Shown piece by piece: positions 1 to 64,000 of a stretch of DNA of 64,000 nt. Each line of letters begins with the position of its first letter. The stretch's first letter is position 1. Origin of the DNA: Actinomycetota bacterium (GTDB taxonomy: Bacteria; Actinomycetota; Acidimicrobiia; IMCC26256; VFJJ01); NCBI GenBank assembly GCA_009886115.1, contig VFJJ01000018.1, positions 1 to 64,000 on the forward strand. The letters are read 5' to 3'. A program made the translations under genes and the position numbers. Below the pieces are notes generated by a model that was not told where the DNA came from, made no database searches, and saw only the letters and a list, made by a program, of their open reading frames with translations.

Positions 1-106
1 AAGGAGGACCCGAACTGACCTGACCTACCCTCACACCCGGCTCACCACCCAGCTCGACACCTGGGGAATTTCGGTGATCGCAAGTGGGGAATTTCGGAGA
101 TCCGCA
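1..106 (+). mobile_element. Right end of a probable IS21-family insertion sequence (body lies left of the window)
   Basis: Two tandem repeats TGGGGAATTTCGGTGATCGCA (62-82) and TGGGGAATTTCGGAGATCCGCA (85-106) end in CA, like IS21 multi-repeat ends. Bases 1-18 read KEDPN*, possibly the istB C-terminus. The end falls where the PIN reading frame loses homology. Confidence 0.7.
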
Positions 107-264
107 GCACCGAGGCGGTTCTCGATGAGCCAGGCTGCCTCGGGGATGACCGAAGCAGCGACAACCAGGTCGGTGCGGGTACGCAGAAGCGCGGCGCACT
201 CGCCGTGGCGGGGCTCGTTGCGGTCTGCGGCGGAGACGAAGACTCCGGTGTCAACCAACAGCAC
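31..264 (-). pseudogene. vapC: PIN-domain (VapC-like) toxin, truncated by the IS
   Basis: GTG at 264 gives VLLVDTGVFVSAADRNEPRHGECAALL...VIPEAAWLIENRLG, a PIN N-terminus with D and E acidic residues. Only ~53 aa precede the IS end, versus ~130 aa expected. Confidence 0.75.
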
Positions 265-271
265 GGTTCGC

Positions 272-502
272 TCAGACGCCCTGGGCAAGCTTCTTGGTCG
301 CCAGCTCCGCTCGCTCCCGGTGGATGTCGAACGGCTCGGTGATCGTCGATGCACCGCAACCGATGAACGCCTCGAGCGGATCCTCGACAGGGAGGGCCGC
401 GGCGAGCTCGATGATGAGCTGGGCGAGGCTGATCCCGCGCCGAGTCGCCTCGCCCTCGAGACGGGCCTGAGCGTCGGCTGGGAGATCGATGGTGACCGAC
501 AT
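272..502 (-). CDS. RHH/CopG-type antitoxin (VapB-like)
   Basis: 76 aa MSVTIDLPADAQARLEGEATRRGISLAQLI, ending 7 bp before the PIN gene. TAGACT -10 box 6 nt before the ATG. Confidence 0.8.
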   Translation of the reverse strand: MSVTIDLPADAQARLEGEATRRGISLAQLIIELAAALPVEDPLEAFIGCGASTITEPFDIHRERAELATKKLAQGV

Positions 503-679
503 GACCCGAGTCTACGGCCGGTCGCAGCCCGGTCACAGCCTCCTCCCGAGCGCGAGGGAGCTCCCCGCCCCTCACACGCCGCGAAGCCGTCGACGCACCT
601 GTCAACGCCGCTCGTGTCGGTCGCTGGGTCGATCGGGATGATGGACAGAGGGAACGTCAGCGGAAAGCCCAGCGGCCGT

Positions 680-875
680 GGAGCATGCTCGCTGGTTCAC
701 GAACGAGTGCACCTCGTTGGCGGTGATGCGGACGGCTCGGCCGATGTGGCCGGTGGCGAGTTGGGGGGTGTTGCGATGAGCTCGTAGAGGGTGCTGCGTC
801 CGACGGCGAGCATGCGGGCGGCTTGGGGGATGGTGAGCAGAAGCGGCGCGGGCGCGCTCGGATGGTCGTAGCTAC
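680..875 (-). pseudogene. Excisionase/AlpA-like HTH protein, frameshifted
   Basis: LLLTIPQAARMLAVGRSTLYELIA in one frame continues as LATGHIGRAVRITANEVHSFVNQR in another frame after the G6 run at 763-768. No clear in-frame start; boundaries approximate. Confidence 0.7.
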
Positions 876-964
876 ATCGGGCAGTCGCCCCCACTGGGGC
901 CGATCCTCCGACGATCGCGAGGAAGACACGTTCGAGCGTCCGTCGACATTCGCGACAGCCTCTC

Positions 965-986
965 AGGTGGCCAGGTAGGTGGTCAA
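965..986. repeat. Tandem 12-bp-period repeat, possible integrase arm-type site
   Basis: AGGTGGCCAGGT AGGTGGTCAA, ~60 bp from the tRNA 3' end and beside the xis remnant. Confidence 0.35.
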
Positions 987-1046
987 CCCACCCCGAGAGG
1001 CGACTAACGCTCTCAGGAAGTAACATCTGACCTGCTCTAATAGCAG

Positions 1047-1120
1047 CGCGCCCGGAGGGAATCGAACCCCCGACCCGCGGATTAGAAGTCCGCCGCTCTA
1101 TCCGGCTGAGCTACGGGCGC
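1047..1120 (-). tRNA. tRNA-Arg (anticodon UCU)
   Basis: Reverse complement GCGCCCGTAGCTCAGCCGGATAGAGCGGCGGACTTCTAATCCGCGGGTCGGGGGTTCGATTCCCTCCGGGCGCG folds as a cloverleaf with loop CT-TCT-AA and a GTTCGA T-loop. CCA is not encoded. TAGAAT -10 box at 1133-1138. Confidence 0.97.
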
Positions 1121-1230
1121 ATGAGCCGGGTGATTCTACGGCGGGCGACCTGTATCGGGGCTTCACATGAAGTGGGCGTGACAGTGGTCACGAGCTGAAG
1201 GGTCGGTCAGGGATCCGGTCAGGCATGCGG

Positions 1231-1488
1231 TCAGGGACGAAGGCGGGTCCGGCGGCCGATCCAGGTCCCGAGCCGATCGAGGACGGCACCGACGATCATG
1301 GCGCCCACGAGAACCAGGATGAGCGGTATCGCCTTGTCACCGAAGACGTAACCGATGTTGATGTCGTCGGTGTTGTCGAGCACGAACGCCGCGGCCACCG
1401 CAGCCACCACAGCGAACACAACCACCCTCATCACCAGATGTCGATGCTCCGCGGGAGCCTCTCGATCTTGATCCACCCTGGACACCAT
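1231..1488 (-). CDS. Small membrane protein, LapA/DUF1049-like
   Basis: 85 aa, two hydrophobic segments around FVLDNTDDINIGYVFG, basic C-terminus. Confidence 0.7.
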   Translation of the reverse strand: MVSRVDQDREAPAEHRHLVMRVVVFAVVAAVAAAFVLDNTDDINIGYVFGDKAIPLILVLVGAMIVGAVLDRLGTWIGRRTRLRP

Positions 1489-1650
1489 GATGGGCTTCCT
1501 TTCAGACGTTCACGTAGATGGCCACGTGACTCAGTGCTGAGCTACCCGAGTCCTGCCGGGCCCCAAACGACCGGCTCGACCTCGATCACGTTTGCGGGCC
1601 CCGCCCGCCCCCCGGCCGTCGTCGCCCGACCCACATCAGCGAGCACAACC

Positions 1651-2385
1651 TCAGGCCTTGAGGTGTTCGGCCTCGGCGTCGTGCACGCGTTCCTGGCCCA
1701 GGTACGAGTCGAGGATGGCTGAACGGTCGCTCAGCTCGGCGGCAGTCCCCGAGAGCACGACGCGTCCGCCCGAGAGCACGGCCGCCCGGTGGCAGAGCTT
1801 CAACGCCATCACGGTGTTCTGCTCCACCAGGAGGACGGGTGTGCGCTCGGCGATCTTGCGGAGCGCACGGAACACCGCCTTGACGACGATGGGGGCGAGA
1901 CCGAGCGACGGTTCGTCGAGCATCAGCAGCCGGGGAGCGGCAACCAGCGCTCGTCCGACGGCCACCATCTGCTGCTCGCCACCCGAGAGGGCCCACCCGC
2001 CGCGATCGCGCATGCCGGCGAGAGCGGGAAAGAGCGCGTAGACCTCCTCGAACGAGTACCCGTCGGCTCGCCCGGCCCGGGCCGTGGCTCCGACCTGGAG
2101 GTTCTCGTGCACCGTGAGCGTGGGGAAGATGTGTCGACCTTCGGGGACGTGGATCAGCCCGGCCTTGGCGGCCTTCTCGACGCCGAGCCGGCTCACCTCC
2201 TTGCCCTCGAACCGCACCGAGCCGCCGTAGGAGACCAGACCCGACGCCGCCCGCAGCGTCGAGGTCTTGCCGGCGCCGTTGGGTCCCAGCAGACCCACGA
2301 CCTCACCGGCGCCGACGCTGAGGCTGACCCCTCGGACGGCCTCCACGGCGCCGTAGCTGACGACCAGGTCCTCGATCTCGAGCAC
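1651..2385 (-). CDS. livF: Branched-chain amino acid-type ABC transporter ATPase (LivF-like)
   Basis: GPNGAGKT, HVPEGRHIFP, LSGGEQQM, LDEPSLGLAP. GTG start just after the upstream stop. Confidence 0.92.
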   Translation of the reverse strand: MLEIEDLVVSYGAVEAVRGVSLSVGAGEVVGLLGPNGAGKTSTLRAASGLVSYGGSVRFEGKEVSRLGVEKAAKAGLIHVPEGRHIFPTLTVHENLQVGATARAGRADGYSFEEVYALFPALAGMRDRGGWALSGGEQQMVAVGRALVAAPRLLMLDEPSLGLAPIVVKAVFRALRKIAERTPVLLVEQNTVMALKLCHRAAVLSGGRVVLSGTAAELSDRSAILDSYLGQERVHDAEAEHLKA

Positions 2386-2386
2386 G

Positions 2387-4432
2387 TCAGGCCTCCGAGC
2401 CCGTGAGCGTCGGCGAGGGGGGCTCCCCGACACCGACCGGCTCGTCGTCGGCGACACCGAGGTAGGCGTTGATGACCCGCTCGTCGTCCCAGATCGTCAC
2501 CGGATCGCCCTCGGCGACCAGCGTGCCCAGCTCGAGGACGGCGACCCGTTCGCACAGGTTGGAGATGAAGTCGATCTTGTGGTCGACCACCAGCAGCGAG
2601 ATGCCTTCGTCGCGCAGGGTCCGCAAGTGGCGGGCGAGGATCTGCGTCTCGGCGGCGTTGAGCCCAGCAGACGGCTCGTCGAGCAGGATGATCGCCGGCT
2701 CCGCGGCGATCACGCGGGCCACCTCGAGCAGCCGCTGCTGGCCGTACGACAAGCCCGCAGCCGATCGCTCGGCCTTGTCGAGCAGCCCCACCCGATCGAG
2801 CGCGGCCTCGGCTCGGGCCCATCGGGCCTTCTCGTGCTTGAGCATGAGCGGACGGAGGAACCAGGCCGCGGCGATTCCCGTGTAGCGACGGTCGGCCGTC
2901 GACAAGAGGACGTTCTCGATGCAGCTCAGGTGCAGGAACGTCTGCGGGGTCTGGTAGGTACGCAACAGACCGGCCCGGCGCACGCCTGCGCTGTTGCCGA
3001 GCCGCACCGGCTGACCGTTGATGCTCAACGATCCCGTCGCCGGTACGACACCGTTGACGGCGTTGAGGAACGTCGACTTCCCGGAGCCGTTGGGACCGAT
3101 GAGCCCGAGGATCTCGTTGCGATGCAACGTGAGCGACACCCCGGCCACGGCCCTCACACCACCGAAGCTCACGGCGATGTCGTTGGCGACGAGGACGGGT
3201 GCCCCGGAGTCGGCCGTCGAGCGTGGGGCGGCCGACACCGGAGCAGGATCCGAAACAGCCGTGTCCGACACCGGATCCGACACAGCCGCCTCACCGACGT
3301 CACCGCCGTTGCTCACCGACGACTCGCCACCGACGATCGGGTCGGCTCGAGCGCCGCGCTTGAGCCCCAGCAGCGTCACCAGCCAGTTGGGGGTCGCGGA
3401 CCGGTCCCCGGCACCTGCCTTGGGTCGCCGGATACGCCCCCAGATCCCCACGATGCCGTCGGGCAGGGCGATCATCACGATCACGAGCACGCCGCCGTAG
3501 ACGATCTGGCGGCCCCCGATCAGCGACGGGAACTCCTTCTCGGCCTTGTCGAGGAAGTCGACGATATAGGTGTAGAACCAGGCGCCGACGATGGCGCCCC
3601 AGCGCGAACCGATCCCGCCGAGGATGAGCATCAAGAACACGCCCAGGCCGAGCTCGACGCCCCAGGTGAGGGTCTCGATGAACCCGTTGAGCGCTCCCCA
3701 GCACGCTCCGGTGAGCCCGGCCAGCACCGAGCCGAGCACGAACGACGTGACGCGAAGCTGCAGCGACGGGATGCCGAGGGTCTTCGAGACGACCTCGTGA
3801 TCGCGGTTGGCGATGTTCTCGCGCACGAACGGCGAGCGTTCGAGCCAGGCGCCCAGGGTCATGACGATCCCCAGCAGCACGAGCAGGAAGGCGAACTGCT
3901 CGCCGTAGGAGTCGAGGACATGGCCGAACAGGCTGACGTCACGGATGTTGGTGACCTCGCCGCCCAGACCGCCGTTGAGGCCCTTCCACTTCTCGAACAT
4001 CAGGATGAGGATCTCGGCCACGCCCAAGGTGGCGATGGCGAAGTAGAAGTGGGCGGCCCGCTTGACGAGAAGCGCGAACAACATCGAGATGAGCGCGCTC
4101 GAGACGAGCGCGGCCAGCAACCCCAGCCAGAACGAATGGTTCTTCGACGCCCACTGCGAGGTGTAGGCCCCCAGCCCGGCGAAGGCCGCTTGCGAGAACG
4201 CGAACTGCCCCGACACGCCGAACACGAAATAAAACCCGATGACGAGCACGGAGTACAGGAGCCAGGTGTTGGCCTGCTTCTCGTTGGCCAGGCCGTCGAC
4301 CCACACGAGCCGGAACACGACGAGACCCACCAGGAAGAGCACGATCGCCGAGTAGGGCTGGCCCCGAAAGACCGGCGGGCGTTTCAGGGCACCCATCGAG
4401 CGGCCCCGTCCGGTGCTGCTAGAGGCGGCCAT
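2387..4432 (-). CDS. LivM permease fused to LivG ATPase
   Basis: N-terminal multi-TM region (GQFAFSQAAF, YFAIATLG); C-terminal GPNGSGKST, LSYGQQRLLE, LDEPSAGL. Confidence 0.9.
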   Translation of the reverse strand: MAASSSTGRGRSMGALKRPPVFRGQPYSAIVLFLVGLVVFRLVWVDGLANEKQANTWLLYSVLVIGFYFVFGVSGQFAFSQAAFAGLGAYTSQWASKNHSFWLGLLAALVSSALISMLFALLVKRAAHFYFAIATLGVAEILILMFEKWKGLNGGLGGEVTNIRDVSLFGHVLDSYGEQFAFLLVLLGIVMTLGAWLERSPFVRENIANRDHEVVSKTLGIPSLQLRVTSFVLGSVLAGLTGACWGALNGFIETLTWGVELGLGVFLMLILGGIGSRWGAIVGAWFYTYIVDFLDKAEKEFPSLIGGRQIVYGGVLVIVMIALPDGIVGIWGRIRRPKAGAGDRSATPNWLVTLLGLKRGARADPIVGGESSVSNGGDVGEAAVSDPVSDTAVSDPAPVSAAPRSTADSGAPVLVANDIAVSFGGVRAVAGVSLTLHRNEILGLIGPNGSGKSTFLNAVNGVVPATGSLSINGQPVRLGNSAGVRRAGLLRTYQTPQTFLHLSCIENVLLSTADRRYTGIAAAWFLRPLMLKHEKARWARAEAALDRVGLLDKAERSAAGLSYGQQRLLEVARVIAAEPAIILLDEPSAGLNAAETQILARHLRTLRDEGISLLVVDHKIDFISNLCERVAVLELGTLVAEGDPVTIWDDERVINAYLGVADDEPVGVGEPPSPTLTGSEA

Positions 4433-5375
4433 GAGCAGCTCCCCGGGAGAACAGACCCTGGGGCCTGACCGCGATCACGATGAGCATCAGGACGTACGGG
4501 AATGCCGACTTGTACTCACTCAGGCAGTACCCGCCCACGATCTGCTCGGAGAGGCCGATCATGAATCCGCCGATCACGACACCGCCGAGGCTGCCGAAGC
4601 CGCCGAGGATGGCGGCCGAGAAGCCGGCCAGCATGGCGCCGAACCCCAGCGTGAGATCGACGTTCTGCGTGGGCCCGATGAGGATGCCGGCCAGCCCGGC
4701 GAGCGCGGTCGACAGGCCGAAGGCGATCATCGACATCTTGGTGGCGGCCACACCGTGCATGCGGGCGGTCTCGCGGTCGGCGGCGATGGCCCGTACCTGG
4801 CGGCCGAACTGGGTCCTGTTGAACACGGCGATCATCACGGCGACGACGACCAGGGTGACGACGAAGACGGCGATCTTGACCGGGGGGATGGCTGCGCCGC
4901 CGATCTTGACCGGGTCGCGGCCCTTGAGTGGCGAGAACAGCGAGGTGGGAGTGGTGTCCTGCCAGAGGGCGATGATCGCCCGGATGACCAGTGCCGCACC
5001 GAGGGTGGCGATCACCACGACGTGGATCGACCGCCCCTTCAGCGGGGCGTAGGCCACCCGCTCGAGCACGATCCCGATGCCGAACATCATCACGAGCGTG
5101 AGCACGTAGGCCAACAGCCACGGCGCATCGCGATCTCGCATCCACCAGATGGCGATGTAGGCGCCGAGGGTGATCATGTCGCCCTGGGCGAAGCTGATCA
5201 CCCCGGTGGCCTTCTGCATGAGCAGGAAGCCGAGTGCCGCCAGGGCGGCGATCGAACCGATCGAGAGACCACTGAACAGCAGCGAGATGAAGGTACGCTT
5301 GCCCCCCGTGAACTCGCACAGCGCGGCGATCGTGTTGACGGCGCCTCCGAGCGCCGCGGTCACGACGGTCTCCAT
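4419..5375 (-). CDS. livH: Branched-chain amino acid-type ABC permease (LivH-like)
   Basis: ATGVISFAQG, RTQFGRQVRAIA, AAILGGFGS, VRPQGLF motifs. Confidence 0.9.
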   Translation of the reverse strand: METVVTAALGGAVNTIAALCEFTGGKRTFISLLFSGLSIGSIAALAALGFLLMQKATGVISFAQGDMITLGAYIAIWWMRDRDAPWLLAYVLTLVMMFGIGIVLERVAYAPLKGRSIHVVVIATLGAALVIRAIIALWQDTTPTSLFSPLKGRDPVKIGGAAIPPVKIAVFVVTLVVVAVMIAVFNRTQFGRQVRAIAADRETARMHGVAATKMSMIAFGLSTALAGLAGILIGPTQNVDLTLGFGAMLAGFSAAILGGFGSLGGVVIGGFMIGLSEQIVGGYCLSEYKSAFPYVLMLIVIAVRPQGLFSRGAAHGRL

Positions 5376-5409
5376 GGTCCCCCGTTCATGAAGCTGTCCG
5401 TCGACGACG

Positions 5410-5445
5410 CCGGAGGGGGCGGCTCAGCGGAGCCGCCCCCTCCGG
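5410..5445. terminator. Perfect 16-bp stem-loop after the binding-protein gene (terminator or mRNA stabiliser)
   Basis: CCGGAGGGGGCGGCTC-AGCG-GAGCCGCCCCCTCCGG. Confidence 0.8.
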
Positions 5446-5462
5446 GTGAAGCGACTACCAGC

Positions 5463-6749
5463 TCAGAAGCTGAGCTCCTTGATGATGTTGATCGTGCCGC
5501 CCTCGTAGTCGACCACGATGGCCGAGTGGTGCAGCCCGTTGCCCTCGTCGGTCTCGTACGTGGTGCAGATGCCCTCGTGGCTCGTCTCGGCCAGGGCGTC
5601 GCGCACAGCCGCAGGGTCGGTGCTGCCGGCCCGCTCGATGGCCGCCTTGATGATGTAGATGGCGTCGTAGGTCTCGGCCGCCGCGTAGTTCGGCGGGCCG
5701 CCGAACTCGTCCTCGTACTTGGCTGACCACTCCTCGTTCTGCAGCGTCGGGAGACAGTCCTCGACGCCGTAGAGCAGGTCGCGGGCCTCGTCGGTGAGGT
5801 TGCCCGCGAGGAACGCGAAGCCGGCGCTGGCCCCGTCGACGTGGGGGATGGTGACGCCGTTCTCGATGAGCTGGTTGGCGAACACGGTGATCGGGTTCGG
5901 GAAGTTCACGTTGAGGATGAGGTCGGGGTCACCGTTTTGGATGGCCAACACCTGCGTGGTCATGTCGGTGGCGTCGAACTCGTTGGTCTCACGTGTCGTG
6001 ACCTCGATGCCGAGCGCTTCGAGCTCGGTTTCCATGACGTCACAACTCGCCGTGCCGAACGGGTTGTTCACGCAGAGCAGGGCGACCTTGGTCGGTGCGA
6101 ACTCGTCGTTGACGAAGGCCACCTGCTGCGCTGCGATCGCGGTGTTGCGGGGCCGGTAGATGAAGACCCACTCGTTGCCGACGCCACCCTCTCCCTCGTA
6201 GTCGAGGAAGGCTTGCGGTGCGGCCGAGAACAAGATGGCCGGGATCTCGGCCTTGGCGATCTCGGGCGCTGCCGCGATCACCTGACCCGACGACGGCAGA
6301 CCGATGATCACCGTGGGCGCCGCGTCGATGGCCTCCAGCGTCGACTGAACCGCTGCGTCGGCTGCGAGACCGGCTGCGATGCGTTCGTAGCTGACCTCCT
6401 GGCCGCCGATGCCGCCTGCCGCGTTGATCTCGTCGATGGCCATCTGCGCGCCAGCGGCGAAGTAGGGCTGGGCTGCCGGGCTCTCGCCGGTGTCCTCGTA
6501 GAGGCCGATGATCGACACCGGCTCGTCGAGCACGAGCTCGGGAGCGGCCGTGGTGGTCGGGGCGTCAGCGGAAGGCGCTGTGGTCGCGGCGGTGGTCGTC
6601 GCTGCGGCTGCCGTCGTCGTGGTCTCGTCGGCTGCCGGAGCAGTCGTGGTGCCTTCAGCCGCCGGTGCGTCGTCGTCATCGTCGCCGCATGCCGCGGCCA
6701 CGATGGAGAGCAGCGCAACCGGGATGATCAATCTCCGCCAGAGTTTCAC
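5463..6749 (-). CDS. ABC substrate-binding lipoprotein (LivJ/Peripla_BP_6 type)
   Basis: Lipobox AAACGDDDDD, T/A-rich linker, AIDEINAAGGIGG, YDAIYIIKAAIE. GTG start with GGGGAAAAG upstream. Confidence 0.88.
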   Translation of the reverse strand: MKLWRRLIIPVALLSIVAAACGDDDDDAPAAEGTTTAPAADETTTTAAAATTTAATTAPSADAPTTTAAPELVLDEPVSIIGLYEDTGESPAAQPYFAAGAQMAIDEINAAGGIGGQEVSYERIAAGLAADAAVQSTLEAIDAAPTVIIGLPSSGQVIAAAPEIAKAEIPAILFSAAPQAFLDYEGEGGVGNEWVFIYRPRNTAIAAQQVAFVNDEFAPTKVALLCVNNPFGTASCDVMETELEALGIEVTTRETNEFDATDMTTQVLAIQNGDPDLILNVNFPNPITVFANQLIENGVTIPHVDGASAGFAFLAGNLTDEARDLLYGVEDCLPTLQNEEWSAKYEDEFGGPPNYAAAETYDAIYIIKAAIERAGSTDPAAVRDALAETSHEGICTTYETDEGNGLHHSAIVVDYEGGTINIIKELSF

Positions 6750-6921
6750 AGGCTTTTCCCCCATGTGGTCGAGCGGCCGGGTCCCCACCCGACTGAAGGC
6801 GCTCGTCTCCGGACCGTAGCGACCAGATCCGATGCGCCGCAAGACCGATCGGAGCGGCGGGCGCTCACCCGAGCGGATCGGCGCCGCCGTCGCCCGCCCT
6901 GGGTCGCCCCTCGGGCCTTCG

Positions 6922-8001
6922 CTATTCGCCGCGCTCGCTGCCGCGCAGCTCGGCCCGCCGGAGGACCGCCTCGAGCTGGCTGGCGAGCGTTCCCACGTTG
7001 GCCTCGGCGAACATCGAGTTGTGGTCGCCGGGAGCCTCGATCACCTCCAGCGCGCCGCCGATGAACGGAGTCCATCCGTTGTCGGCGGGGAACGTCGCTC
7101 CGAGACGCTCGGCCTTGAACAGCACCGCCGATCCGTCGTAGCGGGTGAGGTCGAAGCGATCGAGCGCGGCGAGGAACGGCTCGGTGAGATCGACCCCTCC
7201 GGCCGGCTCAGGCCCGCCCTGACCCCGCCAGGCATCGAGTCGGGACGCGACCATGTCGCCGGCGTATCGGGCGGAGTATCGGAGGCCGCGGCTTCTCAGG
7301 TTCTGCCGCAGCGTGCGGAGCTGCTCGCTCCGTGGACGCTCGTTGACCCCGGGGCAGAACGTGTCGAGCAACACGACGAGGTCGACGGCGTCGCCGGTCG
7401 TCGCGAAACGCCGGGCCATCTCGATCGCGACGACGCCGCCACCCGAGAAACCACCGAGCAGGTACGGCCCATTGGGTTGCACCGCTCTGATCGCCCGGCA
7501 GTACCGGGCTGCCATCATCTCGATCGACGGGTCGGGGTGCGTGCCGGGGAGGAGCCCGTGCGCCTGGAGCCCGTAGAACGGGCGGTCGTCGAGGTGGCGC
7601 GCCAGGCGCTGGAACGTGAGGACGTTGCCACCTCGGCCGTGCACGCAGAAGAACGGTCGCCGCTCGCCGCCGCGGCTGACGGGCACCAGGTTCGCCCACG
7701 GCGACGAGGCCGACGTTCCGGGGTGACCGATCGCGTCGGTTGTTGGGTTCTCGAGCTCGGCTTGGACGAACGCGGCGAGCTCGTTCGGGGTGGGCGCCTC
7801 CAGCAGGGCAGACAGCCCGAGCTGAACGTTGAAGGTCTCGGTGATGCGCGTGAAGACCCGGACGGCCTGCATCGACGTGCCCCCGAGGTCGAAGAAGCTG
7901 GCGTCGAGACCGATCGACCCCTGCTCGAGCACGTCGCGCCAGATCTCGAGCATCTGGTCGACGACCGAGGGGCCACCATCGTCTCCCGCGCTCGTCGTCA
8001 T
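6922..8001 (-). CDS. Stand-alone carrier protein (PP-binding) plus thioesterase didomain
   Basis: IWRDVL...SFFDLGGTSMQA (phosphopantetheine Ser). Thioesterase motifs FFCVHGRGG, GPYLLGGFSGGG, PGDHNSM. Confidence 0.88.
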   Translation of the reverse strand: MTTSAGDDGGPSVVDQMLEIWRDVLEQGSIGLDASFFDLGGTSMQAVRVFTRITETFNVQLGLSALLEAPTPNELAAFVQAELENPTTDAIGHPGTSASSPWANLVPVSRGGERRPFFCVHGRGGNVLTFQRLARHLDDRPFYGLQAHGLLPGTHPDPSIEMMAARYCRAIRAVQPNGPYLLGGFSGGGVVAIEMARRFATTGDAVDLVVLLDTFCPGVNERPRSEQLRTLRQNLRSRGLRYSARYAGDMVASRLDAWRGQGGPEPAGGVDLTEPFLAALDRFDLTRYDGSAVLFKAERLGATFPADNGWTPFIGGALEVIEAPGDHNSMFAEANVGTLASQLEAVLRRAELRGSERGE

Positions 8002-8223
8002 CGCGCTGCTCCGCTCCTCGGCCGGGGGTCCAGGTGGCACGATAACCGCGGAGAGTGCCCGAACGCCCGCTAGTAGTGGTATCCGTGGGAAGGGTCCACA
8101 CTACACTCACGGTGCGTCTACCGAACCTCGATCCGCGGCGATCGAGACCGGCGACGTGCCTGGCGACGCTCCCCGAGGCGATCGTCACGGCGTCGAGGAG
8201 TGTCGCACGAGAGTGGCTGCCTG

Positions 8224-11200
8224 ATGGGATTGCGCAACCAGAGCCTTCGGGGCGGCGCGTACCTGGGGGTGCGCGAGGCCTTCGGCATGCTGATCCGCTT
8301 CGGCGGAGCGGTGATCTTCACGCGCGTCATCGGGGCCTCGGAGTTCGGCATCCTGGCCGGCTCCCAGGCCATCCTCTTCGTCCTCACGCTCGTGGCCCAG
8401 ATGGGTGTCGAGGTCTCGATCATCCGCCGTCAGGACGAGCCCGACCAGCGAGCCATCGACGCCGCGTTCTCGCTCGTCGCGGTCAATGGCGCCATCGCCG
8501 TGGCCGTGGGTCTGGTGGGAGCCGTGGTGGCGCTCGGCGTCGGGGTGGGCGGCCATGCCGTCGCCGTGTTCGCGGTGCTCCTCCTGTCGCTGCCCATCAA
8601 CATCATGTGGGCACCGGCCCAGGGCCAGATCGAGCGCAACTTCGGCTTCCGGTCGATGGCCTTCCTCGAGCTCACCGGCGACCTTATCCTCTACTCCGTC
8701 TCGGTCACCCTCGTGTTGGCCGGGATGGGCGTGTGGGGAACGGTCATCGGCGTCTTCGCCTGGCAGACCTGGCTGTTCGTCAGCTCCTACCGGGTCGCAC
8801 GCATCAGGCCCCGCTGGCGTTGGGACCGCGAGGAGATCGCTCGCTACCGGAAGTTCGGACGGGGCTTCAGCCTGGCCGTGGCGGCCGACCGTTCCAAGGA
8901 TCTCGTCAACCCCCTCGTCGTCGGGGCCCTGGCCGGAAGCGCTGCGGTGGGCAACGTCTTCCTGGTGCTGCGCCTGCTCGAGTCGATGGGGTTCGTGTTC
9001 CGGGCCACCTGGCGCCTGTCGCTCGCGGCGCTGAACCGGGTGCGCCACGACATGGACCGCTTCCGCCGGGGCATCGAAGAGGGCATGACCCTGCAGGTGC
9101 TCGTGGTGGGGCCGATCCTGGCTGTCGCCTGTTTCGCCATCGACGAGATCATCCCGTTCGTGTGGGACGACGAATACCCCGAAGCAGCCGCGATCTTCCC
9201 GCTCGTCGCCGTCGCGACCCTGGCGACGGGCGTCACGTCGATGCTCGTCAACGCCCTGTACTCCTTGGGGCGCACCGGTGCCGTGCTGCGAGCCAACCTG
9301 GTTCGGGCCGCGTTCTGTGCCGGGTTCGCCGCGCTCGCCGTCGAGCGCAACGGCGTGACGGGATACGGGGTCGGAGAGATCGCCGGGCTGATCTCCATCG
9401 TGGTGCTCGACGGGGCGCTGCGCCGCGAGCTCGACTTCTCGTACCGCCGCGTGCTGCCGTGGTTCGGCGCGTTCCTCCCCCTGATCGGGGCCACGGCGCT
9501 GCCCCTGGTGTGGCGACCGCTGCTGGCTCTACCGCTCGTCGCCATGCTGACGTGGCCTCGAACCCGCCGAGAGCTCGTCGGGTACGTCCGGACGGTCCTC
9601 GCTTCCCGGATGCCCGGCAGCGCTGATCCCGCTGATCCCGCTGATCCCGCTGATGTCGCTGGGCGCGAGCGTCTCGGCGCCGACCGCCTCGACATGGCGA
9701 CCGTCGACGCCGACGCCTTCGACACCTCCAGCGTGACGAATTGGGCCGAAGTGGTTCCGACCGCTGCCGAGCGCCGAAACGGCCCTGTCATACTCGATGC
9801 AGCGATCGCTGCCGATGTCGCGCGCTCGTCGAACGGCGCGCATCATCCCCATCCCACGGAGGCAACACCGGTGCCGAGTGCGAAGTCACCATCGTCGAGT
9901 CATGCGGCCCGGCCCAGCGTCGACGGTCGCGACGTGATCTTCGTCGCCTGGACGGGTCGCCCGGCGCGCACCCACGAGATCGCGCAGGCCCTGGGTGCCG
10001 AGGCCAAGATCCTGCCCGGCCATCGCACGATGAAGCCGCTGGTGCCCCTGCGGTACCTCTTCCAGGCGATCCAGACGTTGTTCTTCCTCATTCGGCGTCG
10101 CCCCGATGTGGTGCTCGTCCAGAACCCACCGGTGATGGCGGCGGCCGTCGTGTGCTTCTACGGTCGCTTCTCACGGTGCCGGGTGATCCTCGACAGCCAT
10201 CCCGGAGGCTTCGGGGCCCAGGGCGATCGGGTGTCGGCCCGTCTTCAGTGGATGCACCGCTGGGCCGTCCGGCACTCGTCGGGCGTCTTGGTGACCACCC
10301 GAGACTGGGTGCAACTCGTGAACGGCTGGGGCGGTCGGGGCATCGTCGTGCACGAGCCGCCTCCCCACTTCGAGGTCGCGGCCCCGACCGAACGCCCCGA
10401 TCGGGGGCGGGTCCTGTACGTCACGGTGTTCGCCCCCGACGAGCCGCTCGTCGAGGTGCTCGAAGCGGCACGCTCGCTCCCCGACGTCGACTTCGTGGTC
10501 ACGGGCGACCTGCGACGGTGCCCGTCCAAGATCCGTGAGCAGGCGCCCGAGAACGTGGCCTTCGTGGGCTACCTCCGAGGCGACGACTATGTACGGGCGC
10601 TGGCCGATGCCGACATGGTGCTGGCACTCACGAGCGAGCCGACATCGGTGATGCGAGCGGCGTACGAGGCGGTGTACGCGAATCGGCCGCTGCTCGTCTC
10701 CGACTGGCCTGCGCTGCGTGAGACCTTCCCGCTCGCGGTGCCCGTTCGGAACACCGCCGACTCGATCGCCGAGGCGGTCGTCGACACGCTCGACGAGTAC
10801 GACTCACAGTTGATGCTGCTGCGCGAGGCTCGACGCCTCCAGGAGCAGCGCTGGAGTGATCAGCTCGACGACCTTCGTCAGGTGATCCACGCCCCCGAGC
10901 CGATCTCGGCGTTCCGGCGCCGGTCGTTCCTGCGCCGGCAGCCGTTCCTGCGTCGGCGGGCCTGGGTGATCGTGCTGACGGGTCTCCTGGCCTTCGGGAT
11001 GGCCACGCTCCAAGCCGGCAACGAAGTGGTCGACTACACGGCCGAGGCCAGTCTCAACGTGCAGTCGGGGGCGTCCGATGAAGGCCCCGGGCAGGCCTTC
11101 GAGGCCACCAGGCAGGCACTCAACTACGTGACCGTCATCGAACGCGACCAGATCATCCGCACGCACGTGGCCGCGAACATCAACGCCACCGAGTCGACCG

Positions 11201-12096
11201 TCGAAGAGAACCTCGGCATCGCCACCAAGGGCGACACGTCGGTGCTCAAGCTCACGTACACGGCGTCCAACCCCGAGACCGCGCTCCGAGCCGTCGAGCT
11301 CGCTGTCGAGGTGATCACGGCGCAGAACGGCTACGCGACGCCGCCGATCCCGGCCGGCTCGGTGGTGGTCGTCGAGTTCGACCGAACGCCGACCGAGTCG
11401 GGGGGCAAGCTCTTCACCCCGATCAACTCGCTCATCATCGGGCTGTTCCTCGGGCTCGTCCTCGCCGTCATCTGGGAACGCAACGACACCCGGGTCGACA
11501 GCGCCGAGCAGCTCATCGGGCTCGTTCCCGCCCCGGTCTCCGACGCCTCGCTGGTGGGACCGGCGCCGGCGCTGCTGCGGCGCTGGGTCGTCGGGTTCAC
11601 CGGGACCCTGGCCAAGGTGGGTCTCGTGTCGTCACCGCCGGGTCACATGAGCGCGACGGCATGGGTCGCCGACTGGTTGGCCTCGGCGTACCCGGAAATC
11701 TTCCCGGCGCTGGGGAGCCCGTTCTCGTCGCGGGTGGTGCAGGTCGAGCCCCAAGACGCCAGGCCCAAATCGTCGCGAACGCGGTCGACGTCTCGCGAGC
11801 CCCTCGATGTTGAGCTGATCGCGGCCGGGACCGTGACCGGTGGCGAGAACGGCGAGGCTGCAGCCCTCGAGTCGACGTTCCTCGTGCTGGTGGTGCCCAC
11901 GGGTTCCCGTACATCACACGTCACCCGCTCGGTGCGCACCCTGCGCCAGCTCGGCATCGAGGTCGGCTGGACGGTGCTCGCGCCATCGAGCCGGCTCCGC
12001 CGTCGACTGGTGCCTCCGATCGCGCTGCTCCGGGGCCGGACCCGCCTCATGCACGAGCTCGCCGACGATCCCCCTCGTCTGCGCGTGACCGAATGA
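8224..12096 (+). CDS. Fused Wzx flippase / GT4-like glycosyltransferase / Wzz-Wzc-like co-polymerase
   Basis: One stop-free frame of ~1290 aa: multi-TM flippase (~8224-9610), P/A/S linker, GT-B domain (PDVVLVQNPP, FAPDEP, AYEAVYANRPLLVSD; ~9930-10890), then two-TM Wzz-like region and a degenerate kinase-like tail (~10950-12096). Confidence 0.8.
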   Translation: MGLRNQSLRGGAYLGVREAFGMLIRFGGAVIFTRVIGASEFGILAGSQAILFVLTLVAQMGVEVSIIRRQDEPDQRAIDAAFSLVAVNGAIAVAVGLVGAVVALGVGVGGHAVAVFAVLLLSLPINIMWAPAQGQIERNFGFRSMAFLELTGDLILYSVSVTLVLAGMGVWGTVIGVFAWQTWLFVSSYRVARIRPRWRWDREEIARYRKFGRGFSLAVAADRSKDLVNPLVVGALAGSAAVGNVFLVLRLLESMGFVFRATWRLSLAALNRVRHDMDRFRRGIEEGMTLQVLVVGPILAVACFAIDEIIPFVWDDEYPEAAAIFPLVAVATLATGVTSMLVNALYSLGRTGAVLRANLVRAAFCAGFAALAVERNGVTGYGVGEIAGLISIVVLDGALRRELDFSYRRVLPWFGAFLPLIGATALPLVWRPLLALPLVAMLTWPRTRRELVGYVRTVLASRMPGSADPADPADPADVAGRERLGADRLDMATVDADAFDTSSVTNWAEVVPTAAERRNGPVILDAAIAADVARSSNGAHHPHPTEATPVPSAKSPSSSHAARPSVDGRDVIFVAWTGRPARTHEIAQALGAEAKILPGHRTMKPLVPLRYLFQAIQTLFFLIRRRPDVVLVQNPPVMAAAVVCFYGRFSRCRVILDSHPGGFGAQGDRVSARLQWMHRWAVRHSSGVLVTTRDWVQLVNGWGGRGIVVHEPPPHFEVAAPTERPDRGRVLYVTVFAPDEPLVEVLEAARSLPDVDFVVTGDLRRCPSKIREQAPENVAFVGYLRGDDYVRALADADMVLALTSEPTSVMRAAYEAVYANRPLLVSDWPALRETFPLAVPVRNTADSIAEAVVDTLDEYDSQLMLLREARRLQEQRWSDQLDDLRQVIHAPEPISAFRRRSFLRRQPFLRRRAWVIVLTGLLAFGMATLQAGNEVVDYTAEASLNVQSGASDEGPGQAFEATRQALNYVTVIERDQIIRTHVAANINATESTVEENLGIATKGDTSVLKLTYTASNPETALRAVELAVEVITAQNGYATPPIPAGSVVVVEFDRTPTESGGKLFTPINSLIIGLFLGLVLAVIWERNDTRVDSAEQLIGLVPAPVSDASLVGPAPALLRRWVVGFTGTLAKVGLVSSPPGHMSATAWVADWLASAYPEIFPALGSPFSSRVVQVEPQDARPKSSRTRSTSREPLDVELIAAGTVTGGENGEAAALESTFLVLVVPTGSRTSHVTRSVRTLRQLGIEVGWTVLAPSSRLRRRLVPPIALLRGRTRLMHELADDPPRLRVTE

Positions 12097-12169
12097 GCGA
12101 GCGGGTCACGGGCACATCCGGCAGGTGCGTGCCGGCGGGTGACGGCGCGTGCCCCGCCGTCACGATCGC

Positions 12170-13657
12170 ATGAGCGTCGCCTGGCCTGGTCCGGCCTTCG
12201 ACGGTCTCGACCAGGACGAGCGCGAGCCGCTTCCGGCGTGGCTGGTGGCCAGCTCGGCGGTCATCGGCGCGGTCCTCGTGGGCCTGGCGAGCGGGTACGG
12301 CTCGGGCGCTGCGGTTGGCGCAGCGCTGCTCGTTGCCGGGGCGCTCTGGCTGGCGGTGCGGCCGACGGTGTGCCTGATGATCCTCGTGGGCGCGGCGGCG
12401 CCCCTGTCGGGTCTACGGCGCGGTTTCCCCGTTCCCCAACTTCGAGCCGGCGAGGCTGCCATGTTGGCGGCCGGCGGGATCCTGGTGGTGCTCGGTCGGC
12501 GCTCGATCCACGCCAAGTGGGCCATCCTCGAGTGGCTGTTCTTCGGCTACGTGGCGGCCACCATCGGCATCGGCTTCTACGCCCTCCGCCAGAGCGGCGA
12601 ATCGGCCTCGGCCGACAGCTTCGGGATCCTGTTGGTGCCGGTGTTCCACCTGTTCCTCTACCTGGCGGTCAGGGTCGCCGCGGGCCGTCCCGGAATGCGC
12701 GAGCGGGGGATCCGGGTGCTGATGCTGAGCAGCATCCCGGTCTCGATCATCTCCATCCTCCAGTACTTCGACATCGCCGGGATGAAGAACCGACTCAGCG
12801 AGTACACCGACCTGGGCCAGTTCTCGACCAACGTCGAGCAGGGCTACGTGGCCCGCGCCACCGGGCCGTTCGCCCACTGGCACCTGCTCGCCGGATTCCT
12901 GTTCCCGATCCTGCTGGTCGCGGTGGCCATCGCGCTCGACAAGGCCTGGCACATCATCTCGCCGACCGCCCTCGGCGTGGTCGCGACGTTCGGCGGCATC
13001 GCCATGGTGCTGACCCTCACGTACACCGCGTTCGTGGGTCTGCTCGTGGGGACGCTGCTCGTGGGGGCCTGGGCCCGCAAGGCCACCGTGATGGCGATGG
13101 TGTTGATGTTGGTGACCGTGGTTGCCGGGTTCGCGTTCTCCGAACAGCTCGCCGGGCGTTTCAGCGACCAATTCTCGGGCGTGGAGTCGGCCGGCGGGAA
13201 CCGGTTCATCCCGAGCACCTTGAACTTCCGGTTCAGCGTGTGGACCGAGCAGTTCCTCCCGGTCATCCTCGAAAAACCCACCGTGGGCTACGGGCCGACG
13301 ACGCCCAAGGACGTCACGTGGGAGTTCACCGAGTCGGTGTACATCACGATGCTGCTGCGCGGCGGGCTGATCCTGCTCGCGATCTTCCTGGCCTACTGGT
13401 TCGCGCTGCTCGCCCGATCGTGGGCGACGCGTAACGACGCCGACCCCGCGGTGCGGATACCGGCTCGGGCGCTCACGGCTTCAGTGATCGTGCTCATCCC
13501 GATGAACGCCGTCTTCCCGTACTACACCTCGCCCGGGCTCCCGCACGTGCTGGCGGTGCTGGCGGGCCTGGCCTTCGCTCCGACGCACGAACGCCTCACG
13601 AAGGCACCTGCTGAGCGCCGCGCCTCCAGCTCCCAGCCCGCCTCGGCGTTGCCCTAG
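12170..13657 (+). CDS. O-antigen polymerase/ligase family (Wzy-like) membrane protein
   Basis: Many TM segments; RATGPFAHW, RFSVW...PTVGYG, ESVYITMLLRGGLI. Confidence 0.82.
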   Translation: MSVAWPGPAFDGLDQDEREPLPAWLVASSAVIGAVLVGLASGYGSGAAVGAALLVAGALWLAVRPTVCLMILVGAAAPLSGLRRGFPVPQLRAGEAAMLAAGGILVVLGRRSIHAKWAILEWLFFGYVAATIGIGFYALRQSGESASADSFGILLVPVFHLFLYLAVRVAAGRPGMRERGIRVLMLSSIPVSIISILQYFDIAGMKNRLSEYTDLGQFSTNVEQGYVARATGPFAHWHLLAGFLFPILLVAVAIALDKAWHIISPTALGVVATFGGIAMVLTLTYTAFVGLLVGTLLVGAWARKATVMAMVLMLVTVVAGFAFSEQLAGRFSDQFSGVESAGGNRFIPSTLNFRFSVWTEQFLPVILEKPTVGYGPTTPKDVTWEFTESVYITMLLRGGLILLAIFLAYWFALLARSWATRNDADPAVRIPARALTASVIVLIPMNAVFPYYTSPGLPHVLAVLAGLAFAPTHERLTKAPAERRASSSQPASALP

Positions 13658-13688
13658 GCGTTGCGCTCGGCGTAGCCGTAGACGCTGC

Positions 13689-14909
13689 CTACACAGCGAA
13701 GTCGGTTGCCCAGAACTGCTCGACGATCGTGCCGTGCTCGTTGAGCGTGACCAGATCGCCGATCGTGAGCGTGTTGGGGTCCGACCAGTCCCAGACGAAC
13801 GCGGTGTAGCCGTTGAAGCCGTCGTCGACCTTGGCGATGAGGTGGGCCACGAGCTCCTCATTCCACAGGGGGACGGGGTCGCCGAGATGGTTGAAGAAGC
13901 CGTACTCGGTCCCCACGATCGGGTACTCGTCGACGTACCGGCCGACGACGTTCTCCCACGACTCGAGCTCGTCGCCGCAGAAACAGGTGTTGAGGTTGGC
14001 ATAGCGATGGTTCGCGAAGGCGATGTTCGGTGCGCCGCCGAGCAGCTCGCCGTCGAGGTCGAGGATCTCGTCGGCGTGCTTCGTCGAGAAGCCCCACGAG
14101 TAGTCGATGGTGTCGGCGATGAGGAGGCCTCGGTATCCGAAGTCGTTGCGGAAGAGCTCGACGGTCTCGGTGGTCGTGTCGATCCACTCGTCCCAGGTCA
14201 CCTCGTGGGGCTCGTTCCATGGCTCGTAGACGACCTGGGTGTTGGCCTCGAACCGCTCGTAAACGTCGCGCATCATGCCGTGCACCGAGCTGGCCTCCTC
14301 GGGCCAGTCGGCTCCGGCTCCGAGGCTGTCCCACCAGCTGATGATGATGAGGAGCCCGACGGCGTTGGCGTCGGCGACGATGGCCTCGAGGCGCTCGAGG
14401 TAGGCGTCCTTGCCGCCGAGCTCGTACACGTCGTTCTCGTAGGTGGCCAGGGCGACCGGCACCCGCAGCGTGTTCACCCCCAGCTCGGCCATGCGGGCAA
14501 AGATGGTCGAGCGCTCGTCGAAGTTCCGGGCCGCGGTGGGTCCGATCCCGTCGTCGGGCGAGCCGTCCGGCTTGGTGTAGAAGGGCAACAGGTACGCGGT
14601 CGCCCCCTTGACCACGAAACGCTTGTCGTCCTGCACGAGCACGTTGACCTCGGTGTGCAGCCTCGCCCCGGACGCGGCTCGGGCCTGAGCGGCGGCGGCG
14701 GACCCCTCGTGGGAGCGATTCCCGTCGTCCCCTCCACCCCCTGACGTGGCAACGACGATCGCCACCACCAGCGCGACCACCAGCGCGCCGGACACCAAGG
14801 CAACGAGGCGCCAGCGGCTCGGCTTTCCCGTCCCCGACTTCTCGGGCGACGACGGAGTCTCCGGCTCCGGCTCCGGCGATGCCGGGGTTTCCGGCGATCC
14901 GGTGGTCAT
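13689..14909 (-). CDS. Membrane-anchored glycoside hydrolase, GH5 (cellulase) family
   Basis: One N-terminal TM; GVNTLRVPV, YEPWNEPH (acid/base Glu), IVGTEYG (nucleophile Glu). ATGA overlap with the upstream gene. Confidence 0.82.
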   Translation of the reverse strand: MTTGSPETPASPEPEPETPSSPEKSGTGKPSRWRLVALVSGALVVALVVAIVVATSGGGGDDGNRSHEGSAAAAQARAASGARLHTEVNVLVQDDKRFVVKGATAYLLPFYTKPDGSPDDGIGPTAARNFDERSTIFARMAELGVNTLRVPVALATYENDVYELGGKDAYLERLEAIVADANAVGLLIIISWWDSLGAGADWPEEASSVHGMMRDVYERFEANTQVVYEPWNEPHEVTWDEWIDTTTETVELFRNDFGYRGLLIADTIDYSWGFSTKHADEILDLDGELLGGAPNIAFANHRYANLNTCFCGDELESWENVVGRYVDEYPIVGTEYGFFNHLGDPVPLWNEELVAHLIAKVDDGFNGYTAFVWDWSDPNTLTIGDLVTLNEHGTIVEQFWATDFAV

Positions 14910-15565
14910 CGTCGCCCGGGTTCGTCGAGCCAGGCGTAGGCGTGGTCGTAGATCCCCGCCCCGCACGGCAGGGCGTCGCGCTGGCCGCGGATCTGGGCCG
15001 GGCTGCCGACTGCGATGGCGCCGGCGGGCACGTCGCGGGTGACGACCGATCCGGCGCCGATCAGTGATCCGGCGCCGATGCGGACCCCGGGAAGGATCAC
15101 GCTCCGTGCGCCGATCGCTACGCCGTCCTCGACGATGGCCCCGCCGACGCAGTCGAGGTAGCTCGGGCACGGCGGATGGGGATCGTCGGTGAACACCACA
15201 TGGGGACCGCAGAACACGTCGTCGCCCAGCGTCACCGACGAGAGGAAGCCGCCGGTGTGGATCCGGGTCCGGGCCCCGACGGTGTTGCCGGGCTCGAGGT
15301 GGGCGCCGCTGCCGACCGAGCTGCGGTCACCGATCGTGTTGCCTTCGCGGACCATGGAGCCGTGGCCGATCTGGACGCCCGCTCCGAGGGTCACGCCCTG
15401 GTAGAGCACCGCGTAGGCCCGCACCACCGTGCCCGGTCCGAGGACCAGGGGGCCGGTGTCCCCATCGCGTGTGGGGTGAGCGAGCACACAGGGCCCGAGG
15501 ATCTGGGCCTCGTCGAGGCCGATCACATCGCCGAGGATCTCGACCCCGTTCGGGAGGTTCGTCAC
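14906..15565 (-). CDS. Hexapeptide-repeat N-acyltransferase (WbpD-like)
   Basis: Left-handed beta-helix repeats; FCGPHVVFTDDPHP, IGAGSVVTRDVP. Confidence 0.88.
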   Translation of the reverse strand: MTNLPNGVEILGDVIGLDEAQILGPCVLAHPTRDGDTGPLVLGPGTVVRAYAVLYQGVTLGAGVQIGHGSMVREGNTIGDRSSVGSGAHLEPGNTVGARTRIHTGGFLSSVTLGDDVFCGPHVVFTDDPHPPCPSYLDCVGGAIVEDGVAIGARSVILPGVRIGAGSLIGAGSVVTRDVPAGAIAVGSPAQIRGQRDALPCGAGIYDHAYAWLDEPGRR

Positions 15566-16584
15566 AACCCCAGTCTCGCGTAGTCGGACACTGTCACCGG
15601 CTCACCGTCGAGGCGCCACGACAAGTCGGCAGCATGGAGGGCCTCGACGACCTTGAGGCCGAACCAGCCGTCGGAGATGTGGACCGTTCCGGTCTCGCAC
15701 GCCTGGAGGAAATGCGAGATCTGTCGGCCCAGGGGCTCGGCCGCGGAGACGTGCGGCACGACCGTGTCGCCGTAGCGGTAGGTGAGCTGGTACTCACCGA
15801 AGTCGGGGCTGTCGGGGATCACGACGCCCTTGTCGTAGACCTTGATCGGCTCGTCGTTCTGCGTGTCGTCGTACACGACCATGCGCTGCTCGCCGACGAT
15901 CGTGAGGTCGCGCACCTTCTTCGGGGCCAACCACGAGACCGTGACCGAGGCGATGATCCCGGACGGGAACTGCATGTTGATGAACGCCACGTCGGGAACG
16001 CCTCCAAGCACCTGGCGTGCCGCCGTCTGCACCGAGACCGGGGTCTCGTTCAAGAGTTGGAAGATGATCGAGAAATCGTGCGGTGCGAGATCCCAGATGA
16101 CATTGGCGTCGTGACGAACCAGTCCGAGGTTCAGTCGAGAAGATGTGACGTAATGGACCTTCCCGAGGTGGCCAGTATTGAGGTAATGGCCCAGCAGATC
16201 GATGCGGGGACTGAACAAGAAGGTGTGGCCGACCATCAGAGCCAGCTGGCGCTCCTCGGCCAGGGCAACCATCTCGCGGGCTTCCTCGACGGTGCCGGCC
16301 ATGGGCTTTTCGACCAACACGTGCCGCCCGGCCCGGAGCGCGGCCTTGGCGATGACCCCATGCGACTCGACGGGTGTCGCGATGATGACCCCCTGCACGT
16401 CGGGATCGGCCAGTGCGTCGTCGAGATCGAGCTTCAGCTCCAGCCCCGGATAGGTGCCAGCCACGTTCGAGAGCCGGTCGACGCTGGCGTCGATGGCGAC
16501 GACGTTCTGCGCCCCCGTGGCGCTCACGAGGTTCCGGAGGATCTTCTGGCCCCAGTAGCCCAGACCGACCATGGCGATCTTCAT
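15562..16584 (-). CDS. Gfo/Idh/MocA NDP-sugar oxidoreductase (WbpB-like)
   Basis: MKIAMVGLGYWG, HVLVEKPMA, WDLAPHD. Confidence 0.9.
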   Translation of the reverse strand: MKIAMVGLGYWGQKILRNLVSATGAQNVVAIDASVDRLSNVAGTYPGLELKLDLDDALADPDVQGVIIATPVESHGVIAKAALRAGRHVLVEKPMAGTVEEAREMVALAEERQLALMVGHTFLFSPRIDLLGHYLNTGHLGKVHYVTSSRLNLGLVRHDANVIWDLAPHDFSIIFQLLNETPVSVQTAARQVLGGVPDVAFINMQFPSGIIASVTVSWLAPKKVRDLTIVGEQRMVVYDDTQNDEPIKVYDKGVVIPDSPDFGEYQLTYRYGDTVVPHVSAAEPLGRQISHFLQACETGTVHISDGWFGLKVVEALHAADLSWRLDGEPVTVSDYARLGL

Positions 16585-17744
16585 GACGCCTCCTTGATTG
16601 CGCTCGTCAGGACCTGGACGCAGGCCGAGACCTGCGACGGGGTGATGCCGGGGAACAGCGGCAGGGACAGGATGCGATGCGCCAACCGCTCGGAGACGGG
16701 GAACTGTCCGAGACGACCGAGAGCGTCGGCGCCGTCTTGGAGATGCACGGGGACGGGATAGTGGATGGCGGCGCCGACCCCGGCCGCATGGAGGGAGTCG
16801 AGGACCCGGTCGCGGTGCTCGACCTGCACGACCATCAGGTGGTGGACGTGACGCCCCCGGGGATCGATGGTGAACACCTCGGCGCCGTCGACGGAGGCGA
16901 GCTCCTCGTGGTACTGCGCGACGGCGCCATCGCGGCGAACCTGGTCGGCCTCGATGCGCCGCAGCTTCACGGCGAGGAACGCCGCTTGCAGCTCGTCCAT
17001 CCGCTCGTTGAAGCCCATGGAGGAGTGCACGTAACGGCGGACGGAGCCATGGCTGCGGAGCAGCTCGATCTGCTCGGCGATCGCGTGGTCGTTCGTGGTG
17101 ACACCACCGGCGTCGCCGAGCGCCCCCAGGTTCTTGCCGGGATAGAAGCTGAAGCTCGCCGCGCGCCCCCACGCCCCGGCGGCGATGCCGTCGTACGACG
17201 CGCCGATGGCCTGGGCGGCATCCTCGAACAGCATGAGGTCGTGGCGGGCGGCCATCGCCGCCAACTCGGTCATCGGGGCGCACTGGCCGTACAGGTGCAC
17301 GGGCAGGAGGGCCCGTGTGTTGGGCGTGATGGCGGCCTCGACCGCTGCGAGGTCGATGAGCGCGGTACGGGGGTCGACGTCGACGAGCACCGGCGTCGCC
17401 CCGGTGTGGTGCACGCCCTCGGCCGTGGCCCAGAAGGTGTTGGCCGGGATGATCACCTCGTCGCCCGGGCCGATGCCGGCCGCGAGGAGCATCATGATGA
17501 TCGAGCAGGTTCCCGATGCGACGCCGAGGGCGCGTTCGACGCCGACGTATGCCGCGAGATCACGCTCGAACGCTGCGACCTCGGGACCGCTGATGAAGAT
17601 GCTGCTGCGGAAGACCCGGTCGAACGCGCCACGGAGCTCGTCGGCGATCGGCGCGTGGACGATCTCGAGGTCGATCAGCGGGATGGGGTGCGTCAGGGCC
17701 GTGATCATCGAGCCTTCCGGTTCGGTTCTGCTGTCGGTGGTCAC
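16581..17744 (-). CDS. DegT/DnrJ/EryC1/StrS PLP sugar aminotransferase (WbpE-like)
   Basis: PVHLYGQ, EDAAQAIG, SFYPGKNLGALGDAG, NERMDELQAA. Confidence 0.93.
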   Translation of the reverse strand: MTTDSRTEPEGSMITALTHPIPLIDLEIVHAPIADELRGAFDRVFRSSIFISGPEVAAFERDLAAYVGVERALGVASGTCSIIMMLLAAGIGPGDEVIIPANTFWATAEGVHHTGATPVLVDVDPRTALIDLAAVEAAITPNTRALLPVHLYGQCAPMTELAAMAARHDLMLFEDAAQAIGASYDGIAAGAWGRAASFSFYPGKNLGALGDAGGVTTNDHAIAEQIELLRSHGSVRRYVHSSMGFNERMDELQAAFLAVKLRRIEADQVRRDGAVAQYHEELASVDGAEVFTIDPRGRHVHHLMVVQVEHRDRVLDSLHAAGVGAAIHYPVPVHLQDGADALGRLGQFPVSERLAHRILSLPLFPGITPSQVSACVQVLTSAIKEAS

Positions 17745-18829
17745 GCGGCCCCCCGTTGTCTGAAGACCGCAGCGGGAGTCTTATATATGATCTTGAGGTC
17801 GAGACTGGCTCGCCATTGACGCCAATACGAAATATCGTATTCGACCTGTTGTGCCCAGTCGAGCTCCTGGCGTCCTGAGACTTGAGCCAGCCCTGTGAGC
17901 CCGGGCTTCACCCGCAGGCGCTGCCACATGCGGGCGTCGAACATGGCCGTCTCACGCGGGAGCGAAGGTCGGGGGCCGACGATGCTCATGTCGCCGCGGA
18001 TGACGTTCCAGAGCTGGGGAAGCTCGTCGATCGAGTACTTCCGCAGGATCCGCCCGATGCGCGTGACCCGGGGATCGTCGACGAGCTTGAACATCCCGCT
18101 GTGACGTTCGGCGTCGCCTCTGATCATCGCCGCGACGTAGGCGGCATGTTGGCCCTCGTCGTTGGCGAGACGCATCGTCCGGAGCTTGTAGATCCGGAAC
18201 TGTCGCCCGTCGCGTCCGACGCGTTGCTGGCGGAAGAGGACCGGGCCCGAGTCGTCGAGCTTGATGGCCGCTGCCGCCAGGACGAGGATGGGCGCCGCCA
18301 CGAGGAGGGCGACGCCGGCGACTGCGATGTCGATGACTCGCTTGTAGGCCCGAGCGGCGACGGAGAAGACCGGGGCGAAGGGATCGCGGTCGAGCGCGTC
18401 GGGAGCGGGGTCGACGACGACCACGATCGTGCCGTTACGCAAGACCTCGGGATGCGTGGCGGTCATCTGCCCGAAGGTGTGCGACGTCACGAGGATCGCC
18501 CGCGGGTGATCACCCGTCGACGGCGCCTCGATCTGCCATGGCCACGCTCGAACCGCGGTCGCCTCCGAGACGCCGTCGGCGATCTCGGGCTCGGCGATGA
18601 CCAGTGCCGTCTCGACCCGGAGGTCACGCCGGCTGAACGTGGCCGTCACCGCGATGGCCAGCGCCAACGCCCCCACGAGGACCAGACCAGCCGCTGACCA
18701 CAGGAACCAGGCCGCGAGCACCGCGCACGCGCAGAACGAGAGCATCCCGACGGTGAGAGTGGTCGTTCGACGAGCCTCGGCCCCGAAGGAAGTTCCTCGG
18801 TCGGGCCACGTTCCGTGGTAGGTAGTCAT
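17741..18829 (-). CDS. Priming polyprenyl-phosphate sugar transferase (Bac_transf)
   Basis: KRVIDI, FRQQRVG, YKLRTM, DPRVTRIGRILRKYSIDELPQLWNV, GPRP, KPGLTGLAQV. Confidence 0.92.
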   Translation of the reverse strand: MTTYHGTWPDRGTSFGAEARRTTTLTVGMLSFCACAVLAAWFLWSAAGLVLVGALALAIAVTATFSRRDLRVETALVIAEPEIADGVSEATAVRAWPWQIEAPSTGDHPRAILVTSHTFGQMTATHPEVLRNGTIVVVVDPAPDALDRDPFAPVFSVAARAYKRVIDIAVAGVALLVAAPILVLAAAAIKLDDSGPVLFRQQRVGRDGRQFRIYKLRTMRLANDEGQHAAYVAAMIRGDAERHSGMFKLVDDPRVTRIGRILRKYSIDELPQLWNVIRGDMSIVGPRPSLPRETAMFDARMWQRLRVKPGLTGLAQVSGRQELDWAQQVEYDISYWRQWRASLDLKIIYKTPAAVFRQRGAA

Positions 18830-19408
18830 CACACCCTTTGGGAACCGAATAGATGCGGACCGTCCTCGTCCTGTCACGAGGAGTGAGTGTGTGGCGGGGT
18901 GAAGGCTTATGCAAGTTCACCTTGAGACTTGGGAATACTCGCACACCGGAGGAGCGGAAGCCATCACCCGGTATGGGCGAGATGCCCGAGAGCGGCGGCG
19001 TTCGTGGAGGGCGCCGGCGCGTCGGCGATGGTGGCGTCACGCGCGCAGACCGTTGATGCGGTCAGAATGCCCACGGACGGGATGGATCAAACGCGCAGTG
19101 TCGTGGCGATGACACGCTCCGACGTGCCACAACGCACAGTCCCGTCCGGCTCCGGCAGCAGGTGATGCGGTCCGTGGTCTGAATCGGACGGGCACCCTGG
19201 CCGGAGCGGCGTCAGGTTGCCAGCATCGGCCGTACGGGGAGTGGTCGATTCTGAACGTGCTGAACGTGGGACGCGTCCGATGGCGTGTACCGATGCTGGG
19301 CACCGGGCGCTCCTGGCTTCGCGCGACAGTGGAGCAATGCCGATTCGAGACCGCGCCCCGGGTTCTGATCCCTCGGCCACAACGAACGACTGCGAAGGAG
19401 AGGCCGCC

Positions 19409-20509
19409 ATGACATCAGCTCGCCTCGTCTACTCCTGCGACGACCACCTCGACCTGTTCAGCCTGCCCCACGACGTGTGGACCAGCCGGGTCCCGGCTCG
19501 ACTGCGAACCGCAGTCCCTCACGTCGAGCCCCACGCCGAGCTGAGTCGGCCCTACTGGCACGCTGGAGACCGCGTCATGAGCCCCGCGGGCGGCATCGAC
19601 AAGGTCTACATGGCGTCGGCCCGGCGCGATCTCCCCGATGACGGCTATCGAGCGTCGAACCCGGCGCTGCGCATCCACGACCTCGACCTCGACGGGGTGC
19701 ACGCCTCGGTCATCTACGGCCCCGGGTCGCTGTTCGGGTTCCCCATCGACGATCCCGAGGTCAAGGTGGCGACGGCTCGGGGCTGGAACGACTGGGCCGC
19801 CGAGCAGTTCAACGCCCACGATCCGCGCCGCCTGTGCGCCCTCCCATTCCTCCCGACGACCACCCCCGAGGACGCGGCGTCCGAGCTCGAGAGGTGCGCG
19901 GATCTGGGACACCGGGGCGCCGTCGTGCACGTGCACCAGATCGACGTCGCCGACCGGGCCTGGGATCGGCTCTGGGCGGCTGCGGCAGCGACGGCCATGC
20001 CGATCAGCTTCCACATCGGTGGCGGCGCCGGATACCTGAAGACGGCCCGACCCGGCACGTGGGAGATGGCCGCGTTCTCGGCCGTCGCCCCCATGCAGCT
20101 CGACGAGCCGCTCGTGGCGATGATCTTCACCGGAGCGTTGGACCGCCACCCGGGATTCACGCTGGTCCTCGCGGAAGCCGGTCTGGGCTGGCTCCCGTAC
20201 TTCGTTGCTCGGATGGACGCCTCGTTCGCCAAGCACCGCCATACGAGCGGGCTGCCGGCCGACCAGCGACTCCCGTCGGAGGTGTTTCGCGCCCAGGTGT
20301 ACGCCACGTTCGAAGAGGAGCCCCTCGGGGCCGAGTTCATCCCGATGCTCGGGTCCGAGAACATCATGTGGGCGAGCGACTATCCCCACACCGACAGCAC
20401 CTGGCCCGAGTCACGAGCCGCCATCACCCATCTGGAGTCGTTCATGTCGCCCGAGCAGGTGGCGTTGGTGATCGGCGAGACATGCAAACGCCTCTACCGG
20501 TTGCCCTGA
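19409..20509 (+). CDS. Amidohydrolase (Amidohydro_2 family)
   Basis: SCDDH, PISFHIG, AEAGLGWLPY, MWASDYPH. AGGAG RBS. Confidence 0.88.
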   Translation: MTSARLVYSCDDHLDLFSLPHDVWTSRVPARLRTAVPHVEPHAELSRPYWHAGDRVMSPAGGIDKVYMASARRDLPDDGYRASNPALRIHDLDLDGVHASVIYGPGSLFGFPIDDPEVKVATARGWNDWAAEQFNAHDPRRLCALPFLPTTTPEDAASELERCADLGHRGAVVHVHQIDVADRAWDRLWAAAAATAMPISFHIGGGAGYLKTARPGTWEMAAFSAVAPMQLDEPLVAMIFTGALDRHPGFTLVLAEAGLGWLPYFVARMDASFAKHRHTSGLPADQRLPSEVFRAQVYATFEEEPLGAEFIPMLGSENIMWASDYPHTDSTWPESRAAITHLESFMSPEQVALVIGETCKRLYRLP

Positions 20510-20540
20510 GCCCGGTACCTCGCGTCGTGAGCCCCTCGCT

Positions 20541-21389
20541 GTGAGCGCCGAGACCCTGGTCGACACGCACACCCACGTGGTCTCCGCCGACCTCGCCCGC
20601 TACCCGTTGCAGCCGCAGCCCTTCGGCGTCGACTGGTACCGGACCGATCCGGTCGACGTCGACGGCCTGCTCGGCGCGGCCAGCGGAGCCGGGGTCGAGC
20701 GGGTCGTGCTCGTGCAGGCCCAAGGGGCGTACGGCTACGACTGCCGGTACGTGCTCGATGCCGTCGCCGGCCATACCGATCGCTGCGTCGCCGTGGTGTC
20801 GATCGACATGGACGGGCCCGATCCCGTCACCAGCCTCCGAGCGCTGGCCGCGCACCCGGCGACGGGCGGCGTGCGGCTCTTCGGGGTGAGCGGCATCGAG
20901 CCGACGTGGCTTGCCGATCCCGACCGTCTCGTCGTCTGGCAGACCGCCCAGGAGCTGGGTCTCACGGTGGTGGCGACCGTGTTCGATCGCCATCTCGCTC
21001 CGCTCAGGTGGACGTTGGAGCGGGTGCCGCAGCTCCCCGTCGCGCTCGATCACTGTGGATTCCCCGACATCGGCGGTGGTCCGCTCCTGCCCAACGCCGG
21101 TCCGTTGCTCGCGCTCGCCGACCTTCCGAACGTGCGCCTGAAGGTCTCGTCGTACCTGCTCGAGCAGGCTGAGCGGCTCGGAGACCCGGCCTCACTGGTC
21201 GATCGCCTGGTCGCGGTGTTCGGGGGCGATCGCCTCCTGTGGGGATCCGACTACCCGCAGACCCACGATCGCACGTATTCGGAGCTGGTGGCGCTGGCCC
21301 GGCACTCGGTGCGCAAGCAGCCGGCGACGGTTCGGGCCGCGGTTCTCGGAGCCAACGCGGCGCGCCTGTGGCGGGACCATCGCGGCTGA
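20541..21389 (+). CDS. Amidohydrolase_2 family (lactonase-like)
   Basis: VDTHTHV, LDHCGFP, LKVS, LWGSDYP. Confidence 0.85.
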   Translation: MSAETLVDTHTHVVSADLARYPLQPQPFGVDWYRTDPVDVDGLLGAASGAGVERVVLVQAQGAYGYDCRYVLDAVAGHTDRCVAVVSIDMDGPDPVTSLRALAAHPATGGVRLFGVSGIEPTWLADPDRLVVWQTAQELGLTVVATVFDRHLAPLRWTLERVPQLPVALDHCGFPDIGGGPLLPNAGPLLALADLPNVRLKVSSYLLEQAERLGDPASLVDRLVAVFGGDRLLWGSDYPQTHDRTYSELVALARHSVRKQPATVRAAVLGANAARLWRDHRG

Positions 21390-21590
21390 ACGGGTATCAG
21401 GGGGCGTCGAGCCGGCTCTGACCCAGGGTGCCCTGAACAACGGGTCGCGCGGTGTGGGGTGCCACCGGGTGACGACTCAGGTACGCTCGCCCAGGCACAC
21501 GGACACCGGGTGGGCGGTATTCAGGCCACGTCGTACGAGGGGTCGAGATGAGCACGATGACATCGAGTGGATCGACGGTGGTGACCGCAC

Positions 21591-24254
21591 ATGGTTGATC
21601 AGTCGCCGCTGAGCGCCCGCGACCTCGAGGCGATGGGTCTGTCGGGCTACACCGACATCGTCCAGATCGGCCAGGGCGGCTACGGCGTCGTGCTGGGTGC
21701 CCGTCAGGAGCAGTTCAACCGGACGGTCGCCATCAAGGTGCTCCCGAACTCGCTCTACGACGAGGTGGCCCGCAACCGCCTCACCCGTGAACGCCAGGCG
21801 ATGGGCGTGCTCTCGGGCCATCCGGGCATCGTGACCGTCTACGACACCGGGTACACGACCGACGGCCGGCCCTTCCTGGTCATGGAGTACATGAGCGGCG
21901 GTTCGCTCGCCGACCGGGTCGACATCAGTGGACCGCTGCCGTGGAACGAAGCGGTGTCCATCATGGTGGGCATCGCCGAGGCGGTCGAGGCCGCGCACCG
22001 CGCCGGGGTGCTCCATCGCGACATCAAGCCCGACAACATCCTCGTCTCGGCCTTCGGGGCCTCGAAGCTGACCGACTTCGGGATCGCCTCGGTCGTCGGC
22101 GGACCCGCGACCGCCGCCACGTCGATCACCGCGACGATCGAGCACGCCGCTCCCGAGGTGCTCCAGGGCCAGCGGCCGAGCGAGCGCTCCGACGTCTACG
22201 GCCTGGGCTCGACGCTGTTCGCGATCGTGAACGGGATGGCCGCGTTCCGGCGCCCCACCGACGAGTCGCCGCTGCCCATCCTGACCCGGGCCCTCACCGA
22301 GAACGTGCCCGATCTCCGCCTGCGGGGCCTGCCTGCGCCCATCTGTGGGGTCATCGAGCGATCGATGAGCAAGGACCCGGCTGCCCGTCAAGCGAGCGCA
22401 CTCGGCTTCGCCGAGGACCTCCTGCGGGGTGCACAGGCCTGTGGGCTCGATGTGGGCTCGATGCGCTACGGCAACGTGCGCTCGACGAGCGAGCACGGGC
22501 TCGCGTCGCTCAACGTGACGTCGGTGTTCGTGCCCGGCGCCCACTCCACGACGGGCGCCACCCCCGGCGCAGCCCAGACGGGCGATGTCGGTCCGGGCGG
22601 CTGGGGTGGCCAGTACAACCCCCAGGGCCAGACCGGCTCGTCCCCGCCTCCTCCTCCGGGCGCGCCGGGCGCGCCCGGCCTCCCGGGGGGATCGCCCAAG
22701 AGCGGGTCGAAGCGCTGGTTGATCGCCGCGGTGATCGTCGTGGTCGTGGCGCTGGTCGGCGCCGGGGTGGTGCTCATGCAGAACAACGACGACGACGGCG
22801 CGTCACCTCCGGGGAGTGATGGCACCGAGTCGACCAGCGAGACCGACGCTACGGGTGAGACCGACGCTACGGGTGAGACCGTCACCTCCGACGGCGGCAC
22901 GGTCTCGTCGACCGATCCGACGACGACTGAACCGACAACGACACCCCCGACGGGACCGCAGGTGCAGCTCGCGCTGCCGCCGGCCGAGAGCATGCAGGAG
23001 ATCGCCGCCGGCGAGTACCGGATCGGGTTCGACGCGCCGGGCTCGAACCAGGTGGCCGCCCGGCCCGAGAAGGTCGAGCGGTTCTACATCGACCAGACCG
23101 AGGTCGACATCGGCTCCTACATCCGGTTCCTCAAGGACATCAAGGAGCTCGCGGCCGACAATCTCCCGATCGGGTGGTCGCCGGCTGCTCCGTACGTGCC
23201 CGCGGCGACCCAGGCGATCACCGACTTCAACTTCTTCCCCGTGGTGGGGGTCACCCCCGAGCTGGCGGCGGCGTTCTGCCAGTGGGCCGACAAGCGCCTG
23301 CCCACCGAGATCGAGTGGGAGGTGGCCGCCCGCGGGCCCGAGGGGCTGCTGTATCCGTGGGGTCCCGACCTCGACCCGGCCAACGTCGCCGACACCAATG
23401 GCGGGACGTGGGTGGCCGGCTCGATCGACGGCAACCTGTCGTGGGCCGGCACGTTCGACATGGCGGGCAACGCGTGGGAGTGGGTCGACGCCCCGTACGA
23501 CCTGGTGCCCGAGGGCGAGCACGTCGCCCGGGGCGGGGGAGCCGGGGAGATCGTCGACATGGCCTACCGCCGCCGGGGCACGCCCGACTCGGTGGGCTTC
23601 ATCGGCACCGTGGGGTTCCGCTGCGCGGCCTCAGAGGTTCGGCCGCCCCTCGCGATGAGCGAGACGGCGCTGTACTTCGACGAGTTCACGAACATCCAGA
23701 GTGGCTGGCCCATCGACGAGCCCGTCGGCAACGTGCGCTTCGGCTACCACCGGCCCGACGCCTTCCACCTCCAGGCTGTCGAGCCCAACACGCCGGTACG
23801 GGTCGAGCTGCCCTTCGATGTCCTACCGCCGGTGGGCGACGCCATGGTCGAGACCCGGGCCACCATTTTCACGACCAAGACAACGAACGGGACGTTCCGG
23901 TACGGCTTGGCCCTGCGAGTGCAGCCACCGGATTCCAGCGAGTTCGGCTATCTCGCGTTCACCATCGATCCGCGAGCGGGTCGATGGTCGGTGATCCACC
24001 AGTTGGCGACCGATGCTGTCGAGCTCGACTCGGGTGACACCCCCGTGTTGGGCGGGCTCACCAAGGACGTCTACGACGTGCTGCGGGTCGAGATGCGAGG
24101 GACGTCGAACACGTTCTTCGTGAACGATGTCGAGCTGGCCACGATCGAGTCCCCGTTGGGCCCCGGAGGCATCGGCTTCTTCGTGGAGACGTTCGACGAG
24201 GACCAGGCCCACATCCACTTCGACTACATGGCGGTGGCGGCGCTCGACGGCTGA
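21591..24254 (+). CDS. Hanks-type Ser/Thr kinase with TM, FGE/sulfatase-modifying-factor-like domain and C-terminal beta-rich domain
   Basis: GQGGYG, VAIK, HRDIKPDN, DFG, APE; TM WLIAAVIVVVVALVGAGVVLM; RLPTEIEWEVAARG, DMAGNAWEWV, GFRCA. Confidence 0.9.
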   Translation: MVDQSPLSARDLEAMGLSGYTDIVQIGQGGYGVVLGARQEQFNRTVAIKVLPNSLYDEVARNRLTRERQAMGVLSGHPGIVTVYDTGYTTDGRPFLVMEYMSGGSLADRVDISGPLPWNEAVSIMVGIAEAVEAAHRAGVLHRDIKPDNILVSAFGASKLTDFGIASVVGGPATAATSITATIEHAAPEVLQGQRPSERSDVYGLGSTLFAIVNGMAAFRRPTDESPLPILTRALTENVPDLRLRGLPAPICGVIERSMSKDPAARQASALGFAEDLLRGAQACGLDVGSMRYGNVRSTSEHGLASLNVTSVFVPGAHSTTGATPGAAQTGDVGPGGWGGQYNPQGQTGSSPPPPPGAPGAPGLPGGSPKSGSKRWLIAAVIVVVVALVGAGVVLMQNNDDDGASPPGSDGTESTSETDATGETDATGETVTSDGGTVSSTDPTTTEPTTTPPTGPQVQLALPPAESMQEIAAGEYRIGFDAPGSNQVAARPEKVERFYIDQTEVDIGSYIRFLKDIKELAADNLPIGWSPAAPYVPAATQAITDFNFFPVVGVTPELAAAFCQWADKRLPTEIEWEVAARGPEGLLYPWGPDLDPANVADTNGGTWVAGSIDGNLSWAGTFDMAGNAWEWVDAPYDLVPEGEHVARGGGAGEIVDMAYRRRGTPDSVGFIGTVGFRCAASEVRPPLAMSETALYFDEFTNIQSGWPIDEPVGNVRFGYHRPDAFHLQAVEPNTPVRVELPFDVLPPVGDAMVETRATIFTTKTTNGTFRYGLALRVQPPDSSEFGYLAFTIDPRAGRWSVIHQLATDAVELDSGDTPVLGGLTKDVYDVLRVEMRGTSNTFFVNDVELATIESPLGPGGIGFFVETFDEDQAHIHFDYMAVAALDG

Positions 24255-24290
24255 TCGCCCGTCGGCGTCGTCGCCCGCTGGCGACGCGTT

Positions 24291-25478
24291 CTACCGATCG
24301 TTTGAGAGGATCAGGGCGCTCGTGGGGACGCCCGTCCCGCCCGTGACCAGCACGTGGCCCGAGTCGGCGCCCGCGACCTGATTCACCGCCGTCCCGCGGA
24401 CCTGGCGAACGGCTTCCGCGATGCCGTTCATGCCGTGGATGTAGGCCTCGCCGAGCTGGCCCCCGTGGGTGTTGACGGGGAGCCGGCCGTCGAGCGCGAT
24501 CTCCCCGGAGCGGATGAAGTCCTTGGCCTCGCCCGGCGCGCAGAATCCGAACTCCTCGAGCTGGGGGAGCACGAACGGTGAGAAGTGGTCGTACAACACC
24601 GCGGTGGCGATGTCGTTCGGGCCCAGACCCGAGGTCTCCCAGAGCTGGCGGGCGCACACCGCCATCTCGGGCAGGCCCATGAGCGACTCGCGAAACCACG
24701 ATCGCATCATCTGCTGGTCGTCGCCCATCCCCTGGGCCGCGGCGGCAATGACGCCCGGCGGCTGGCGCAGATCGCGGGCGCGCTCGAGCGATGTGACGAG
24801 GATGGCCTGGCCGCCGTCGGACTCCTGGCAGCAGTCGAGGAGCCGCAGCGGCTCGCAGATGAAGCGCGAGCTCTGGTGATCGTCGAGGGTGATGGGGCGG
24901 TTGTAGAAGTGCGCCTTGGGGTTCGTGGCCGCGTGCGCCCGGCAGGTAACAGCGACGCGCCCGAAGTCCTCGGAGGTCACGCCGTGCTCGTGCATCATGC
25001 GGCTGGCGAACATGGCGATCCACGACGCCGGCGTGAGCAGCCCGTAGGGGGAGGTCCACGAGAACTGGGCCTGCTCGGCGCTGGCCCCGGCCGGCTGGTC
25101 CTGGACGCCGCTGCCGAAGCGCCGCCCCGAACGCTCGTTGAACGCCCGATAGCACAACACGTAGTCGCTCACGCCCTCGTTGACCGCCATGGCCGCGAGC
25201 TGGACGATCCCCGCTGGGGCGCCTCCGCCGTGGTGGACCCGGCTGAAGTGCGTCAGCTCGGTGATGCCGAGCCCTCGCATCACCTCGTTCTCGGGGTTGG
25301 ACTCCATGGTGAACGTCGTCAGGCCGCTCACCCTCTTGGGCTCGAGTCCCGCGTCGTCGAGCGCGGCGACACAGGCCTCGAGTGCCAGCTGCAGCTCGCT
25401 GCGGCCCGAGAACTTCGTGAACTCGGTGGCGCCGATCCCGGCGATCGCGGTGCGCCCGGCATACGCGTGGGCGGTCAT
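24291..25478 (-). CDS. Thiolase-like lipid-transfer protein / steroid side-chain aldolase (Ltp2-like)
   Basis: YRAFNERSG, LDCCQESDGG, LYDHFSP, THGGQLGEAYIHG. Confidence 0.88.
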   Translation of the reverse strand: MTAHAYAGRTAIAGIGATEFTKFSGRSELQLALEACVAALDDAGLEPKRVSGLTTFTMESNPENEVMRGLGITELTHFSRVHHGGGAPAGIVQLAAMAVNEGVSDYVLCYRAFNERSGRRFGSGVQDQPAGASAEQAQFSWTSPYGLLTPASWIAMFASRMMHEHGVTSEDFGRVAVTCRAHAATNPKAHFYNRPITLDDHQSSRFICEPLRLLDCCQESDGGQAILVTSLERARDLRQPPGVIAAAAQGMGDDQQMMRSWFRESLMGLPEMAVCARQLWETSGLGPNDIATAVLYDHFSPFVLPQLEEFGFCAPGEAKDFIRSGEIALDGRLPVNTHGGQLGEAYIHGMNGIAEAVRQVRGTAVNQVAGADSGHVLVTGGTGVPTSALILSNDR

Positions 25479-27007
25479 GAGCGTGCCTCCCGCTCCGCGT
25501 GCGCGGCGGCCGATGCGGCGCGGATGGCGTCGTGCTCCGAACCGCCGGGCAACACGAGCGCGGCGGTGCCGGTGACGTGATCGCCGGTCTCGTTGGTGCC
25601 CCTGAACGACACGCTGATCTCGCCGGTCGCTCGGTCGAGCGCGGTGATCGCGCCGCTCATGGTCATGGTGTCGCCGGGATGGTTGGGCACGCCGAGGCGC
25701 ACCCTGATGTCGCGAAAGACCGTCTCGGGGCCCAGACAATCGGATAGATATCGCTGTGACAGGCCCAGGGAGGTGTGAATGTTCATGAAGATGTCGCGCG
25801 ATCCCCGCCGCTGCGCGAGATCGCGATCGTGATGCACGTCGAAGTAATCACGGGTCATGAGCGCGCCGCCGACGATGAGGGTTGCGCTCACGGGAATGGG
25901 GCACAGGGCGAGCTCGTCGCCCACCTCGAGCTCGGTGACGCTTCGGGTGCTCTCACAGCGGGCGGGGCGAACCGGCCGGAACTGGGGGAGCGTGATCGGC
26001 CCTCGGGAGTCGATGGCGCCGGGCTCAAGTGCCGGATGGGAGTCGAGCCAGCACAGCTCGAGCGGCATCCCGATGCGGATGTGCTCGCGCGCCATGGCGA
26101 CGAGGTTGGCCACGAGCCGGGTGCCTTCCTCGAGCTCGACGAGCCCGGTGAGCACCGGGTAGCGGAACCCGTTCACCTGTGGATGATGCGGGACGGCCCA
26201 GGCGTACAGCGTGCCCCGGCCCGACGCGACCCGGAACCCCATCGAGAACGACCCGCAGTCGCGACAACGCGGCGACGGCGGGAAGTGCAAGGCGCCGCAG
26301 GCGTTGCACTCCTGGATGCGCAGCTCGTGGGCGCGGGCTCCGTCCCAGAAGAACTGGTTGTCGGCGTTGATCGCCGGGCGGGGCCGGCGGGACGGGTCGG
26401 GATCGGGCGGCGGTGCGGCCCCGGCCCCGTGGGCACCGGCCGCGCTGGGGCCGTCGACCCTCCCCGTTCCCGGCGCGAACTTGAGCATGCGGAACAGCAC
26501 GCTGCCGACGTGCTCCCCCTCGACCGTGGCGTAGTCGGTGCGCCAGGTGACGAAGTGACCGCGGCCGATCGCCGTGTGCTTCTCGGGGCTCACCGACTCG
26601 AGCCGGGCCACGCTCTCGAGCACCTCCCCCGGTCGGAGGTAGCGGGTCATCTCCAGGTCGGAGTTGGTCGCCAGCGTGGACGTGAAGCCGGCCGCGTCGA
26701 GCACGTCGATCACAGCGCCGACGGGGCTCGCGCCGTCGCGGCGCATCTGCACGCCGGCCTTGTCCCACACGTCGAGCATCGTCGGTGGGGCCACGATGCC
26801 ACCGTGCACCGACAGCGCGGCGGCGTCGGGGTCGACGTAACAGGGGTTGGCGTCGTCGATGATGTCGGCCCAGTGCCGGATCATCGGCTGGTTCACCGGG
26901 TCGCGGGCAACGTTCACCGGGCCGGGCCGTCCCACCGCTTCCTGGAGGCGCGCGAGGAAGGGGTCGTCGGCGTTGCGCATGGCGGTGCTCGCCTCCGGTT
27001 CGCTCAT
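25475..27007 (-). CDS. Fused MaoC + DUF35 Zn-ribbon/OB-fold + MaoC hydratase (ChsH2-ChsH1-like)
   Basis: DPVNQPMIRHW...APPTML; CNAC...CRDC and LVELEEGTRL; TRDYFDVHHD...DIFMNI. Confidence 0.85.
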   Translation of the reverse strand: MSEPEASTAMRNADDPFLARLQEAVGRPGPVNVARDPVNQPMIRHWADIIDDANPCYVDPDAAALSVHGGIVAPPTMLDVWDKAGVQMRRDGASPVGAVIDVLDAAGFTSTLATNSDLEMTRYLRPGEVLESVARLESVSPEKHTAIGRGHFVTWRTDYATVEGEHVGSVLFRMLKFAPGTGRVDGPSAAGAHGAGAAPPPDPDPSRRPRPAINADNQFFWDGARAHELRIQECNACGALHFPPSPRCRDCGSFSMGFRVASGRGTLYAWAVPHHPQVNGFRYPVLTGLVELEEGTRLVANLVAMAREHIRIGMPLELCWLDSHPALEPGAIDSRGPITLPQFRPVRPARCESTRSVTELEVGDELALCPIPVSATLIVGGALMTRDYFDVHHDRDLAQRRGSRDIFMNIHTSLGLSQRYLSDCLGPETVFRDIRVRLGVPNHPGDTMTMSGAITALDRATGEISVSFRGTNETGDHVTGTAALVLPGGSEHDAIRAASAAAHAEREARS

Positions 27008-27068
27008 GGCGCGTATCCTGCCAGACCTCGTGCTCGCCGCACCCGCCGACGGGAGGAGAGAATGCGTC

Positions 27069-28259
27069 ATGGCCGCCACCAGTGACGACGTCGCAACGCC
27101 GGGGGCGGCCGAGTTCCGCGATCGGGTGAGGGTCTGGGTCGCGGCCGAGGCCGAGCGGTTCCGCCCGCCGGGCGTCGAGGACGAGGCCGCGGTCGTGGCC
27201 CGCCAGCGTGCCCGGCAACGGTCGCTGTACGAGCATCGGCTGGCCGGCATCACCGTGCCCGTCGAGCTTGGCGGCCTGGGCCTGAGCGTCATCGAGCAGA
27301 TCGCGTTCAACGACGAGGTGCCCGCGCACGTGCTTGACGCCGGTCATCTCATGATCGGGCTCGGGATGGTCGTCCCGACGCTCGTCGCTCACGGCACGCC
27401 CGAGCAACAGGCACACGTCCCCCGGCTGCTGAGCGCTGAGCAGAAGTGGTGCCAGCTCTTCTCTGAGCCCGGGGCCGGTTCCGATCTTGCAGCCCTGGCG
27501 ACCCGGGCCGTGGCCGACGGTGACGAGTGGGTGGTCGACGGCCAGAAGGTGTGGACATCGGGCGCCCGCTACGCCGAGCACGGCATCCTCCTGGCCCGCA
27601 CCGACGCATCGGTGCCCAAGCACCGGGGCCTCACGATGTTCGCCCTCGACATGACCACGCCCGGCATCACGATCAGGCCGCTGCGCCAGATGACGGGCCG
27701 CTCGGGGTTCAACGAGGTCTTCCTCGACGGGGTGCGCGTCCCCGACCGCTGCCGGATCGGCGGCGCCGGTCAGGGCTGGACGGTCGCGATCACGACGCTG
27801 ATGAACGAACGGGTGACGATCGGCTCGCGAGGCTCCAACCTGGCCGATGCGTTGATCGCCACGGCCCGGGGCGCCGGGCTGGCGGGCGATCCGGTGGTTC
27901 GCGACGCGCTGGCCGAGGTGTGGATCCGCGAGACGATCCTGGGCTATCTGGGCCAGCGCATCCGGGCCGCGGTGCTCGCCGGCCGCCAACCCGGCCCGGA
28001 AGGCTCGATCGCCAAGCTGGGCAACGGGGCGCTGGCGTGGCAGGCGGGGTCTCTGGGCGTGCGCCTGGCCGGGATGGGCGCCCTGGCCCGCCGCTCCGAC
28101 GACGACGACGCCCGGTCGCCCGGTGAGCCCGCCGCCGGTTGGGCCGACGTGCTCTGCGGTGCGCCCGGGCTGACGATCGCCGGCGGCACCACCGAGGTGC
28201 AGAAGAACATCATCGGCGAGCGAGTGCTCGGCCTGCCACGCGAGCCGAAAACCGGCTGA
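27069..28259 (+). CDS. Acyl-CoA dehydrogenase (FadE family)
   Basis: WCQLFSEPGAGSDLA, GQKVWTS, FNEVFLD, IAGGTTEVQKNIIGERVLGLP. Confidence 0.93.
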   Translation: MAATSDDVATPGAAEFRDRVRVWVAAEAERFRPPGVEDEAAVVARQRARQRSLYEHRLAGITVPVELGGLGLSVIEQIAFNDEVPAHVLDAGHLMIGLGMVVPTLVAHGTPEQQAHVPRLLSAEQKWCQLFSEPGAGSDLAALATRAVADGDEWVVDGQKVWTSGARYAEHGILLARTDASVPKHRGLTMFALDMTTPGITIRPLRQMTGRSGFNEVFLDGVRVPDRCRIGGAGQGWTVAITTLMNERVTIGSRGSNLADALIATARGAGLAGDPVVRDALAEVWIRETILGYLGQRIRAAVLAGRQPGPEGSIAKLGNGALAWQAGSLGVRLAGMGALARRSDDDDARSPGEPAAGWADVLCGAPGLTIAGGTTEVQKNIIGERVLGLPREPKTG

Positions 28260-28299
28260 CCGCAGACGGTTGGTCGCGGATTCCCGCTCGACACAACCG

Positions 28300-28346
28300 T
28301 TCTTTGTGTCCCAGGTCAGCGCTGGCGCGGTTCTGGCCACAAAGAA
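28300..28346. repeat. Long imperfect palindrome between convergent genes (REP-like or bidirectional terminator)
   Basis: TTCTTTGTG...CCAG...GCGC-TG-GCGC...CTGG...CACAAAGAA. Confidence 0.6.
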
Positions 28347-28394
28347 GCGGGGAAGTCGGGGGCGAGCTGGCGGAGCTCCATGGGGACCACGACG

Positions 28395-30011
28395 TCACGA
28401 CCTTTCGTCGACGAGGCGGCTCCGGTTGATCTTGCCGGCGTCGCTGCGGGGCAGCCGGTCGACGATCTCGAACGACTTGGGGCGCTTGTACGCCGTGAGG
28501 CGGGCACGGCAGTGGGCGTCGAGCTCTTCGACGGTCACGGCGCCACCGGTGCCATCGGTGCCATCGGTGCCGGTGGCGCTCGGGGCCAGCTGCACGATGG
28601 CGTGGACCCGTCGGCCCCATTCGGGGTCGGGGAGGCCGACCACGACGACGTCGGCCACGCCGGGGTGCTCGGTGAGCGCCTCCTCCACCTCGGCCGGGTA
28701 CACGTTGGCGCCGCCGGTGATGATGAGGTCGACGCGCCGGTCGGCGATGTAGAGGAAGTCCTCGTCGTCGAGCCAGCCCAGGTCGCCGATGCTCGTGTAG
28801 CCGTCGTCGGTGGTGGGCGGAGCCGAGGCTCCGATGTACTCGAACGACGGGCCCTGGGCATCGGGCTGGCGCATGAAGATCTCGCCGATCGTGCCCGGGG
28901 CGACGGGCTGGCCGTCGGGGTCGAGGATCTTGATCTCGGTGCCGTTGTGGCCCTGACCGACCGTCCCCGGATGATCGAGCCAGGCGTCGCCCCGCACGAT
29001 CGCCAGGCCGACGCGCTCGGTGGAGCCGTAGCTCATGAAGAACCGCTCCGGGCCCACGAGGTCGAGCCAGAACCGGGTGAGCCATTCCGGCATGGGCGCG
29101 CCGCCCTGCTGGACGGCCATCACGCTCGAGAAGTCGCGCTCGGTGACGCCGTCGAGCCGGGCGATGCGCAAGAGCATGGTGGGCACGGCGATGAAGGTGC
29201 CCACCCGGTAACGCTCGATGAGCTCGACGGCCCGGGCCGCCTCGAAGCGCTCCATGAGCACGAGCGGCTCGTCGAGCAGCAGGAAGCGGTACGCGGTGAA
29301 GCCGTTGGTGTGATACAGCGGCGCCGGGATGAGCTGGCACGCTGTCGTGACGCCGGTCATCCGCACCTCGGTCGCCGGGTCGATCTCGCCGGGGAGGGGC
29401 GCCACGATGATCTTGGGGCGGCCCGTGGAGCCGCTCGACGCGATGGCCGACTGGCGGGGTGGGGTGATGTCGGGGAGCGGGTCGGTGGGCCGGTCGGTCG
29501 TCGTGCGGATCTCGTCGAGGGTGACGATCGCCTGGTCGGTGTCGGTCCATTCGGCGATCACCAGGCGGGGTGCGGCCACCTCGAGGAGGCGTTCGCGCTC
29601 CCAGGCGGGGAGGTCGTGGCGCAGGGGGAGCACGCAGGCGCCGAGCTTCCAGAGCCCGAACGTGGCGAAGAAGTGCTCGGTCGAGTTCTTCAGGCCGACC
29701 ACGACGAGATCGTCGTAGCCGACCCCGCGCTCGGCGAGCAGCCGGGCGACCTGGTTGGAGCGGGCCTCGAGGGCGGTCCAGCTCACCTCGACGTCGGGGC
29801 CGTCGACCGGCGCGAACACGAACGCCCGGGCGCCGCCGTGGATCTCGGCGAGGTCGCGCAACCGGCGCCCGTACGAGACGGGATGCGATTCGACGATGGG
29901 GGCGTCGGTCCCTGCGTCGGTCCCTGCGGCGGTCCCTGCGGCGGTCCCTGCGGCTCGGGAGGCGTCGTCGGCCGGGACGGGGCCGGCGTCCGTGGCGTTG
30001 TCGGTGCTCAT
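28395..30011 (-). CDS. AMP-dependent acyl-CoA ligase (bile acid/steroid-CoA ligase-like)
   Basis: SSGSTGRPK, YGSTE, GDLGWLD, DRRVDLIITGGANVYPAEVE. Confidence 0.9.
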   Translation of the reverse strand: MSTDNATDAGPVPADDASRAAGTAAGTAAGTDAGTDAPIVESHPVSYGRRLRDLAEIHGGARAFVFAPVDGPDVEVSWTALEARSNQVARLLAERGVGYDDLVVVGLKNSTEHFFATFGLWKLGACVLPLRHDLPAWERERLLEVAAPRLVIAEWTDTDQAIVTLDEIRTTTDRPTDPLPDITPPRQSAIASSGSTGRPKIIVAPLPGEIDPATEVRMTGVTTACQLIPAPLYHTNGFTAYRFLLLDEPLVLMERFEAARAVELIERYRVGTFIAVPTMLLRIARLDGVTERDFSSVMAVQQGGAPMPEWLTRFWLDLVGPERFFMSYGSTERVGLAIVRGDAWLDHPGTVGQGHNGTEIKILDPDGQPVAPGTIGEIFMRQPDAQGPSFEYIGASAPPTTDDGYTSIGDLGWLDDEDFLYIADRRVDLIITGGANVYPAEVEEALTEHPGVADVVVVGLPDPEWGRRVHAIVQLAPSATGTDGTDGTGGAVTVEELDAHCRARLTAYKRPKSFEIVDRLPRSDAGKINRSRLVDERS

Positions 30012-30202
30012 GGGCTCGAACGTAGCTGCGACCGGGGGGTCTGCGCTCGTGGGCCGTCCCTGCACGACCTGGTCGGAAGGCCGGCGCAACTGCTCGCGGC
30101 CACGACGGTGGCGCTTCGTTGCGCTGTCGTTGCGCTGTCGTTGCGCGCCCCTCGTACAACGGGCGCTGGCGGACCCGCCGTCATCGACCTCCAGGAGCCA
30201 GC

Positions 30203-30580
30203 ATGCGCCTCCAACTCGTCCGATCGACCATCGTCCGTGTGCTGCTCGCACTCGGGCTGTTCGCCGTGACCGTCGTCGCCGATGTCTCCGGCGTCTACTA
30301 GTTCGTCCTCGACGTCGTGAGAGGCCGGTCGGTCTCACCCCACGACACCTCGGGCACGGTGCCGGTGGTGACCCCGAACCCGGTCGTGCGGGGCGCTGCT
30401 GTGAGCGTCGCGGCCAACGCTGCCGGTGCGCTCTCGGGGCTGGCCACCAGCGGCTGCGGGACGGTCGCCAGCAGTACCGTCGGCACCCGGAGCGTGACCT
30501 GCACCGGCAGCGACAACGCCGGCAACACGGCGACCGTCACGGCGAACTACCAGGTGCAGTGGGCCTGGCGCGGGTTCGTC
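30203..30580 (+). pseudogene. Remnant of a secreted Ig-like/PxKF-type protein
   Basis: AGGAG RBS and signal-like MRLQLVRSTIVRVLLALGLFAV, in-frame TAG at 30299-30301. The same frame resumes with PNPVVRG...SGC...VTCTGSDNAGNTATVTANYQVQWAWRGF. Confidence 0.55.
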
Positions 30581-30754
30581 GGCGTCAGGGCGGTGCCGGC
30601 CGGACCCCGCGCTTGTGCGACGACACCATCGGATGGGCGGCCGGTCCCCGCCGGTGCTCGGGCGGGGTGGCTGGGTGAAGGCGGGTTCGCTACGGTCCGG
30701 CTGAGACGCCCGTCGGAGCGCGACACTCATCGGCCACCGACACCCGTCAGACCC

Positions 30755-30803
30755 GAGTTGCCGTCCGCCTGAGTTGCCCATCCGCCTGAGTTGCCCATCC
30801 GTC
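30755..30803. repeat. ~17-bp tandem repeat, about 3 copies
   Basis: GAGTTGCCGTCCGCCT GAGTTGCCCATCCGCCT GAGTTGCCCATCCGTC. Confidence 0.85.
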
Positions 30804-30820
30804 GAGGAGATCACGAGACC

Positions 30821-31717
30821 ATGGCCAGCACCGAGTTCCACGCCCTGCAGGAGAAGATGGCCGCGGCGCCCAAGCCCGAGCCGCCGGCGAACCTCCAGGC
30901 GCTGCGCGACCGCATCGAGGCGATGATGGACGGCCTGCCCACCGCCGAGGGCGTGACCGTGTCGCCCGTCGACATGGACGGTGTTCCCGGCCTCATGCTC
31001 GTGCCCGAGGGCGGCGCCGACGCGCCGGTGCTCCTCTACTTCCACGGCGGCGGCTTCCGGCTGGCCTCGGCTCGGGCCTACCGGCCCTACGGCTCGCAGT
31101 TGGCCCGGGCGTGTGAGGCCCGGGTGCTGCTCGTCGATTACCGGCTCGCTCCCGAGAACCGATTCCCGGCCGCCGTCGACGACGCCGTGACGGCGTACCG
31201 GTGGCTCCGGGCCCAGGGCCAGCCCGCGGAGCGCATCGTGATCGGCGGCGACTCGGCGGGAGGCGGCATCACCGCCGCGGCCCTGGTCGCGCTGCGCGAC
31301 GCCGGTGACGCACTTCCCGCAGGTGGCGTGTGCATCTCACCCTGGGTCGATCTCACGAACTCGAACGAGTCGTTCACGACCCGCGTCGACGCCGACAAGC
31401 TGTTCAGTCCCACCCAGGCCGCCGAGGCCGCTGCCCTGTACCTGGGCGACGGCGATCCCAAGCAGCCCTTGGCATCCCCGGTCTTCGCCGACCTGTCGGG
31501 CCTGCCGCCGCTGCTCGTCCACGTCGGCGACGCCGAGGTGCTCCTCGACGACTCGGCCGCGCTCGCGGCGAAGGCCCGGGCCGCGGGTGTCGAGGTGACC
31601 CACCGGGTGTACCCGGAGATGCCGCACGTCTGGCATCTCTCGTACCCGGCGTTCCCGGAGGCCGTGGAAGCCGTCGACGAGATCGCCGCCTTCGTACGCC
31701 GGGTCACAGGCGCCTGA
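30821..31717 (+). CDS. Alpha/beta hydrolase, HSL-family esterase
   Basis: YFHGGGF, DYRLAPE, GDSAGG, EVLLDD, PHVW. Confidence 0.92.
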   Translation: MASTEFHALQEKMAAAPKPEPPANLQALRDRIEAMMDGLPTAEGVTVSPVDMDGVPGLMLVPEGGADAPVLLYFHGGGFRLASARAYRPYGSQLARACEARVLLVDYRLAPENRFPAAVDDAVTAYRWLRAQGQPAERIVIGGDSAGGGITAAALVALRDAGDALPAGGVCISPWVDLTNSNESFTTRVDADKLFSPTQAAEAAALYLGDGDPKQPLASPVFADLSGLPPLLVHVGDAEVLLDDSAALAAKARAAGVEVTHRVYPEMPHVWHLSYPAFPEAVEAVDEIAAFVRRVTGA

Positions 31718-31763
31718 GGGCGGCGGCCGTATCGGAGCGACGTGGGGGAGGGCTCCCCGCACG

Positions 31764-31810
31764 GTTTCTTCGCGATTTCGCGCACCCCCGGTGAAAGATC
31801 GCGAAGAAAC
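31764..31810. repeat. Palindrome with perfect 13-bp arms upstream of the ade gene
   Basis: GTTTCTTCGCGAT ... CACC-CCC-GGTG ... ATCGCGAAGAAAC. Confidence 0.7.
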
Positions 31811-31833
31811 ACCGAAGGTTCTAGCCTCGTGCC

Positions 31834-33600
31834 ATGACCGAGCACATCGACCGGGCAACGCGGGGTCGGGCCGTGCGCGCTGCGCTGGGCCAGGAACCCT
31901 TCGATCTGATGCTGAGCGGCGGGACGGTCGTCGATGTCGGCGTCGGCGAGATGCGCTCGGCCGACGTGGGGATCGTCGGCCCGCTGATCGCCAGCGTCCA
32001 CGAAACCGGTTCCCGCACCGACAGCCGAAGCGTCTTCGACTGTCGTGGACGGTGGATCGCGCCGGGGTTCATCGACCTGCACGTGCACTTCGAGAGCTCG
32101 ATGCTCACCCCGCGGGCCTACGCGGAGGCCGTCGTCCCGCGCGGCACGACCACGGTCTTCGCCGACCCGCACGAGCTGGCGAACGTCGCCGGCGTGGCCG
32201 GGGTGCGGTACGCCGTCGACGCCAGCCGAGATCTGCCCGTCCGCTTCGTGATCCAGGCTCCGTCGTGTGTTCCGCCGCTGCCCGGGCTGGAGCTGTCGGG
32301 TTCCGACCTGTTCGCCGCCGAGATCGACGAGATGCTCTCGTGGCCCGAGGTCGGCGGCCTGGCCGAGGTCATGGACATGGGCGGCGTCCTCACCAGGGAC
32401 CTGAGGATGGTCGAGATCGTCGAGGCCGGCCACCGCAGCGGCAAGCTCGTGAGCGGCCATGCGGCCGGGCTCACCGGCCCGGCGTTGCAGGCCTACCTGG
32501 CGGCGGGGATCCTGTCCGATCACGAGGTGTTCGCCCACGTCGACGCCATGGAGAAGCTGCGCAACGGGATGACCGTCGAGCTGCGGGGGGCGTTCGACTT
32601 CGTGCTCCCGTCGCTTGTGGCCGAGATCGCCGCGCTTGCCGAGTTCCCGACGCACCTGGTGGCCGCGACCGACGATCTCTTCGCGCTCACCCTGCTCGAA
32701 CACGGTGGCATCGACGACCTGCTGCGCCGACTGGTCAGCCACGGGATGCCTCCCGTGCGAGCGTTGCGGATCGCCACCTACAACGGTGCGTACCGGCTGC
32801 AGCGCCCCGATCTCGGTCTCGTCGCCCCCGGACGCCGCGCCGACATCGTGGTGTTGTCGTCGCTCGACGACGTCGCGGTCGACGACGTGTTCTTCTCGGG
32901 CGCCCTCGTCGCCAGCCATGGCCGACTCGTGGTCGACCTGCCCGACCCTCCCGCCACTCCGCTGGCCGATTCGGTGAAGCTCTCGGCCATGGTGCCCGAC
33001 GACTTCGTGATGCGCCTCGACGTGCCCGACGGCCGTCACCGGGTTCGGGTCGTCGACGGCGTGGTGCTCACCGCGTGGGGGGAGGCCGAGGTCGAGGTGC
33101 GCAACGGTCGGGTCGAGCCGCCGGCCGGCCACCTCGTGCAGGTCGTCGTTCACCGCCACGGCCGGGTCGCGCCCACACCGGTCGCCGGGCTGCTGCATGG
33201 CTGGGGCGACTGGACCGGCGCGGTCGCCACCACCCTCAACCACGACACCCACAACCTCGGGGTCTTCGGACGAGACCCGCACGACATGGCCGTGGCGGCC
33301 AACGCGGTGATCGCCGCGGGGGGAGGTGTCGCAGTGGCGAGTGGTGGCGTGGTGCTGGCGCTGCTCGAGCTGCCGATCGCCGGTATCCTCTCGCCCCGTT
33401 CGGCAGCGGAGGTGGCCGGTCTCCAACGCCAGGTCTCGGACGCCGCGCTCTCGATCGGCCTGCCGGTGGGGCCGCTCACCCAGCCCCTCTTCTCGGTGAT
33501 GCTGATGAGCCTGGCCTGCCTGTCGGGTCCCCACTTCACCGACGTCGGGCTCGTCGACGGCACGACCGGGACCCGGGTGCTCGATCTCGTTATCGCCTGA
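31834..33600 (+). CDS. ade: Adenine deaminase (AdeC type)
   Basis: PGFIDLHVHFESSML, DPHELANV, LAEVMD, SGHA, SDHE, ATDD, HDTHNL. TAGCCT 6 nt before the ATG. Confidence 0.9.
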   Translation: MTEHIDRATRGRAVRAALGQEPFDLMLSGGTVVDVGVGEMRSADVGIVGPLIASVHETGSRTDSRSVFDCRGRWIAPGFIDLHVHFESSMLTPRAYAEAVVPRGTTTVFADPHELANVAGVAGVRYAVDASRDLPVRFVIQAPSCVPPLPGLELSGSDLFAAEIDEMLSWPEVGGLAEVMDMGGVLTRDLRMVEIVEAGHRSGKLVSGHAAGLTGPALQAYLAAGILSDHEVFAHVDAMEKLRNGMTVELRGAFDFVLPSLVAEIAALAEFPTHLVAATDDLFALTLLEHGGIDDLLRRLVSHGMPPVRALRIATYNGAYRLQRPDLGLVAPGRRADIVVLSSLDDVAVDDVFFSGALVASHGRLVVDLPDPPATPLADSVKLSAMVPDDFVMRLDVPDGRHRVRVVDGVVLTAWGEAEVEVRNGRVEPPAGHLVQVVVHRHGRVAPTPVAGLLHGWGDWTGAVATTLNHDTHNLGVFGRDPHDMAVAANAVIAAGGGVAVASGGVVLALLELPIAGILSPRSAAEVAGLQRQVSDAALSIGLPVGPLTQPLFSVMLMSLACLSGPHFTDVGLVDGTTGTRVLDLVIA

Positions 33601-33673
33601 CGGTCGGGGTCCGCGCAGGTGCCCTGAGCCCACCGGCAGCGCCGCCGAGCCCCGAGCCGAATAGCGTGTGACG

Positions 33674-35548
33674 ATGGACGAGGCGACGACCCCGACGTTC
33701 CCGACGTTCCCCACGACCGGCAGGGCGCTGGGCGCCGATCTCGTGCCGACGCCCGAGCAGATCATGCGTCTCCAGGCCGTCGCCCGCGGTGACGAGGTGG
33801 CCGATCTGGCGATCCGCGGCGGAACGGTGATGTCGGTGCACAGTCGCGAGCTCGTCGAGCGCGACGTGCTGATCGTGGGGCCGTACATCGCGGCGGTCAC
33901 CCCTCCCGGTCGGCTCCGCGCCGTCGTCGAGATCGACGCCGCCGGGCGATTCGTCACCCCCACCTTCGTCGACACGCACCTCCACATCGAGTACACGATG
34001 CTCACGCCCGGGGAGTTGGCCCGCCTCGTCGTGCCCCGCGGAACCACCACGGTCCTGGCCGACCCCAATTGCCTCGCCAACGTCTGCGGCGCCGCGGCGA
34101 TCGATGTCATGGGCCACACGACCACCCCCATGCGGATCTTCCAGCAGATCTCCCACAAGGTCCCCCGCGTTCCGGGACGTGAGCTGGGCGGAGCGACGGT
34201 CTCCGAGCAGGAGGTCCTCGACCGGTTGGTGCTCGCCACCACCGCCACCCTGGGCGAGTCGAACCCGTTCGACCTCGACCTCTCAGCGGCCCGCAAGGCC
34301 CACGTGACGCTGGCGGCCGGACGGCGTATCACCGGGCACACCGCCCGGCTCGCCGACGAGCCGTTGTGGTCGTACCTCGCCGGCGGCGTCGGCGACGATC
34401 ACAACGCGTTCAACACCACCGAGGTGCTCGATCGACTCCGTCTCGGCGTGATGATCACGGTGATGGCCGGCTCGATGAACGACAACGTGCCCCTCGTGTT
34501 CGCCGACGTCGACGCCGTCGCGGGCGGTTTCGACCACATGACCTTCTGCGCCGACGACCGTCACGTCGAGGACCTCCACGAGCTGGGCCACATCGATCAC
34601 CACGTTCGCAGCGCCATCGCCTGCGGGGTGCCCGTCGTCGAGGCCTACCGCATGGCCACGCTCAACGCGGCCCGTCACTACCGGCTCGACCACCTCCTCG
34701 GCTCGATCACGCCCAGCCGGCTCGCCGATCTCATGGTCCTCGACGATCTTGCTGCGGTCTCGCCGTCGCTCGTCGTCGTCGGGGGTGTCGTGGTCGCCGA
34801 GGACGGGCGGGCAGCCTTCGCCAACACCGACGCGCCCCTGCCCGCGTGGACACGCGACACCATGCGCCTGCACGCGGGCATCGGTGTCGAGACCTTCAGG
34901 GTGCCGGCGACCCCCGGGCCCGACGAGGTTGCCGTCGTCCGGGCGATGGAGATGTACGACGGTTACTTCAAGCGGGCCTTCGAGGCCGAGTTGCCCGTGG
35001 TCGACGGGAACGTGATCGCCGATCCGTCGATCGACGTCGCCAAGATCGCGGTGGTAGACCGCCATCACGCGACGTCGCACCGGGCGATGGGATTCGTTCA
35101 GGGTTTCGGTCTGCGCCGGGGCGCGCTCGGCATCACCTCGAATTGCGAGAACCAGAACCTGGTGGTGGTCGGTACGAGCGACGCCGATCTGGCGCTGGCG
35201 GCCAGCGCTCTGCGGGAGCTCGGGGGCGGCTACGTCGCCGTTGCTGACGGGCGGGTCCTGGCCTCGGTGCCGTTGCCGTACGGCGGGATCATGAGCGACC
35301 AGCCCTGGGAGGTGGTGCACGAGCAGTCGGTGGCGATCAACGCTGCCGCCCGGGAGCTGGGCTGCGACATGGCCAGCCCGTTCATGATCCTGGCGTTCGT
35401 CGGCCTCGCCGGCGTTCCCGACTACGGGCTCACCGAGCTGGGGCTGATCGACACGTTCACCCAGGAGATCATCCCCGTGCTGCTGTGCTGTCGATGCCCG
35501 CTGCACGTGCACCGAGCCCGGGTCCCGCCGCAGGGGGAGCCGGGGTGA
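33674..35548 (+). CDS. Adenine deaminase paralog with altered active-site motifs
   Basis: VDTHLHIEYTML, DPNCLANV, LGESNP, TGHTA, DDHNA, CADD. TAGCGT 6 nt before ATG 33674. Confidence 0.85.
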   Translation: MDEATTPTFPTFPTTGRALGADLVPTPEQIMRLQAVARGDEVADLAIRGGTVMSVHSRELVERDVLIVGPYIAAVTPPGRLRAVVEIDAAGRFVTPTFVDTHLHIEYTMLTPGELARLVVPRGTTTVLADPNCLANVCGAAAIDVMGHTTTPMRIFQQISHKVPRVPGRELGGATVSEQEVLDRLVLATTATLGESNPFDLDLSAARKAHVTLAAGRRITGHTARLADEPLWSYLAGGVGDDHNAFNTTEVLDRLRLGVMITVMAGSMNDNVPLVFADVDAVAGGFDHMTFCADDRHVEDLHELGHIDHHVRSAIACGVPVVEAYRMATLNAARHYRLDHLLGSITPSRLADLMVLDDLAAVSPSLVVVGGVVVAEDGRAAFANTDAPLPAWTRDTMRLHAGIGVETFRVPATPGPDEVAVVRAMEMYDGYFKRAFEAELPVVDGNVIADPSIDVAKIAVVDRHHATSHRAMGFVQGFGLRRGALGITSNCENQNLVVVGTSDADLALAASALRELGGGYVAVADGRVLASVPLPYGGIMSDQPWEVVHEQSVAINAAARELGCDMASPFMILAFVGLAGVPDYGLTELGLIDTFTQEIIPVLLCCRCPLHVHRARVPPQGEPG

Positions 35549-36789
35549 CCGGCTCGCCCCGCCCGCTGCTGGGCGCGGCGTTCCCGCTCCCGCGCCTCAC
35601 CGGGACCGAGGCCCGGGCCATCGCCGAGCTCGACGATGTGATCGAGGCTGTCATCGCCCCGCTGGCCGACGAGCACGACGCCGCCGGGCGCTACCCCACC
35701 CGGGCCGTGGCCGCGCTCAAGCGCAGCGGGATCCTGAAGATCTCGGTGCCTGCGGCCTTCGGTGGCCTGGGCGCCTCCCATGCCGCCAGCCTCGAGTGCC
35801 AGGTCCGGCTGGCGGCCGCCGACAGCTCGGTCGCCCAGATCTTCAAGGTCCACGACGAGCTGGTGCGGGAGATCTTCACGTTCTGCCCCGACGAGCTGAG
35901 GCCACGTCTGGCCCGGGCCGTGCTCGACGACGACGTCATCCTCGGGCTGGCAGTGGCCGAGGCCACCAGCACCGTCGCCGAGCCGCTGCGCACGACGGCC
36001 ATCGCCCAGCCTGACGGTGGCTACGTCATCGACGGCACCAAGATCTACACGACCGGCGCGGCCGAGGCCGACCTCGTCGCCGTCTGGGCACTGAACCCGG
36101 CCGAGCTCACCCCCGAGCAACCCTGGCGGGCGTTGCAGCTCAACCTCGTCCCGGCCGGTGCCGCGGGCATGACCGTCCACCGCGACTGGGACGCGCTCGG
36201 ACAACGAGCGACCGACTCCGGGACGATCACGTTCGCCGGCGTCCGAACCGACCCTCGCTGGAAGGCCTCCGAGCCCGGCCGCGCCCCGTTGCCCCACAGC
36301 GGCGCCCGGTTCGAGGCCGGGTTCGCCGCCTGCGCCGTCGGCATCGGGATCGGCGCCCTCCGAGCCGGTGTGGCGTTCGTGAACGAGCACAGCCGGCCCT
36401 GGCCGGCAGCCGGTGTGAGCAACGCGGCCGACGACCTGCTCGTCCAGCGCAAGGCCGGCCAACTCGTCGCCGATCTCGTGGCCGCGTACGCGCTGGTCGA
36501 GCGCTGCGGCGAGCTGCTCGACGCGTTCGAACGGGGAGAGCTCGGGCGGACCGCGCTGGCCGTGCCGATCTACGCGGCCCGCTCCGCTGGCGACCGTGCC
36601 GGGTTGGCCGCGGCGGCTGATGTCATGTCGCTGTTGGGGACCCGCTCGGCGCGTAGCACCCATCGCTTCGACCGGTGGTGGCGCAACGTCCGCACCTTGT
36701 CCCTGCACGATCCGGTGGAATGGAAGCATGCCGAGATCGGGCGTCACGTGCTGACGGGCTGGGACCCTCCACCGGGCATCTACACGTGA
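35545..36789 (+). CDS. ACAD-fold flavin monooxygenase (DszC/SfnB-like)
   Basis: ADSSVAQIFKVH, GTKIYTTGA, DWDALGQRATDSG, FDRWWRNVRTLSLHDP. GTGA overlap with the ade paralog. Confidence 0.85.
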   Translation: MTGSPRPLLGAAFPLPRLTGTEARAIAELDDVIEAVIAPLADEHDAAGRYPTRAVAALKRSGILKISVPAAFGGLGASHAASLECQVRLAAADSSVAQIFKVHDELVREIFTFCPDELRPRLARAVLDDDVILGLAVAEATSTVAEPLRTTAIAQPDGGYVIDGTKIYTTGAAEADLVAVWALNPAELTPEQPWRALQLNLVPAGAAGMTVHRDWDALGQRATDSGTITFAGVRTDPRWKASEPGRAPLPHSGARFEAGFAACAVGIGIGALRAGVAFVNEHSRPWPAAGVSNAADDLLVQRKAGQLVADLVAAYALVERCGELLDAFERGELGRTALAVPIYAARSAGDRAGLAAAADVMSLLGTRSARSTHRFDRWWRNVRTLSLHDPVEWKHAEIGRHVLTGWDPPPGIYT

Positions 36790-36827
36790 GCTCCCCGGCT
36801 CTGCCATCGATCCCGAAAGGTCGGCCC

Positions 36828-37838
36828 ATGACCACGCCATCGATCGACGCCGAGTTGATCCGGCGGATGCCCAAGGTGGAGCTGCACATCCACCTGGAGG
36901 GGTGCTTCACGCCGGCCCGGATCGCCGAGCTGGCCGAGCGGGCCGACGAGCCGCCACCCCGGCCGCTGGGCGAGCTCTGGGCTGTCGACAACCTCGCCGA
37001 CTTCCTCCTGTCGCTCGATTGGGTGTGCTCGCTCGTGCGCGACGCCGAGACCGCCGAGACGATCGCGCTCGACTTCGCCCGCTACGCCCACGATCAGGGG
37101 ATCGCCTACGCCGAGGTCATCGTCAACCCCACGCACTGGACGGGCCTGAGCACCGACACGCTGTTCGCGGCGTTGGCGTCGGGGTTCGACCGGGCGGCCC
37201 GCGGCGGGCTCGGCGATTTCCGGCTGCTGCCGTCGATCCTGCGCCAGCAGTCGGCCGACGACGCCGTCGCGCTCGTGCGATGGATGGGCGCCGCCGGCAT
37301 CGATCGCATCGTCGGCCTGTCGATCGACGGGAACGAGGCCGCAGCCGGTCGCACGGGGACGCGCTTCGCCGGCGCCTACGCCCTGGCCCGGAGCTTGGGA
37401 CTGGGTGCGACGGCCCACGCCGGTGAGTCGTCAGGTGCCGAAGGGGTCCGCGACGCCATCGAGCTGCTCGGGGTCAGCCGCATCGATCATGGCATCCGTT
37501 GCGTCGAGGACCCAGCCGTGCTCGACCTCGTCATCGAGCGCGGCATCACCCTCAACCTCTGCCTCACGTCGAACTGCACGCTGGTGTACGGCCACCTCGA
37601 CGCCCATCCCGTCGTCGAGCTGGCCCGGGCCGGCGTTTCCTTCACGATCAACACCGACGACCCGGAGACCCTCGGCGTCACCTTGTGCTCTGAGCTGGAG
37701 CTGGCTGGCGCCCATCTGGGTTGGACGACGGCCGATCTCGTCGCGGCCCAGCGCCGGGCCGTCCGGGCCGCGTTCTGCGACCCGACGACCCGGCTGAAGC
37801 TCACCGGCGCGCTCGACCGCTTCGCGCAGGGCGGCTGA
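36828..37838 (+). CDS. add: Adenosine/adenine deaminase (ADA family)
   Basis: PKVELHIHLEG, AHAGE, RIDHG, NTDDP. Confidence 0.9.
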   Translation: MTTPSIDAELIRRMPKVELHIHLEGCFTPARIAELAERADEPPPRPLGELWAVDNLADFLLSLDWVCSLVRDAETAETIALDFARYAHDQGIAYAEVIVNPTHWTGLSTDTLFAALASGFDRAARGGLGDFRLLPSILRQQSADDAVALVRWMGAAGIDRIVGLSIDGNEAAAGRTGTRFAGAYALARSLGLGATAHAGESSGAEGVRDAIELLGVSRIDHGIRCVEDPAVLDLVIERGITLNLCLTSNCTLVYGHLDAHPVVELARAGVSFTINTDDPETLGVTLCSELELAGAHLGWTTADLVAAQRRAVRAAFCDPTTRLKLTGALDRFAQGG

Positions 37839-37873
37839 TCGCTCGGGTACTCGGGCGCCGACAGCTCGGGCGG

Positions 37874-38812
37874 CTATCGGTCGGCCACGTAGTTGACGCC
37901 GAGCCCCCGGGGCATCCGCGCCCGACGGGCCCCGATGATCAAGATGGTGAGGGCCACGAGGAAGGGGATGGCATTGAGCGCCTCGGTCGGGACGTCTCCC
38001 GAGACGACGTTGCGCAGGTTCGACGAGAACGCCTCGAAGAAACCGAACACGAACGCTCCCACGGCGGCGCCCCACACGCTCCAGCTGGCCATGATGATGA
38101 CGATCAGGGCGATGAAGCCCCGGTTGGCCGTGAGGAACGGTTGGAACTGGCCCACCTGGCCCAGCATGAGCGCGCCCCCGCCGACGCCTCCGAGGAACCC
38201 CGACAGGAGGCAGGCGAGGCTCCGTACCCGGACGACAGGCACGCCCCGGGCCGCGGCTGCGTCGGGATCCTCACCCACCGCCCGCACCTGCAGGCCGAAC
38301 GTGGTCCGGGCCGAGCACCACCACGCGATGGGGACGAGCGCGAAGCCCATCCAGCTGATCCAGTTGTTCCCGAAGATGGCATCGCCGAGGAAGGGCACGT
38401 CCGAGAGCCCGGGGATGTCGATCTCGGAGAGGCGCGACACCCGACGGGCATCCTGGGGGGTGGGGGTGGTCTCCCGGAAGACGAACCCCGTGAGGCCGAT
38501 GCCGAGGGTCGTGAGCGCGAAGCCGACGACGACCTGGTTGGCGCTGAGGCGGACGCTCAGCGCCACCATGAGCAGCGCCATCAGCATGCCGGCGATGCCC
38601 CCTGCGAGCAGGCCGATGAGCGTCCCCGTCTCAACGGCCACATAGAGGCTGGTGAGCGAACCGACGATCATGTAGCCCTCGAGGCCGATGTTCAACACCC
38701 CGGCTCGCTGCGAGAAGGTCTCGCCGATCGATGCGTAGATGAGCGGCGTCGCCAGGCGAAGACCACCCGAGATCGAGGCGATCCAGAAGGTCTCGGTGAG
38801 CAGGCGGTCCAT
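37874..38812 (-). CDS. Nucleoside-type ABC permease 2
   Basis: QRAGVLNIGLEG, ANQVVVG, RAVGEDPDAAAARG, NRGFIAL. Confidence 0.9.
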   Translation of the reverse strand: MDRLLTETFWIASISGGLRLATPLIYASIGETFSQRAGVLNIGLEGYMIVGSLTSLYVAVETGTLIGLLAGGIAGMLMALLMVALSVRLSANQVVVGFALTTLGIGLTGFVFRETTPTPQDARRVSRLSEIDIPGLSDVPFLGDAIFGNNWISWMGFALVPIAWWCSARTTFGLQVRAVGEDPDAAAARGVPVVRVRSLACLLSGFLGGVGGGALMLGQVGQFQPFLTANRGFIALIVIIMASWSVWGAAVGAFVFGFFEAFSSNLRNVVSGDVPTEALNAIPFLVALTILIIGARRARMPRGLGVNYVADR

Positions 38813-38814
38813 GG

Positions 38815-39981
38815 TCAACGCCCCCGGGCCGAGCCGGCCGCGGGCGTTGAGCCGGAGGCCCGGCTCGACCGGTCGGGGACGAGACGGAACGATCGAGCGG
38901 CTCTCCGCAGCAATGATGCGATCTGCGGCGCGTAGCGCACCGCGAAGCCGAGGAGGATGAGCGCCTGGATCACGTCGCTTAGCGACGCCGGGATGCCCTC
39001 GCTCGACTGCATGGCCAGGCCGCCCGACTGGAGCGCCCCGAAGAGGAGGGATGCGGCGAGGATCCCGGCCGGTCGTGCTGCACCGAGGAACGCCACGACC
39101 AGACCGAAGAACCCGATCTCCGATGCGATCTCGAGATAGAGGCGCTGCAACAGGCCGGCGGCCTGGATCCAGCCGACGACGCCGGCCGCGGCGCCCGAGA
39201 TCAGCAGCGAGTTGAGCACGACCCGCCGGCCGGGGATCCCCAGGCTCTCGGCGAGCCGCGGGTTCTCGCCGTAGAGGTCGTACCGGAACCCGACCGTCGA
39301 ACGGATCCACCACCACAGGCCCAGCAGCACCGCGGGGGCGACGAGCACGCCGATGTGGAAGCGGGTGCCGTCGATCACGAGGCCGAGCACGCCGTTGTCG
39401 GGGTAGGCATCCGACTGCGGGGTGATCGCGGCTGGAGGCTTGAGCGGGCCGTTGAGCAGGTACTCGATCAGCAGCGCGGCGAACTCGGTGAACAACAGCG
39501 TCGAGAGGATCTCGTTGACCCCGAGGTAGGCGCGCAGCAACGCGGGCACGAGCGCCCAGGCCGCTCCGAAGAGAGCTCCGCCGATCGCCGCCGCCGGGAT
39601 CGCCAGGCCCGACGGAGCGCCGTCGAACAGCTTGGCTGTGAGGAGCGCGCCGATGGCCCCCACGATCACCTGGCCCTGGGCGCCGATGGTCACCATGCCG
39701 GCGCGCAGTGCCACGGCGGCTCCTGCGCCCACGATCACGAGCGGTGCCGACCGGGCCAACGTCTCGCCGATCGCGAACTTCGAGCCGAACGCCCCGTCGA
39801 GCATGGCGCCGTACGCGCTGAACGGGCTGTCGCCCGAGACGAGCAGGATCACGCCGCCGACGATCAGGGCTCCCAGCACGGCGAGGATGCTCGTGCTCGC
39901 GCCGATGGTGGCCCGCTCGAGGCCCGATGCCTCGAGCTCGACATCGTCGTGCGTCTCGGCGACGACCGGCTCGTCAGCCAT
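38815..39981 (-). CDS. Nucleoside-type ABC permease 1
   Basis: RAGMVTIGAQGQ, GVNEILSTLL, multiple TM segments. Confidence 0.9.
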   Translation of the reverse strand: MADEPVVAETHDDVELEASGLERATIGASTSILAVLGALIVGGVILLVSGDSPFSAYGAMLDGAFGSKFAIGETLARSAPLVIVGAGAAVALRAGMVTIGAQGQVIVGAIGALLTAKLFDGAPSGLAIPAAAIGGALFGAAWALVPALLRAYLGVNEILSTLLFTEFAALLIEYLLNGPLKPPAAITPQSDAYPDNGVLGLVIDGTRFHIGVLVAPAVLLGLWWWIRSTVGFRYDLYGENPRLAESLGIPGRRVVLNSLLISGAAAGVVGWIQAAGLLQRLYLEIASEIGFFGLVVAFLGAARPAGILAASLLFGALQSGGLAMQSSEGIPASLSDVIQALILLGFAVRYAPQIASLLRRAARSFRLVPDRSSRASGSTPAAGSARGR

Positions 39982-41584
39982 GATGGTCTGCCCTTGGGGC
40001 GCCGCCGGTCCCCGCGCCCGCGCCCCGGCCCGCGCCCGGTCGCGGTCGCGGTCGCGGTCGAGCCATGCCGGCCATGGCCGCGCCCAGACGGCCCGACGTC
40101 ATGTCCTCGATGGCGAACTCGTCGGTGACCCGTCCCCCGCTCAGCACCACGACCCGGTGGGCCAGCTCGCGAACCTCGTCGAGGTCGGCGCTGATCACCA
40201 CGACCGCCCCACCCCGCTCGGCAACGGCGAAGCACCGGTCGCGCATGGCCCGAGCGGCATGGGGGTCGAGCCCCTTGGTGGGGCCGGCAGCCACCAGCAC
40301 CGCAGGATCGCGCTCGAGCTCGCGTGCCGCCATCAGCTTCTGCTGGTTGCCTCCCGACAGCGCTCCGGCAATGGCGCTGGGCTCAGGAGGGCGCACCTCG
40401 AAGCGGCCGGCCAGCTCGCGGACGTGCGCTCCGACCGGGCCCGGCAACCGCACGCCCAGACGGGCGAAGCCCCGGTCGCCGATGCGCCGCGCGATGGCGT
40501 TGTCGGCGAGGGTGAACCCGTGGGCCAGACCGGTGGCGCGGTCTTCGTGGAGATGGGCCATCCCGGCTGCGATGGCCTTGCGACTCGACCCGGTCACGTC
40601 GACGCCGTCGACCACGACGTGTCCCCGGGTGGGCCGCCGCACGCCGGTGAGCACCTCGGCCAGAGCCTCCTGGCCGTTGCCCGCCACGCCGACGACACCG
40701 ACGATCTCGCCGCCGCCGACCGTGAAGCTCACCCCGTCGAGCCCGACACCGTGATCGAGGTGCGCTCCGAGGCCCTGGGCCGAGAGGCGCACCTCGCCGC
40801 GGACCGTCTGCGGGCGCTCGACCCGGAGCAGCGACAGGTCGCCGATCATGAGCTCGGCGATACGGGCCAGGTCGGCCTGACGCACGTCCTCGCCGGCGAG
40901 CACGACACGGCCCTGGCGCAGGATGGTGAGCCGGTCGGCCAGCTGGGCCAGCTCGGGCAGGCGATGGGAGATGTAGATGATCGGCGTGCCTTCGGCCCTC
41001 AGTCGTTGACACAGCCGGATGAGGGCGTCGGTCTCGACCGGGCCCAGCGCGGAGCTGGGCTCGTCGAGGATGAGCGCCCGTGCTCCCCAGGCGACGCCGA
41101 TGAGGATCTCCGCCTGCTGACGCACGGCCAGGGGCAGGTCGTCGACGATCGTCGCGGCCGGCACCGCCAGCCCGAGCTCATCGGACAGGCGCGTGACCTC
41201 GGCCCGGGCTGCCCTGGCGTTGAACAGGGCCGATGCGTTGGGCCGTCCGAGCTGCAGGTTCTCGGCGACGGTGAGCCCTCGCACCAACGAGAGCTGTTGG
41301 CGGATGTGCGCCACCCCGCGGGCCGCGCCTTCGCGTCGTGAGCCCGGTGCATACGGTTCGCCGAACAGCGCCATCTCGCCGCTGTCGGCGCGCAGCACGC
41401 CGGCGACGATCTTGGCCAGGGTCGACTTGCCGGCTCCGTTCTCGCCGACCAGGGCGTGGATCTCGCCGGCCCGCAACGTGAAGTCGACATCGGCCAGCGC
41501 CTGCACCGCGCCGAACCGGCGGGAGATCCCCCGGGCCTCGAGGACCGGGGGATCTCCCGTGATCGGAGGGACGCCGCTCGGCAT
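39974..41584 (-). CDS. Nucleoside/sugar ABC ATPase (double domain)
   Basis: GENGAGKST, LDEP, GVAGNGQ, LSGGNQQK, ISADLDEV. Confidence 0.92.
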   Translation of the reverse strand: MPSGVPPITGDPPVLEARGISRRFGAVQALADVDFTLRAGEIHALVGENGAGKSTLAKIVAGVLRADSGEMALFGEPYAPGSRREGAARGVAHIRQQLSLVRGLTVAENLQLGRPNASALFNARAARAEVTRLSDELGLAVPAATIVDDLPLAVRQQAEILIGVAWGARALILDEPSSALGPVETDALIRLCQRLRAEGTPIIYISHRLPELAQLADRLTILRQGRVVLAGEDVRQADLARIAELMIGDLSLLRVERPQTVRGEVRLSAQGLGAHLDHGVGLDGVSFTVGGGEIVGVVGVAGNGQEALAEVLTGVRRPTRGHVVVDGVDVTGSSRKAIAAGMAHLHEDRATGLAHGFTLADNAIARRIGDRGFARLGVRLPGPVGAHVRELAGRFEVRPPEPSAIAGALSGGNQQKLMAARELERDPAVLVAAGPTKGLDPHAARAMRDRCFAVAERGGAVVVISADLDEVRELAHRVVVLSGGRVTDEFAIEDMTSGRLGAAMAGMARPRPRPRPGAGRGAGAGTGGAPRADHHG

Positions 41585-42750
41585 CAGCCGGGCGTGGGGA
41601 ACGGGATCTCGAACGTGCCGTCCTGCACCGAGGCGATGAGGTCGTCGACGATGGCCTGGAGCTCGGCCGGGGTCTTGGCCAGCTCGACGGTCACGCCGGT
41701 GTTGATGGGAAGGACCGCGACCTGGTTGTTGAAGATGCCCGAGGGGTTGAAGGCGTCGTCGGGCTCCTCGCCGAATGTCCCGTCGCGGAGCTCGACGAAC
41801 CAGTTCAGGTAGAGGTCCTTCAGCACCATCTGCGTCGCCGAGACCAGCACCTCGGGTGCCGTGTCGAGCTGCGTGCCGAATCCGGTCGAGATCGGGATGC
41901 CGGCCGCCGACGCAGACTGGACGGCGCCGATGCAGATGCCGTCACCCGAGCAGTAGATGAAGTCGGCGCCCTGGTCGATGAGCGACTGGGTGACCTCGGC
42001 GGCCTTTTGCACGTTGATGAAGTCACCGGCGAAGCCCTCGAGGAACTCGACGTCGTCGCGCACCGACTGCACGCCCTCGCGAAACGCCTCGTGCCCATCC
42101 TTGACGAACTGGAACTCGGGACCGCCGACCACCCCGATCGTCTCCCCGATGAGCGCGTGGCCGGCCACGACGCCGTTGGGGTAGGCCATGTCCTGCAGGT
42201 TGTACAGCCAGTCCTCGACGTTGGGACCGGTCGTGGCTCCTTCGACGAGGACGCCGCCCGACATCGTGAAGTTCACGTCGGGGAACTCGGAGTACACCTG
42301 TTGGATGGGATCGACGTACTCGATGCCGTGGCCGATGACGAGGTCGTACCCCTGCGTCGCGAAATCGCGAATCGCGGGCAGCGAGTCGGTCGGGTCGACC
42401 AGCTCCTCGATGAACGTGCACTCGATCGCACCGTCCTCGGCGGCGGCATTCAGCAGGCCCTGGTAGCCGCCCTGGCTGAACGAGTTGTCGTTGCGGATAC
42501 CCGGCAACAAGAGCGCGACCCTGAGCACGTCCTTGGTCGCGGACTGACTCGTGTTGCTGCACTCGCCTTCACCACCACCATCACCTTCGGCGGGGGCGGT
42601 GGTGTCGGTCGCTCCCGCGGTGGTGCCGCTCTCCGGTGCCGCCGTGGTCTCGGCGGACGATCCCGAGTCGTCGTCATCGCCACATGCCGTGGCGAACACC
42701 GTCAACGCGGCGGTCGCCACGACGATCCACCATTGCGAACGCTTGCTCAT
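41584..42750 (-). CDS. BMP-family nucleoside-binding lipoprotein
   Basis: Lipobox ATACGDDDDS; NDNSFSQGGYQGL, GYDLVIGHG, LIDQGAD. Confidence 0.9.
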   Translation of the reverse strand: MSKRSQWWIVVATAALTVFATACGDDDDSGSSAETTAAPESGTTAGATDTTAPAEGDGGGEGECSNTSQSATKDVLRVALLLPGIRNDNSFSQGGYQGLLNAAAEDGAIECTFIEELVDPTDSLPAIRDFATQGYDLVIGHGIEYVDPIQQVYSEFPDVNFTMSGGVLVEGATTGPNVEDWLYNLQDMAYPNGVVAGHALIGETIGVVGGPEFQFVKDGHEAFREGVQSVRDDVEFLEGFAGDFINVQKAAEVTQSLIDQGADFIYCSGDGICIGAVQSASAAGIPISTGFGTQLDTAPEVLVSATQMVLKDLYLNWFVELRDGTFGEEPDDAFNPSGIFNNQVAVLPINTGVTVELAKTPAELQAIVDDLIASVQDGTFEIPFPTPG

Positions 42751-42795
42751 GTTCCCTCCCGGTGAGCACCGTCCCCATGCGGCGCCACGTGGGGA

Positions 42796-42851
42796 AAGCT
42801 ACCAAGCTCGCGCAGGTCACAACATTTCTCCGGTGTTACGGCCGTCGAAAC
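42796..42851 (-). promoter_or_regulatory. Probable GlnR box and -10 element of the nucleoside ABC operon
   Basis: Minus strand GTTTC-n7-GTAAC-n6-GAAAT-n3-GTGAC, then TAGCTT (42796-42801). Matches the GTNAC-n6-GAAAC pattern. Confidence 0.6.
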
Positions 42852-42894
42852 GACCAGCGCGCGAGCGTCGGGCGTGGATCGACCGGCAGCGTGT

Positions 42895-44277
42895 TCACCG
42901 GTCGCCGATGCTCTGACGCAGGAGACGGCGTGCCTCGCGAGCAACCGCTCGTTCGTCGACGGTGACGCAGCGACCGTCACGCACGACGACGCGGCCGTTC
43001 ACCACGACGAGATGGGCCCGGTCGGAGATCCCCGTCAAGACCAAGCCGGCCACGGGATCGTGCACGCCCACCCGGTCGACGGTCGTCATGTCCCAGCCGG
43101 CCAGGTCGGCACCGAAGCCCGGGGCCACCACACCGAGGTCGGTGCGGCCCAGACACCGGGCCGAGCCCCGGGTCGCCATCCGTAGCAGCTCGCGCGCCGA
43201 CAGCCAGCGCCGCGGATCGGCGGAGCTCATCCGGTGCGCCAACGCCGCGACCCGCAGGTCGCCGAGCACGTTCGAGCCGTCGTTGCTGGCCGAGCCGGTC
43301 GTGCCGAATCCCATCTTCACGCCGGCATCGAGCATCTCGCGCACCGGTGAGAGGCCCCAGCCCATCTTCAGGTCGGGGCCGATCAGGTGGGCGACGCCCA
43401 CACCCGCCGCCGCGAACTCGGGTATCTCCTCGGCCGGGGGATCGACGACGTGCGCCAGCCAGACCCGCTCGCTGTGCCAGCCATGGCGCAGCAGGATCCG
43501 CCAGGGTGTGGTGCCGTAGCGCTCGGCGCAGAACCGGGTGTCGACGACCTCGTAGAGGTGCGTGTGAAGCCCGACGCCCGGGTTCAGCGCGGCGAGGATC
43601 GCCGTCTCGGTGTAGAGCTCGAGACGATCGGCGTGCACACCGCACGGAGCGAGGTCGATGCGCACCATGGCGAGCGGCTCGGGGTCGTGGTAGCTCTCGA
43701 TGAGGGCCTGCGAGTGCTTGAGCACCTCGTCGATCGTCTGCACGACGACGTCGGGAGCGCTGCCGCCCCGGTCGCGGCCCAGTGTGATCGACCCCCGGCC
43801 GGCGTGGAGTCGGAGGCCCACCTCGGTCGCCGCCTCGATGGTCTCCTCGATGAACGGCAGGGTCCAACCACCCGGGAAGAAGTAGTGCTGGTCGGCGACG
43901 GTCGTGACGCCGGTGAGCACCGACTCGACCATGCCGGCGCGGGCCAGGGCGCCGACCGTCTCGGGCTCCATGGCGCCGTTGCGCCACATGTCCAGACAAC
44001 GGGTCGTGACGCCGCGGAGCCAGGGGAGGATCGTCGTGCGCTCGAGCTCGGGCAGGGCGCGCAGGCCGATCTGGTAGAGGTGGTTGTGGGCGTTGACCAA
44101 CCCGGGCAGCACGAGCAGGCCCTCGCCGTCGATGACCTCGGTGTCGGGCGGGCAGGGCAGATCGGACCCGACCGCGACGATGCGTCGACCCTCGACCAGC
44201 ACGTCGACATCGACGAGCTCGCGGTCGGCGTCGTCGCAGGTGACCAGATGGGAGATACGTCGGAGGAGCAGGCTCAC
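42895..44277 (-). CDS. Metal-dependent amidohydrolase, TrzN (triazine hydrolase)-like
   Basis: NAHNHLYQ, ADQHYFFPG, PCGV, HTHLYE, WLAH, PDLKMGWG, GFGTTGSASND, WLSARELLRMATRGSA, VDRVGVHDP. Confidence 0.85.
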   Translation of the reverse strand: MSLLLRRISHLVTCDDADRELVDVDVLVEGRRIVAVGSDLPCPPDTEVIDGEGLLVLPGLVNAHNHLYQIGLRALPELERTTILPWLRGVTTRCLDMWRNGAMEPETVGALARAGMVESVLTGVTTVADQHYFFPGGWTLPFIEETIEAATEVGLRLHAGRGSITLGRDRGGSAPDVVVQTIDEVLKHSQALIESYHDPEPLAMVRIDLAPCGVHADRLELYTETAILAALNPGVGLHTHLYEVVDTRFCAERYGTTPWRILLRHGWHSERVWLAHVVDPPAEEIPEFAAAGVGVAHLIGPDLKMGWGLSPVREMLDAGVKMGFGTTGSASNDGSNVLGDLRVAALAHRMSSADPRRWLSARELLRMATRGSARCLGRTDLGVVAPGFGADLAGWDMTTVDRVGVHDPVAGLVLTGISDRAHLVVVNGRVVVRDGRCVTVDERAVAREARRLLRQSIGDR

Positions 44278-44283
44278 GACACC

Positions 44284-44312
44284 AGGATGTTGAACCGGGA
44301 GGCCCGCGTCAA
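44284..44312 (-). promoter_or_regulatory. SigA-type leaderless promoter of the TrzN-like gene
   Basis: TTGACG-17 nt-CATCCT, ending 6 nt before the GTG at 44277. Confidence 0.6.
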
Positions 44313-44503
44313 CCGCCAGCGCGCGAGACCGCCTTCCGAGGGTCGTGCGCGGTGAGTCCGAGGCAGCCGCCGCCACGTGCGGGGACCGCGCGGTGACCGG
44401 GAGCCCGGTCGAGCGTGTCGCCGCCGTGTGCCGCCTTCCTGGTCCCCTGCCCGGCCGCTGCCCCCTGTGCCCCGGCCGGCCTCGTTGGTTTAGTGTCCCG
44501 CCG

Positions 44504-45628
44504 GTGGTGCGGGGACGCGAGCTGGGGATCGCCATCGGGCGAGGTCGGCCGGGGCCGCTCGACGCGATCACCGACGTGGCCGGCGTCCGAGTGGGCCACG
44601 CCACCATCGTCGAGGGCGACGACGTCCGAACCGGGGTCACGATCGTGGAGCCCCGGCCCGGATCGGCCTACGAGGAGCCGTGCTTTGCCGGTATCCACCG
44701 TCTCAACGGCAATGGGGAGCTGACCGGGGCCCACTGGATCGCCGAGTCGGGGCTGCTGGGCGGACCGGTGGCCATCACGAACACCCACAGCGTCGGCGCG
44801 GTCCACGAGGCCCTGGTGGCCCTGGAGCGCGAGCGCCGCCCCGACGTCGACGACTGGGCCCTGCCGGTCGTGGCCGAGACCTGGGATGGGTGGCTGAACG
44901 ACATCGACGGCTTCCACGTGAGGGCCGAGCACGTGCGCTCGGCCGTGGCCGGCGCGGCCGGGGGCCCGGTGGCCGAAGGTGCGCTCGGCGGGGGGACGGG
45001 CATGGTCTGTCACGGCTGCAAGGGCGGGATCGGGACCGCGTCGCGGGTGACCGACGACGGGTGGACCGTGGGCGCGCTCGTCCAGGCCAACTACGGCCAA
45101 CGAGAGCTGCTCCGGGTCGACGGTTACCCGGTGGGCCGGGTGCTCGACGACGACCGCCTCCCGCTCCCGCTCGACCCTCGTGACACTCCTCGCCCCGGAC
45201 GCGGTGGCGGGACGGGACCGGATGGCCGCGGCTCGATCATCGTGGTGCTGGCGACCGATGCTGCGCTGGTGCCCCACCAGTGCACGCGTCTCGCTCAGCG
45301 GGCGACGATCGGCCTGGCCCGAGCGGGGGGATGCGGCGACGACTCGAGCGGCGACCTGTTCCTCGCCTTCTCGACGGGCAACTCCGGGCTCCGGCCGGCG
45401 CCCCCCGAGCCGGGAGAGCGGGTCGAGCCGGTCACGATCGGCTTCCTGCCGAACGCGGCGTTGACCCCGCTGTTTCACGCCGCCGCCGAGGCGGTGGAGG
45501 AGGCGATCCTCAACGCGCTCCTCGCTGCTGTCACCACCACCGGGCGCGGCGGTCGCACGGCTTGGGCCCTGACCCCCGAGGCTCTCCTGGCGGCCTTGGC
45601 CGAGACCGGATGGCGCCCGTCGACATGA
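44504..45628 (+). CDS. P1/S58 family peptidase (DmpA-like)
   Basis: AITDVAGVRVGH, NGNGELTG, TNTHSVG, PVVAETWDG, G|SIIVV autocleavage site, SGDLFLAFST. Confidence 0.9.
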   Translation: MVRGRELGIAIGRGRPGPLDAITDVAGVRVGHATIVEGDDVRTGVTIVEPRPGSAYEEPCFAGIHRLNGNGELTGAHWIAESGLLGGPVAITNTHSVGAVHEALVALERERRPDVDDWALPVVAETWDGWLNDIDGFHVRAEHVRSAVAGAAGGPVAEGALGGGTGMVCHGCKGGIGTASRVTDDGWTVGALVQANYGQRELLRVDGYPVGRVLDDDRLPLPLDPRDTPRPGRGGGTGPDGRGSIIVVLATDAALVPHQCTRLAQRATIGLARAGGCGDDSSGDLFLAFSTGNSGLRPAPPEPGERVEPVTIGFLPNAALTPLFHAAAEAVEEAILNALLAAVTTTGRGGRTAWALTPEALLAALAETGWRPST

Positions 45629-45697
45629 CAGGTGATCGAGCCCGCTCCCGGGCGCCGTGCGATCCGACCGTCGGGTTGCGGTGGGCCCGCCGAGCGA

Positions 45698-47089
45698 TCA
45701 GAGCTCGAGCAGGGCCTGTTCGACGGCCTCGGTGAGCGCGGGGTGGATGTAGATCACGTCATGGGCGAGCTGGTCGACGGTCTGGCCGAACGTCATGGCC
45801 TGCACGAGCGGCTGGATCAGGGTGGCCGCCTGGGGGCCCATGATGTGGGCGCCGAGCAGGAGTCGGGTCTCGGCGTCGGCGATCAGCTTCACGAACGAGG
45901 TCGTATCGCGGAGCGCCCATCCGTAGGCGGTGTGCGAGTAGTCGCGCACCGCGATCGACAGCGGACGTCCCGTCTCGCGGGCGGCGCGCTCGGTGAGCCC
46001 GACGGCCGCCACCTGCGGGTCGGCGAACACGGCGTGCGGGGCGAGGGGGAAGGTTCCCGTGCGGAGGTCGTCGGGGTGCAGGAGGTTGTGGCGCAGGGCC
46101 CGTCCCTCGGCATTGGCCATGTGCTTGAGCTGGAGGTGGTTCGCCAGGTCGCCGAACGCGAACACGCCGTCGACCGAGGTGCGGAGGTACTCGTCGACGA
46201 GCACATGACCATGGACGTCGACGGCGATCCCGGCCGCGGCGGCGTCGAGCAGATCACTGTTGGGGATTCGCCCGGTCGCCACGAGCACCGTGTCGACGGT
46301 GAGCTCCGATGGGCCGACCGTCTCGGCCCCGGCCGATGGCCTCGATGTCGACGTGAGGTTGAGCATGATCCCTTCACCACGCTGGCGCATCCCCACCACG
46401 CGAGCGTTCGTGTGGATCTCGAATCGTCCTCGGGCGATCTCGGTGAAACGCCGGCTCACGTCGTGATCTTCGGCGGTGAGCAGCTCGGCGCCGCGCTGGA
46501 CGATCGAGACGTGCGAGCCGAGCGCCTGGAAGACGTGGCCCAGCTCGGCGGCGATGAACCCACCTCCGATGATGGCCAACCGGGCCGGGAGGGTTTCGAG
46601 GCGCATGATCGTGTCTGAGGTGTGGAACGGAACCTCGTCGAGCCCGGGGATGTCGGGGATCATCGGCCGGGCTCCGGCAGCCAGGACGATTCGGTCGCCG
46701 GTGATGCGCTGACCGTCGATCTCGAGCACCTTGGGAGCCACGAAACGGGCCGTACCCTCGTACACGACGGTACCCGTCCGGCGGCGGTACTCGATGGCGC
46801 TGGCGTGCGCGGGATCGATGGGGGCGAAGACCCGGTCCCGAATGGCTGGCCAGTCGACGGCGTCGAGGCTCGCAGTGATGTCGAAGCGGGCCGCGTGGCG
46901 GACGTGCTCGGCGATGTCGGCGGAGTGGACGAAGATCTTCGACGGGATGCAGCCTCGGTTCAGGCACGTGCCGCCGAAGCGGTCGCGCTCGACGATCGCG
47001 ATGCGCCATCCCTCGAATTCCGGTCCGGGGAGCATGTTGCCGCTGCCGGCCCCGACGATCACCAGGTCGTAGCGCTCCACTGTGGCCAC
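45698..47089 (-). CDS. mtr: Mycothione reductase
   Basis: GAGSGN, GGTCLNRGCIPSK, QLKHMANAE, YIHPALTEAVE. Confidence 0.85.
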   Translation of the reverse strand: MATVERYDLVIVGAGSGNMLPGPEFEGWRIAIVERDRFGGTCLNRGCIPSKIFVHSADIAEHVRHAARFDITASLDAVDWPAIRDRVFAPIDPAHASAIEYRRRTGTVVYEGTARFVAPKVLEIDGQRITGDRIVLAAGARPMIPDIPGLDEVPFHTSDTIMRLETLPARLAIIGGGFIAAELGHVFQALGSHVSIVQRGAELLTAEDHDVSRRFTEIARGRFEIHTNARVVGMRQRGEGIMLNLTSTSRPSAGAETVGPSELTVDTVLVATGRIPNSDLLDAAAAGIAVDVHGHVLVDEYLRTSVDGVFAFGDLANHLQLKHMANAEGRALRHNLLHPDDLRTGTFPLAPHAVFADPQVAAVGLTERAARETGRPLSIAVRDYSHTAYGWALRDTTSFVKLIADAETRLLLGAHIMGPQAATLIQPLVQAMTFGQTVDQLAHDVIYIHPALTEAVEQALLEL

Positions 47090-47482
47090 CTGCCCTCGGG
47101 GTTGGGTCGGTGGTGAGTCTCCCGCCGAAAGGACCCGTTCCCGGGATCGAGGTGAAGCCGGGTGTTGTGCGCTCGGCGGCGGCTCAGGAGGATGGCTCAG
47201 GAGGATGGCGCGGATCGGCGGCGGAGCACGACGACGACTCCCCCTCCGATCGCTGCGACCGCGGCGAGGATCCCGACCACCACGGCCGCACCCCCACCGT
47301 CACCGTGAGTGGGAACGCAACCCGGTCCTGAGCGGCGATGAGACCGCCTTCCCACCGTGAACAGCACGGCTCCCGAGGACTTCGATCCGATTCGCTGGGA
47401 GACGTCGTCCCGACGCCGCACCCGGGACCACTTGGGACCGCTCGGCTCGGTGTGCCGGTGGTCGATCGGCCAACATCGCCGC

Positions 47483-48022
47483 ATGGGTGATCGACGGGCG
47501 TTCCGAAGTGTGGTCGTGGCGATGGCTGGCGCGTGTGCCATGACGCTGGCTGGCGCGTGCGCCGGCGACGATGATTCCGACGATGATTCCGACGGTGATC
47601 GCCTCGCTTCGGTCTGTGACTCCGTCGAGGTGCTCGTCGAACCCATCCAGGGTCACGTCCTGCCCGGGGTGGCCGTCTCGTACCGGTACCATCCGCCCAC
47701 GTCGGGACAGCACGTCCCCGAGCTGCCCGAGGCGGGAGTGCACACCGTGCCGATAGACGAGACCCGCCAGGTCTTCGCCCTCGAGAACGGCTTCGTGATG
47801 CTCCAGTACGGGCCCGCTGTCTCCGATGACGATCAACGTGCACTCGAAGCGCTGGCCGAGCTGGACGACCGCGTGATCGTGGCCCCTGCGGTGTCGATCG
47901 ACGACGACAGAGTCATCGCGCTGACGGCCTGGCAGCGGCGCCAGCTCTGCGGCGGTGTCTCGACCGACGATGTCCGCTCGTTCGTGGCGAGCCACGTCGG
48001 CCAAGGGCCCGAGAGTGCGTGA
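47483..48022 (+). CDS. DUF3105-like lipoprotein
   Basis: LAGAC lipobox; H-x-YxxxPPTSGQH, LENGFVMLQY, IALTAW. Confidence 0.75.
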   Translation: MGDRRAFRSVVVAMAGACAMTLAGACAGDDDSDDDSDGDRLASVCDSVEVLVEPIQGHVLPGVAVSYRYHPPTSGQHVPELPEAGVHTVPIDETRQVFALENGFVMLQYGPAVSDDDQRALEALAELDDRVIVAPAVSIDDDRVIALTAWQRRQLCGGVSTDDVRSFVASHVGQGPESA

Positions 48023-49193
48023 GCTCCCGGCTCGGCTCTGGTGGGGGAGCAGCGGTGCACCGTCGTCAGCCGGAGTGTGCCGTCGGCGGTCGCGGTCGCC
48101 CGTCACGTCGCTGGTGATCGTGGTCCTGGGGTTGCTCCTCGGGCTGGTCATCGGGGCCTCGCCCGCCGGCGCCGACCCCGCCGAGCCCACGAACTACCGA
48201 TCGCGGGTGCTGGCCGAGACGCCCGACGCTCCCGGTGTCGAGGTCCGGATCGAGGGCGGCGACGCGTTCGTCACGATCGAGGTCGAACCCGGTCACACCG
48301 TGATCGTCGAGGGTTACGACGGCGAGGAGTGGCTGCGCGTCGACCCCGAGGGCACCGTGTCGCAGAACCTCCGGTCGCGAGCCACGTACCTGAACGGTGA
48401 TCGTGTCGTCGACTCGGCGCTCCTGGCGGACGTTCCGACCGGCATCGCTCCGACCGATCCGCCCGAGCATGAGGTGGTGGGCGACGGGGGGCGCTACACG
48501 TGGCACGACCACCGCACACACTGGATGTCCCCCGACCCACCTCCGAGCGTGATCGGACGGGAGTCGGAGACGGTCGTCGTTCCCCTCGTCGCCGGTTCGT
48601 CAGAATGGACCATCGGCCTGATCGTCGACGGCACACCGACGGTCGTCACGGGCCAGTTGGTCTGGAACCCGGATGTTCCTTCGGGATGGCGGATCGCCAC
48701 CATCGCTCTGGGACTGACGGTCGCGGCAGTCGCCTGGAGGCGAGGGGCGGCATCGCTGCGGTGGAGTGCACCGCTCGTGGGCCTGGCCGGCCTGGCGATG
48801 CTCGTCGTGGCGGTCGGGGAGTGGCGCGGCCAGCCGGCAGCTGTCCGGGGCTCGGGCACCGAGGTGATCACCCCGACCGTGGTCGTCGTGCTCGCTGCGG
48901 TGGGCGTCTGGCAATCGACGCGGCGGCGCGATCGGCGTGACCTGTCCGCCTTGGCGACACTGGGCGCCACCCTGATCGGGATCCTCTGGGCGTTCGGCCG
49001 CACCGAGACGATCAGGCTGCCCGTCCTGCCGTCGACGCTGTCGTCGGCCACGCTCAGGGTGCTGTACGTGGCGATCGTGGCCCTGATCGCAGCGGGCGCC
49101 GGAGCCGCTCGCGTCGTGCTCGTGTCGGTGGGAGGACCGACGGCGTCCCGGGCGGCGCCGCGTCGGCGGATCGGGCCCACCCGGCGCCGATGA
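48015..49193 (+). CDS. Hypothetical membrane protein with exported domain (WHDHRTHW motif)
   Basis: Signal-like segment ending PAGA-DP, soluble domain, ~5 C-terminal TMs. Coupled to both neighbours; start uncertain. Confidence 0.7.
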   Translation: MRELPARLWWGSSGAPSSAGVCRRRSRSPVTSLVIVVLGLLLGLVIGASPAGADPAEPTNYRSRVLAETPDAPGVEVRIEGGDAFVTIEVEPGHTVIVEGYDGEEWLRVDPEGTVSQNLRSRATYLNGDRVVDSALLADVPTGIAPTDPPEHEVVGDGGRYTWHDHRTHWMSPDPPPSVIGRESETVVVPLVAGSSEWTIGLIVDGTPTVVTGQLVWNPDVPSGWRIATIALGLTVAAVAWRRGAASLRWSAPLVGLAGLAMLVVAVGEWRGQPAAVRGSGTEVITPTVVVVLAAVGVWQSTRRRDRRDLSALATLGATLIGILWAFGRTETIRLPVLPSTLSSATLRVLYVAIVALIAAGAGAARVVLVSVGGPTASRAAPRRRIGPTRRR

Positions 49194-49849
49194 GCGCCCT
49201 CACGCGCACGGGCCGTCGAGCGGCGTTCCTCGGGGTCGTCGGCGCGCTTTCGTTTGCGGCCCTCGCTGCCCTGGCGGTCGCCGGGGCCGCTCCCGCGTTC
49301 GCCCATGCCTCCCTCGCCGAGTCGACCCCGAGCGATGGTGCGATCCTCGAGGAGGCCCCGACCGAGGTGGCCCTGCGGTTCACCGAGCCGGTCGAGGTCT
49401 CCGACGATCCGGTGAAGGTGTACGACGACGCCGGCGCCCGCCTCGACCGGGGAGGGGCGAGCCTCGAACCGGGCGGCTCGGTGCTACGACTGCCCCTGCC
49501 CGTCTCCGTGTGGTTCGGCGGCCTGGTGTTCCTGGCCCTCGCCTTGCGTTCGGGACGCCCGTCTGCGGGCTCGGCCGAGATCGACCGGGGAGCACTCGTG
49601 CGCCGGTGCTCCCGCGTGGCCACCGTCGCCCTGGTTGCGGTGGTCGCTTCGGGGACGGTCTACGCCATCGCTCAGACGCGCTCGGTCGACGCCCTCACCT
49701 CCACCACGTACGGGCGCCTACTGCTCGTGAAGGTGGGCGTGGCCGTCCTCCTGGCCACGGTGGCTGGGACGTACGAGGTGACGGTCGTCGCGCGGGTCTC
49801 GGAATTCGATGAGGTGTCAGCCACCACGAGGGTGGTGGTCGCCCCATGA
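49190..49849 (+). pseudogene. Internally deleted CopC-CopD copper-resistance fusion
   Basis: AFA-HASLAESTP...LRFTEPV (CopC N-half) jumps to VWFGGL...TTYGRLLLVK (CopD fragment), then to RVSEFDE (C-terminal strand). Only 219 aa. Confidence 0.7.
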
Positions 49850-49965
49850 GCCGGCCGCCGGTGAGCGTCTGCCGGCAGGTTGAGCGCAGGCGGCGCAGCC
49901 CCTAGGGTCGCCGCCGATTCGGTTCAGCGGCTGGGGCTGGACGCGACGGAAGACACGGCCGACAC

Positions 49966-50745
49966 ATGGCGGGGCAACTCCTTCTCGAGTACCGCGGCCC
50001 GATCGCGGTGCTCACCAACGACAACGTCGACAAGCACAACGCGTTCGACGACGACATGGACGTCCAGCTCTTCGATGCGTTCACCGAGCTCAAGGCACGC
50101 AACGACATCCGGGCGGTCATCTGGCGGGGCAACGGGAAGTCGTGGTCGTCGGGTCGCGACGTCGGCTCAATCGGCCAGCAGAAGACCACCCTGACCCACC
50201 ACGAGCTGATGACCAGAGGTATCCGCGGGGTGCAGCAGATCTTCGAGATCGAAGCCCCGATCATCGTGGCGATCCAGGGCTGGGCGATGGGCGGCTCGTT
50301 CCAGCGGGCCCTGTTGTGCGACATCCGCATCGCCGCCGAGGGTGCCCGCTTCAGGCTCCCCGAGGTCGGCCACGGCGTCATTCCCGACACGGGTGGGGTG
50401 GCCCGCCTCTACCAGATGTGCGGCCACGGCGTCGTCACCGACATGGTGTTGACCGGCCGGATCATGAGTGCCGCTGAGGCGCTCTCGCTCGGTGTGGTGT
50501 CGCGGGTCGTGGCGCCCGACACGCTCGACGACACGGCCTGGGAGATGGCCGAGCAGATCGCGGCCTCGCCCGCGATCGCAGTGAAGCTGGCCCGGCGGGT
50601 CCTCAAGCACCTCTCCGAGCCGTCGCTGCGGGCCTCGATGGAGGACGAGCTCTTCTACCAGACGTTCCTGAACAAGTCAGACGACTTCGCCGAGTTCCGC
50701 GCCGCCCGAGCCGAGGGCCGCGACCCTCGTTACACAGGAAGCTGA
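49966..50745 (+). CDS. Enoyl-CoA hydratase/isomerase
   Basis: SSGRD, AIQGWAMGG, LPEVGHGVIPDTGG. Confidence 0.9.
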   Translation: MAGQLLLEYRGPIAVLTNDNVDKHNAFDDDMDVQLFDAFTELKARNDIRAVIWRGNGKSWSSGRDVGSIGQQKTTLTHHELMTRGIRGVQQIFEIEAPIIVAIQGWAMGGSFQRALLCDIRIAAEGARFRLPEVGHGVIPDTGGVARLYQMCGHGVVTDMVLTGRIMSAAEALSLGVVSRVVAPDTLDDTAWEMAEQIAASPAIAVKLARRVLKHLSEPSLRASMEDELFYQTFLNKSDDFAEFRAARAEGRDPRYTGS

Positions 50746-50751
50746 CGAGCC

Positions 50752-51636
50752 ATGACCGAGCTGATCGGGTTGCCCGAACCGCCGACTGTGGGGGCATCGG
50801 CCCTGCCCGCGGGAACCTATGACGGCGCCACCGTGTTCGTCACCGGCGGTGGGACGGGCCTGGGCAAGGCCATCGCGCAGGAGTACGCCCGTCTGGGCGC
50901 CGCGGTGGTGATCGCCAGCCGCAAGCCCGACCACCTCGCCGCTGGCCAGGAGGCCATCGAAGGCCTGGGCGGCAAGGTCCTGGTCGTCGGGTGCGACATC
51001 CGCGACCCCGACTCGATCGCCGCCGCGTTCGATGCTGCCGAGGCCCGTTTCGGGCTGCCGTCGGTGCTCGTCAACAACGCCGCGGCCAACTTCCCCGTGC
51101 CCGCCGAGGACATGTCGCCCAACGCCTGGCGCACCGTCGTCGACATCACCCTCAACGGCACGTTCTTCTGCTCGCGCGAGTTCGGTCGTCGGCATCTCGC
51201 GATCGGCACCCACGGCTCGATCGTCAACGTCGGCGCGTCGTACGCATGGACGGGCGGCCCCGGGTTCGCCCATTCCGCGGCGGCCAAGGCCGGGGTGAAG
51301 AACATGACCGAGACCCTGGCCGTCGAGTGGGGCCCCTACGGGATCCAGGTGAACGGGCTCGTACCCGGTCTGTTCCCCCACGAGGACATGACCGCCGACA
51401 TCCAGAGCAACCTCGTACGCACCAGCGACAAAGACGTGTGCCAGCCGGCGTTGCGCGTCGGGCGGCTCCGGGAGCTGGGCTGGGCGGCGACGTTTCTCAC
51501 CTCGCCTTACGCCCGCTTCATCTCGGGCCACACCCTCGTCGTCGACGGCGCCAACTGGCAGCGGCGCTCGATGACCAACCCGCCCGTCGTCAGCATCCGC
51601 GACCAGATGGGCAAGGGCCCCTTCGAGATCGGCTGA
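50752..51636 (+). CDS. SDR oxidoreductase (2,4-dienoyl-CoA reductase-like)
   Basis: TGGGTGLG, NNAAANF, HSAAAKAG, LAVEWG. Confidence 0.9.
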   Translation: MTELIGLPEPPTVGASALPAGTYDGATVFVTGGGTGLGKAIAQEYARLGAAVVIASRKPDHLAAGQEAIEGLGGKVLVVGCDIRDPDSIAAAFDAAEARFGLPSVLVNNAAANFPVPAEDMSPNAWRTVVDITLNGTFFCSREFGRRHLAIGTHGSIVNVGASYAWTGGPGFAHSAAAKAGVKNMTETLAVEWGPYGIQVNGLVPGLFPHEDMTADIQSNLVRTSDKDVCQPALRVGRLRELGWAATFLTSPYARFISGHTLVVDGANWQRRSMTNPPVVSIRDQMGKGPFEIG

Positions 51637-51745
51637 GAACGTGTCGGGCCTCCCGGTGCCTGGCTCGCCGGCTGGTCGGCTGGTCGAGCTCGTCGAGCTG
51701 GTCGAGTGGTGGAGGGTCCCCGGAGGTGGGGACTAGACATGGACC

Positions 51746-52684
51746 GTGCACGCCGACGACGAGTTCCACGATCCGACGAGCGACGATCCCTACTTCACCG
51801 AGACGTGCTGGTTCACGTTCACGGTCCCCGAGCGACGCTTGTCGGGCCAGCTCTACCCGTTCTTCCGCACGAACCAGGGGGTGGCGGCTGGCGGGGCCTA
51901 TTTCTGGGACGACCAGGGTGACCAGCTCTGGAACTGCTTGTACGCCAAGAACTTCTGGCACCTGCCGATTCCCGCACAGCCCTTGAGCGACATCTCGCTT
52001 CCGAACGGGATCAGCTACCAGTGCCTCGAGCCGCTCTCCCGTTATCGGGTGCGGTACGACGACCCCGACGGGGGCGACGAGATCCACGTCGATCTCACGT
52101 TCACCGGCGTGCTCCCACCCCACTACCTCGGTTCGTCGCACCTCGACCAGCCGGGTCGCTACCAGGGCACGATCGTCCTGCGGGGCGAGGAGATACTGGT
52201 CGACTCCTTCGGCTTTCGTGACCGCTCGTGGGGCGTGCGCACCCAGTTCGGCCAAGGACTCACCGGATCGCCGGCCCCGAACGGCGGCTACAGCTACGCG
52301 ACGGCCTCCGAAGCGGATGCCTTCCACACGATCAGCATGAACTACGCCGGCACGGGCTGCCTCAACATCCACGGATATCTCCTGCGCGACGGCACCTGGG
52401 CGAGGCTGGCCTCGGGCCGACGCGATGTCGTCGAGCGGTCCCCGTCCACGGGTTACCCGACGCGGGTGGCGATCGACGCGACCGACGAGCTGGGCCGGGC
52501 GCTGCACGCCGAGGGCCGTACTCTCAACGGTTTGGGGTTGCACCTCAACCCCAACCTCTTCACGGTGAACTCCCTCACCGAGTGGACGTTCGATGGCGTC
52601 ACGGCGTTCGGCGAAGACCACGACAACTGGAGCGCCCCGGCCATCCGCCGCTTCGCCCGCGATCACCTCGGCTTCGGGTCCTAG
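51746..52684 (+). CDS. Conserved hypothetical protein (AttH/tocopherol-cyclase-like beta fold)
   Basis: DDEFH...ETCWFTF, HLDQPG, RDRSWG; aromatic- and beta-rich. Confidence 0.7.
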   Translation: MHADDEFHDPTSDDPYFTETCWFTFTVPERRLSGQLYPFFRTNQGVAAGGAYFWDDQGDQLWNCLYAKNFWHLPIPAQPLSDISLPNGISYQCLEPLSRYRVRYDDPDGGDEIHVDLTFTGVLPPHYLGSSHLDQPGRYQGTIVLRGEEILVDSFGFRDRSWGVRTQFGQGLTGSPAPNGGYSYATASEADAFHTISMNYAGTGCLNIHGYLLRDGTWARLASGRRDVVERSPSTGYPTRVAIDATDELGRALHAEGRTLNGLGLHLNPNLFTVNSLTEWTFDGVTAFGEDHDNWSAPAIRRFARDHLGFGS

Positions 52685-52695
52685 CCGTGCTCGCC

Positions 52696-53640
52696 ATGGA
52701 GTACCGGTATCCCTTCGCCCCCTATCCCACCGGGTGGTATCTCGTGGCCACCTCGAGCGAGGTGGCCGTCGGATCGGTGACGCCGCTGCGTTTGTTCGGC
52801 CGCGATCTCGTGGTGTTCCGCACGGCGTCGGGCCAAGCGGTGGTGACCGATGCCCACTGCCCGCACATGGGTGCGCATCTGGGCTACGGCGGGCAGGTGC
52901 ACGGCGAGACGATCCGTTGTCCCTTCCACCACTGGAGCTTCGGCGTCGACGGAGCCTGCGTCGAGGTCCCGTACGCGCCGGTCGGTGCTGCGCCGCCGAC
53001 GGTGGGTCTGTCGTGCTGGCCCGTGCACGAGACGAGCGGGCTCGTGCTCGTGCACCACAGCGAGCACGGTCGGGCGCCGTCGTGGACCATGCCCGCTCGT
53101 CCCGAGTGGGGCGCTCCGGGCTGGGTCGGATACGAGTCTGTTTCGTGGCGCATCCGGATGCACGTGCAGGAAGTGGCCGAGAACGTGCCCGACACGTCGC
53201 ACTTCCTCGCAGTGCACGGGGTCGACCCGATGCCCACGTCCGAGGTCGAGACCGACGGTCCGGTGTTCCGTCAACAGATGCGTTTTCCCGATGGCACGCC
53301 TGTCGTCGAGCAAGAGGTGTTCGGCCTGGGGCTGATCTGGCTCAGGAGTGGCGCGCCTGGCGGCCCGCCGGGACTCCGGACGTCGTTCCTCACCGCCACG
53401 ACCCCGATCGATGATCAGCATGTCGATCTCCGGCTCCTGTATCTCGTCTACGAAGGCGAGGGAGCGACGGAGATATCACCCACGGGTCGAGCCATGATCG
53501 CCTCGATCAGTGACAACACGGCGCGCGATGTCCCGATCTGGGAGCACAAGGTGTATCGGGAACGTCCGGCGCTCGTCGCCACCGACGGACCGATCGGGGT
53601 GTTGCGGAAATGGGCCCGCCAGTTCTACGAATCCCCGTGA
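52696..53640 (+). CDS. Rieske non-heme iron oxygenase (KshA/Neverland-like)
   Basis: CPHMG...CPFHHW, ENVPDTSHFLAVH, DVPIWEHK. Confidence 0.88.
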   Translation: MEYRYPFAPYPTGWYLVATSSEVAVGSVTPLRLFGRDLVVFRTASGQAVVTDAHCPHMGAHLGYGGQVHGETIRCPFHHWSFGVDGACVEVPYAPVGAAPPTVGLSCWPVHETSGLVLVHHSEHGRAPSWTMPARPEWGAPGWVGYESVSWRIRMHVQEVAENVPDTSHFLAVHGVDPMPTSEVETDGPVFRQQMRFPDGTPVVEQEVFGLGLIWLRSGAPGGPPGLRTSFLTATTPIDDQHVDLRLLYLVYEGEGATEISPTGRAMIASISDNTARDVPIWEHKVYRERPALVATDGPIGVLRKWARQFYESP

Positions 53641-53691
53641 GCCGAGGCCCTGACAGGATTTCCGGCCGAGCTGATCCCGGTCGCCTGCTTA

Positions 53692-53741
53692 CCGGCTGAT
53701 CCGGCTGATCCGGCTGAGCCGGCTGATCCGGCTCAGCCGGC
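53692..53741. repeat. 9-bp tandem repeat (CCGGCTGAT, ~5.5 copies) able to form a hairpin
   Basis: 53710-53718 pairs with 53732-53740. Lies between convergent genes and overlaps a stop codon. Confidence 0.85.
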
Positions 53742-54227
53742 GATGTCGACGATGTCCTGGATGAGCAGGACGGCCAGCAGGCACATGACGGCGACGGCGA
53801 TCGCCGAGAAGCGCCACCGCCATTTGTGGTCGACGGCGAAGAACCGTCTTATCGCGAAGACATCGCAGACCATGGCGATGATGCCGATGACGAGGCCGAT
53901 CACGACGCCCGTCCCGGCGACGAGGCCCAAGGCCGGCAGGACGAACGGGAACACCAAGTACGTCAGGGTGCACCGAATCGTGGAGATGACCATCGATTTC
54001 CGAAATGCTCTGACGGCACCAGCGGGCGCGCCGCCTTGGTGGTGCTCCGGAACCCGCAGGAGTTGACGCACGAGAACGTCGGCCCGCGACCGTTGGGGCC
54101 CTTCGGTTCCGGCGAGGGCAGCGGATCCTGCGTGTGAAACGGCTTCGGTGCCGACGCTGACCTCGGTGCCGTGGCGGAACGGACACCCGGTGACGGTGGC
54201 GGTGGCGGTGGCTTGGAGCTGGGTCAT
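53733..54227 (-). CDS. Hypothetical 3-TM membrane protein
   Basis: GCPF N-terminus; ISTIRCTLTYLVFP, RRFFAVDHKWRW. Confidence 0.75.
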   Translation of the reverse strand: MTQLQATATATVTGCPFRHGTEVSVGTEAVSHAGSAALAGTEGPQRSRADVLVRQLLRVPEHHQGGAPAGAVRAFRKSMVISTIRCTLTYLVFPFVLPALGLVAGTGVVIGLVIGIIAMVCDVFAIRRFFAVDHKWRWRFSAIAVAVMCLLAVLLIQDIVDIAG

Positions 54228-54514
54228 GACGCCTCCTGCATGGCGATTCGAGCGGGTGCGAGCGGGTCGATCGTCGGCATCGTGACGCCGTAGGAGGCGA
54301 GCACTGACAAGGCCGCCTGCTCGTCTCCGGCGGCGATCAGGCTCTTGATCGTGCGCGTCGGTGCATGGAGGAGCTTGTTGGCGGTGGCGCGCGCAACGGC
54401 AGCCATGGCTTCGGGCGCCACGCCCGACTCGTCCAGCGTCATCGGGGTGCTCGTTGCATCAGCGTTCCTTCTCACATCGCCGCCGGCCCGTCGGATTCGG
54501 CGAGCAGTGGTCAT
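54224..54514 (-). pseudogene. Fragment resembling the glutamyl-tRNA reductase dimerisation domain
   Basis: ARATANKLLHAPTRTIK matches the HemA C-terminal motif (NKLLHxPT). No catalytic domains upstream. Confidence 0.55.
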
Positions 54515-54758
54515 CTTGCGCCCCGTGCGGGGTCGCCATCATCCGCAGAGGGAGCGCCCTCCGCAACCGTGACGGCGACCTTGGTGCCCTGTCGTCGCTT
54601 TTGGGAAGAATCACCTCCTCAAGTCACCGAGCAAGACGCTCGAGGCGCGGCACTCGCAGGTTGGGTGTTGACTGAGTCAAGAGGTGGGGTTAGGGTCCAC
54701 TTCTGGCCCGACCAACGGCTCGGGCGGGGCCACGGCGACCGCAACAGGAGGCACGGAG

Positions 54759-55514
54759 ATGATCTTCGATCTGGCGGGACGCGTGGCCGTGGTGACCGGG
54801 GCCGGCCAGGGCGTCGGGGCGGGGATCGCCCGGATGCTCGCCGCCCAGGGTGCAGCCGTGGCTGTGAACGACCTCCTGGCCGAGCGGGCGCAGGCGACGG
54901 TCGATGCCATCACGGCCAAGGGCGCCAAGGCGATCGTGTCGGCCTTCGATGTCACCGACTACAACGCGGTGACCGCCGCGATCGCCGACGTCGAGCGCCA
55001 GTTGGGCCCCGTCGACATCCTCGTCAACAACGCTGGCAACGGTGGCGCTGAGCGCATGCGCCCCGCCCAGTTCCGCGACACCGATCCGGCCGAGTGGCGG
55101 GGCGCGATCGACGTGAACCTCTACGGCGTCATGAATTGCTGCCGGGCCGTCATCAACGGCATGTGCGAGCGGCAGCACGGACGGATCGTCACGATCTCGT
55201 CGGGCGCCGGCTCGGTGGGCCTGAACATCGGTGTGTCGGCCTACGGCGGGGGCAAGGGTGGAGGCCAGGGCTTCATGCGCCACCTGGCGGTCGAGAACGC
55301 ACGGCAGGGCGTCACGGCGAACTCGGTGGCGCTCGGGCTCATGCGCTTCGAGGGTGAGCGGACCGTGACCGCAGGGCTCGAGCGCACCATTCCCGTGGGC
55401 CGCTTGGGTGAGCCCGACGACGTGGGCGCGATCTGCGTGTACCTGGCATCAGACGAGGCGGCGTGGGTCACCGGCCAGACCATCCATGTCAACGGCGGGA
55501 ACGTCACCTCCTGA
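54759..55514 (+). CDS. SDR oxidoreductase (FabG-like)
   Basis: TGAGQGVG, NNAG, YGGGK. Confidence 0.92.
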   Translation: MIFDLAGRVAVVTGAGQGVGAGIARMLAAQGAAVAVNDLLAERAQATVDAITAKGAKAIVSAFDVTDYNAVTAAIADVERQLGPVDILVNNAGNGGAERMRPAQFRDTDPAEWRGAIDVNLYGVMNCCRAVINGMCERQHGRIVTISSGAGSVGLNIGVSAYGGGKGGGQGFMRHLAVENARQGVTANSVALGLMRFEGERTVTAGLERTIPVGRLGEPDDVGAICVYLASDEAAWVTGQTIHVNGGNVTS

Positions 55515-55555
55515 GCGCGGCCCGGCCCCCGACGACGCCGAAGCTCAGGTCTCCC

Positions 55556-56173
55556 ATGAACGCCCGCGACGGCGCATTCGTAGACCCTGCGACGGCGCAG
55601 TCGCCTTCGATGCCGTCGCAGGCTCCCGAGCATCAGGCGTCGCTCGACGGTGTGACCGAGATCGCGGCTGCGCTGGCGCGGATCAAGCAACTCCAGAGCA
55701 GCCGCAGGGTCGCGGTCATCATGAACGCCGCGGCGGGGGTCGAGCTTTCCCAGCAGGAGGCCCAGGTCCTGCGGACGCTCGCCGACGGGATCGTGAGGCC
55801 GGTGGCCGAACTGGCCCGTGCCGCGCACATGGACGTCGGCGCTGTGAGCCGCCAGATCCGTGCGCTCGACGAACGCAGCCTCGTGACACGCTCGCCCAGT
55901 CCCGACAACGGCAGCGTCGTCCTGGTCGAGCTCACCTCCGCCGGCCGCGCCGTGGCGACCCGTCTCGTGACCGTGGCGCATCGTCATCTCGTCCAGAGCC
56001 TCGCCGGCTGGACCGAATCCGACCGTCGGCGGATGGGCCACCTGCTGATCCGCCTGGTCGACGACCTCCAACGCACGCCCTATCCCGCAGTCGACGGACG
56101 CGGCGACGACCGTGACCGTGCCCCCGGCGGCGTCCCCGACCCGTGCCCCTCCGAGCGAATGAGCAGATCATGA
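55556..56173 (+). CDS. MarR-family transcriptional regulator
   Basis: AELARAAHMDVGAVSRQIRALDERSLVTR...VELTSAGR; start uncertain. Confidence 0.85.
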   Translation: MNARDGAFVDPATAQSPSMPSQAPEHQASLDGVTEIAAALARIKQLQSSRRVAVIMNAAAGVELSQQEAQVLRTLADGIVRPVAELARAAHMDVGAVSRQIRALDERSLVTRSPSPDNGSVVLVELTSAGRAVATRLVTVAHRHLVQSLAGWTESDRRRMGHLLIRLVDDLQRTPYPAVDGRGDDRDRAPGGVPDPCPSERMSRS

Positions 56174-57018
56174 ATCGATTCCAGGGCCGCAAGGTCGTCG
56201 TCACCGGATCGAGCCGAGGGATCGGCGCCGCGCTGGCCGAGCGCTTCGCGGCCGAGGGCGCCGACGTGGTCGTGACCGCCCGCACCGTCGACAAGCACGA
56301 CCACCTCGCCGGCTCGCTCAGCGAGACGCTCGAACGCTGCCGGCGCTACGGGACCGTCGTCGAGGCGGTGGCCGCCGATCTGGGCGACGGCGACTCGAGG
56401 GCCACGATCATCCCGCAGGCGCTGGCGATCCTGGACGGGCGCATCGACATCCTGGTGAACAACGCCGCTGCGGCCATCTACGCCTCGTCGTTGACCTATC
56501 CCCTCAAGCGTCGCCGGATCAGCTTCGAGGTCAACGTCCATGCACCCGTCGATCTGGCCCAGGCGGTCATCCCGGGCATGGTCGAACGGGGAGAGGGCTG
56601 GATCGTCAATGTTTCCAGCGCCTCCTCGAAGCTCGTCGCCGGACCGGCTCCGTTCAAGATCTCCGAGACGGCCTCGACCATCGCCGTCTACGGCTCGAGC
56701 AAGGCCGCGCTCAACCGCATCAGCAATGCTCTCGGCGTTGAGCTCTACGGGACGGGCGTTCGGGTGAACACCGTCGAGCCGCGTGCCGCCGTGATGAGCG
56801 AGGGCGCCGAGGCCCTCGTCGGCGGGCGCATCGCCGACGACCTGATCGAGTCGATGGAAGCCATGGTCGAAGGCACGCTGGTGCTGTGCGACTGCCCGCC
56901 GGAACGGACGGGTGGCATCCACGTGAGCCTCGATCTCCTCGACGAGCTCGGGGTCACGGTCATGGAGCTCGACGGGTCGGCCCCCTATCCCGGTGGTCAA
57001 CGGGTGCACCGTGGCTGA
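56170..57018 (+). CDS. SDR oxidoreductase
   Basis: TGSSRGIG, NNAA, YGSSK. Confidence 0.92.
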   Translation: MNRFQGRKVVVTGSSRGIGAALAERFAAEGADVVVTARTVDKHDHLAGSLSETLERCRRYGTVVEAVAADLGDGDSRATIIPQALAILDGRIDILVNNAAAAIYASSLTYPLKRRRISFEVNVHAPVDLAQAVIPGMVERGEGWIVNVSSASSKLVAGPAPFKISETASTIAVYGSSKAALNRISNALGVELYGTGVRVNTVEPRAAVMSEGAEALVGGRIADDLIESMEAMVEGTLVLCDCPPERTGGIHVSLDLLDELGVTVMELDGSAPYPGGQRVHRG

Positions 57019-57105
57019 CCCGTCGACTCCCGTCGTCGAGGTGGGTCACGATCACGCGCCTTCCATCGAGCAGCTCCAGCCGGGGTGGAAGGGACGGTAA
57101 CTGTG

Positions 57106-57942
57106 GTGAATGTCGGTTTCGTCGGGATCGGCCAGCAGGGTGGGGGAATGGTGCGGCGCATGATCGCCGAAGGCCTTCCCACGACGTTGTGGGCCCGTCG
57201 GCCCGAGGTGCTCGACGAGTTCCCTGGCGCGGCTCGGGCTGCGAGCCTGCGCGAGCTCGGTGCTCGGAGCGAGATCGTCGGCGTCTGCGTCGTCGACGAC
57301 GCCGGGGTCGAGGCCGTGGTGCTGGGGACTCCCGACGGTGGCGCCGCGGGCGACGGGCTCCTGGCTGGCATGGCGCCGGGCGGCGTGATCGCCATCCACT
57401 CCACCGTGCACCCGGCAACCTGCGTTCGCCTCGGAGAGACGGCCGCGGCACGCGGGGTGACGGTCATCGACGCTCCGGTGAGCGGGGGCGCCGACGCGGC
57501 CGAGCAGGGTCGTCTGGTGGTGATGGTGGGCGGCGATCGTGACGTGTTCGAGCGGGCGCTCCCGGTGTTGTCGACCTACGGCGATCCCGTGGTGCACATG
57601 GGCCCGCTTGGGAGCGGTCAGCTGGCCAAGCTCGTCAACAACGTGATGTTCACCGCCCACCTGGCGCTCGCCCAAGACGCCATGGAGCTCGCCCAGGGAC
57701 TGGGGATCGACCCGGCCCGCCTGGTCGAGGTGCTCCAGCGCGGATCGGCCGGCAGCTTCGCGCTCGGGATCGTCGCGCAGGTGGGCTCACTGCCGGCGTT
57801 CCCCACATCGGGGAGCGTGCTGCTGAAGAAGGATGTCGGGATCGTGGACGGCGTCGCGGCGGCGCACGGTGCACCTGCAGGTCTGCTCATCGACGTGGCC
57901 GATCGTGCCCTGCGCACCATGGGCCAGCCCCGCTGGCAATAG
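57106..57942 (+). CDS. Beta-hydroxyacid (3-hydroxyisobutyrate) dehydrogenase family
   Basis: GFVGIGQQG, DAPVSGG, GSGQLAKLVNN, KD. Confidence 0.9.
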   Translation: MNVGFVGIGQQGGGMVRRMIAEGLPTTLWARRPEVLDEFPGAARAASLRELGARSEIVGVCVVDDAGVEAVVLGTPDGGAAGDGLLAGMAPGGVIAIHSTVHPATCVRLGETAAARGVTVIDAPVSGGADAAEQGRLVVMVGGDRDVFERALPVLSTYGDPVVHMGPLGSGQLAKLVNNVMFTAHLALAQDAMELAQGLGIDPARLVEVLQRGSAGSFALGIVAQVGSLPAFPTSGSVLLKKDVGIVDGVAAAHGAPAGLLIDVADRALRTMGQPRWQ

Positions 57943-57981
57943 CGAGGCCGCTCGCGGAGCCGAGCTCGTCCCAACCGACGC

Positions 57982-58764
57982 TCAGCCGAACAGCGCCGGG
58001 GTGGGGAGGCGGGCCGCGAGGCTGCCGTCGATGGCGATGACCGCGCCGCTCAGGTACGACGCGTCATCGGACGCGAGGAACACGGCCAGCGACGCCACCT
58101 CGGCCGGGGTGCCTATGCGCCCCAAGGGGAGCTTGGCGCCGTAGCCCGCAACACCGCCGGGGATCTGGTCGTCGATGGAGTCGAAGGCCGGCGTGTGGAT
58201 CGGTCCCGGGCACATGGCGTTGCTGCGGATCCCGTGCTCGGCGTACTCCACCGCAGTGGCCTTGGTGAGCCCGATGAGCGCGTGCTTGGCCGAGGTGTAC
58301 GCCGCCATGTTGTGCTCGGCGAGCAGACCAGCTCCCGAGACGGTGGTCACGATGGCCCCGCTCCTCTGGGGCACCATGACCCCGAGGGCGGCCCGGATGC
58401 AGTAGAACGCGCCGTCGACGACCACTGCGAACTGCCGACGCCAGTCGTCGTCGCTCAGGTCGCCCACCTTGCCGAACACGCCGATGCCAGCGTTGCAGTG
58501 CAGCACGTCGAGACGGCCGAAGTGTTCGACGGCCGTGGCCACCAACCGCACCGCCGTTGCGGGGTCTGACACGTCGCCGGCACAGGCCACGACCGAAGCG
58601 CCGGTCGCAGCCAGCGCCGCCACCGCGGCATCGGCTCCCACGGGGTCGACATCGTTGAGCACGAGGCGAGCTCCCTCGGCGCAGAACCGTTCCGCGCACG
58701 CCCGTCCGATCCCCTGTGCCGCCCCGGTGACGATCGCCACCCGGCCCTCGAGCCGTCCGTTCAT
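57982..58764 (-). CDS. SDR oxidoreductase
   Basis: TGAAQGIG, NAG, YTSAK. GAGGAG RBS. Confidence 0.92.
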   Translation of the reverse strand: MNGRLEGRVAIVTGAAQGIGRACAERFCAEGARLVLNDVDPVGADAAVAALAATGASVVACAGDVSDPATAVRLVATAVEHFGRLDVLHCNAGIGVFGKVGDLSDDDWRRQFAVVVDGAFYCIRAALGVMVPQRSGAIVTTVSGAGLLAEHNMAAYTSAKHALIGLTKATAVEYAEHGIRSNAMCPGPIHTPAFDSIDDQIPGGVAGYGAKLPLGRIGTPAEVASLAVFLASDDASYLSGAVIAIDGSLAARLPTPALFG

Positions 58765-58946
58765 CGTTGTCTCCTCGATGTCGTGGCTCGATGGCCCGAC
58801 TGCGGGCTCGACCCGTCGAGGCCTCGAACTGCCCGGACGGGGAGGTTCCTGACCGCGAGCTCGGAGCTTTCGCACCGATGCTCGCCGCGAGCATCGAGCG
58901 CCCGCAAGGCGTGGGTCTACGGTGGGGTGCGAGTCGAGGAGGCGCT

Positions 58947-61373
58947 GTGGACGTGGGCTCGGAGAGGCACAGGATCCCGGGTATCGCCGGCTTGGTCGAG
59001 ATCGGCCGTGGCGGATTCGGTCGCGTGTACCGGGCCACACAGACCGAGCTTGGTCGTTCGGTGGCCGTGAAGGTGCTCGCGCCTGCCATCGACGAGCGCT
59101 CGCGATCACGGTTCACCCGCGAGCGCCGCTCGCTGTCCGCGCTGTCGGGTCATCCCAACGTCGTCACCGTGTTCGACTCCGGCTTCACCGACAACGACGA
59201 GCCGTACCTGATCATGGAGCTGATGGAGGGCGGCTCCCTCGCCGAGCGGCTTGGCGACATAGGGCCGCTCGACTGGACCATCGCGGTGCCTCTCGTGGTG
59301 GCGGTTGGTGGAGCGCTGGAGTCGGCGCACCGTCGCGACGTGCTGCACCGCGACGTGAAGCCGGCCAACGTTCTCGTCGACCGGTTCGGCACTCCGAAGC
59401 TCGGCGACTTCGGCATCGCATCGGTCAGCTCGGGTGACACCACCGGGACCGGCGCCGTCACTGCCAGCCTCTCGCACGCTGCGCCCGAGGTGATCTCCGG
59501 CCATCGGGCGTCGGCGGCGAGTGACCAGTATTCGCTGGCATCCACGCTGTACGAGTTGTTGCACGGCGCCCCGGCGTTCGTGCGCCCGACCGACGAGTCG
59601 GTGCTGCCACTGGTGGCCCGGGTGGCGGCGGAGCCGGTGCCCGATCTTCGACCGATCGGGGTTCCCGACGGCGTGTGCATCGTCCTCGAGCGAGCCATGG
59701 CCAAGACGCCGGATGAGCGGTTCTCCGACGTTCTGGCGTTCATCGGGGCTCTCGGTGACGCGGCCGGGAACGCCGGTCAACCCCGGCCTAGCTTCGTCGT
59801 CGAGGCTCCAGGGCTGGGCTCGACGCCCGATCCGGGCCTGGTAGTTCCCGCGCTGGCGTTGCTGGGCTCCGAGGCCGAGGTCCTCGAAGCCGACCGTGCC
59901 GTCGGCGTCACCAACGCGGGTGTCGCCGACTCGGGTGTCGCCGGCGTGCCCCTCGGCGCGCCGTTGCTCTCGGGCGCCAAGGCCGATCCCGGGGTACCCC
60001 CGGGGTCGGAGACGACCGCGATACCGAAGGCCTCGTCGGTGGACGTCGGCCACGACGATGCCACGGGGGGTGTGCCGAGTTCGCGCTCGCGACGGCGATT
60101 GGCCGTGGCCGCCGGTCTGGCGGCGGTCGCGATCGCCGCCGCTGCGCTGGTGATCGATCTCGGCGGCGAGGGCCCCGGTGCCCCAGACGACATCGTCGCC
60201 GCGGAATCGGAGTCCTCGGTCGATGGCCCTGGTGTTGAGAATGGCGATGGCGCTGGCCCGGTGAGTGGTGAACCGAAGAACTCCGACTCGGCGCCTGCGT
60301 CCGGCTCGGGTTCCACAGCGGTGCTCGAGGAGGTCTCGGGCACGGGGGCCTCGACCGGACGTTCGTCGACCGCGACCAGCTCGGACGGGGCTTCGCAGGC
60401 TACCGACTCGAGGAACGTCTCGCCGACGGTTGGTACGGCCCGGGGTCCGGGCTCGCTCTCGACGCGGGTCGAGGGTTCGAGCCCGGCCAGCTCACCGTCC
60501 GGTGGCACCGTGACCTCAGGCCCGCCGGGCTCGGCCACGATCCCCGCGACCGCGACCTCATCGGCCGCCCAGGGCAGCGCTTCGCCTTCTCCGTCTCCCT
60601 CCCCTTCGCCTTCTCCGTCTCCGTCTCCGTCTCCGTCTTCGTCTTCGTCTCCGTCTTCGTCTTCGTCTTCGTCTCCGTCTTCGTCTTCGTCTTCGTCTTC
60701 GTCTTCGTCTCCTGCTGCGCCCACGCTGCCGCCTCCTCCCCCGCCGCCTCCTCCGGCCACAACGACCACGCAGCCCGTCACGGCTCCGGGAGCAGTGACG
60801 AACGCCAGTGCGCAGAACCCGACGCAGTCGACCTTCAACGGACCCGTCTCGGTTTCGCTCTCGTGGTCGGCCCCCACGAGCACCGGCGGCGTCGCCCTCA
60901 GGCCCTACGTCGTCACGGTCGAGACGGTGTCGAACGCATCGGGCGCCGTGCTCACCTCCAACACGGCCGAGGTCAGCGGCACCTCGACCTCGGTCACGGT
61001 CAACGTGGGGAACAATTCCCGGGGCCGCTACACCGTCAGAGCCGTCAACGTGGCCGGGCTCAGCGGTCCGACGACCACCCTCCAGGGCCGTATTCCGGTC
61101 GTCGCCCCGCTGAACAACTTCGCCACGTCGAGCGCGTACTTCCTGGTCCGGGCCGTCGGCATGCCGACCGCCACGATCCCGTATTACGAGACCTCCGGCC
61201 CCTATGGCCCCAACGACTCGGTGACGGTTTCGCAGCGACCGGCACCGGGGACGACGTTCGCCGCCGGCACGACCGTGACGCTGGTCATCTGGGACCGAGC
61301 CAGCTGCGAGGCCGATGGCGACCAGCCCAACAACTACTGCTACAAGCCGCCGCCGCCCGGAAGCACGTTCTGA
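58947..61373 (+). CDS. Hanks-type Ser/Thr kinase with TM, long S/P/T stalk, FN3 and PASTA-like domains
   Basis: GRGGFG, VAVK, HRDVKPAN, DFG, APE; TM LAVAAGLAAVAIAAAALVI; LSWSAPTSTGG...YTVRAVN (FN3); VSQRPAPGT...VTLVI (PASTA-like). Confidence 0.9.
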   Translation: MDVGSERHRIPGIAGLVEIGRGGFGRVYRATQTELGRSVAVKVLAPAIDERSRSRFTRERRSLSALSGHPNVVTVFDSGFTDNDEPYLIMELMEGGSLAERLGDIGPLDWTIAVPLVVAVGGALESAHRRDVLHRDVKPANVLVDRFGTPKLGDFGIASVSSGDTTGTGAVTASLSHAAPEVISGHRASAASDQYSLASTLYELLHGAPAFVRPTDESVLPLVARVAAEPVPDLRPIGVPDGVCIVLERAMAKTPDERFSDVLAFIGALGDAAGNAGQPRPSFVVEAPGLGSTPDPGLVVPALALLGSEAEVLEADRAVGVTNAGVADSGVAGVPLGAPLLSGAKADPGVPPGSETTAIPKASSVDVGHDDATGGVPSSRSRRRLAVAAGLAAVAIAAAALVIDLGGEGPGAPDDIVAAESESSVDGPGVENGDGAGPVSGEPKNSDSAPASGSGSTAVLEEVSGTGASTGRSSTATSSDGASQATDSRNVSPTVGTARGPGSLSTRVEGSSPASSPSGGTVTSGPPGSATIPATATSSAAQGSASPSPSPSPSPSPSPSPSPSSSSSPSSSSSSSPSSSSSSSSSSSPAAPTLPPPPPPPPPATTTTQPVTAPGAVTNASAQNPTQSTFNGPVSVSLSWSAPTSTGGVALRPYVVTVETVSNASGAVLTSNTAEVSGTSTSVTVNVGNNSRGRYTVRAVNVAGLSGPTTTLQGRIPVVAPLNNFATSSAYFLVRAVGMPTATIPYYETSGPYGPNDSVTVSQRPAPGTTFAAGTTVTLVIWDRASCEADGDQPNNYCYKPPPPGSTF
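60580..60712 (+). repeat. Hexamer microsatellite (TCTCCG/TCTTCG) coding (SP)n and poly-Ser
   Basis: Direct reading of the sequence. Confidence 0.9.
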
Positions 61374-61476
61374 CCCGCTCCAACGGCTCCGCCGACTGCG
61401 TCAGCCTGAGGCACCGCCAAGACCTCGACCGCCGGCCCTTGGGCTGTTGCCCGCCCAGCACTGCGAGGATCGTCTT

Positions 61477-62235
61477 ATGACCGTCGACATCGACCAGCGC
61501 GGAGCCGTTCGGATCGTCACCATCAACCGGCCTGAGCGGCGCAACGCGCTCGACCCCGAGACCTTCGCCGGGGTGGGTCGAGCCTTTGCCGAGGCCGAGA
61601 CCGACGACGCCGTGCGCGTCATGGTGATCACCGGCGCCGGCGATCGGGCGTTCTGCTCGGGCATGGACCTCAAGGCCTTCGCCGCCGGAGCAGCCATGCT
61701 TCACCAGGGCGGTCCGGGCATCGACGTGTTCACCGAGCGGCGCTACCCCAAGCCGGTGATCGCTGCGGTCAACGGTGCCGCGGTGGGCGGAGGGTTCGGG
61801 ATGATGCTGGCGTGTGACCTCATCGTGGCGGCCGATCACGCCGTGTTCGGCCTGCCCGAGGTCAAGCGGGGACTGGTTGGAGCCGGGGCCAGCGCCAAGG
61901 CGGCCCTGCGACTCCCTCCGGCCATCGCCCTGGAGTTGGCCCTCACCGGCGAGACGATCGACGCGGCGCGGGCGCTGCATCTCGGGATCGTGAACCGCGT
62001 CGTCGCCGGGCGCGATGTGCTCGCCACCACGGTTGCTCTGGCTGAGACGATCGCCGCGAACGGGCCGATCGCGGTGGCCGCGTCGAAGGAGGTCGTCTAC
62101 CTGGTGGCCGGTCTCGACACCATCGACATGCCCCGGATCAGGGCGATGACGGCGCACGTGTCGAAGACCGCCGATGCCGCAGAGGGCGCCCGGGCCTTCG
62201 CCGAGAAGCGCCCGCCGAGGTTCACGGGCCGCTGA
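61477..62235 (+). CDS. Enoyl-CoA hydratase/isomerase
   Basis: NRPERRNAL, FCSGMDL, AVNGAAVGGG, LPEVKRG. Confidence 0.92.
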   Translation: MTVDIDQRGAVRIVTINRPERRNALDPETFAGVGRAFAEAETDDAVRVMVITGAGDRAFCSGMDLKAFAAGAAMLHQGGPGIDVFTERRYPKPVIAAVNGAAVGGGFGMMLACDLIVAADHAVFGLPEVKRGLVGAGASAKAALRLPPAIALELALTGETIDAARALHLGIVNRVVAGRDVLATTVALAETIAANGPIAVAASKEVVYLVAGLDTIDMPRIRAMTAHVSKTADAAEGARAFAEKRPPRFTGR

Positions 62236-62468
62236 GGCTCCCTCGATCGGGGTGCGCTCCGTCATCCAGCCTCGGTCAGTGCGACGGATGACACATGGTC
62301 GACGGCAGGACACCGCATCGATGCCACCAGGCTGAGCACCCCAAAGTGACCACTTCTCACAGAACGCGAAACATGCGCTCAACAGGGGCTCAACAGGTTG
62401 ACGATCGCCGACGAAATGAGGGAAGGGCACCGTACGTTGACCGGAGTCCACCTACCAGGAGCTCCTGA

Positions 62469-63077
62469 ATGACACGTCGTCCTCGCACTCTTGCCCGTCT
62501 GGCCCGCTCGGCAGCCATCCTCAGCCTCGTCGTGCTCGCCGTTGCCGCATGTGGCGATGATGATGATGATGCGGCCTCCCCCGTGACCATCGCACCCGAA
62601 ACGACCGCCGCCCCGGCCGCCACGACGGCTCCCGCGACCGCAGCGCCAGCCGCCGGTGACATCCTGGAGGTGGCCGCAGCCGAGGGCGACCTCGGGACCT
62701 TCCTCACTTCGCTCGAGGCGGCCGGCATCATGGACGGTCTGCACGGTGCAGGGCCGTTCACGGTCTTCGTCCCCACCGACGAAGCCTTCAGCGCCTATCT
62801 CACGGAGGCTGGCATGAGCCAGGCCGAGCTGTTCACCGACCCGGCCCTGCTCAGGTCGGTGCTCGACTACCACCTGGTCGAGATGATCGAGAGCTCCGAG
62901 CAGGTGATGGGTATGGCCGGTCAGTCGTTCGTCACTGCGAACGGTGCGGAGCTGGCTGTCGCTGTCGATGGCGACACGGTGAAGGTCGGTAACGCAACGG
63001 TCGAGCGCTACGACATCCAAGCATCGAACGGCGTGATCCACGTGATCGACGCCGTTCTGATCCCGCCCGCAGCGTGA
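62469..63077 (+). CDS. Fasciclin-domain lipoprotein
   Basis: AACGDDDDD; GPFTVFVPTDEAF, LDYH, ASNGVIHVIDAVL. Confidence 0.93.
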   Translation: MTRRPRTLARLARSAAILSLVVLAVAACGDDDDDAASPVTIAPETTAAPAATTAPATAAPAAGDILEVAAAEGDLGTFLTSLEAAGIMDGLHGAGPFTVFVPTDEAFSAYLTEAGMSQAELFTDPALLRSVLDYHLVEMIESSEQVMGMAGQSFVTANGAELAVAVDGDTVKVGNATVERYDIQASNGVIHVIDAVLIPPAA

Positions 63078-63095
63078 ACGTTCGAAGGTGACCCT

Positions 63096-64000
63096 GTGAG
63101 CATCGAGACCCAGCTCCCCGACACGACCGTCCCCGCCCGGGATCGAAGCCCTGATCCCGATCCCGGAGCGGCGAGCCACTCCCGGCTCGGCGCGGCGTTC
63201 AGCGGCCTCATGGCCGCGGGCGCCGCGCTGGCGACCGGGGAGCTGATCTCGGGTCTCAGCCGGCGAGTGCCGTCGCTGGTGATCAGCGTGGCCGAAGTCT
63301 TCGTCGACTCGACCCCGGGCGGCGTCGTCCGCTGGAGCATCCGCACGTTCGGCACCAACCAGAAGACCCTGCTCGTGTGGGGTGTCACCCTGGCCGCACT
63401 GCTGGTCGGCGTGCTCTTCGGCGTCTGGGCTCGCCGCCAGTTCGCCCAGGGCGCCTTGGCATTCACGGGCTTCGCGATCTTCGGCGGATGGGCGGTGGCG
63501 CGGAGCCCACTCTCGGCCGACGGGTGGTCGTGGGTTTCGGCGATCCTGGCCGGGGCGATCGGGATCGCCGTCCTCTGGTCGATGCTGCGGACCCTGGCCG
63601 GGCTGCGGATCGTGCCCGATCGGCTGAAGCGCCGTTCGTTGCCGAGCCCCGCTGCGAGCGTTGCCGGCCCGGCACCCATGGCGGCCTTGGCACCCATGGC
63701 ACCGATAACCATGGCAGCCACGCCCAAGACTGCCATGGTTATGAACATACCCGGACGCCCGAGCCGGCGCGGGTTCCTCGCCGCGGGCGGGATCGCCGTG
63801 GCGTGGTCGGCCGGCGGCATCGGCATCGGGCGTCATCTTCGCAACTCGCACAACGTCGAGGCAGCCCGCGACGAGGTCGCGACGCGCCTGGGGGCCGAGC
63901 CGACGGCCGGCGCTTCTCCGACCACGATCCCGACAGGTCTCACGAGCTTCGACGGCCTGGTCGACGACCTCACCCCGCTCGTCACGCCCAACGCCGACTT
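63096..64000 (+). CDS. Membrane-bound molybdopterin oxidoreductase (sulfite oxidase family), runs off the window
   Basis: Not in the ORF track because there is no stop. VDSTPGGVVRWSIRTFGTNQK, several TMs, internal SRRGFL Tat-like motif, LTPLVTPNAD at the edge; adjacent to fasciclin. Confidence 0.75.
   Translation, partial: MSIETQLPDTTVPARDRSPDPDPGAASHSRLGAAFSGLMAAGAALATGELISGLSRRVPSLVISVAEVFVDSTPGGVVRWSIRTFGTNQKTLLVWGVTLAALLVGVLFGVWARRQFAQGALAFTGFAIFGGWAVARSPLSADGWSWVSAILAGAIGIAVLWSMLRTLAGLRIVPDRLKRRSLPSPAASVAGPAPMAALAPMAPITMAATPKTAMVMNIPGRPSRRGFLAAGGIAVAWSAGGIGIGRHLRNSHNVEAARDEVATRLGAEPTAGASPTTIPTGLTSFDGLVDDLTPLVTPNAD

Follow-up and report, generated by a model that had tools for sequence, protein, structure and literature searches.

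The locus described here lies within a window of 64,000 nucleotides (the whole stretch of DNA that was analysed; Actinomycetota bacterium, VFJJ01000018.1), in which genes were called by Pfam, NCBIfam and PDB sequence searches. These searches recovered, at the expected positions, all of the genes that a preliminary description had named, and the genes form two convergent arms with their stop codons (37838 and 37874) 35 bp apart:

31742-31760: terminator-like hairpin ahead of ade1
31834-33600, plus strand: ade1, canonical-type adenine deaminase (cog1001); Adenine_deam_C PF13382, 1.4e-40
33668-35548, plus strand: ade2, divergent Ade-family amidohydrolase, the signature gene of the module; Adenine_deam_C PF13382, 4.8e-52
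about 35545-36789, plus strand: SfnB/DszC/MsuC-type ACAD-fold flavin monooxygenase; Pfam Acyl-CoA_dh N, M and 2 domains
36828-37838, plus strand: ADA-family (cog1816) deaminase; PF00962, 8.4e-63
37874-38815, minus strand: ABC permease 2 of a BMP-type importer; BPD_transp_2 PF02653, 3.3e-35
38815-39981, minus strand: ABC permease 1 of the BMP-type importer; BPD_transp_2 PF02653, 1.7e-34
39974-41584, minus strand: tandem-domain ABC ATPase; PF00005, two stretches matched
41584-42750, minus strand: BMP/PnrA-family substrate-binding lipoprotein; PF02608, 4e-31
42895-44277, minus strand: TrzN-family amidohydrolase (cog0402 lineage); 3LS9, E 1.4e-168
about 44504-45628 (start approximate), plus strand: S58/DmpA aminopeptidase; PF03576, 1.2e-113

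The TGA stop codon of ade2 (35546-35548) overlaps the GTG start codon of the monooxygenase gene (35545) as GTGA. The TrzN-like gene is the first of the minus-strand arm, and dmpA is divergent from it.

The module is common to many soil, marine and sponge-associated bacteria. Nine of the window genes, i.e. those listed without dmpA, were found again in 19 Acidimicrobiia-type (type A) loci, and of the 73 related loci whose flanking DNA is long enough, 58 have the monooxygenase gene immediately downstream of ade2; the arrangement of the cluster is not due to chance. The loci are phylogenetically non-independent, and many are from relatives of Ca. Poriferisocius. The Ade2-monooxygenase loci show four architectures and are distributed over Actinomycetota, Alphaproteobacteria and Gammaproteobacteria. 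The preliminary description had proposed a pathway and had named a lack of co-occurrence in other genomes as one objection to it; since the genes co-occur across three bacterial lineages, this objection falls away, and the genes make up a conserved functional unit. Among the 57 well-flanked Ade2 loci, an ADA-family gene is present in 44, a BMP lipoprotein gene in 42 and Ade1 in 16, and 18, all of them type A, have a neighbouring TrzN-like homologue with an identity of 60% or more. Both ABC permeases are kept in loci of types A and B. In type B loci, for instance those of Rhizobium sp. HT1-10 and Methylocapsa sp. S129, the BMP transporter genes enclose ade2 and the monooxygenase gene, with the ATPase on one side and the permeases on the other. 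A permease of the NCS2 family occurs in 13 loci, and in each of the four annotated cases (L019, L020, L023, L067) its gene is oppositely oriented and located upstream of ade2. The conserved core is made up of Ade2 and the monooxygenase, usually together with the ADA-like enzyme and a purine-type importer of either the BMP ABC or the NCS2 kind, and the TrzN-like gene and Ade1 are lineage-specific additions of Acidimicrobiia-type loci. The inclusion of DmpA in the cluster, as first described, did not hold: dmpA adjoins the module only on the contig of the closest relative (L001) and had no match in any of the 80 module loci, and the peptidase is a neighbour outside the module.

Some loci carry further genes. 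Twelve Acidimicrobiales loci (type D) encode Ade2 and the BMP protein and are without the monooxygenase and ADA-like genes; their flanks contain a glutamine-synthetase-like gene (12 loci) and a C26 gamma-glutamyl hydrolase (9 loci). These genes, together with an aldehyde dehydrogenase gene present in 14 loci, including the type A locus L040, constitute a Puu/Ipu-like alkylamine set. Gammaproteobacterial loci can hold as many as five amidohydrolases along with two oxygenases, and the 2OG oxygenase of Gammaproteobacteria resembles thymine dioxygenase (thymine-7-hydroxylase-like). In eight type A loci the TrzN-like gene is followed by one of the xanthine-dehydrogenase type, guaA and a phosphoribosyltransferase gene are linked in L020, and a phosphoribosyltransferase gene is linked in L067. 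A sulfur-assimilation gene is linked in a single locus (SsuD-like, L015).

The TIGR01178 equivalog cut-off of 472.5 bits is reached by neither Ade protein (362.4 bits for Ade1 and 352.7 bits for Ade2). Ade1, encoded in the operon of Ade2, keeps the motifs HxH, DHE, DPHE and NHDTHN, i.e. the His-Glu pair and the third-metal ligands, a combination that of the two proteins only Ade1 has. The best PDB match of Ade2 is 3NQB (1.9e-60), its AF2 model (pLDDT 89.9) aligns with 3NQB at TM 0.85-0.90 with 30% identity, and the model indicates that the adenine deaminase fold, including the Adenine_deam_C domain, is retained. The ligands of the binuclear centre are also kept, with the metal-ligand Glu replaced by Asn (DDHN instead of DHE). 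At the third-metal site DPHE has become DPNC and the SHDSHN of Atu4426 has become SNCENQN, and the protein ends in a CCRCPxHxH tail. The residues N246, C135, C493, C607, C608, C610, H613 and H615 are the same in all 30 Ade2 orthologues compared, as are the motifs DHN, DPNC and SNCENQN. Judged by these alignments, Ade2 is a distinct Ade subfamily whose active site has been remodelled in a way that does not vary across phyla.

A close parallel is provided by Bh0637 and Bsu06560 (YerA), which the available text of two reports describes as N6-methyladenine deaminases that also take 6-chloro-, 6-methoxy- and 6-methylmercaptopurine (PMC8643624, PMC13296781). Like these members of cog1001 subgroup 2, which are specialised on a substituted adenine, Ade2 is an Ade-family binuclear amidohydrolase, and its C-terminal domain matches the YerA fragment 9JQL (3.9e-11). 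Bsu06560 is described as keeping the metal ligands His231 and Glu232, the latter of which forms a hydrogen bond to protonated N1 in docking (PMC8643624), whereas Ade2 has His-Asn, with Asn at the position equivalent to Glu232, a Cys-containing replacement of the third-metal site and the CCRCPxH tail. The available text of these reports gives no flavin monooxygenase partner for Bh0637 or Bsu06560, whereas Ade2 usually has one beside it.

The best NCBIfam and Atlas match of this monooxygenase is SfnB, although its scores against TIGR04022 SfnB (244.3 bits, cut-off 430.9) and the DszC family model (186.9 bits, cut-off 850) are both below the cut-offs. Its best PDB match is DszC (7e-47), followed by MsuC (1e-40), and its nearest characterised relatives, the dibenzothiophene monooxygenases DszC and TdsC and the methanesulfinate monooxygenase MsuC, are all sulfur oxygenases with which it shares the ACAD fold and a C-terminal FDRxWRNxRTxSLHDP motif; the N-oxygenases DnmZ and KijD3 are much more distant (about 1e-9). 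Alignments to 3X0X and 6U76 place the His of LHDP at DszC His391 and a Thr at DszC Ser163, two positions that we take to be functionally important. The DszC pocket residues His92 and Tyr96 are replaced by Gln and Val, DszC His388 is replaced by Leu, and the genomic partners of the enzyme are purine hydrolases, not Dsz, Ssu or Msu genes. No flavin reductase gene was found among the cluster ORFs scanned, and four PF01613 genes are present elsewhere in the genome; the monooxygenase is presumably a two-component enzyme whose reductase is encoded elsewhere. Lone homologues with 64-65% identity occur in Phytohabitans, Rugosimonospora and one MAG, where Ade2 was not found, and therefore the monooxygenase has no strict need for Ade2. 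In a quick unrooted tree these lone monooxygenases nest among the Ade2-linked ones.

The ADA-like protein scores 225.6 bits against TIGR01430, above the cut-off of 216.55, and misses all of the narrower NF0068xx adenosine deaminase models. Its catalytic residues are complete in the translation and in alignments (HIHLEG, HAGES, IDHG, NTDDP), and among the best 120 homologues listed every named one is an "adenosine deaminase", the name of the cytokinin deaminase Patl2390 being absent. Patl2390 (cog1816 group 3), likewise of the ADA family, is described as hydrolysing N6-isopentenyl-, N6-methyl- and N6,N6-dimethyladenine and not adenine or adenosine (PMC13296781), and this precedent suggests, by analogy, that the ADA-like enzyme may act on N6-substituted bases. 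With Bh0637/Bsu06560 and Patl2390, each of the two deaminase families has paralogues with a preference for N6-alkyl adenines.

The TrzN-like assignment of the fourth hydrolase in the preliminary description is upheld, since a phmmer search against the PDB matches residues 3-447 to residues 2-447 of TrzN (3LS9, E 1.4e-168, 564.8 bits) and Thr325 is kept. The alignment matches the TrzN residues NAHNH, HTHLYE, AHV and GFGTTGSASNDG, and HxH, His238, Glu241 (HxxE), His274 and Thr325 (GTTG) are all retained; Thr325 is said, in the available text of the TrzN report, to replace the usual Asp metal ligand and to be unique to TrzN within the superfamily (PMC4356373). The 8-oxoguanine deaminase model is the best in NCBIfam (402 bits, cut-off 532), and TrzN is a much closer relative. 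The same report describes TrzN as displacing -SCH3, -OCH3 and halide from triazines and pyrimidines, and as plasmid-borne in atrazine degraders (Arthrobacter aurescens / Nocardioides) (PMC4356373); unlike it, the gene of the module is chromosomal and heads a purine-type BMP importer operon, and by sequence it is a natural relative of the herbicide-degrading enzyme. The family comprises 2282 proteins at E <= 1e-50 among 8000 candidates scored, carrying generic names only, and the best 120 of the 2282 have at least 55% identity. At E <= 1e-100 the TrzN-like gene was found in only one of 301 phylum-sampled genomes, namely that of the window.

The importer is complete (minus strand, 37874-42750), with a lipoprotein, a tandem ATPase and two BPD_transp_2 permeases, as in the PnrA/BMP-family nucleoside/purine importers. 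The translated BMP protein has a signal peptide and a Cys in a lipobox-like N-terminus. Its closest PDB match is 4P98 (8e-43), named only "extracellular solute-binding protein", for which a literature search by code gave no relevant paper, and the atrazine-binding protein AtzT (6PI5) is a detectable relative (1.5e-8). The best NCBIfam models of the transporter parts are "putative B6 ABC transporter" families, all far under cut-off (for the ATPase, 351 bits against NF047930, cut-off 670). The NCS2 permease family in 13 loci, and the finding of no nucleosidase or phosphorylase in the window ORFs scanned, suggest that the imported substrate is a base.

We propose, with a probability of roughly 0.5, that the module serves in the import of substituted purine bases and their demodification to hypoxanthine or xanthine. 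From the observed gene content, synteny and active-site differences we infer the substrates and the following catalytic steps. The free base would be taken up by the BMP-type ABC system, or in Gammaproteobacteria by the NCS2 permease. The SfnB/DszC-type monooxygenase, using FMNH2 from a reductase encoded elsewhere, would then oxidise a purine substituent, either converting a thioether to its sulfoxide or sulfone or hydroxylating a methyl or alkyl group, which would result in a good leaving group. Ade2 and the ADA-family enzyme would displace exocyclic groups hydrolytically and, in the lineage of the window, the TrzN-like enzyme would displace a C2-type leaving group and Ade1 would take plain adenine. 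Hypoxanthine or xanthine would enter catabolism via xanthine dehydrogenase, or salvage, with a gain of nitrogen, and the released fragment would be a small amine or a sulfur compound. In favour of this reading we count the synteny of the module, the signs that a base is imported, the altered active site of Ade2, the sulfur-oxygenase relatives of the monooxygenase, the closeness of the fourth hydrolase to TrzN, the precedents of Bh0637/Bsu06560, Patl2390 and the AtzB progenitors, and, as a downstream link, the xanthine-dehydrogenase-type gene in eight loci. The preliminary description knew of no described pathway with this gene set, and our literature searches likewise found no published description of the gene set or of such a pathway.

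The evidence would suit methylthio-, N-alkyl- and methyl-purines alike. The substrates first suggested (2-methylthio/N6-alkyl adenines, cytokinins and 2-aminoadenine) keep the standing of inferred candidates, and 2-aminoadenine would require no oxygenase. For the version in the window, the most likely named class is the 2-methylthio-N6-alkyladenines, since this is the sole candidate that would use the TrzN-like, SfnB-like and N6-type deaminases together, although we put it forward tentatively. These compounds arise from tRNA breakdown and also occur as 2-methylthio-cytokinins. In other lineages, the thymine-7-hydroxylase-like oxygenase and the gamma-glutamyl alkylamine enzyme set point to methyl or alkyl groups at least as much as to sulfur. 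Several observations count against purine demodification: the TrzN-like gene is limited to type A loci, a sulfur-assimilation gene is linked in one locus only, the loci are phylogenetically non-independent, the twelve type D loci are without the monooxygenase and ADA-like genes, monooxygenases also stand alone, and the DszC pocket residues are changed. Methylthio-purines are rare compounds and, to our knowledge, no ACAD-fold monooxygenase is an N-demethylase, which also count against it.

An extension of the demodification reading, which we offer with similar caution, is that the TrzN family, including the ancestors of the herbicide enzyme, natively removes a C2 leaving group, methylthio being the most attractive, from natural modified purines, and that the module represents the first route by which 2-methylthio-N6-alkyladenines are catabolised. 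S-oxygenation by the DszC-like flavoenzyme would be followed by C2 displacement by Ade2 or the TrzN-like enzyme, and then by N6 displacement by the cytokinin-deaminase-like ADA enzyme, yielding xanthine. On this extended reading, Ade2 would in addition be an adenine-deaminase-fold metalloenzyme of a new subtype, distinguished by an extra metal site built on Cys. An analogous descent is described for AtzB, an atrazine-pathway amidohydrolase whose progenitors, the NdmH N2,N2-dimethylguanine hydrolases, free a modified purine base of its alkylamino group (Drexler et al. 2026, PMC13054789), and the same logic might apply to the relatives of TrzN. NdmH is on a different, guanine deaminase-like amidohydrolase branch from the TrzN-like enzyme, and the available text of that report does not mention TrzN and defers genomic context to future work (PMC13054789).

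A first alternative, possible but doubtful, is that the hydrolases alone demodify N- or S-alkyl purines and that the monooxygenase acts on the freed fragment (an alkylamine, or methanesulfinate as with MsuC), which would recover nitrogen or sulfur or serve in detoxification. The exchange of the monooxygenase and ADA-like genes for the Puu/Ipu-like alkylamine set in type D loci, the lone monooxygenases in genomes where Ade2 was not found, the close structural relationship to MsuC (1e-40) and the SsuD-like gene adjoining the module in L015 would all fit this explanation. The type D replacement, however, is confined to a single lineage and amounts to roughly one event, and the tight order of ade2 and the monooxygenase gene, even within a transporter operon, suggests, without proving, a shared chemistry. 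The large distance of the N-oxygenases DnmZ and KijD3 also argues against it, and no member of the DszC/MsuC clade is known to us to oxidise amines, which weakens it further.

It is improbable that the module instead performs oxidative ring catabolism, in which the monooxygenase would hydroxylate purine C8 or C2 and Ade2 would open the ring, with no deamination. Without the extra Glu ligand, Ade2 has the standard pattern of HxH, bridging carboxylate, His, His and Asp, and its site now looks like a binuclear centre of the urease/dihydroorotase type; hydroxylation of aromatic rings, for instance those of indoles and phenols, is known from ACAD-fold monooxygenases, and the Gammaproteobacterial loci, with their many amidohydrolases and two oxygenases, would also be in agreement with such a route. 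Yet the minimal type B operon has three enzymes only, none of them for ring-opened products, and the fold and C-terminal domain predicted for Ade2 are still those of adenine deaminase. Moreover, no substitute for a molybdenum enzyme is needed, since a xanthine-dehydrogenase-type gene is linked in eight type A loci and the genome of the window encodes 15 Mo-hydroxylase large subunits.

Ordinary salvage of adenine, adenosine or guanine by redundant paralogues, with the flavoprotein and the TrzN-like enzyme as unrelated neighbours, is more improbable still. The genome does encode three Ade and five ADA paralogues altogether, the ADA-like protein passes its TIGR01430 cut-off, and the named database entries among the matches listed are adenine or adenosine deaminases or generic amidohydrolases. 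Against this stand the occurrence of the Ade2-monooxygenase pair in three major lineages, the position of both Ade proteins under the equivalog cut-off and the adjacency of the canonical Ade1, which would make a further enzyme for plain adenine superfluous. The active-site remodelling of Ade2, invariant across phyla, and the GTGA overlap of ade2 with the monooxygenase gene make plain adenine salvage an unlikely explanation, in agreement with the earlier argument that it needs only one deaminase.

Least probable of all, a non-purine N-heterocycle carried by the BMP or NCS2 systems (a pterin or lumazine, a flavin breakdown product, a B6 vitamer, a pyrimidine or a natural triazine-like compound) could be suggested by the "putative B6" transporter models, the pterin, isoxanthopterin and isocytosine deaminases among cog0402 relatives (with the isocytosine deaminase Vcz, 7WW2, among the matches), the likeness of the 2OG oxygenase to the pyrimidine enzyme thymine dioxygenase and the action of TrzN on triazines and pyrimidines (PMC4356373, available text), but the module unites three enzyme families whose characterised members act on adenine-type rings, and it is linked to purine genes in L020, in L067 and, by the xanthine-dehydrogenase-type gene, in type A loci.

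Most long ORFs in a mechanical list of the region are spurious because its GC content is about 70% (for instance, a 1067-aa ORF running antisense at 31138-34341), and profile searches singled out ten genuine genes. These searches of the window agreed in every item with the preliminary description, which had named these genes and placed them in two convergent arms.

Genes picked out in the window
31834-33600, + strand: ade1, adenine deaminase of canonical type
33668-35548, + strand: ade2, divergent Ade-family amidohydrolase
35545-36789, + strand: ACAD-fold flavoprotein
36828-37838, + strand: ADA-family gene
38815-37874, - strand: permease
39981-38815, - strand: permease
41584-39974, - strand: tandem ABC ATPase
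42750-41584, - strand: BMP lipoprotein
44277-42895, - strand: cog0402 amidohydrolase (TrzN-like)
about 44504-45628, divergent from the cog0402 amidohydrolase: S58/DmpA peptidase

The stop codons of the converging plus and minus arms lie 35 bp apart, and the GTG start of the flavoprotein gene (35545) overlaps the TGA stop of ade2 (35546-35548). A terminator-like hairpin lies immediately 5' of ade1, and the cluster is flanked by an esterase gene that is not conserved at the related loci, lipid and steroid-type genes and a mycothione reductase gene. Rfam searches of the window and three loci at gathering thresholds returned tRNAs only and no purine, xanthine or 8-oxoguanine riboswitch; a promoter scan of 30500-46000 found no sigma-70-like site, a negative that carries no information at a genomic GC content of about 70%. 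Elsewhere in the window, an 887-aa ORF (21591-24254, + strand) encodes a Ser/Thr protein kinase domain together with an FGE-sulfatase (formylglycine-generating enzyme-like) domain.

The gene set recurs well beyond this genome. Using tblastn with the window proteins, we recovered the complete set from MAGs of Acidimicrobiia, Candidatus Poriferisocius among them, in the order ade1/ade2, flavoprotein, ADA-like, both permeases, ATPase, BMP and TrzN-like, and the trio of ade2, flavoprotein and ADA-like genes was also present in Proteobacteria. The flavoprotein as a first probe, with one genome per species, gave 30 loci, and an alignment of Ade2 orthologues as a second probe gave 80. The expectation that the genes co-occur in other genomes was borne out by this synteny search: the flavoprotein gene lies directly 3' of ade2 in 58 of the 73 loci with at least 1.5 kb downstream, and the full order of the window is kept in the 19 loci of type A. 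Among the 57 loci with at least 8 kb on either side, flavoprotein and ADA-like genes were each present in 44, the BMP protein in 42, a TrzN-like gene (at least 60% identity) in 18 and ade1 in 16. The DmpA peptidase, previously counted as a member, did not hold its place, as dmpA adjoins the module only on the contig of the closest relative. Our heuristic gene caller misses genes in high-GC loci (38 flavoprotein genes were called, versus 58 by tblastn) and the counts of neighbouring families given below are therefore lower bounds.

Architectures of the ade2 loci
Type A, 19 loci: Acidimicrobiia and relatives; gene order of the window
Type B, 17 loci, one partial: mostly Alphaproteobacteria (Rhizobium, Methylocapsa, Kumtagia, Flavimaribacter), some Actinomycetota; LysR gene upstream of ADA-like, small secreted protein, BMP, ATPase, ade2, flavoprotein, permease, permease
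Type C, 16 loci: Gammaproteobacteria (Halieaceae, Cellvibrionales, Pseudomonadales) and one Acidimicrobiales MAG; ade2, flavoprotein, ADA-like, with an NCS2 nucleobase permease diverging from ade2; in many cases a 2OG oxygenase and a further cog0402 amidohydrolase come next
Type D, 12 loci: Acidimicrobiales; ade2 and BMP, without flavoprotein or ADA-like
Other, 7 loci, mixed: ade2 and flavoprotein in different layouts (six), ade2 alone (one)

Two more loci without the flavoprotein (L085 and L105) resemble type B in layout. Cultured carriers of the module include Rhizobium sp. HT1-10, Methylocapsa sp. S129, Mangrovimicrobium sediminis, Kumtagia ephedrae and Flavimaribacter sediminis. As samples the loci are non-independent, many of them being close kin and phylogenetically clustered; despite this kinship, three major bacterial lineages have the ade2-flavoprotein pair, and it is found within differing operon layouts. 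The small protein of type B is about 200 aa long, with a signal-peptide-like N-terminus, a conserved Cys and no Pfam family; it occurs at L070:6851-7468 (+), at L063:4583-5185 (+) and at five further loci of this type, and in both type B loci examined it has the ADA-like gene on one side and BMP on the other.

Ade2 has the adenine deaminase fold, with 3NQB as the best PDB match (1.9e-60) and an AF2 model (pLDDT 89.9) that superposes on 3NQB with a TM-score of 0.85-0.90. It retains the HxH motif, the bridging Glu, two His and the Asp, and carries DDHN versus DHE in Ade1 and Atu4426, DPNC in place of DPHE, SNCENQN in place of SHDSHN and a C-terminal CCRCPxHxH tail. All 30 orthologues compared, at 52-76% identity, have these distinguishing residues unchanged, and CCRCPxH is also kept in the type D proteins; Ade1 keeps all canonical residues. 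Kamat et al. in 2011 reportedly found the third metal of Atu4426 to be bound by His122, Glu123, His477 and Asp478. In Ade2, the third-metal ligands of adenine deaminase are replaced at two sites (DPNC, NCENQN), each of which carries Cys, and these residues, along with the CCRCPxH(xH) tail, may form a new Cys-based metal or Fe-S site. The Glu corresponding to the Ade2 Asn is a metal ligand in the model of Bsu06560, and in the docked model it hydrogen-bonds protonated N1 (PMC8643624). The exchange of Glu for Asn would suit a leaving group that needs no protonation, or a ring nitrogen unable to accept a proton. Within the adenine deaminase fold, Ade2 represents a subgroup that is uncharacterised and sharply conserved. 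Gammaproteobacterial loci (L020:14600-17619, L023:2-2036, L067:17661-20733) hold a third Ade-family type that keeps DHE, shares about 30% identity with Ade2 and has a HupE/UreJ_2 membrane protein as its partner, and DUF1007, ABC-3 and ZnuA metal-uptake genes adjoin the operon in Rhizobium sp. HT1-10; these neighbours hint at a dedicated metal supply.

The ADA-like protein has every catalytic residue and passes the TIGR01430 cut-off, and it passes none of the narrower adenosine deaminase models. Its orthologues are at least 48% identical across phyla; those with names are all labelled adenosine deaminase, and the name of the cytokinin deaminase Patl2390 is absent among the best 120 homologues. 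The nearest relatives of the flavoprotein are DszC and TdsC (about 1e-46), MsuC (1e-40) and the SfnB family. It shares with DszC a His aligned to His391 and has Thr at the position of Ser163, but departs from DszC at positions 92, 96 and 388. The scanned ORFs of the cluster include no flavin reductase, and four are encoded elsewhere in the genome. In Micromonosporaceae genomes where we detected no Ade2, flavoprotein homologues with 64-65% identity occur by themselves, which we count against a strictly purine-bound role of the flavoprotein; on a quick, unrooted tree these homologues fall among the Ade2-linked proteins, and an Acetobacteraceae clade sits on a long branch.

The fourth hydrolase is a close relative of TrzN (E 1.4e-168; about two-thirds identical, as estimated by eye), with which it shares the HxH and HxxE motifs, His274 and Thr325. 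Thr325 is described as unique in the superfamily, and halide, -OCH3 and -SCH3 are given as TrzN leaving groups (PMC4356373). The TrzN-like family is large and carries generic names only, and among 301 sampled genomes of the phylum the gene was found in that of the window alone. Reverse synteny from the TrzN-like gene, with search peptide patterns that proved too specific, gave one close relative among 10 loci; because the reverse searches yielded so little, the association from this gene to the module depends on the 18 loci of type A. A 2026 study traced the origin of AtzB to a hydrolase of modified purines (PMC13054789). The module bears directly on the origin of TrzN, as a close relative with the 'unique' Thr325 in a purine-uptake operon offers candidate substrates and cultured or expressible sources.

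We propose a pathway in which a substituted purine base would be taken up, its substituent oxidised by the flavin-dependent flavoprotein and then displaced hydrolytically by Ade2 and the ADA-like enzyme (and by the TrzN-like enzyme too in the lineage of the window), with the release of hypoxanthine or xanthine; we give the whole sequence a probability of about 0.5. BMP purine importers are already known. The substrate is taken to be a free base, because NCS2 permeases take the place of the ABC system in type C loci. The module probably feeds purine metabolism, as guaA and a phosphoribosyltransferase gene adjoin it at L020, a phosphoribosyltransferase gene adjoins it at L067 and xanthine-dehydrogenase-type genes follow the TrzN-like gene in at least eight type A loci.

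The neighbouring genes give two sets of clues to the substituent. Methyl or alkyl groups are indicated by several oxygenases and by the type D loci. A 2OG/Fe(II) oxygenase, closest to fungal thymine dioxygenase 5C3P (1.2e-44), occurs in at least nine loci and is embedded in the gammaproteobacterial operon (L019:9158-10129 (+), L023:12226-13131 (+) and seven other loci), where mapped between the ADA-like and cog0402 genes; L019 also has a VanA-type Rieske oxygenase, and a P450 gene lies upstream in at least 11 Poriferisocius-type loci. In type D, a glutamine-synthetase-like gene (at least 12 loci) and a C26 gamma-glutamyl hydrolase (at least nine) surround ade2/BMP, and an aldehyde dehydrogenase lies nearby in at least 14 loci, one of them of type A; this flanking set has the pattern of gamma-glutamyl alkylamine pathways. 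The type D range L046-L056, L095 and L108 (e.g. L047:9104-16873) also has a second Ade flanking Ade2 and BMP, and the nucleotide-catabolic genes NT5C, DeoC and UPRTase lie near type D loci. Pointing to sulfur are the sulfur-oxygenase kin of the flavoprotein, the -SCH3 chemistry of TrzN, the acceptance of 6-methylmercaptopurine by N6-methyladenine deaminases (PMC8643624) and an SsuD-like alkanesulfonate monooxygenase in a Steroidobacteraceae MAG (L015:13108-14181 (-); 385 bits versus a cut-off of 510). The latter adjoins a module in which BMP, ATPase, flavoprotein and permease are rearranged, and is the sole sulfur-assimilation-type neighbour seen. For the window's version of the module we favour a 2-methylthio-N6-alkyladenine, the one candidate that would bring all three unusual enzymes into use, and regard it as a rather unlikely substrate all the same. 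For the pan-phylum core, purines bearing methyl or alkyl groups are no less probable. 2-Aminoadenine (2,6-diaminopurine) was rejected as main substrate, as that base would need no oxygenase.

RNA and DNA turnover yields modified bases, a pool of fixed nitrogen that is universal and poorly traced. The base-demodifying enzymes known are isolated hydrolases, namely Bh0637/Bsu06560 for N6-methyladenine (PMC8643624), Patl2390 for cytokinins (PMC13296781) and NdmH for N2,N2-dimethylguanine (PMC13054789). In the full-text literature searched, whose coverage leaves out most subscription journals, we came across no account of an Ade2-type subgroup, its pairing with an SfnB-like monooxygenase, a native function of TrzN homologues or a transporter-linked modified-base pathway containing an oxygenase, and the earlier view that this gene set has no described pathway stands within that coverage. 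The module probably belongs among the nucleobase demodification and catabolism clusters and includes one enzyme subtype that is probably new; shared by sponge symbionts, marine Gammaproteobacteria, rhizobia and relatives of methanotrophs, it would fill a gap in nucleic-acid recycling.

The genome of the window holds three Ade and five ADA paralogues in all. Its 5.4 Mb also encode an unusually large number (15) of molybdenum-hydroxylase large subunits (MoCoBD_1); given these and the linked xanthine-dehydrogenase-type genes, a molybdenum-free replacement of xanthine dehydrogenase was down-weighted. A second deaminase island in the same genome (L121, G000:C152:1-16000) comprises two cog0402 amidohydrolases, a tandem pair of ADA-family genes, and genes for an ABC ATPase and permease that resemble those of the window's importer.

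Follow-up and report, generated by a model that had tools for sequence, protein, structure and literature searches.

The gene at positions 42,895 to 44,277 (minus strand) of the window, by which we mean the whole 64,000-nt stretch of Acidimicrobiia DNA analysed here (contig VFJJ01000018.1), raises the question of what a relative of the triazine hydrolase TrzN does among chromosomal genes of purine type. Two atrazine dechlorinases are known, of which TrzN is the more efficient, and the natural origins of AtzA/TriA have already been traced experimentally. Recently, the natural origin of AtzB was traced experimentally as well (PMC13054789). No paper on natural TrzN relatives or TrzN homologues was found in the literature library searched. 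The explanation that we regard as likely is that the gene encodes a native TrzN-family hydrolase, which acts on a substituted oxo-purine or polar heterocycle and is tied to an adjacent importer and a convergent operon.

The gene and its product

Translation of the gene from a GTG start yielded 460 residues plus a stop codon. The frame stays open upstream to position 44,640; since TrzN and 119 database relatives align with it from residues 1 to 4 of the 460-residue form onward, position 44,277 is the likely start. Amidohydro_1 and Amidohydro_3 domains were detected with Pfam, and the best PDB match in a phmmer search was TrzN (3LS9; E = 1.4e-168, 564.8 bits, residues 3-447), a resemblance far beyond chance, with lower scores for 7WW2 (303.8 bits), 3HPA (297.2 bits) and AtzA (111.7 bits). 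The AlphaFold model (pLDDT 92.2, pTM 0.93) had 3LS9_A as its top Foldseek match (TM 0.96/0.98, rmsd 1.2 Å), and the product, as modelled, shares its (beta/alpha)8 amidohydrolase fold with TrzN. On the basis of the translation, the TrzN match, Pfam, the model and the trees described below, we annotate the product as a predicted mononuclear zinc amidohydrolase of the TrzN family, Thr type. The motif GFGTTGSASND, pointed out in an earlier, sequence-only reading of this DNA, does lie at residues 323-333 (43,279-43,311), and the other motifs listed there (APCGVH, HTHLYE, PDLKMGWG, EEIPEFA, WLSARELLRMATRGSA and VDRVGVHDP) are all present in the 460-residue protein.

Catalytic residues and the strand-8 threonine

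The residues H, H, H, E, H and T at TrzN positions 63, 65, 238, 241, 274 and 325 (numbered after the pTC1 gene) were all matched in the alignment columns, the equivalents in the window protein being His64, His66, His240, Glu243, His276 and Thr327. Of these, Thr327 (codon at 43,297-43,299, minus strand) stands where deaminases have their strand-8 Asp. His64, His66 and His240 are predicted to be metal ligands, His276 and Thr327 would hold the metal-bound water, and Glu243, in an HxxE motif shared with TrzN, may protonate a ring nitrogen of the substrate. Given this complete TrzN-type set, the enzyme would, by analogy with TrzN, exchange a ring-carbon substituent of an N-heterocycle for a hydroxyl group.

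In the column of TrzN residue 325, Thr was found in the window protein and in every sampled member of its clade, whereas Asp was found outside the clade in 87 of the 138 tree rows. The sequence-only reading had contrasted Thr with Asp at this site, and full-length representatives of the wider family do mostly have G-V-D-G there, as in GLGVDGSASN. It had also taken the Thr as the hallmark of TrzN; the residue is indeed shared with TrzN, but it is not confined to that enzyme and marks a whole natural clade, G-x-G-T-T-G being present in all 119 of the best database matches (55-80% identity). In the 2015 AtzA structure paper (PMC4356373), Thr325 of TrzN was called unique in the amidohydrolase superfamily and the TrzN family a "ninth subgroup". 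Deaminases rely on their strand-8 Asp to deprotonate the water and initiate a proton relay (PMC12828455, PMC13054789).

Placement relative to TrzN and the Asp-type deaminases

In unrooted trees, TrzN and the window protein formed a clade with the Asp-type relatives outside, with support of 100 in FastTree (138 rows) and 99 in IQ-TREE (55 rows). The protein thus sides with TrzN, as the sequence-only reading had anticipated, and not with 8-oxoguanine deaminases (565 bits against 304 for 7WW2 and 297 for 3HPA). Against the NCBIfam model for 8-oxoguanine deaminase, NF006055, it scored 402.9 bits and TrzN 361.5, both below the cut-off of 532, and Thr327 stands where that enzyme has its strand-8 Asp. 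With its similarity to TrzN, its clade, the Thr, the His and Glu residues of the metal and water sites and its predicted fold, the window protein is a member of the TrzN family. JGI and NCBI label several members of the Thr-type clade "8-oxoguanine deaminase", a name that is probably mistaken.

Among characterised proteins, the 8-oxoguanine/isocytosine deaminases (3HPA, 7WW2) come next after TrzN (297-304 bits, 36-38% identity, TM about 0.9); they share HxHxxQ, DxHY and HTHxxE with the window protein, which differs from them in having Thr for the catalytic Asp, a separate clade and a 4-residue insertion after a conserved Trp. An Asp-type sister clade with HTH-x-H-P was considered as isoxanthopterin deaminase and rejected, P0151 scoring 194 bits to 2PAJ against 297 to 7WW2. 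For the near outgroups P0126 and P0157, no characterised match was better than TrzN and the 8-oxoguanine/isocytosine deaminase group.

Members of the Thr-type clade were found mostly in Acidimicrobiia and also in Nonomuraea, Pseudonocardia cypriaca and Dermatobacter hominis. Within the class the gene is patchy, being present in 6 of 300 other sampled genomes. Many clade members live in sponges.

Divergence of TrzN from the natural form

TrzN sits deep within the Thr-type clade on a long branch, its terminal branch in the IQ-TREE tree being 0.32 against 0.07-0.08 in the nearest natural sisters, about four times longer. The window protein is 55-57% identical to TrzN, and metagenome proteins reach 71%; judged by sequence, the window gene is not the closest natural relative of TrzN, since metagenome proteins are closer. 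A metagenome scan for TrzN's nearest natural relatives (P0113, P0105, P0091, P0093 and P0117) yielded nothing above 67% identity to the scan query.

Of the 161 columns at least 90% conserved across 115 natural sequences, TrzN departs at 14, and at none of these 14 does the window protein depart. The departures of TrzN from near-invariant natural residues include Q68E, Y131L, H214P, L239F and D277V, and at the corresponding sites the window protein has the natural consensus (93-99%), namely Gln69, Tyr132, His215/Ala216, Leu241 and Asp279. The residues special to TrzN (Glu68, Leu131, Pro214/Tyr215, Phe239 and Val277) are thus all lacking, and Glu68 was found in none of the 13 loci with a readable motif among the 15 most similar to TrzN. 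When placed on the AlphaFold model of the window protein, the deviant sites fall 1-4 residues past barrel strands; positions 214 and 215 are engineered sites in PDB entries 5HMD, 5HME and 5HMF, according to the entry titles.

Genes surrounding the hydrolase

A run of four minus-strand genes lies downstream of the hydrolase. The first encodes a substrate-binding protein of the BMP/PnrA family (41,584-42,750; Pfam Bmp, 108.6 bits) with a hydrophobic, signal-like N-terminal segment and GGGAGGG ahead of its ATG. It is followed by the gene of an importer ATPase with two ABC domains (39,974-41,584; Pfam ABC_tran in two stretches), for which the nearest NCBIfam models were BMP- and sugar-type ATPases, all under cut-off. 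Two permease genes complete the run, one at 38,815-39,981 (BPD_transp_2, 119.7 bits) and one at 37,874-38,818, the start of which was set at a 4-nt overlap with the upstream gene and the domain score of which (BPD_transp_2, 122 bits) was obtained on the longer ORF 37,874-39,316. The gene set of a BMP/PnrA-type importer is thereby complete. The sequence-only reading had placed the hydrolase directly upstream of a nucleoside importer; the position and the four-gene BMP-family ABC importer were borne out, but its ligand may be either a nucleoside or a base. In PDB searches, the binding protein best matched the uncharacterised 4P98 (150 bits), followed by 6PI5 (37 bits) and TmpC (36 bits); judged by its sequence, it is a distant member of the BMP family and could conceivably bind a ligand other than a purine. 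The closest known systems are BMP/PnrA-family importers of purine nucleosides or bases, among them that of AtzT (6PI5), from the atrazine plasmid of Pseudomonas sp. ADP; AtzT is a BMP binding protein like that of the window with only distant similarity to it, and it accompanies the triazine catabolic genes of strain ADP. The importer genes overlap mutually by 1-8 nt, and a 144-nt gap (42,751-42,894), which could provide room for a separate promoter, separates them from the hydrolase.

Convergent with the importer operon are four plus-strand genes. Two are adenine-deaminase-like (31,834-33,600 and 33,668-35,548), each with Adenine_deam_C and Amidohydro_1 domains and with TIGR01178 scores of 362.4 and 352.7 bits, respectively, below the cut-off of 472.5. 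The third (35,545-36,789; Acyl-CoA_dh_N, _M and _2) encodes a flavoenzyme of the acyl-CoA-dehydrogenase fold, nearest in NCBIfam to sulfur oxygenases of the SfnB/DszC type (SfnB family 244.6 bits, cut-off 430.9; DszC 187). The fourth (36,786-37,838; A_deaminase, 212.9 bits) belongs to the adenosine deaminase family, with a TIGR01430 score of 225.6 bits, above the cut-off of 216.55; its start is uncertain, the ORF being open from 36,675.

In agreement with the sequence-only reading, Pfam scans of the 57 window ORFs revealed no transposase, integrase or atz gene. An Rfam scan of 30,000-48,000 gave no riboswitch or known-RNA match at E <= 0.1, and the intergenic regions of 31,000-46,000 contained no shared operator or repeat, with only chance-level repeats found inside coding sequence. 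A scan of 37,500-44,800 located no promoter-like sites; of terminator-like sites there were two on the plus strand and none on the minus strand, with 1.2 expected.

The context of TrzN in the strict sense, a plasmid or mobile element with atrazine genes, is thus lacking among the 57 ORFs. TrzN of Paenarthrobacter aurescens TC1 and Nocardioides (3LS9, 3LSB/3LSC, 4L9X, 5HMD-5HMF) has the same length, clade and catalytic set as the window protein and, by the model, the same fold; however, trzN is located among plasmid genes on pTC1 with no purine genes nearby, whereas purine-type genes surround the chromosomal window gene. On pTC1, trzN is part of a repeat of about 16 kb that occurs six times (PMC1713258), and a kcat/Km for atrazine of about 1e5 per M per s is cited for TrzN in PMC4356373.

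Recurrence of purine-type neighbours

A recurring link to purine genes, which the sequence-only reading had called for, was evident in relatives' loci. We compared 58 loci having at least 5 kb on each side (57 loci from other genomes and the window itself) and found a purine-type neighbour in 53, the types being a molybdenum hydroxylase of the xanthine dehydrogenase family (48/58), a BMP importer (37/58) and an adenosine or adenine deaminase (35/58). When the hydrolases were clustered at 80% identity into 28 groups, 23 had some purine-type neighbour, 21 the xanthine-dehydrogenase-family enzyme, 10 the BMP importer and 16 a deaminase. Similarly, in a second set drawn from metagenomes, 27 of 33 loci with at least 3 kb of flank had a purine-type neighbour. 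Such neighbours were absent at five well-flanked loci (L020, L022, L024, L025 and L055), and the window itself has no molybdenum hydroxylase, the commonest neighbour elsewhere, its importer being a less frequent one. For the baseline, a single genome was used, the 5.45-Mb genome from which the window comes, which carries 8 Bmp genes and 15 genes for molybdenum subunits of xanthine-dehydrogenase-family enzymes; in this one genome, the chance per 17-kb stretch is about 5% for a molybdenum-subunit gene and about 2.5% for a Bmp gene. Since the loci are kin, almost all from Acidimicrobiia, the common gene order partly reflects descent. The pairing nevertheless varies by subclade, with the importer, the molybdenum hydroxylase, a purine nucleoside phosphorylase or deaminases as partners. 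The gene order of the window was also found in marine and sponge-associated Acidimicrobiia with hydrolases 60-70% identical.

Possible function of the Thr-type hydrolases

Whereas the analysis shows family membership, catalytic residues, fold, gene order and the recurrent purine-type setting, we infer co-transcription, the leaving group and what the substrate is. The neighbours and the conserved residues, among them the polar Gln69, Tyr132, His215 and Asp279 that TrzN lacks, point to a substituted oxo-purine or a comparable polar heterocycle as the substrate. Enzymes of the guanine-deaminase branch use the Gln that follows strand 1 to bind an exocyclic substrate oxygen (PMC12828455, PMC13054789), and because Gln69 is its equivalent, the substrate would be oxo-purine-like. 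It may be taken up as a base or nucleoside through the downstream importer and processed jointly with the products of the convergent operon. The proposal of the sequence-only reading, that such a gene reflects the pre-herbicide function of the TrzN lineage, would fit this explanation. AtzB and its natural progenitors, the N2,N2-dimethylguanine hydrolases (NdmH) of the same superfamily branch, provide a precedent for an atrazine-pathway amidohydrolase derived from a modified-purine enzyme (Drexler et al. 2026, PMC13054789). The substrate-flanking Tyr of NdmH and second-shell sites near its post-strand-4 P-C motif match sites at which TrzN departs from the natural form, the equivalences being drawn from a family alignment without NdmH itself; however, NdmH and AtzB retain the Asp and release amines, whereas the TrzN clade has Thr. 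Neither PMC13054789 nor PMC12828455 contains the word TrzN.

Alternatively, the protein may be a Thr-variant deaminase or alkylaminohydrolase, in which an amine leaves and the Thr merely tunes the metal-bound water, candidate purine or pterin substrates being 8-oxoguanine, isoguanine, 2,8-dihydroxyadenine and N-alkylated guanine. This is an unlikely but serious alternative, given that nearly all characterised relatives in the branch are deaminases and that the neighbouring genes encode deaminases and molybdenum hydroxylases. That all 119 clade members have Thr instead of the catalytic Asp, however, points to a chemical requirement different from that of deaminases, and in the 2010 structure paper TrzN activity was reportedly abolished by both T325D and T325E. 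On the side of an amine as the leaving group, TrzN can also hydrolyse such groups after their protonation by way of Glu241 (PMC4356373), and the progenitor of AtzB was an N2,N2-dimethylguanine hydrolase (PMC13054789).

It is also conceivable, but very improbable, that the gene order was inherited with no functional coupling, the enzyme having a damaged base or an internal metabolite as its substrate and the importer being unrelated. The kinship of the loci, the presence of the importer in just 37 of 58 loci and 10 of 28 groups, and the 144-nt gap between the hydrolase and the binding-protein gene would all agree with such a history; the pairing of different subclades with different purine-type genes, on the other hand, is better explained by selection for a shared pathway than by a frozen gene order, and the patchy occurrence (6 of 300) is that expected of an accessory catabolic gene. 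Least credible of all is a true s-triazine hydrolase serving, like TrzN, to degrade xenobiotics such as atrazine or ametryn. The full catalytic set and the modelled fold of TrzN make some promiscuous triazine activity plausible, but atz, plasmid and transposase genes were absent from the window in Pfam scans, every TrzN-special substitution is missing, and the retention of gene order in marine and sponge-associated Acidimicrobiia at 60-70% protein identity implies a gene far older than herbicides. The window gene is not a herbicide-degradation gene.

The preferred explanation, a native hydrolase for a substituted oxo-purine or polar heterocycle, can be made more specific, although the specific version, taken whole, is doubtful. 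The Thr-type clade may represent 2-X-6-oxopurine hydrolases in an undescribed pathway for the salvage or breakdown of 2-substituted adenosines, for example 2-methylthio-N6-alkyladenosines derived from tRNA or the 2-methoxyadenosine (spongosine) made by sponges. The nucleoside would be imported, the adenine- and adenosine-deaminase-like enzymes would strip the N6 group to leave an O6 bound by Gln69, and the SfnB/DszC-like flavoenzyme may oxidise a thioether to a better leaving group. The hydrolase would then displace a methylthio, methylsulfinyl or methoxy group, rather than a simple amine, at C2 of the hypoxanthine-like ring to give xanthine, and a molybdenum hydroxylase would carry the product onward. 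TrzN would have arisen by Q68E, then H214P with Tyr215, and then Y131L, L239F and D277V, changes that may have converted an oxo-purine pocket into one for alkylamino-triazines.

Implications

Our data show that the Thr-type active site arose naturally long ago and is tied to purine-type catabolism and, with the sites placed on the predicted structure, that a few conserved positions on the barrel's catalytic face set TrzN apart from the natural form. The data also suggest that the name "8-oxoguanine deaminase" is wrong for many of the database entries that bear it. The locus offers a way to learn what role this enzyme family had before herbicides existed, and cultured carriers of the natural gene are available in Nonomuraea, Pseudonocardia cypriaca and Dermatobacter hominis; what TrzN did before atrazine can thereby be asked at the bench, with a definite panel of substrates and a definite list of mutations.

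The hydrolase and its family

The hydrolase gene occupies positions 42895-44277 (-) and encodes 460 residues from a GTG start; its frame is open upstream as far as 44640, and the start was taken as 44277 because alignments with TrzN and database relatives begin at residues 1-4 of the 460-residue form. All motifs quoted in the sequence-only reading were found in the translation, and GFGTTGSASND lies exactly where it had been placed (43279-43311, residues 323-333). The G+C content is about 70% across the whole window, with no compositional break at this gene.

When all PDB sequences were searched, the top six matches were all TrzN or engineered forms of it (558-565 bits, E ~1e-167, residues 3-447), followed by 7WW2 (304 bits), an isocytosine deaminase also labelled 8-oxoguanine deaminase and AtzB-like; 3HPA, 2PAJ and AtzA scored 297, 182 and 112 bits, respectively. 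The identity to trzN of plasmid pTC1 was 57% (tblastn). With the NCBIfam 8-oxoguanine deaminase model, the query scored 403 bits and TrzN 361, both under the cut-off of 532. The AlphaFold model, built on 35 relatives (pLDDT 92.2), was closest to the TrzN structure 3LS9 (TM 0.96/0.98, rmsd 1.2 Å). A 138-row FastTree tree placed the query in one clade (support 100) with TrzN and every hit sampled. The protein thus groups with TrzN, at about 565 bits, and not with the 8-oxoguanine deaminases, as had been claimed. The window's genome (5.45 Mb, 95.6% complete) holds one gene of this clade, other paralogues being at most 43% identical.

Relatives sharing 55-80% identity, found by a word-indexed search, all carry G-x-G-T-T-G (119/119); named sources are Acidimicrobiia metagenome-assembled genomes, Candidatus Poriferisocius, Dermatobacter hominis, Nonomuraea and a Microbacteriaceae metagenome-assembled genome, and a search with TrzN as query added Pseudonocardia cypriaca. 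Among 50%-identity representatives, a single full-length one exceeded 50% identity to the query and the next stood at 41%, so the Thr-type clade forms a compact group, clearly set off from the rest. Its 42 FastTree rows have Thr (41) or Ser (one) at the strand-8 column, and Asp was found in 87 of the rows that remain once the clade and the three outgroup rows nearest to it are set aside. Thr325 has been described in a 2015 paper as unique to TrzN within the superfamily (PMC4356373). The proposal that this Thr is the hallmark of TrzN holds in that TrzN and the query both have it, but the residue marks a whole natural clade rather than TrzN alone. Several hundred such Thr-type genes exist, and that of the window is not the nearest to TrzN.

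In an IQ-TREE analysis (55 rows, LG+C20, short search; unrooted, as was the FastTree tree), a branch with an SH-aLRT of 99 set the 33 clade rows apart. TrzN grouped with the related proteins P0113 and P0105 (support 97), nested in a 6-row set (100) that was itself nested in a 16-row set (99), and the query lay in a different subclade beside P0004 (79% identical). The end branch of TrzN was 0.32, versus 0.07-0.08 for its two sisters. Many Thr-type members, including P0004, P0010, P0072 and P0122, bear the JGI/NCBI name '8-oxoguanine deaminase', which, judged from their sequences, is likely a systematic misannotation, since members so named lack the catalytic Asp and fall under the NCBIfam cut-off. 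Variants of the catalytic motifs were also seen. Several clade members (among P0040, P0046, P0055, P0115 and P0123) read HTHLYQ, in which Gln takes the place of Glu241, as in the engineered TrzN E241Q; Nonomuraea P0115 has HTHLHH, and in P0123 positions 241 and 325 are Cys and Ser. Among the nearest outgroups, P0126 has T-T with Gln241, and P0157 and P0260 have T-S, with Gln replacing the third metal His.

Departures of TrzN from its natural relatives

In an alignment of the query, TrzN and 114 hits, TrzN deviated at 14 of the 161 columns that were at least 90% conserved in the 115 natural sequences, and its departures from the consensus form a stepwise pattern among them. Specifically (TrzN numbering), the TrzN residues of Q68E and G161S are common to the five most TrzN-like natural sequences; that of H214P, with Tyr215, occurs in P0113 and P0105 only; that of D197E occurs in one natural sequence; and those of Y131L, L239F, D277V, E143D and G136A occur in none. 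At each TrzN-deviant site the query matches the consensus (Gln69, Tyr132, His215, Leu241 and Asp279, query numbering), and in its AlphaFold model these five lie 1-4 positions past the C-termini of barrel strands 60-65, 124-131, 205-211, 236-240 and 272-275. The C-terminal strand ends form the catalytic face of the amidohydrolase barrel. Positions 214 and 215 have been engineered in TrzN, as the titles of PDB entries 5HMD, 5HME and 5HMF indicate. In NdmH, the N2,N2-dimethylguanine hydrolase, Tyr133 flanks the substrate and Ala there causes a 2100-fold loss, and adaptive changes in AtzB map to 213, 214 and 217 (portions of PMC13054789). The Tyr of D-x-H-Y and the P-C motif align with query Tyr132 and Cys212 in a family alignment made without NdmH, and these sites may be equivalent to the NdmH residues.

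Gene neighbourhoods

The hydrolase does lie directly upstream of an importer, as had been noted: the next genes on the same strand encode a Bmp-domain binding protein (41584-42750), an ATPase with two ABC domains (39974-41584) and two permeases (38815-39981 and 37874-38818), with mutual overlaps of 1-8 nt. The 144-nt gap between the hydrolase and binding-protein genes contains a GGGAGGG box ahead of the binding-protein ATG, and no terminator-like site was found in it on the (-) strand. The binding protein weakly matches the 'atrazine periplasmic binding protein' 6PI5 (37 bits), so that BMP-family binding proteins occur beside triazine/purine hydrolases in two unrelated settings. Convergent with the importer is a four-gene (+) run (31834-37838) of two tandem adenine-deaminase-like paralogues (31834-33600 and 33668-35548, both under the TIGR01178 cut-off), an acyl-CoA-dehydrogenase-fold flavoenzyme nearest to SfnB/DszC sulfur oxygenases (35545-36789) and an adenosine-deaminase-family gene (36786-37838, just over the TIGR01430 cut-off). 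The flavoenzyme and deaminase block, which places a flavin oxygenase inside a purine deaminase operon, is repeated in at least 18 related loci, where it again converges on the importer. On its other side the hydrolase is divergent from a peptidase gene of family S58 (DmpA-type; 44345-45628, (+)), which lies no more than 67 nt from it and is shared only with L002, the locus of the closest relative (77% identical); the peptidase gene fills the spot held in other genomes by a molybdenum hydroxylase. The CoxL-like molybdenum hydroxylase, the commonest neighbour elsewhere, is absent from the window. Transposase, integrase and atz matches were absent among the 57 window ORFs scanned, consistent with the earlier statement that no IS or atz genes flank the hydrolase. 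Two unusual fusions lie farther away in the window: an 887-residue Ser/Thr protein kinase that ends in an FGE-sulfatase-type domain (21591-24254, (+)) and a 1298-residue protein with polysaccharide-export (Polysacc_synt) and glycosyltransferase domains (8200-12096, (+)).

Of 260 relatives found, the loci of 80 were retrieved, from species-representative genomes, giving 81 with the window. Genes were called by a simple codon-position G+C rule, products were clustered, each cluster was named from the Pfam or NCBIfam matches of a single representative, and neighbour presence was re-scored by tblastn, so that missed calls carry no weight. Among the 81 loci, neighbours were a xanthine dehydrogenase family molybdenum subunit (55), BMP-type ATPase (44), adenosine-deaminase family (30), adenine deaminase (27), glutamine-synthetase-like (20), Rieske/VanA-type oxygenase (16), phosphomutase (12), 2-oxoglutarate oxygenase (11) and purine nucleoside phosphorylase (3). 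The recurring link with purine genes, for which a neighbourhood survey had been proposed, was evident: any purine-type neighbour, molybdenum hydroxylase, BMP importer and deaminase were present in 53, 48, 37 and 35, respectively, of the 58 loci flanked on each side by 5 kb or more, in 23, 21, 10 and 16 of 28 groups after collapsing at 80% identity, and in 10, 9, 4 and 8 of 13 groups at 70%. The remaining five of these 58 loci (L020, L022, L024, L025 and L055) lacked any purine-type neighbour. A second set comprised 53 metagenome-scan loci (at least 50% identity, mostly soil and freshwater; L109 is on the same contig as L009); with at least 3 kb of total flank, 27/33 had a purine-type neighbour (molybdenum hydroxylase 25, deaminase 11, importer 7). 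As a baseline from one genome, the window's own 5.45 Mb hold 15 molybdenum-subunit and 8 Bmp genes, a rough chance per random 17-kb stretch of about 5% and 2.5%, respectively.

The best models for the molybdenum hydroxylase were glyceraldehyde dehydrogenase and CoxL-like, with all NCBIfam cut-offs unmet, xanthine dehydrogenase included; by these matches, the enzyme is not a canonical xanthine dehydrogenase. The CoxL-like gene is often divergent from and directly adjoining the hydrolase (L003-L081, e.g. L008:5600-7904 (-)), and in a sponge-associated group the molybdenum large subunit alone adjoins it, next to a glutamine-synthetase-like gene. Eight loci (L026, L032, L057, L060, L061, L070, L077 and L080) have another amidohydrolase from this superfamily branch, with a G-x-G-S-D-G motif, directly upstream of the Thr-type gene on the same strand; its nearest models, under cut-off, are 5'-deoxyadenosine deaminase and 'N-ethylammeline chlorohydrolase'. 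In L031-L048, a further paralogue comes after the importer. The hydrolase is patchy in the class, being found in 6/300 other sampled genomes (E <=1e-120, best five candidates per genome scored). Whereas the window gene stands among purine-type genes, trzN on pTC1 is flanked by Toprim-domain, thermonuclease-family, large ATP-binding protein and hypothetical genes; sections of PMC1713258 place it inside a ~16-kb repeat with six copies.

Candidate substrate and significance

The TrzN catalytic set (alignment) and fold (AlphaFold model) are both present in the query. In TrzN, as parts of PMC4356373 describe, three His hold the zinc, a fourth His and the Thr hold water, zinc-activated water attacks the ring carbon, and Glu241 protonates the ring. 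Because Gln69, Tyr132, His215 and Asp279 are retained, the natural substrate is probably a polar heterocycle that bears an exocyclic oxygen beside the attacked carbon. The universal loss of Asp in the clade suggests a leaving group that needs no deaminase proton relay, and the neighbour genes point to a purine. One speculative candidate that would fit all neighbours, though we consider this reading unlikely, is a hypoxanthine with C2 methylthio or methoxy: neighbouring deaminase-like enzymes would derive it from a 2-substituted adenosine, perhaps with prior sulfur oxidation by the SfnB/DszC-like flavoenzyme. Sponges make 2-methoxyadenosine (an excerpt of PMC4278203 reads '3-methoxy adenosine'), and our literature search found no paper on how such compounds are broken down by enzymes.

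The searchable literature, which mostly excludes subscription journals, yielded no mention of natural TrzN relatives. The window gene belongs to the TrzN family as a natural, ancestral-type member, and its locus is of purine type. That such a gene exists is not astonishing, but it turns a real question, how TrzN arose and what it first did, into one that can be tested directly.
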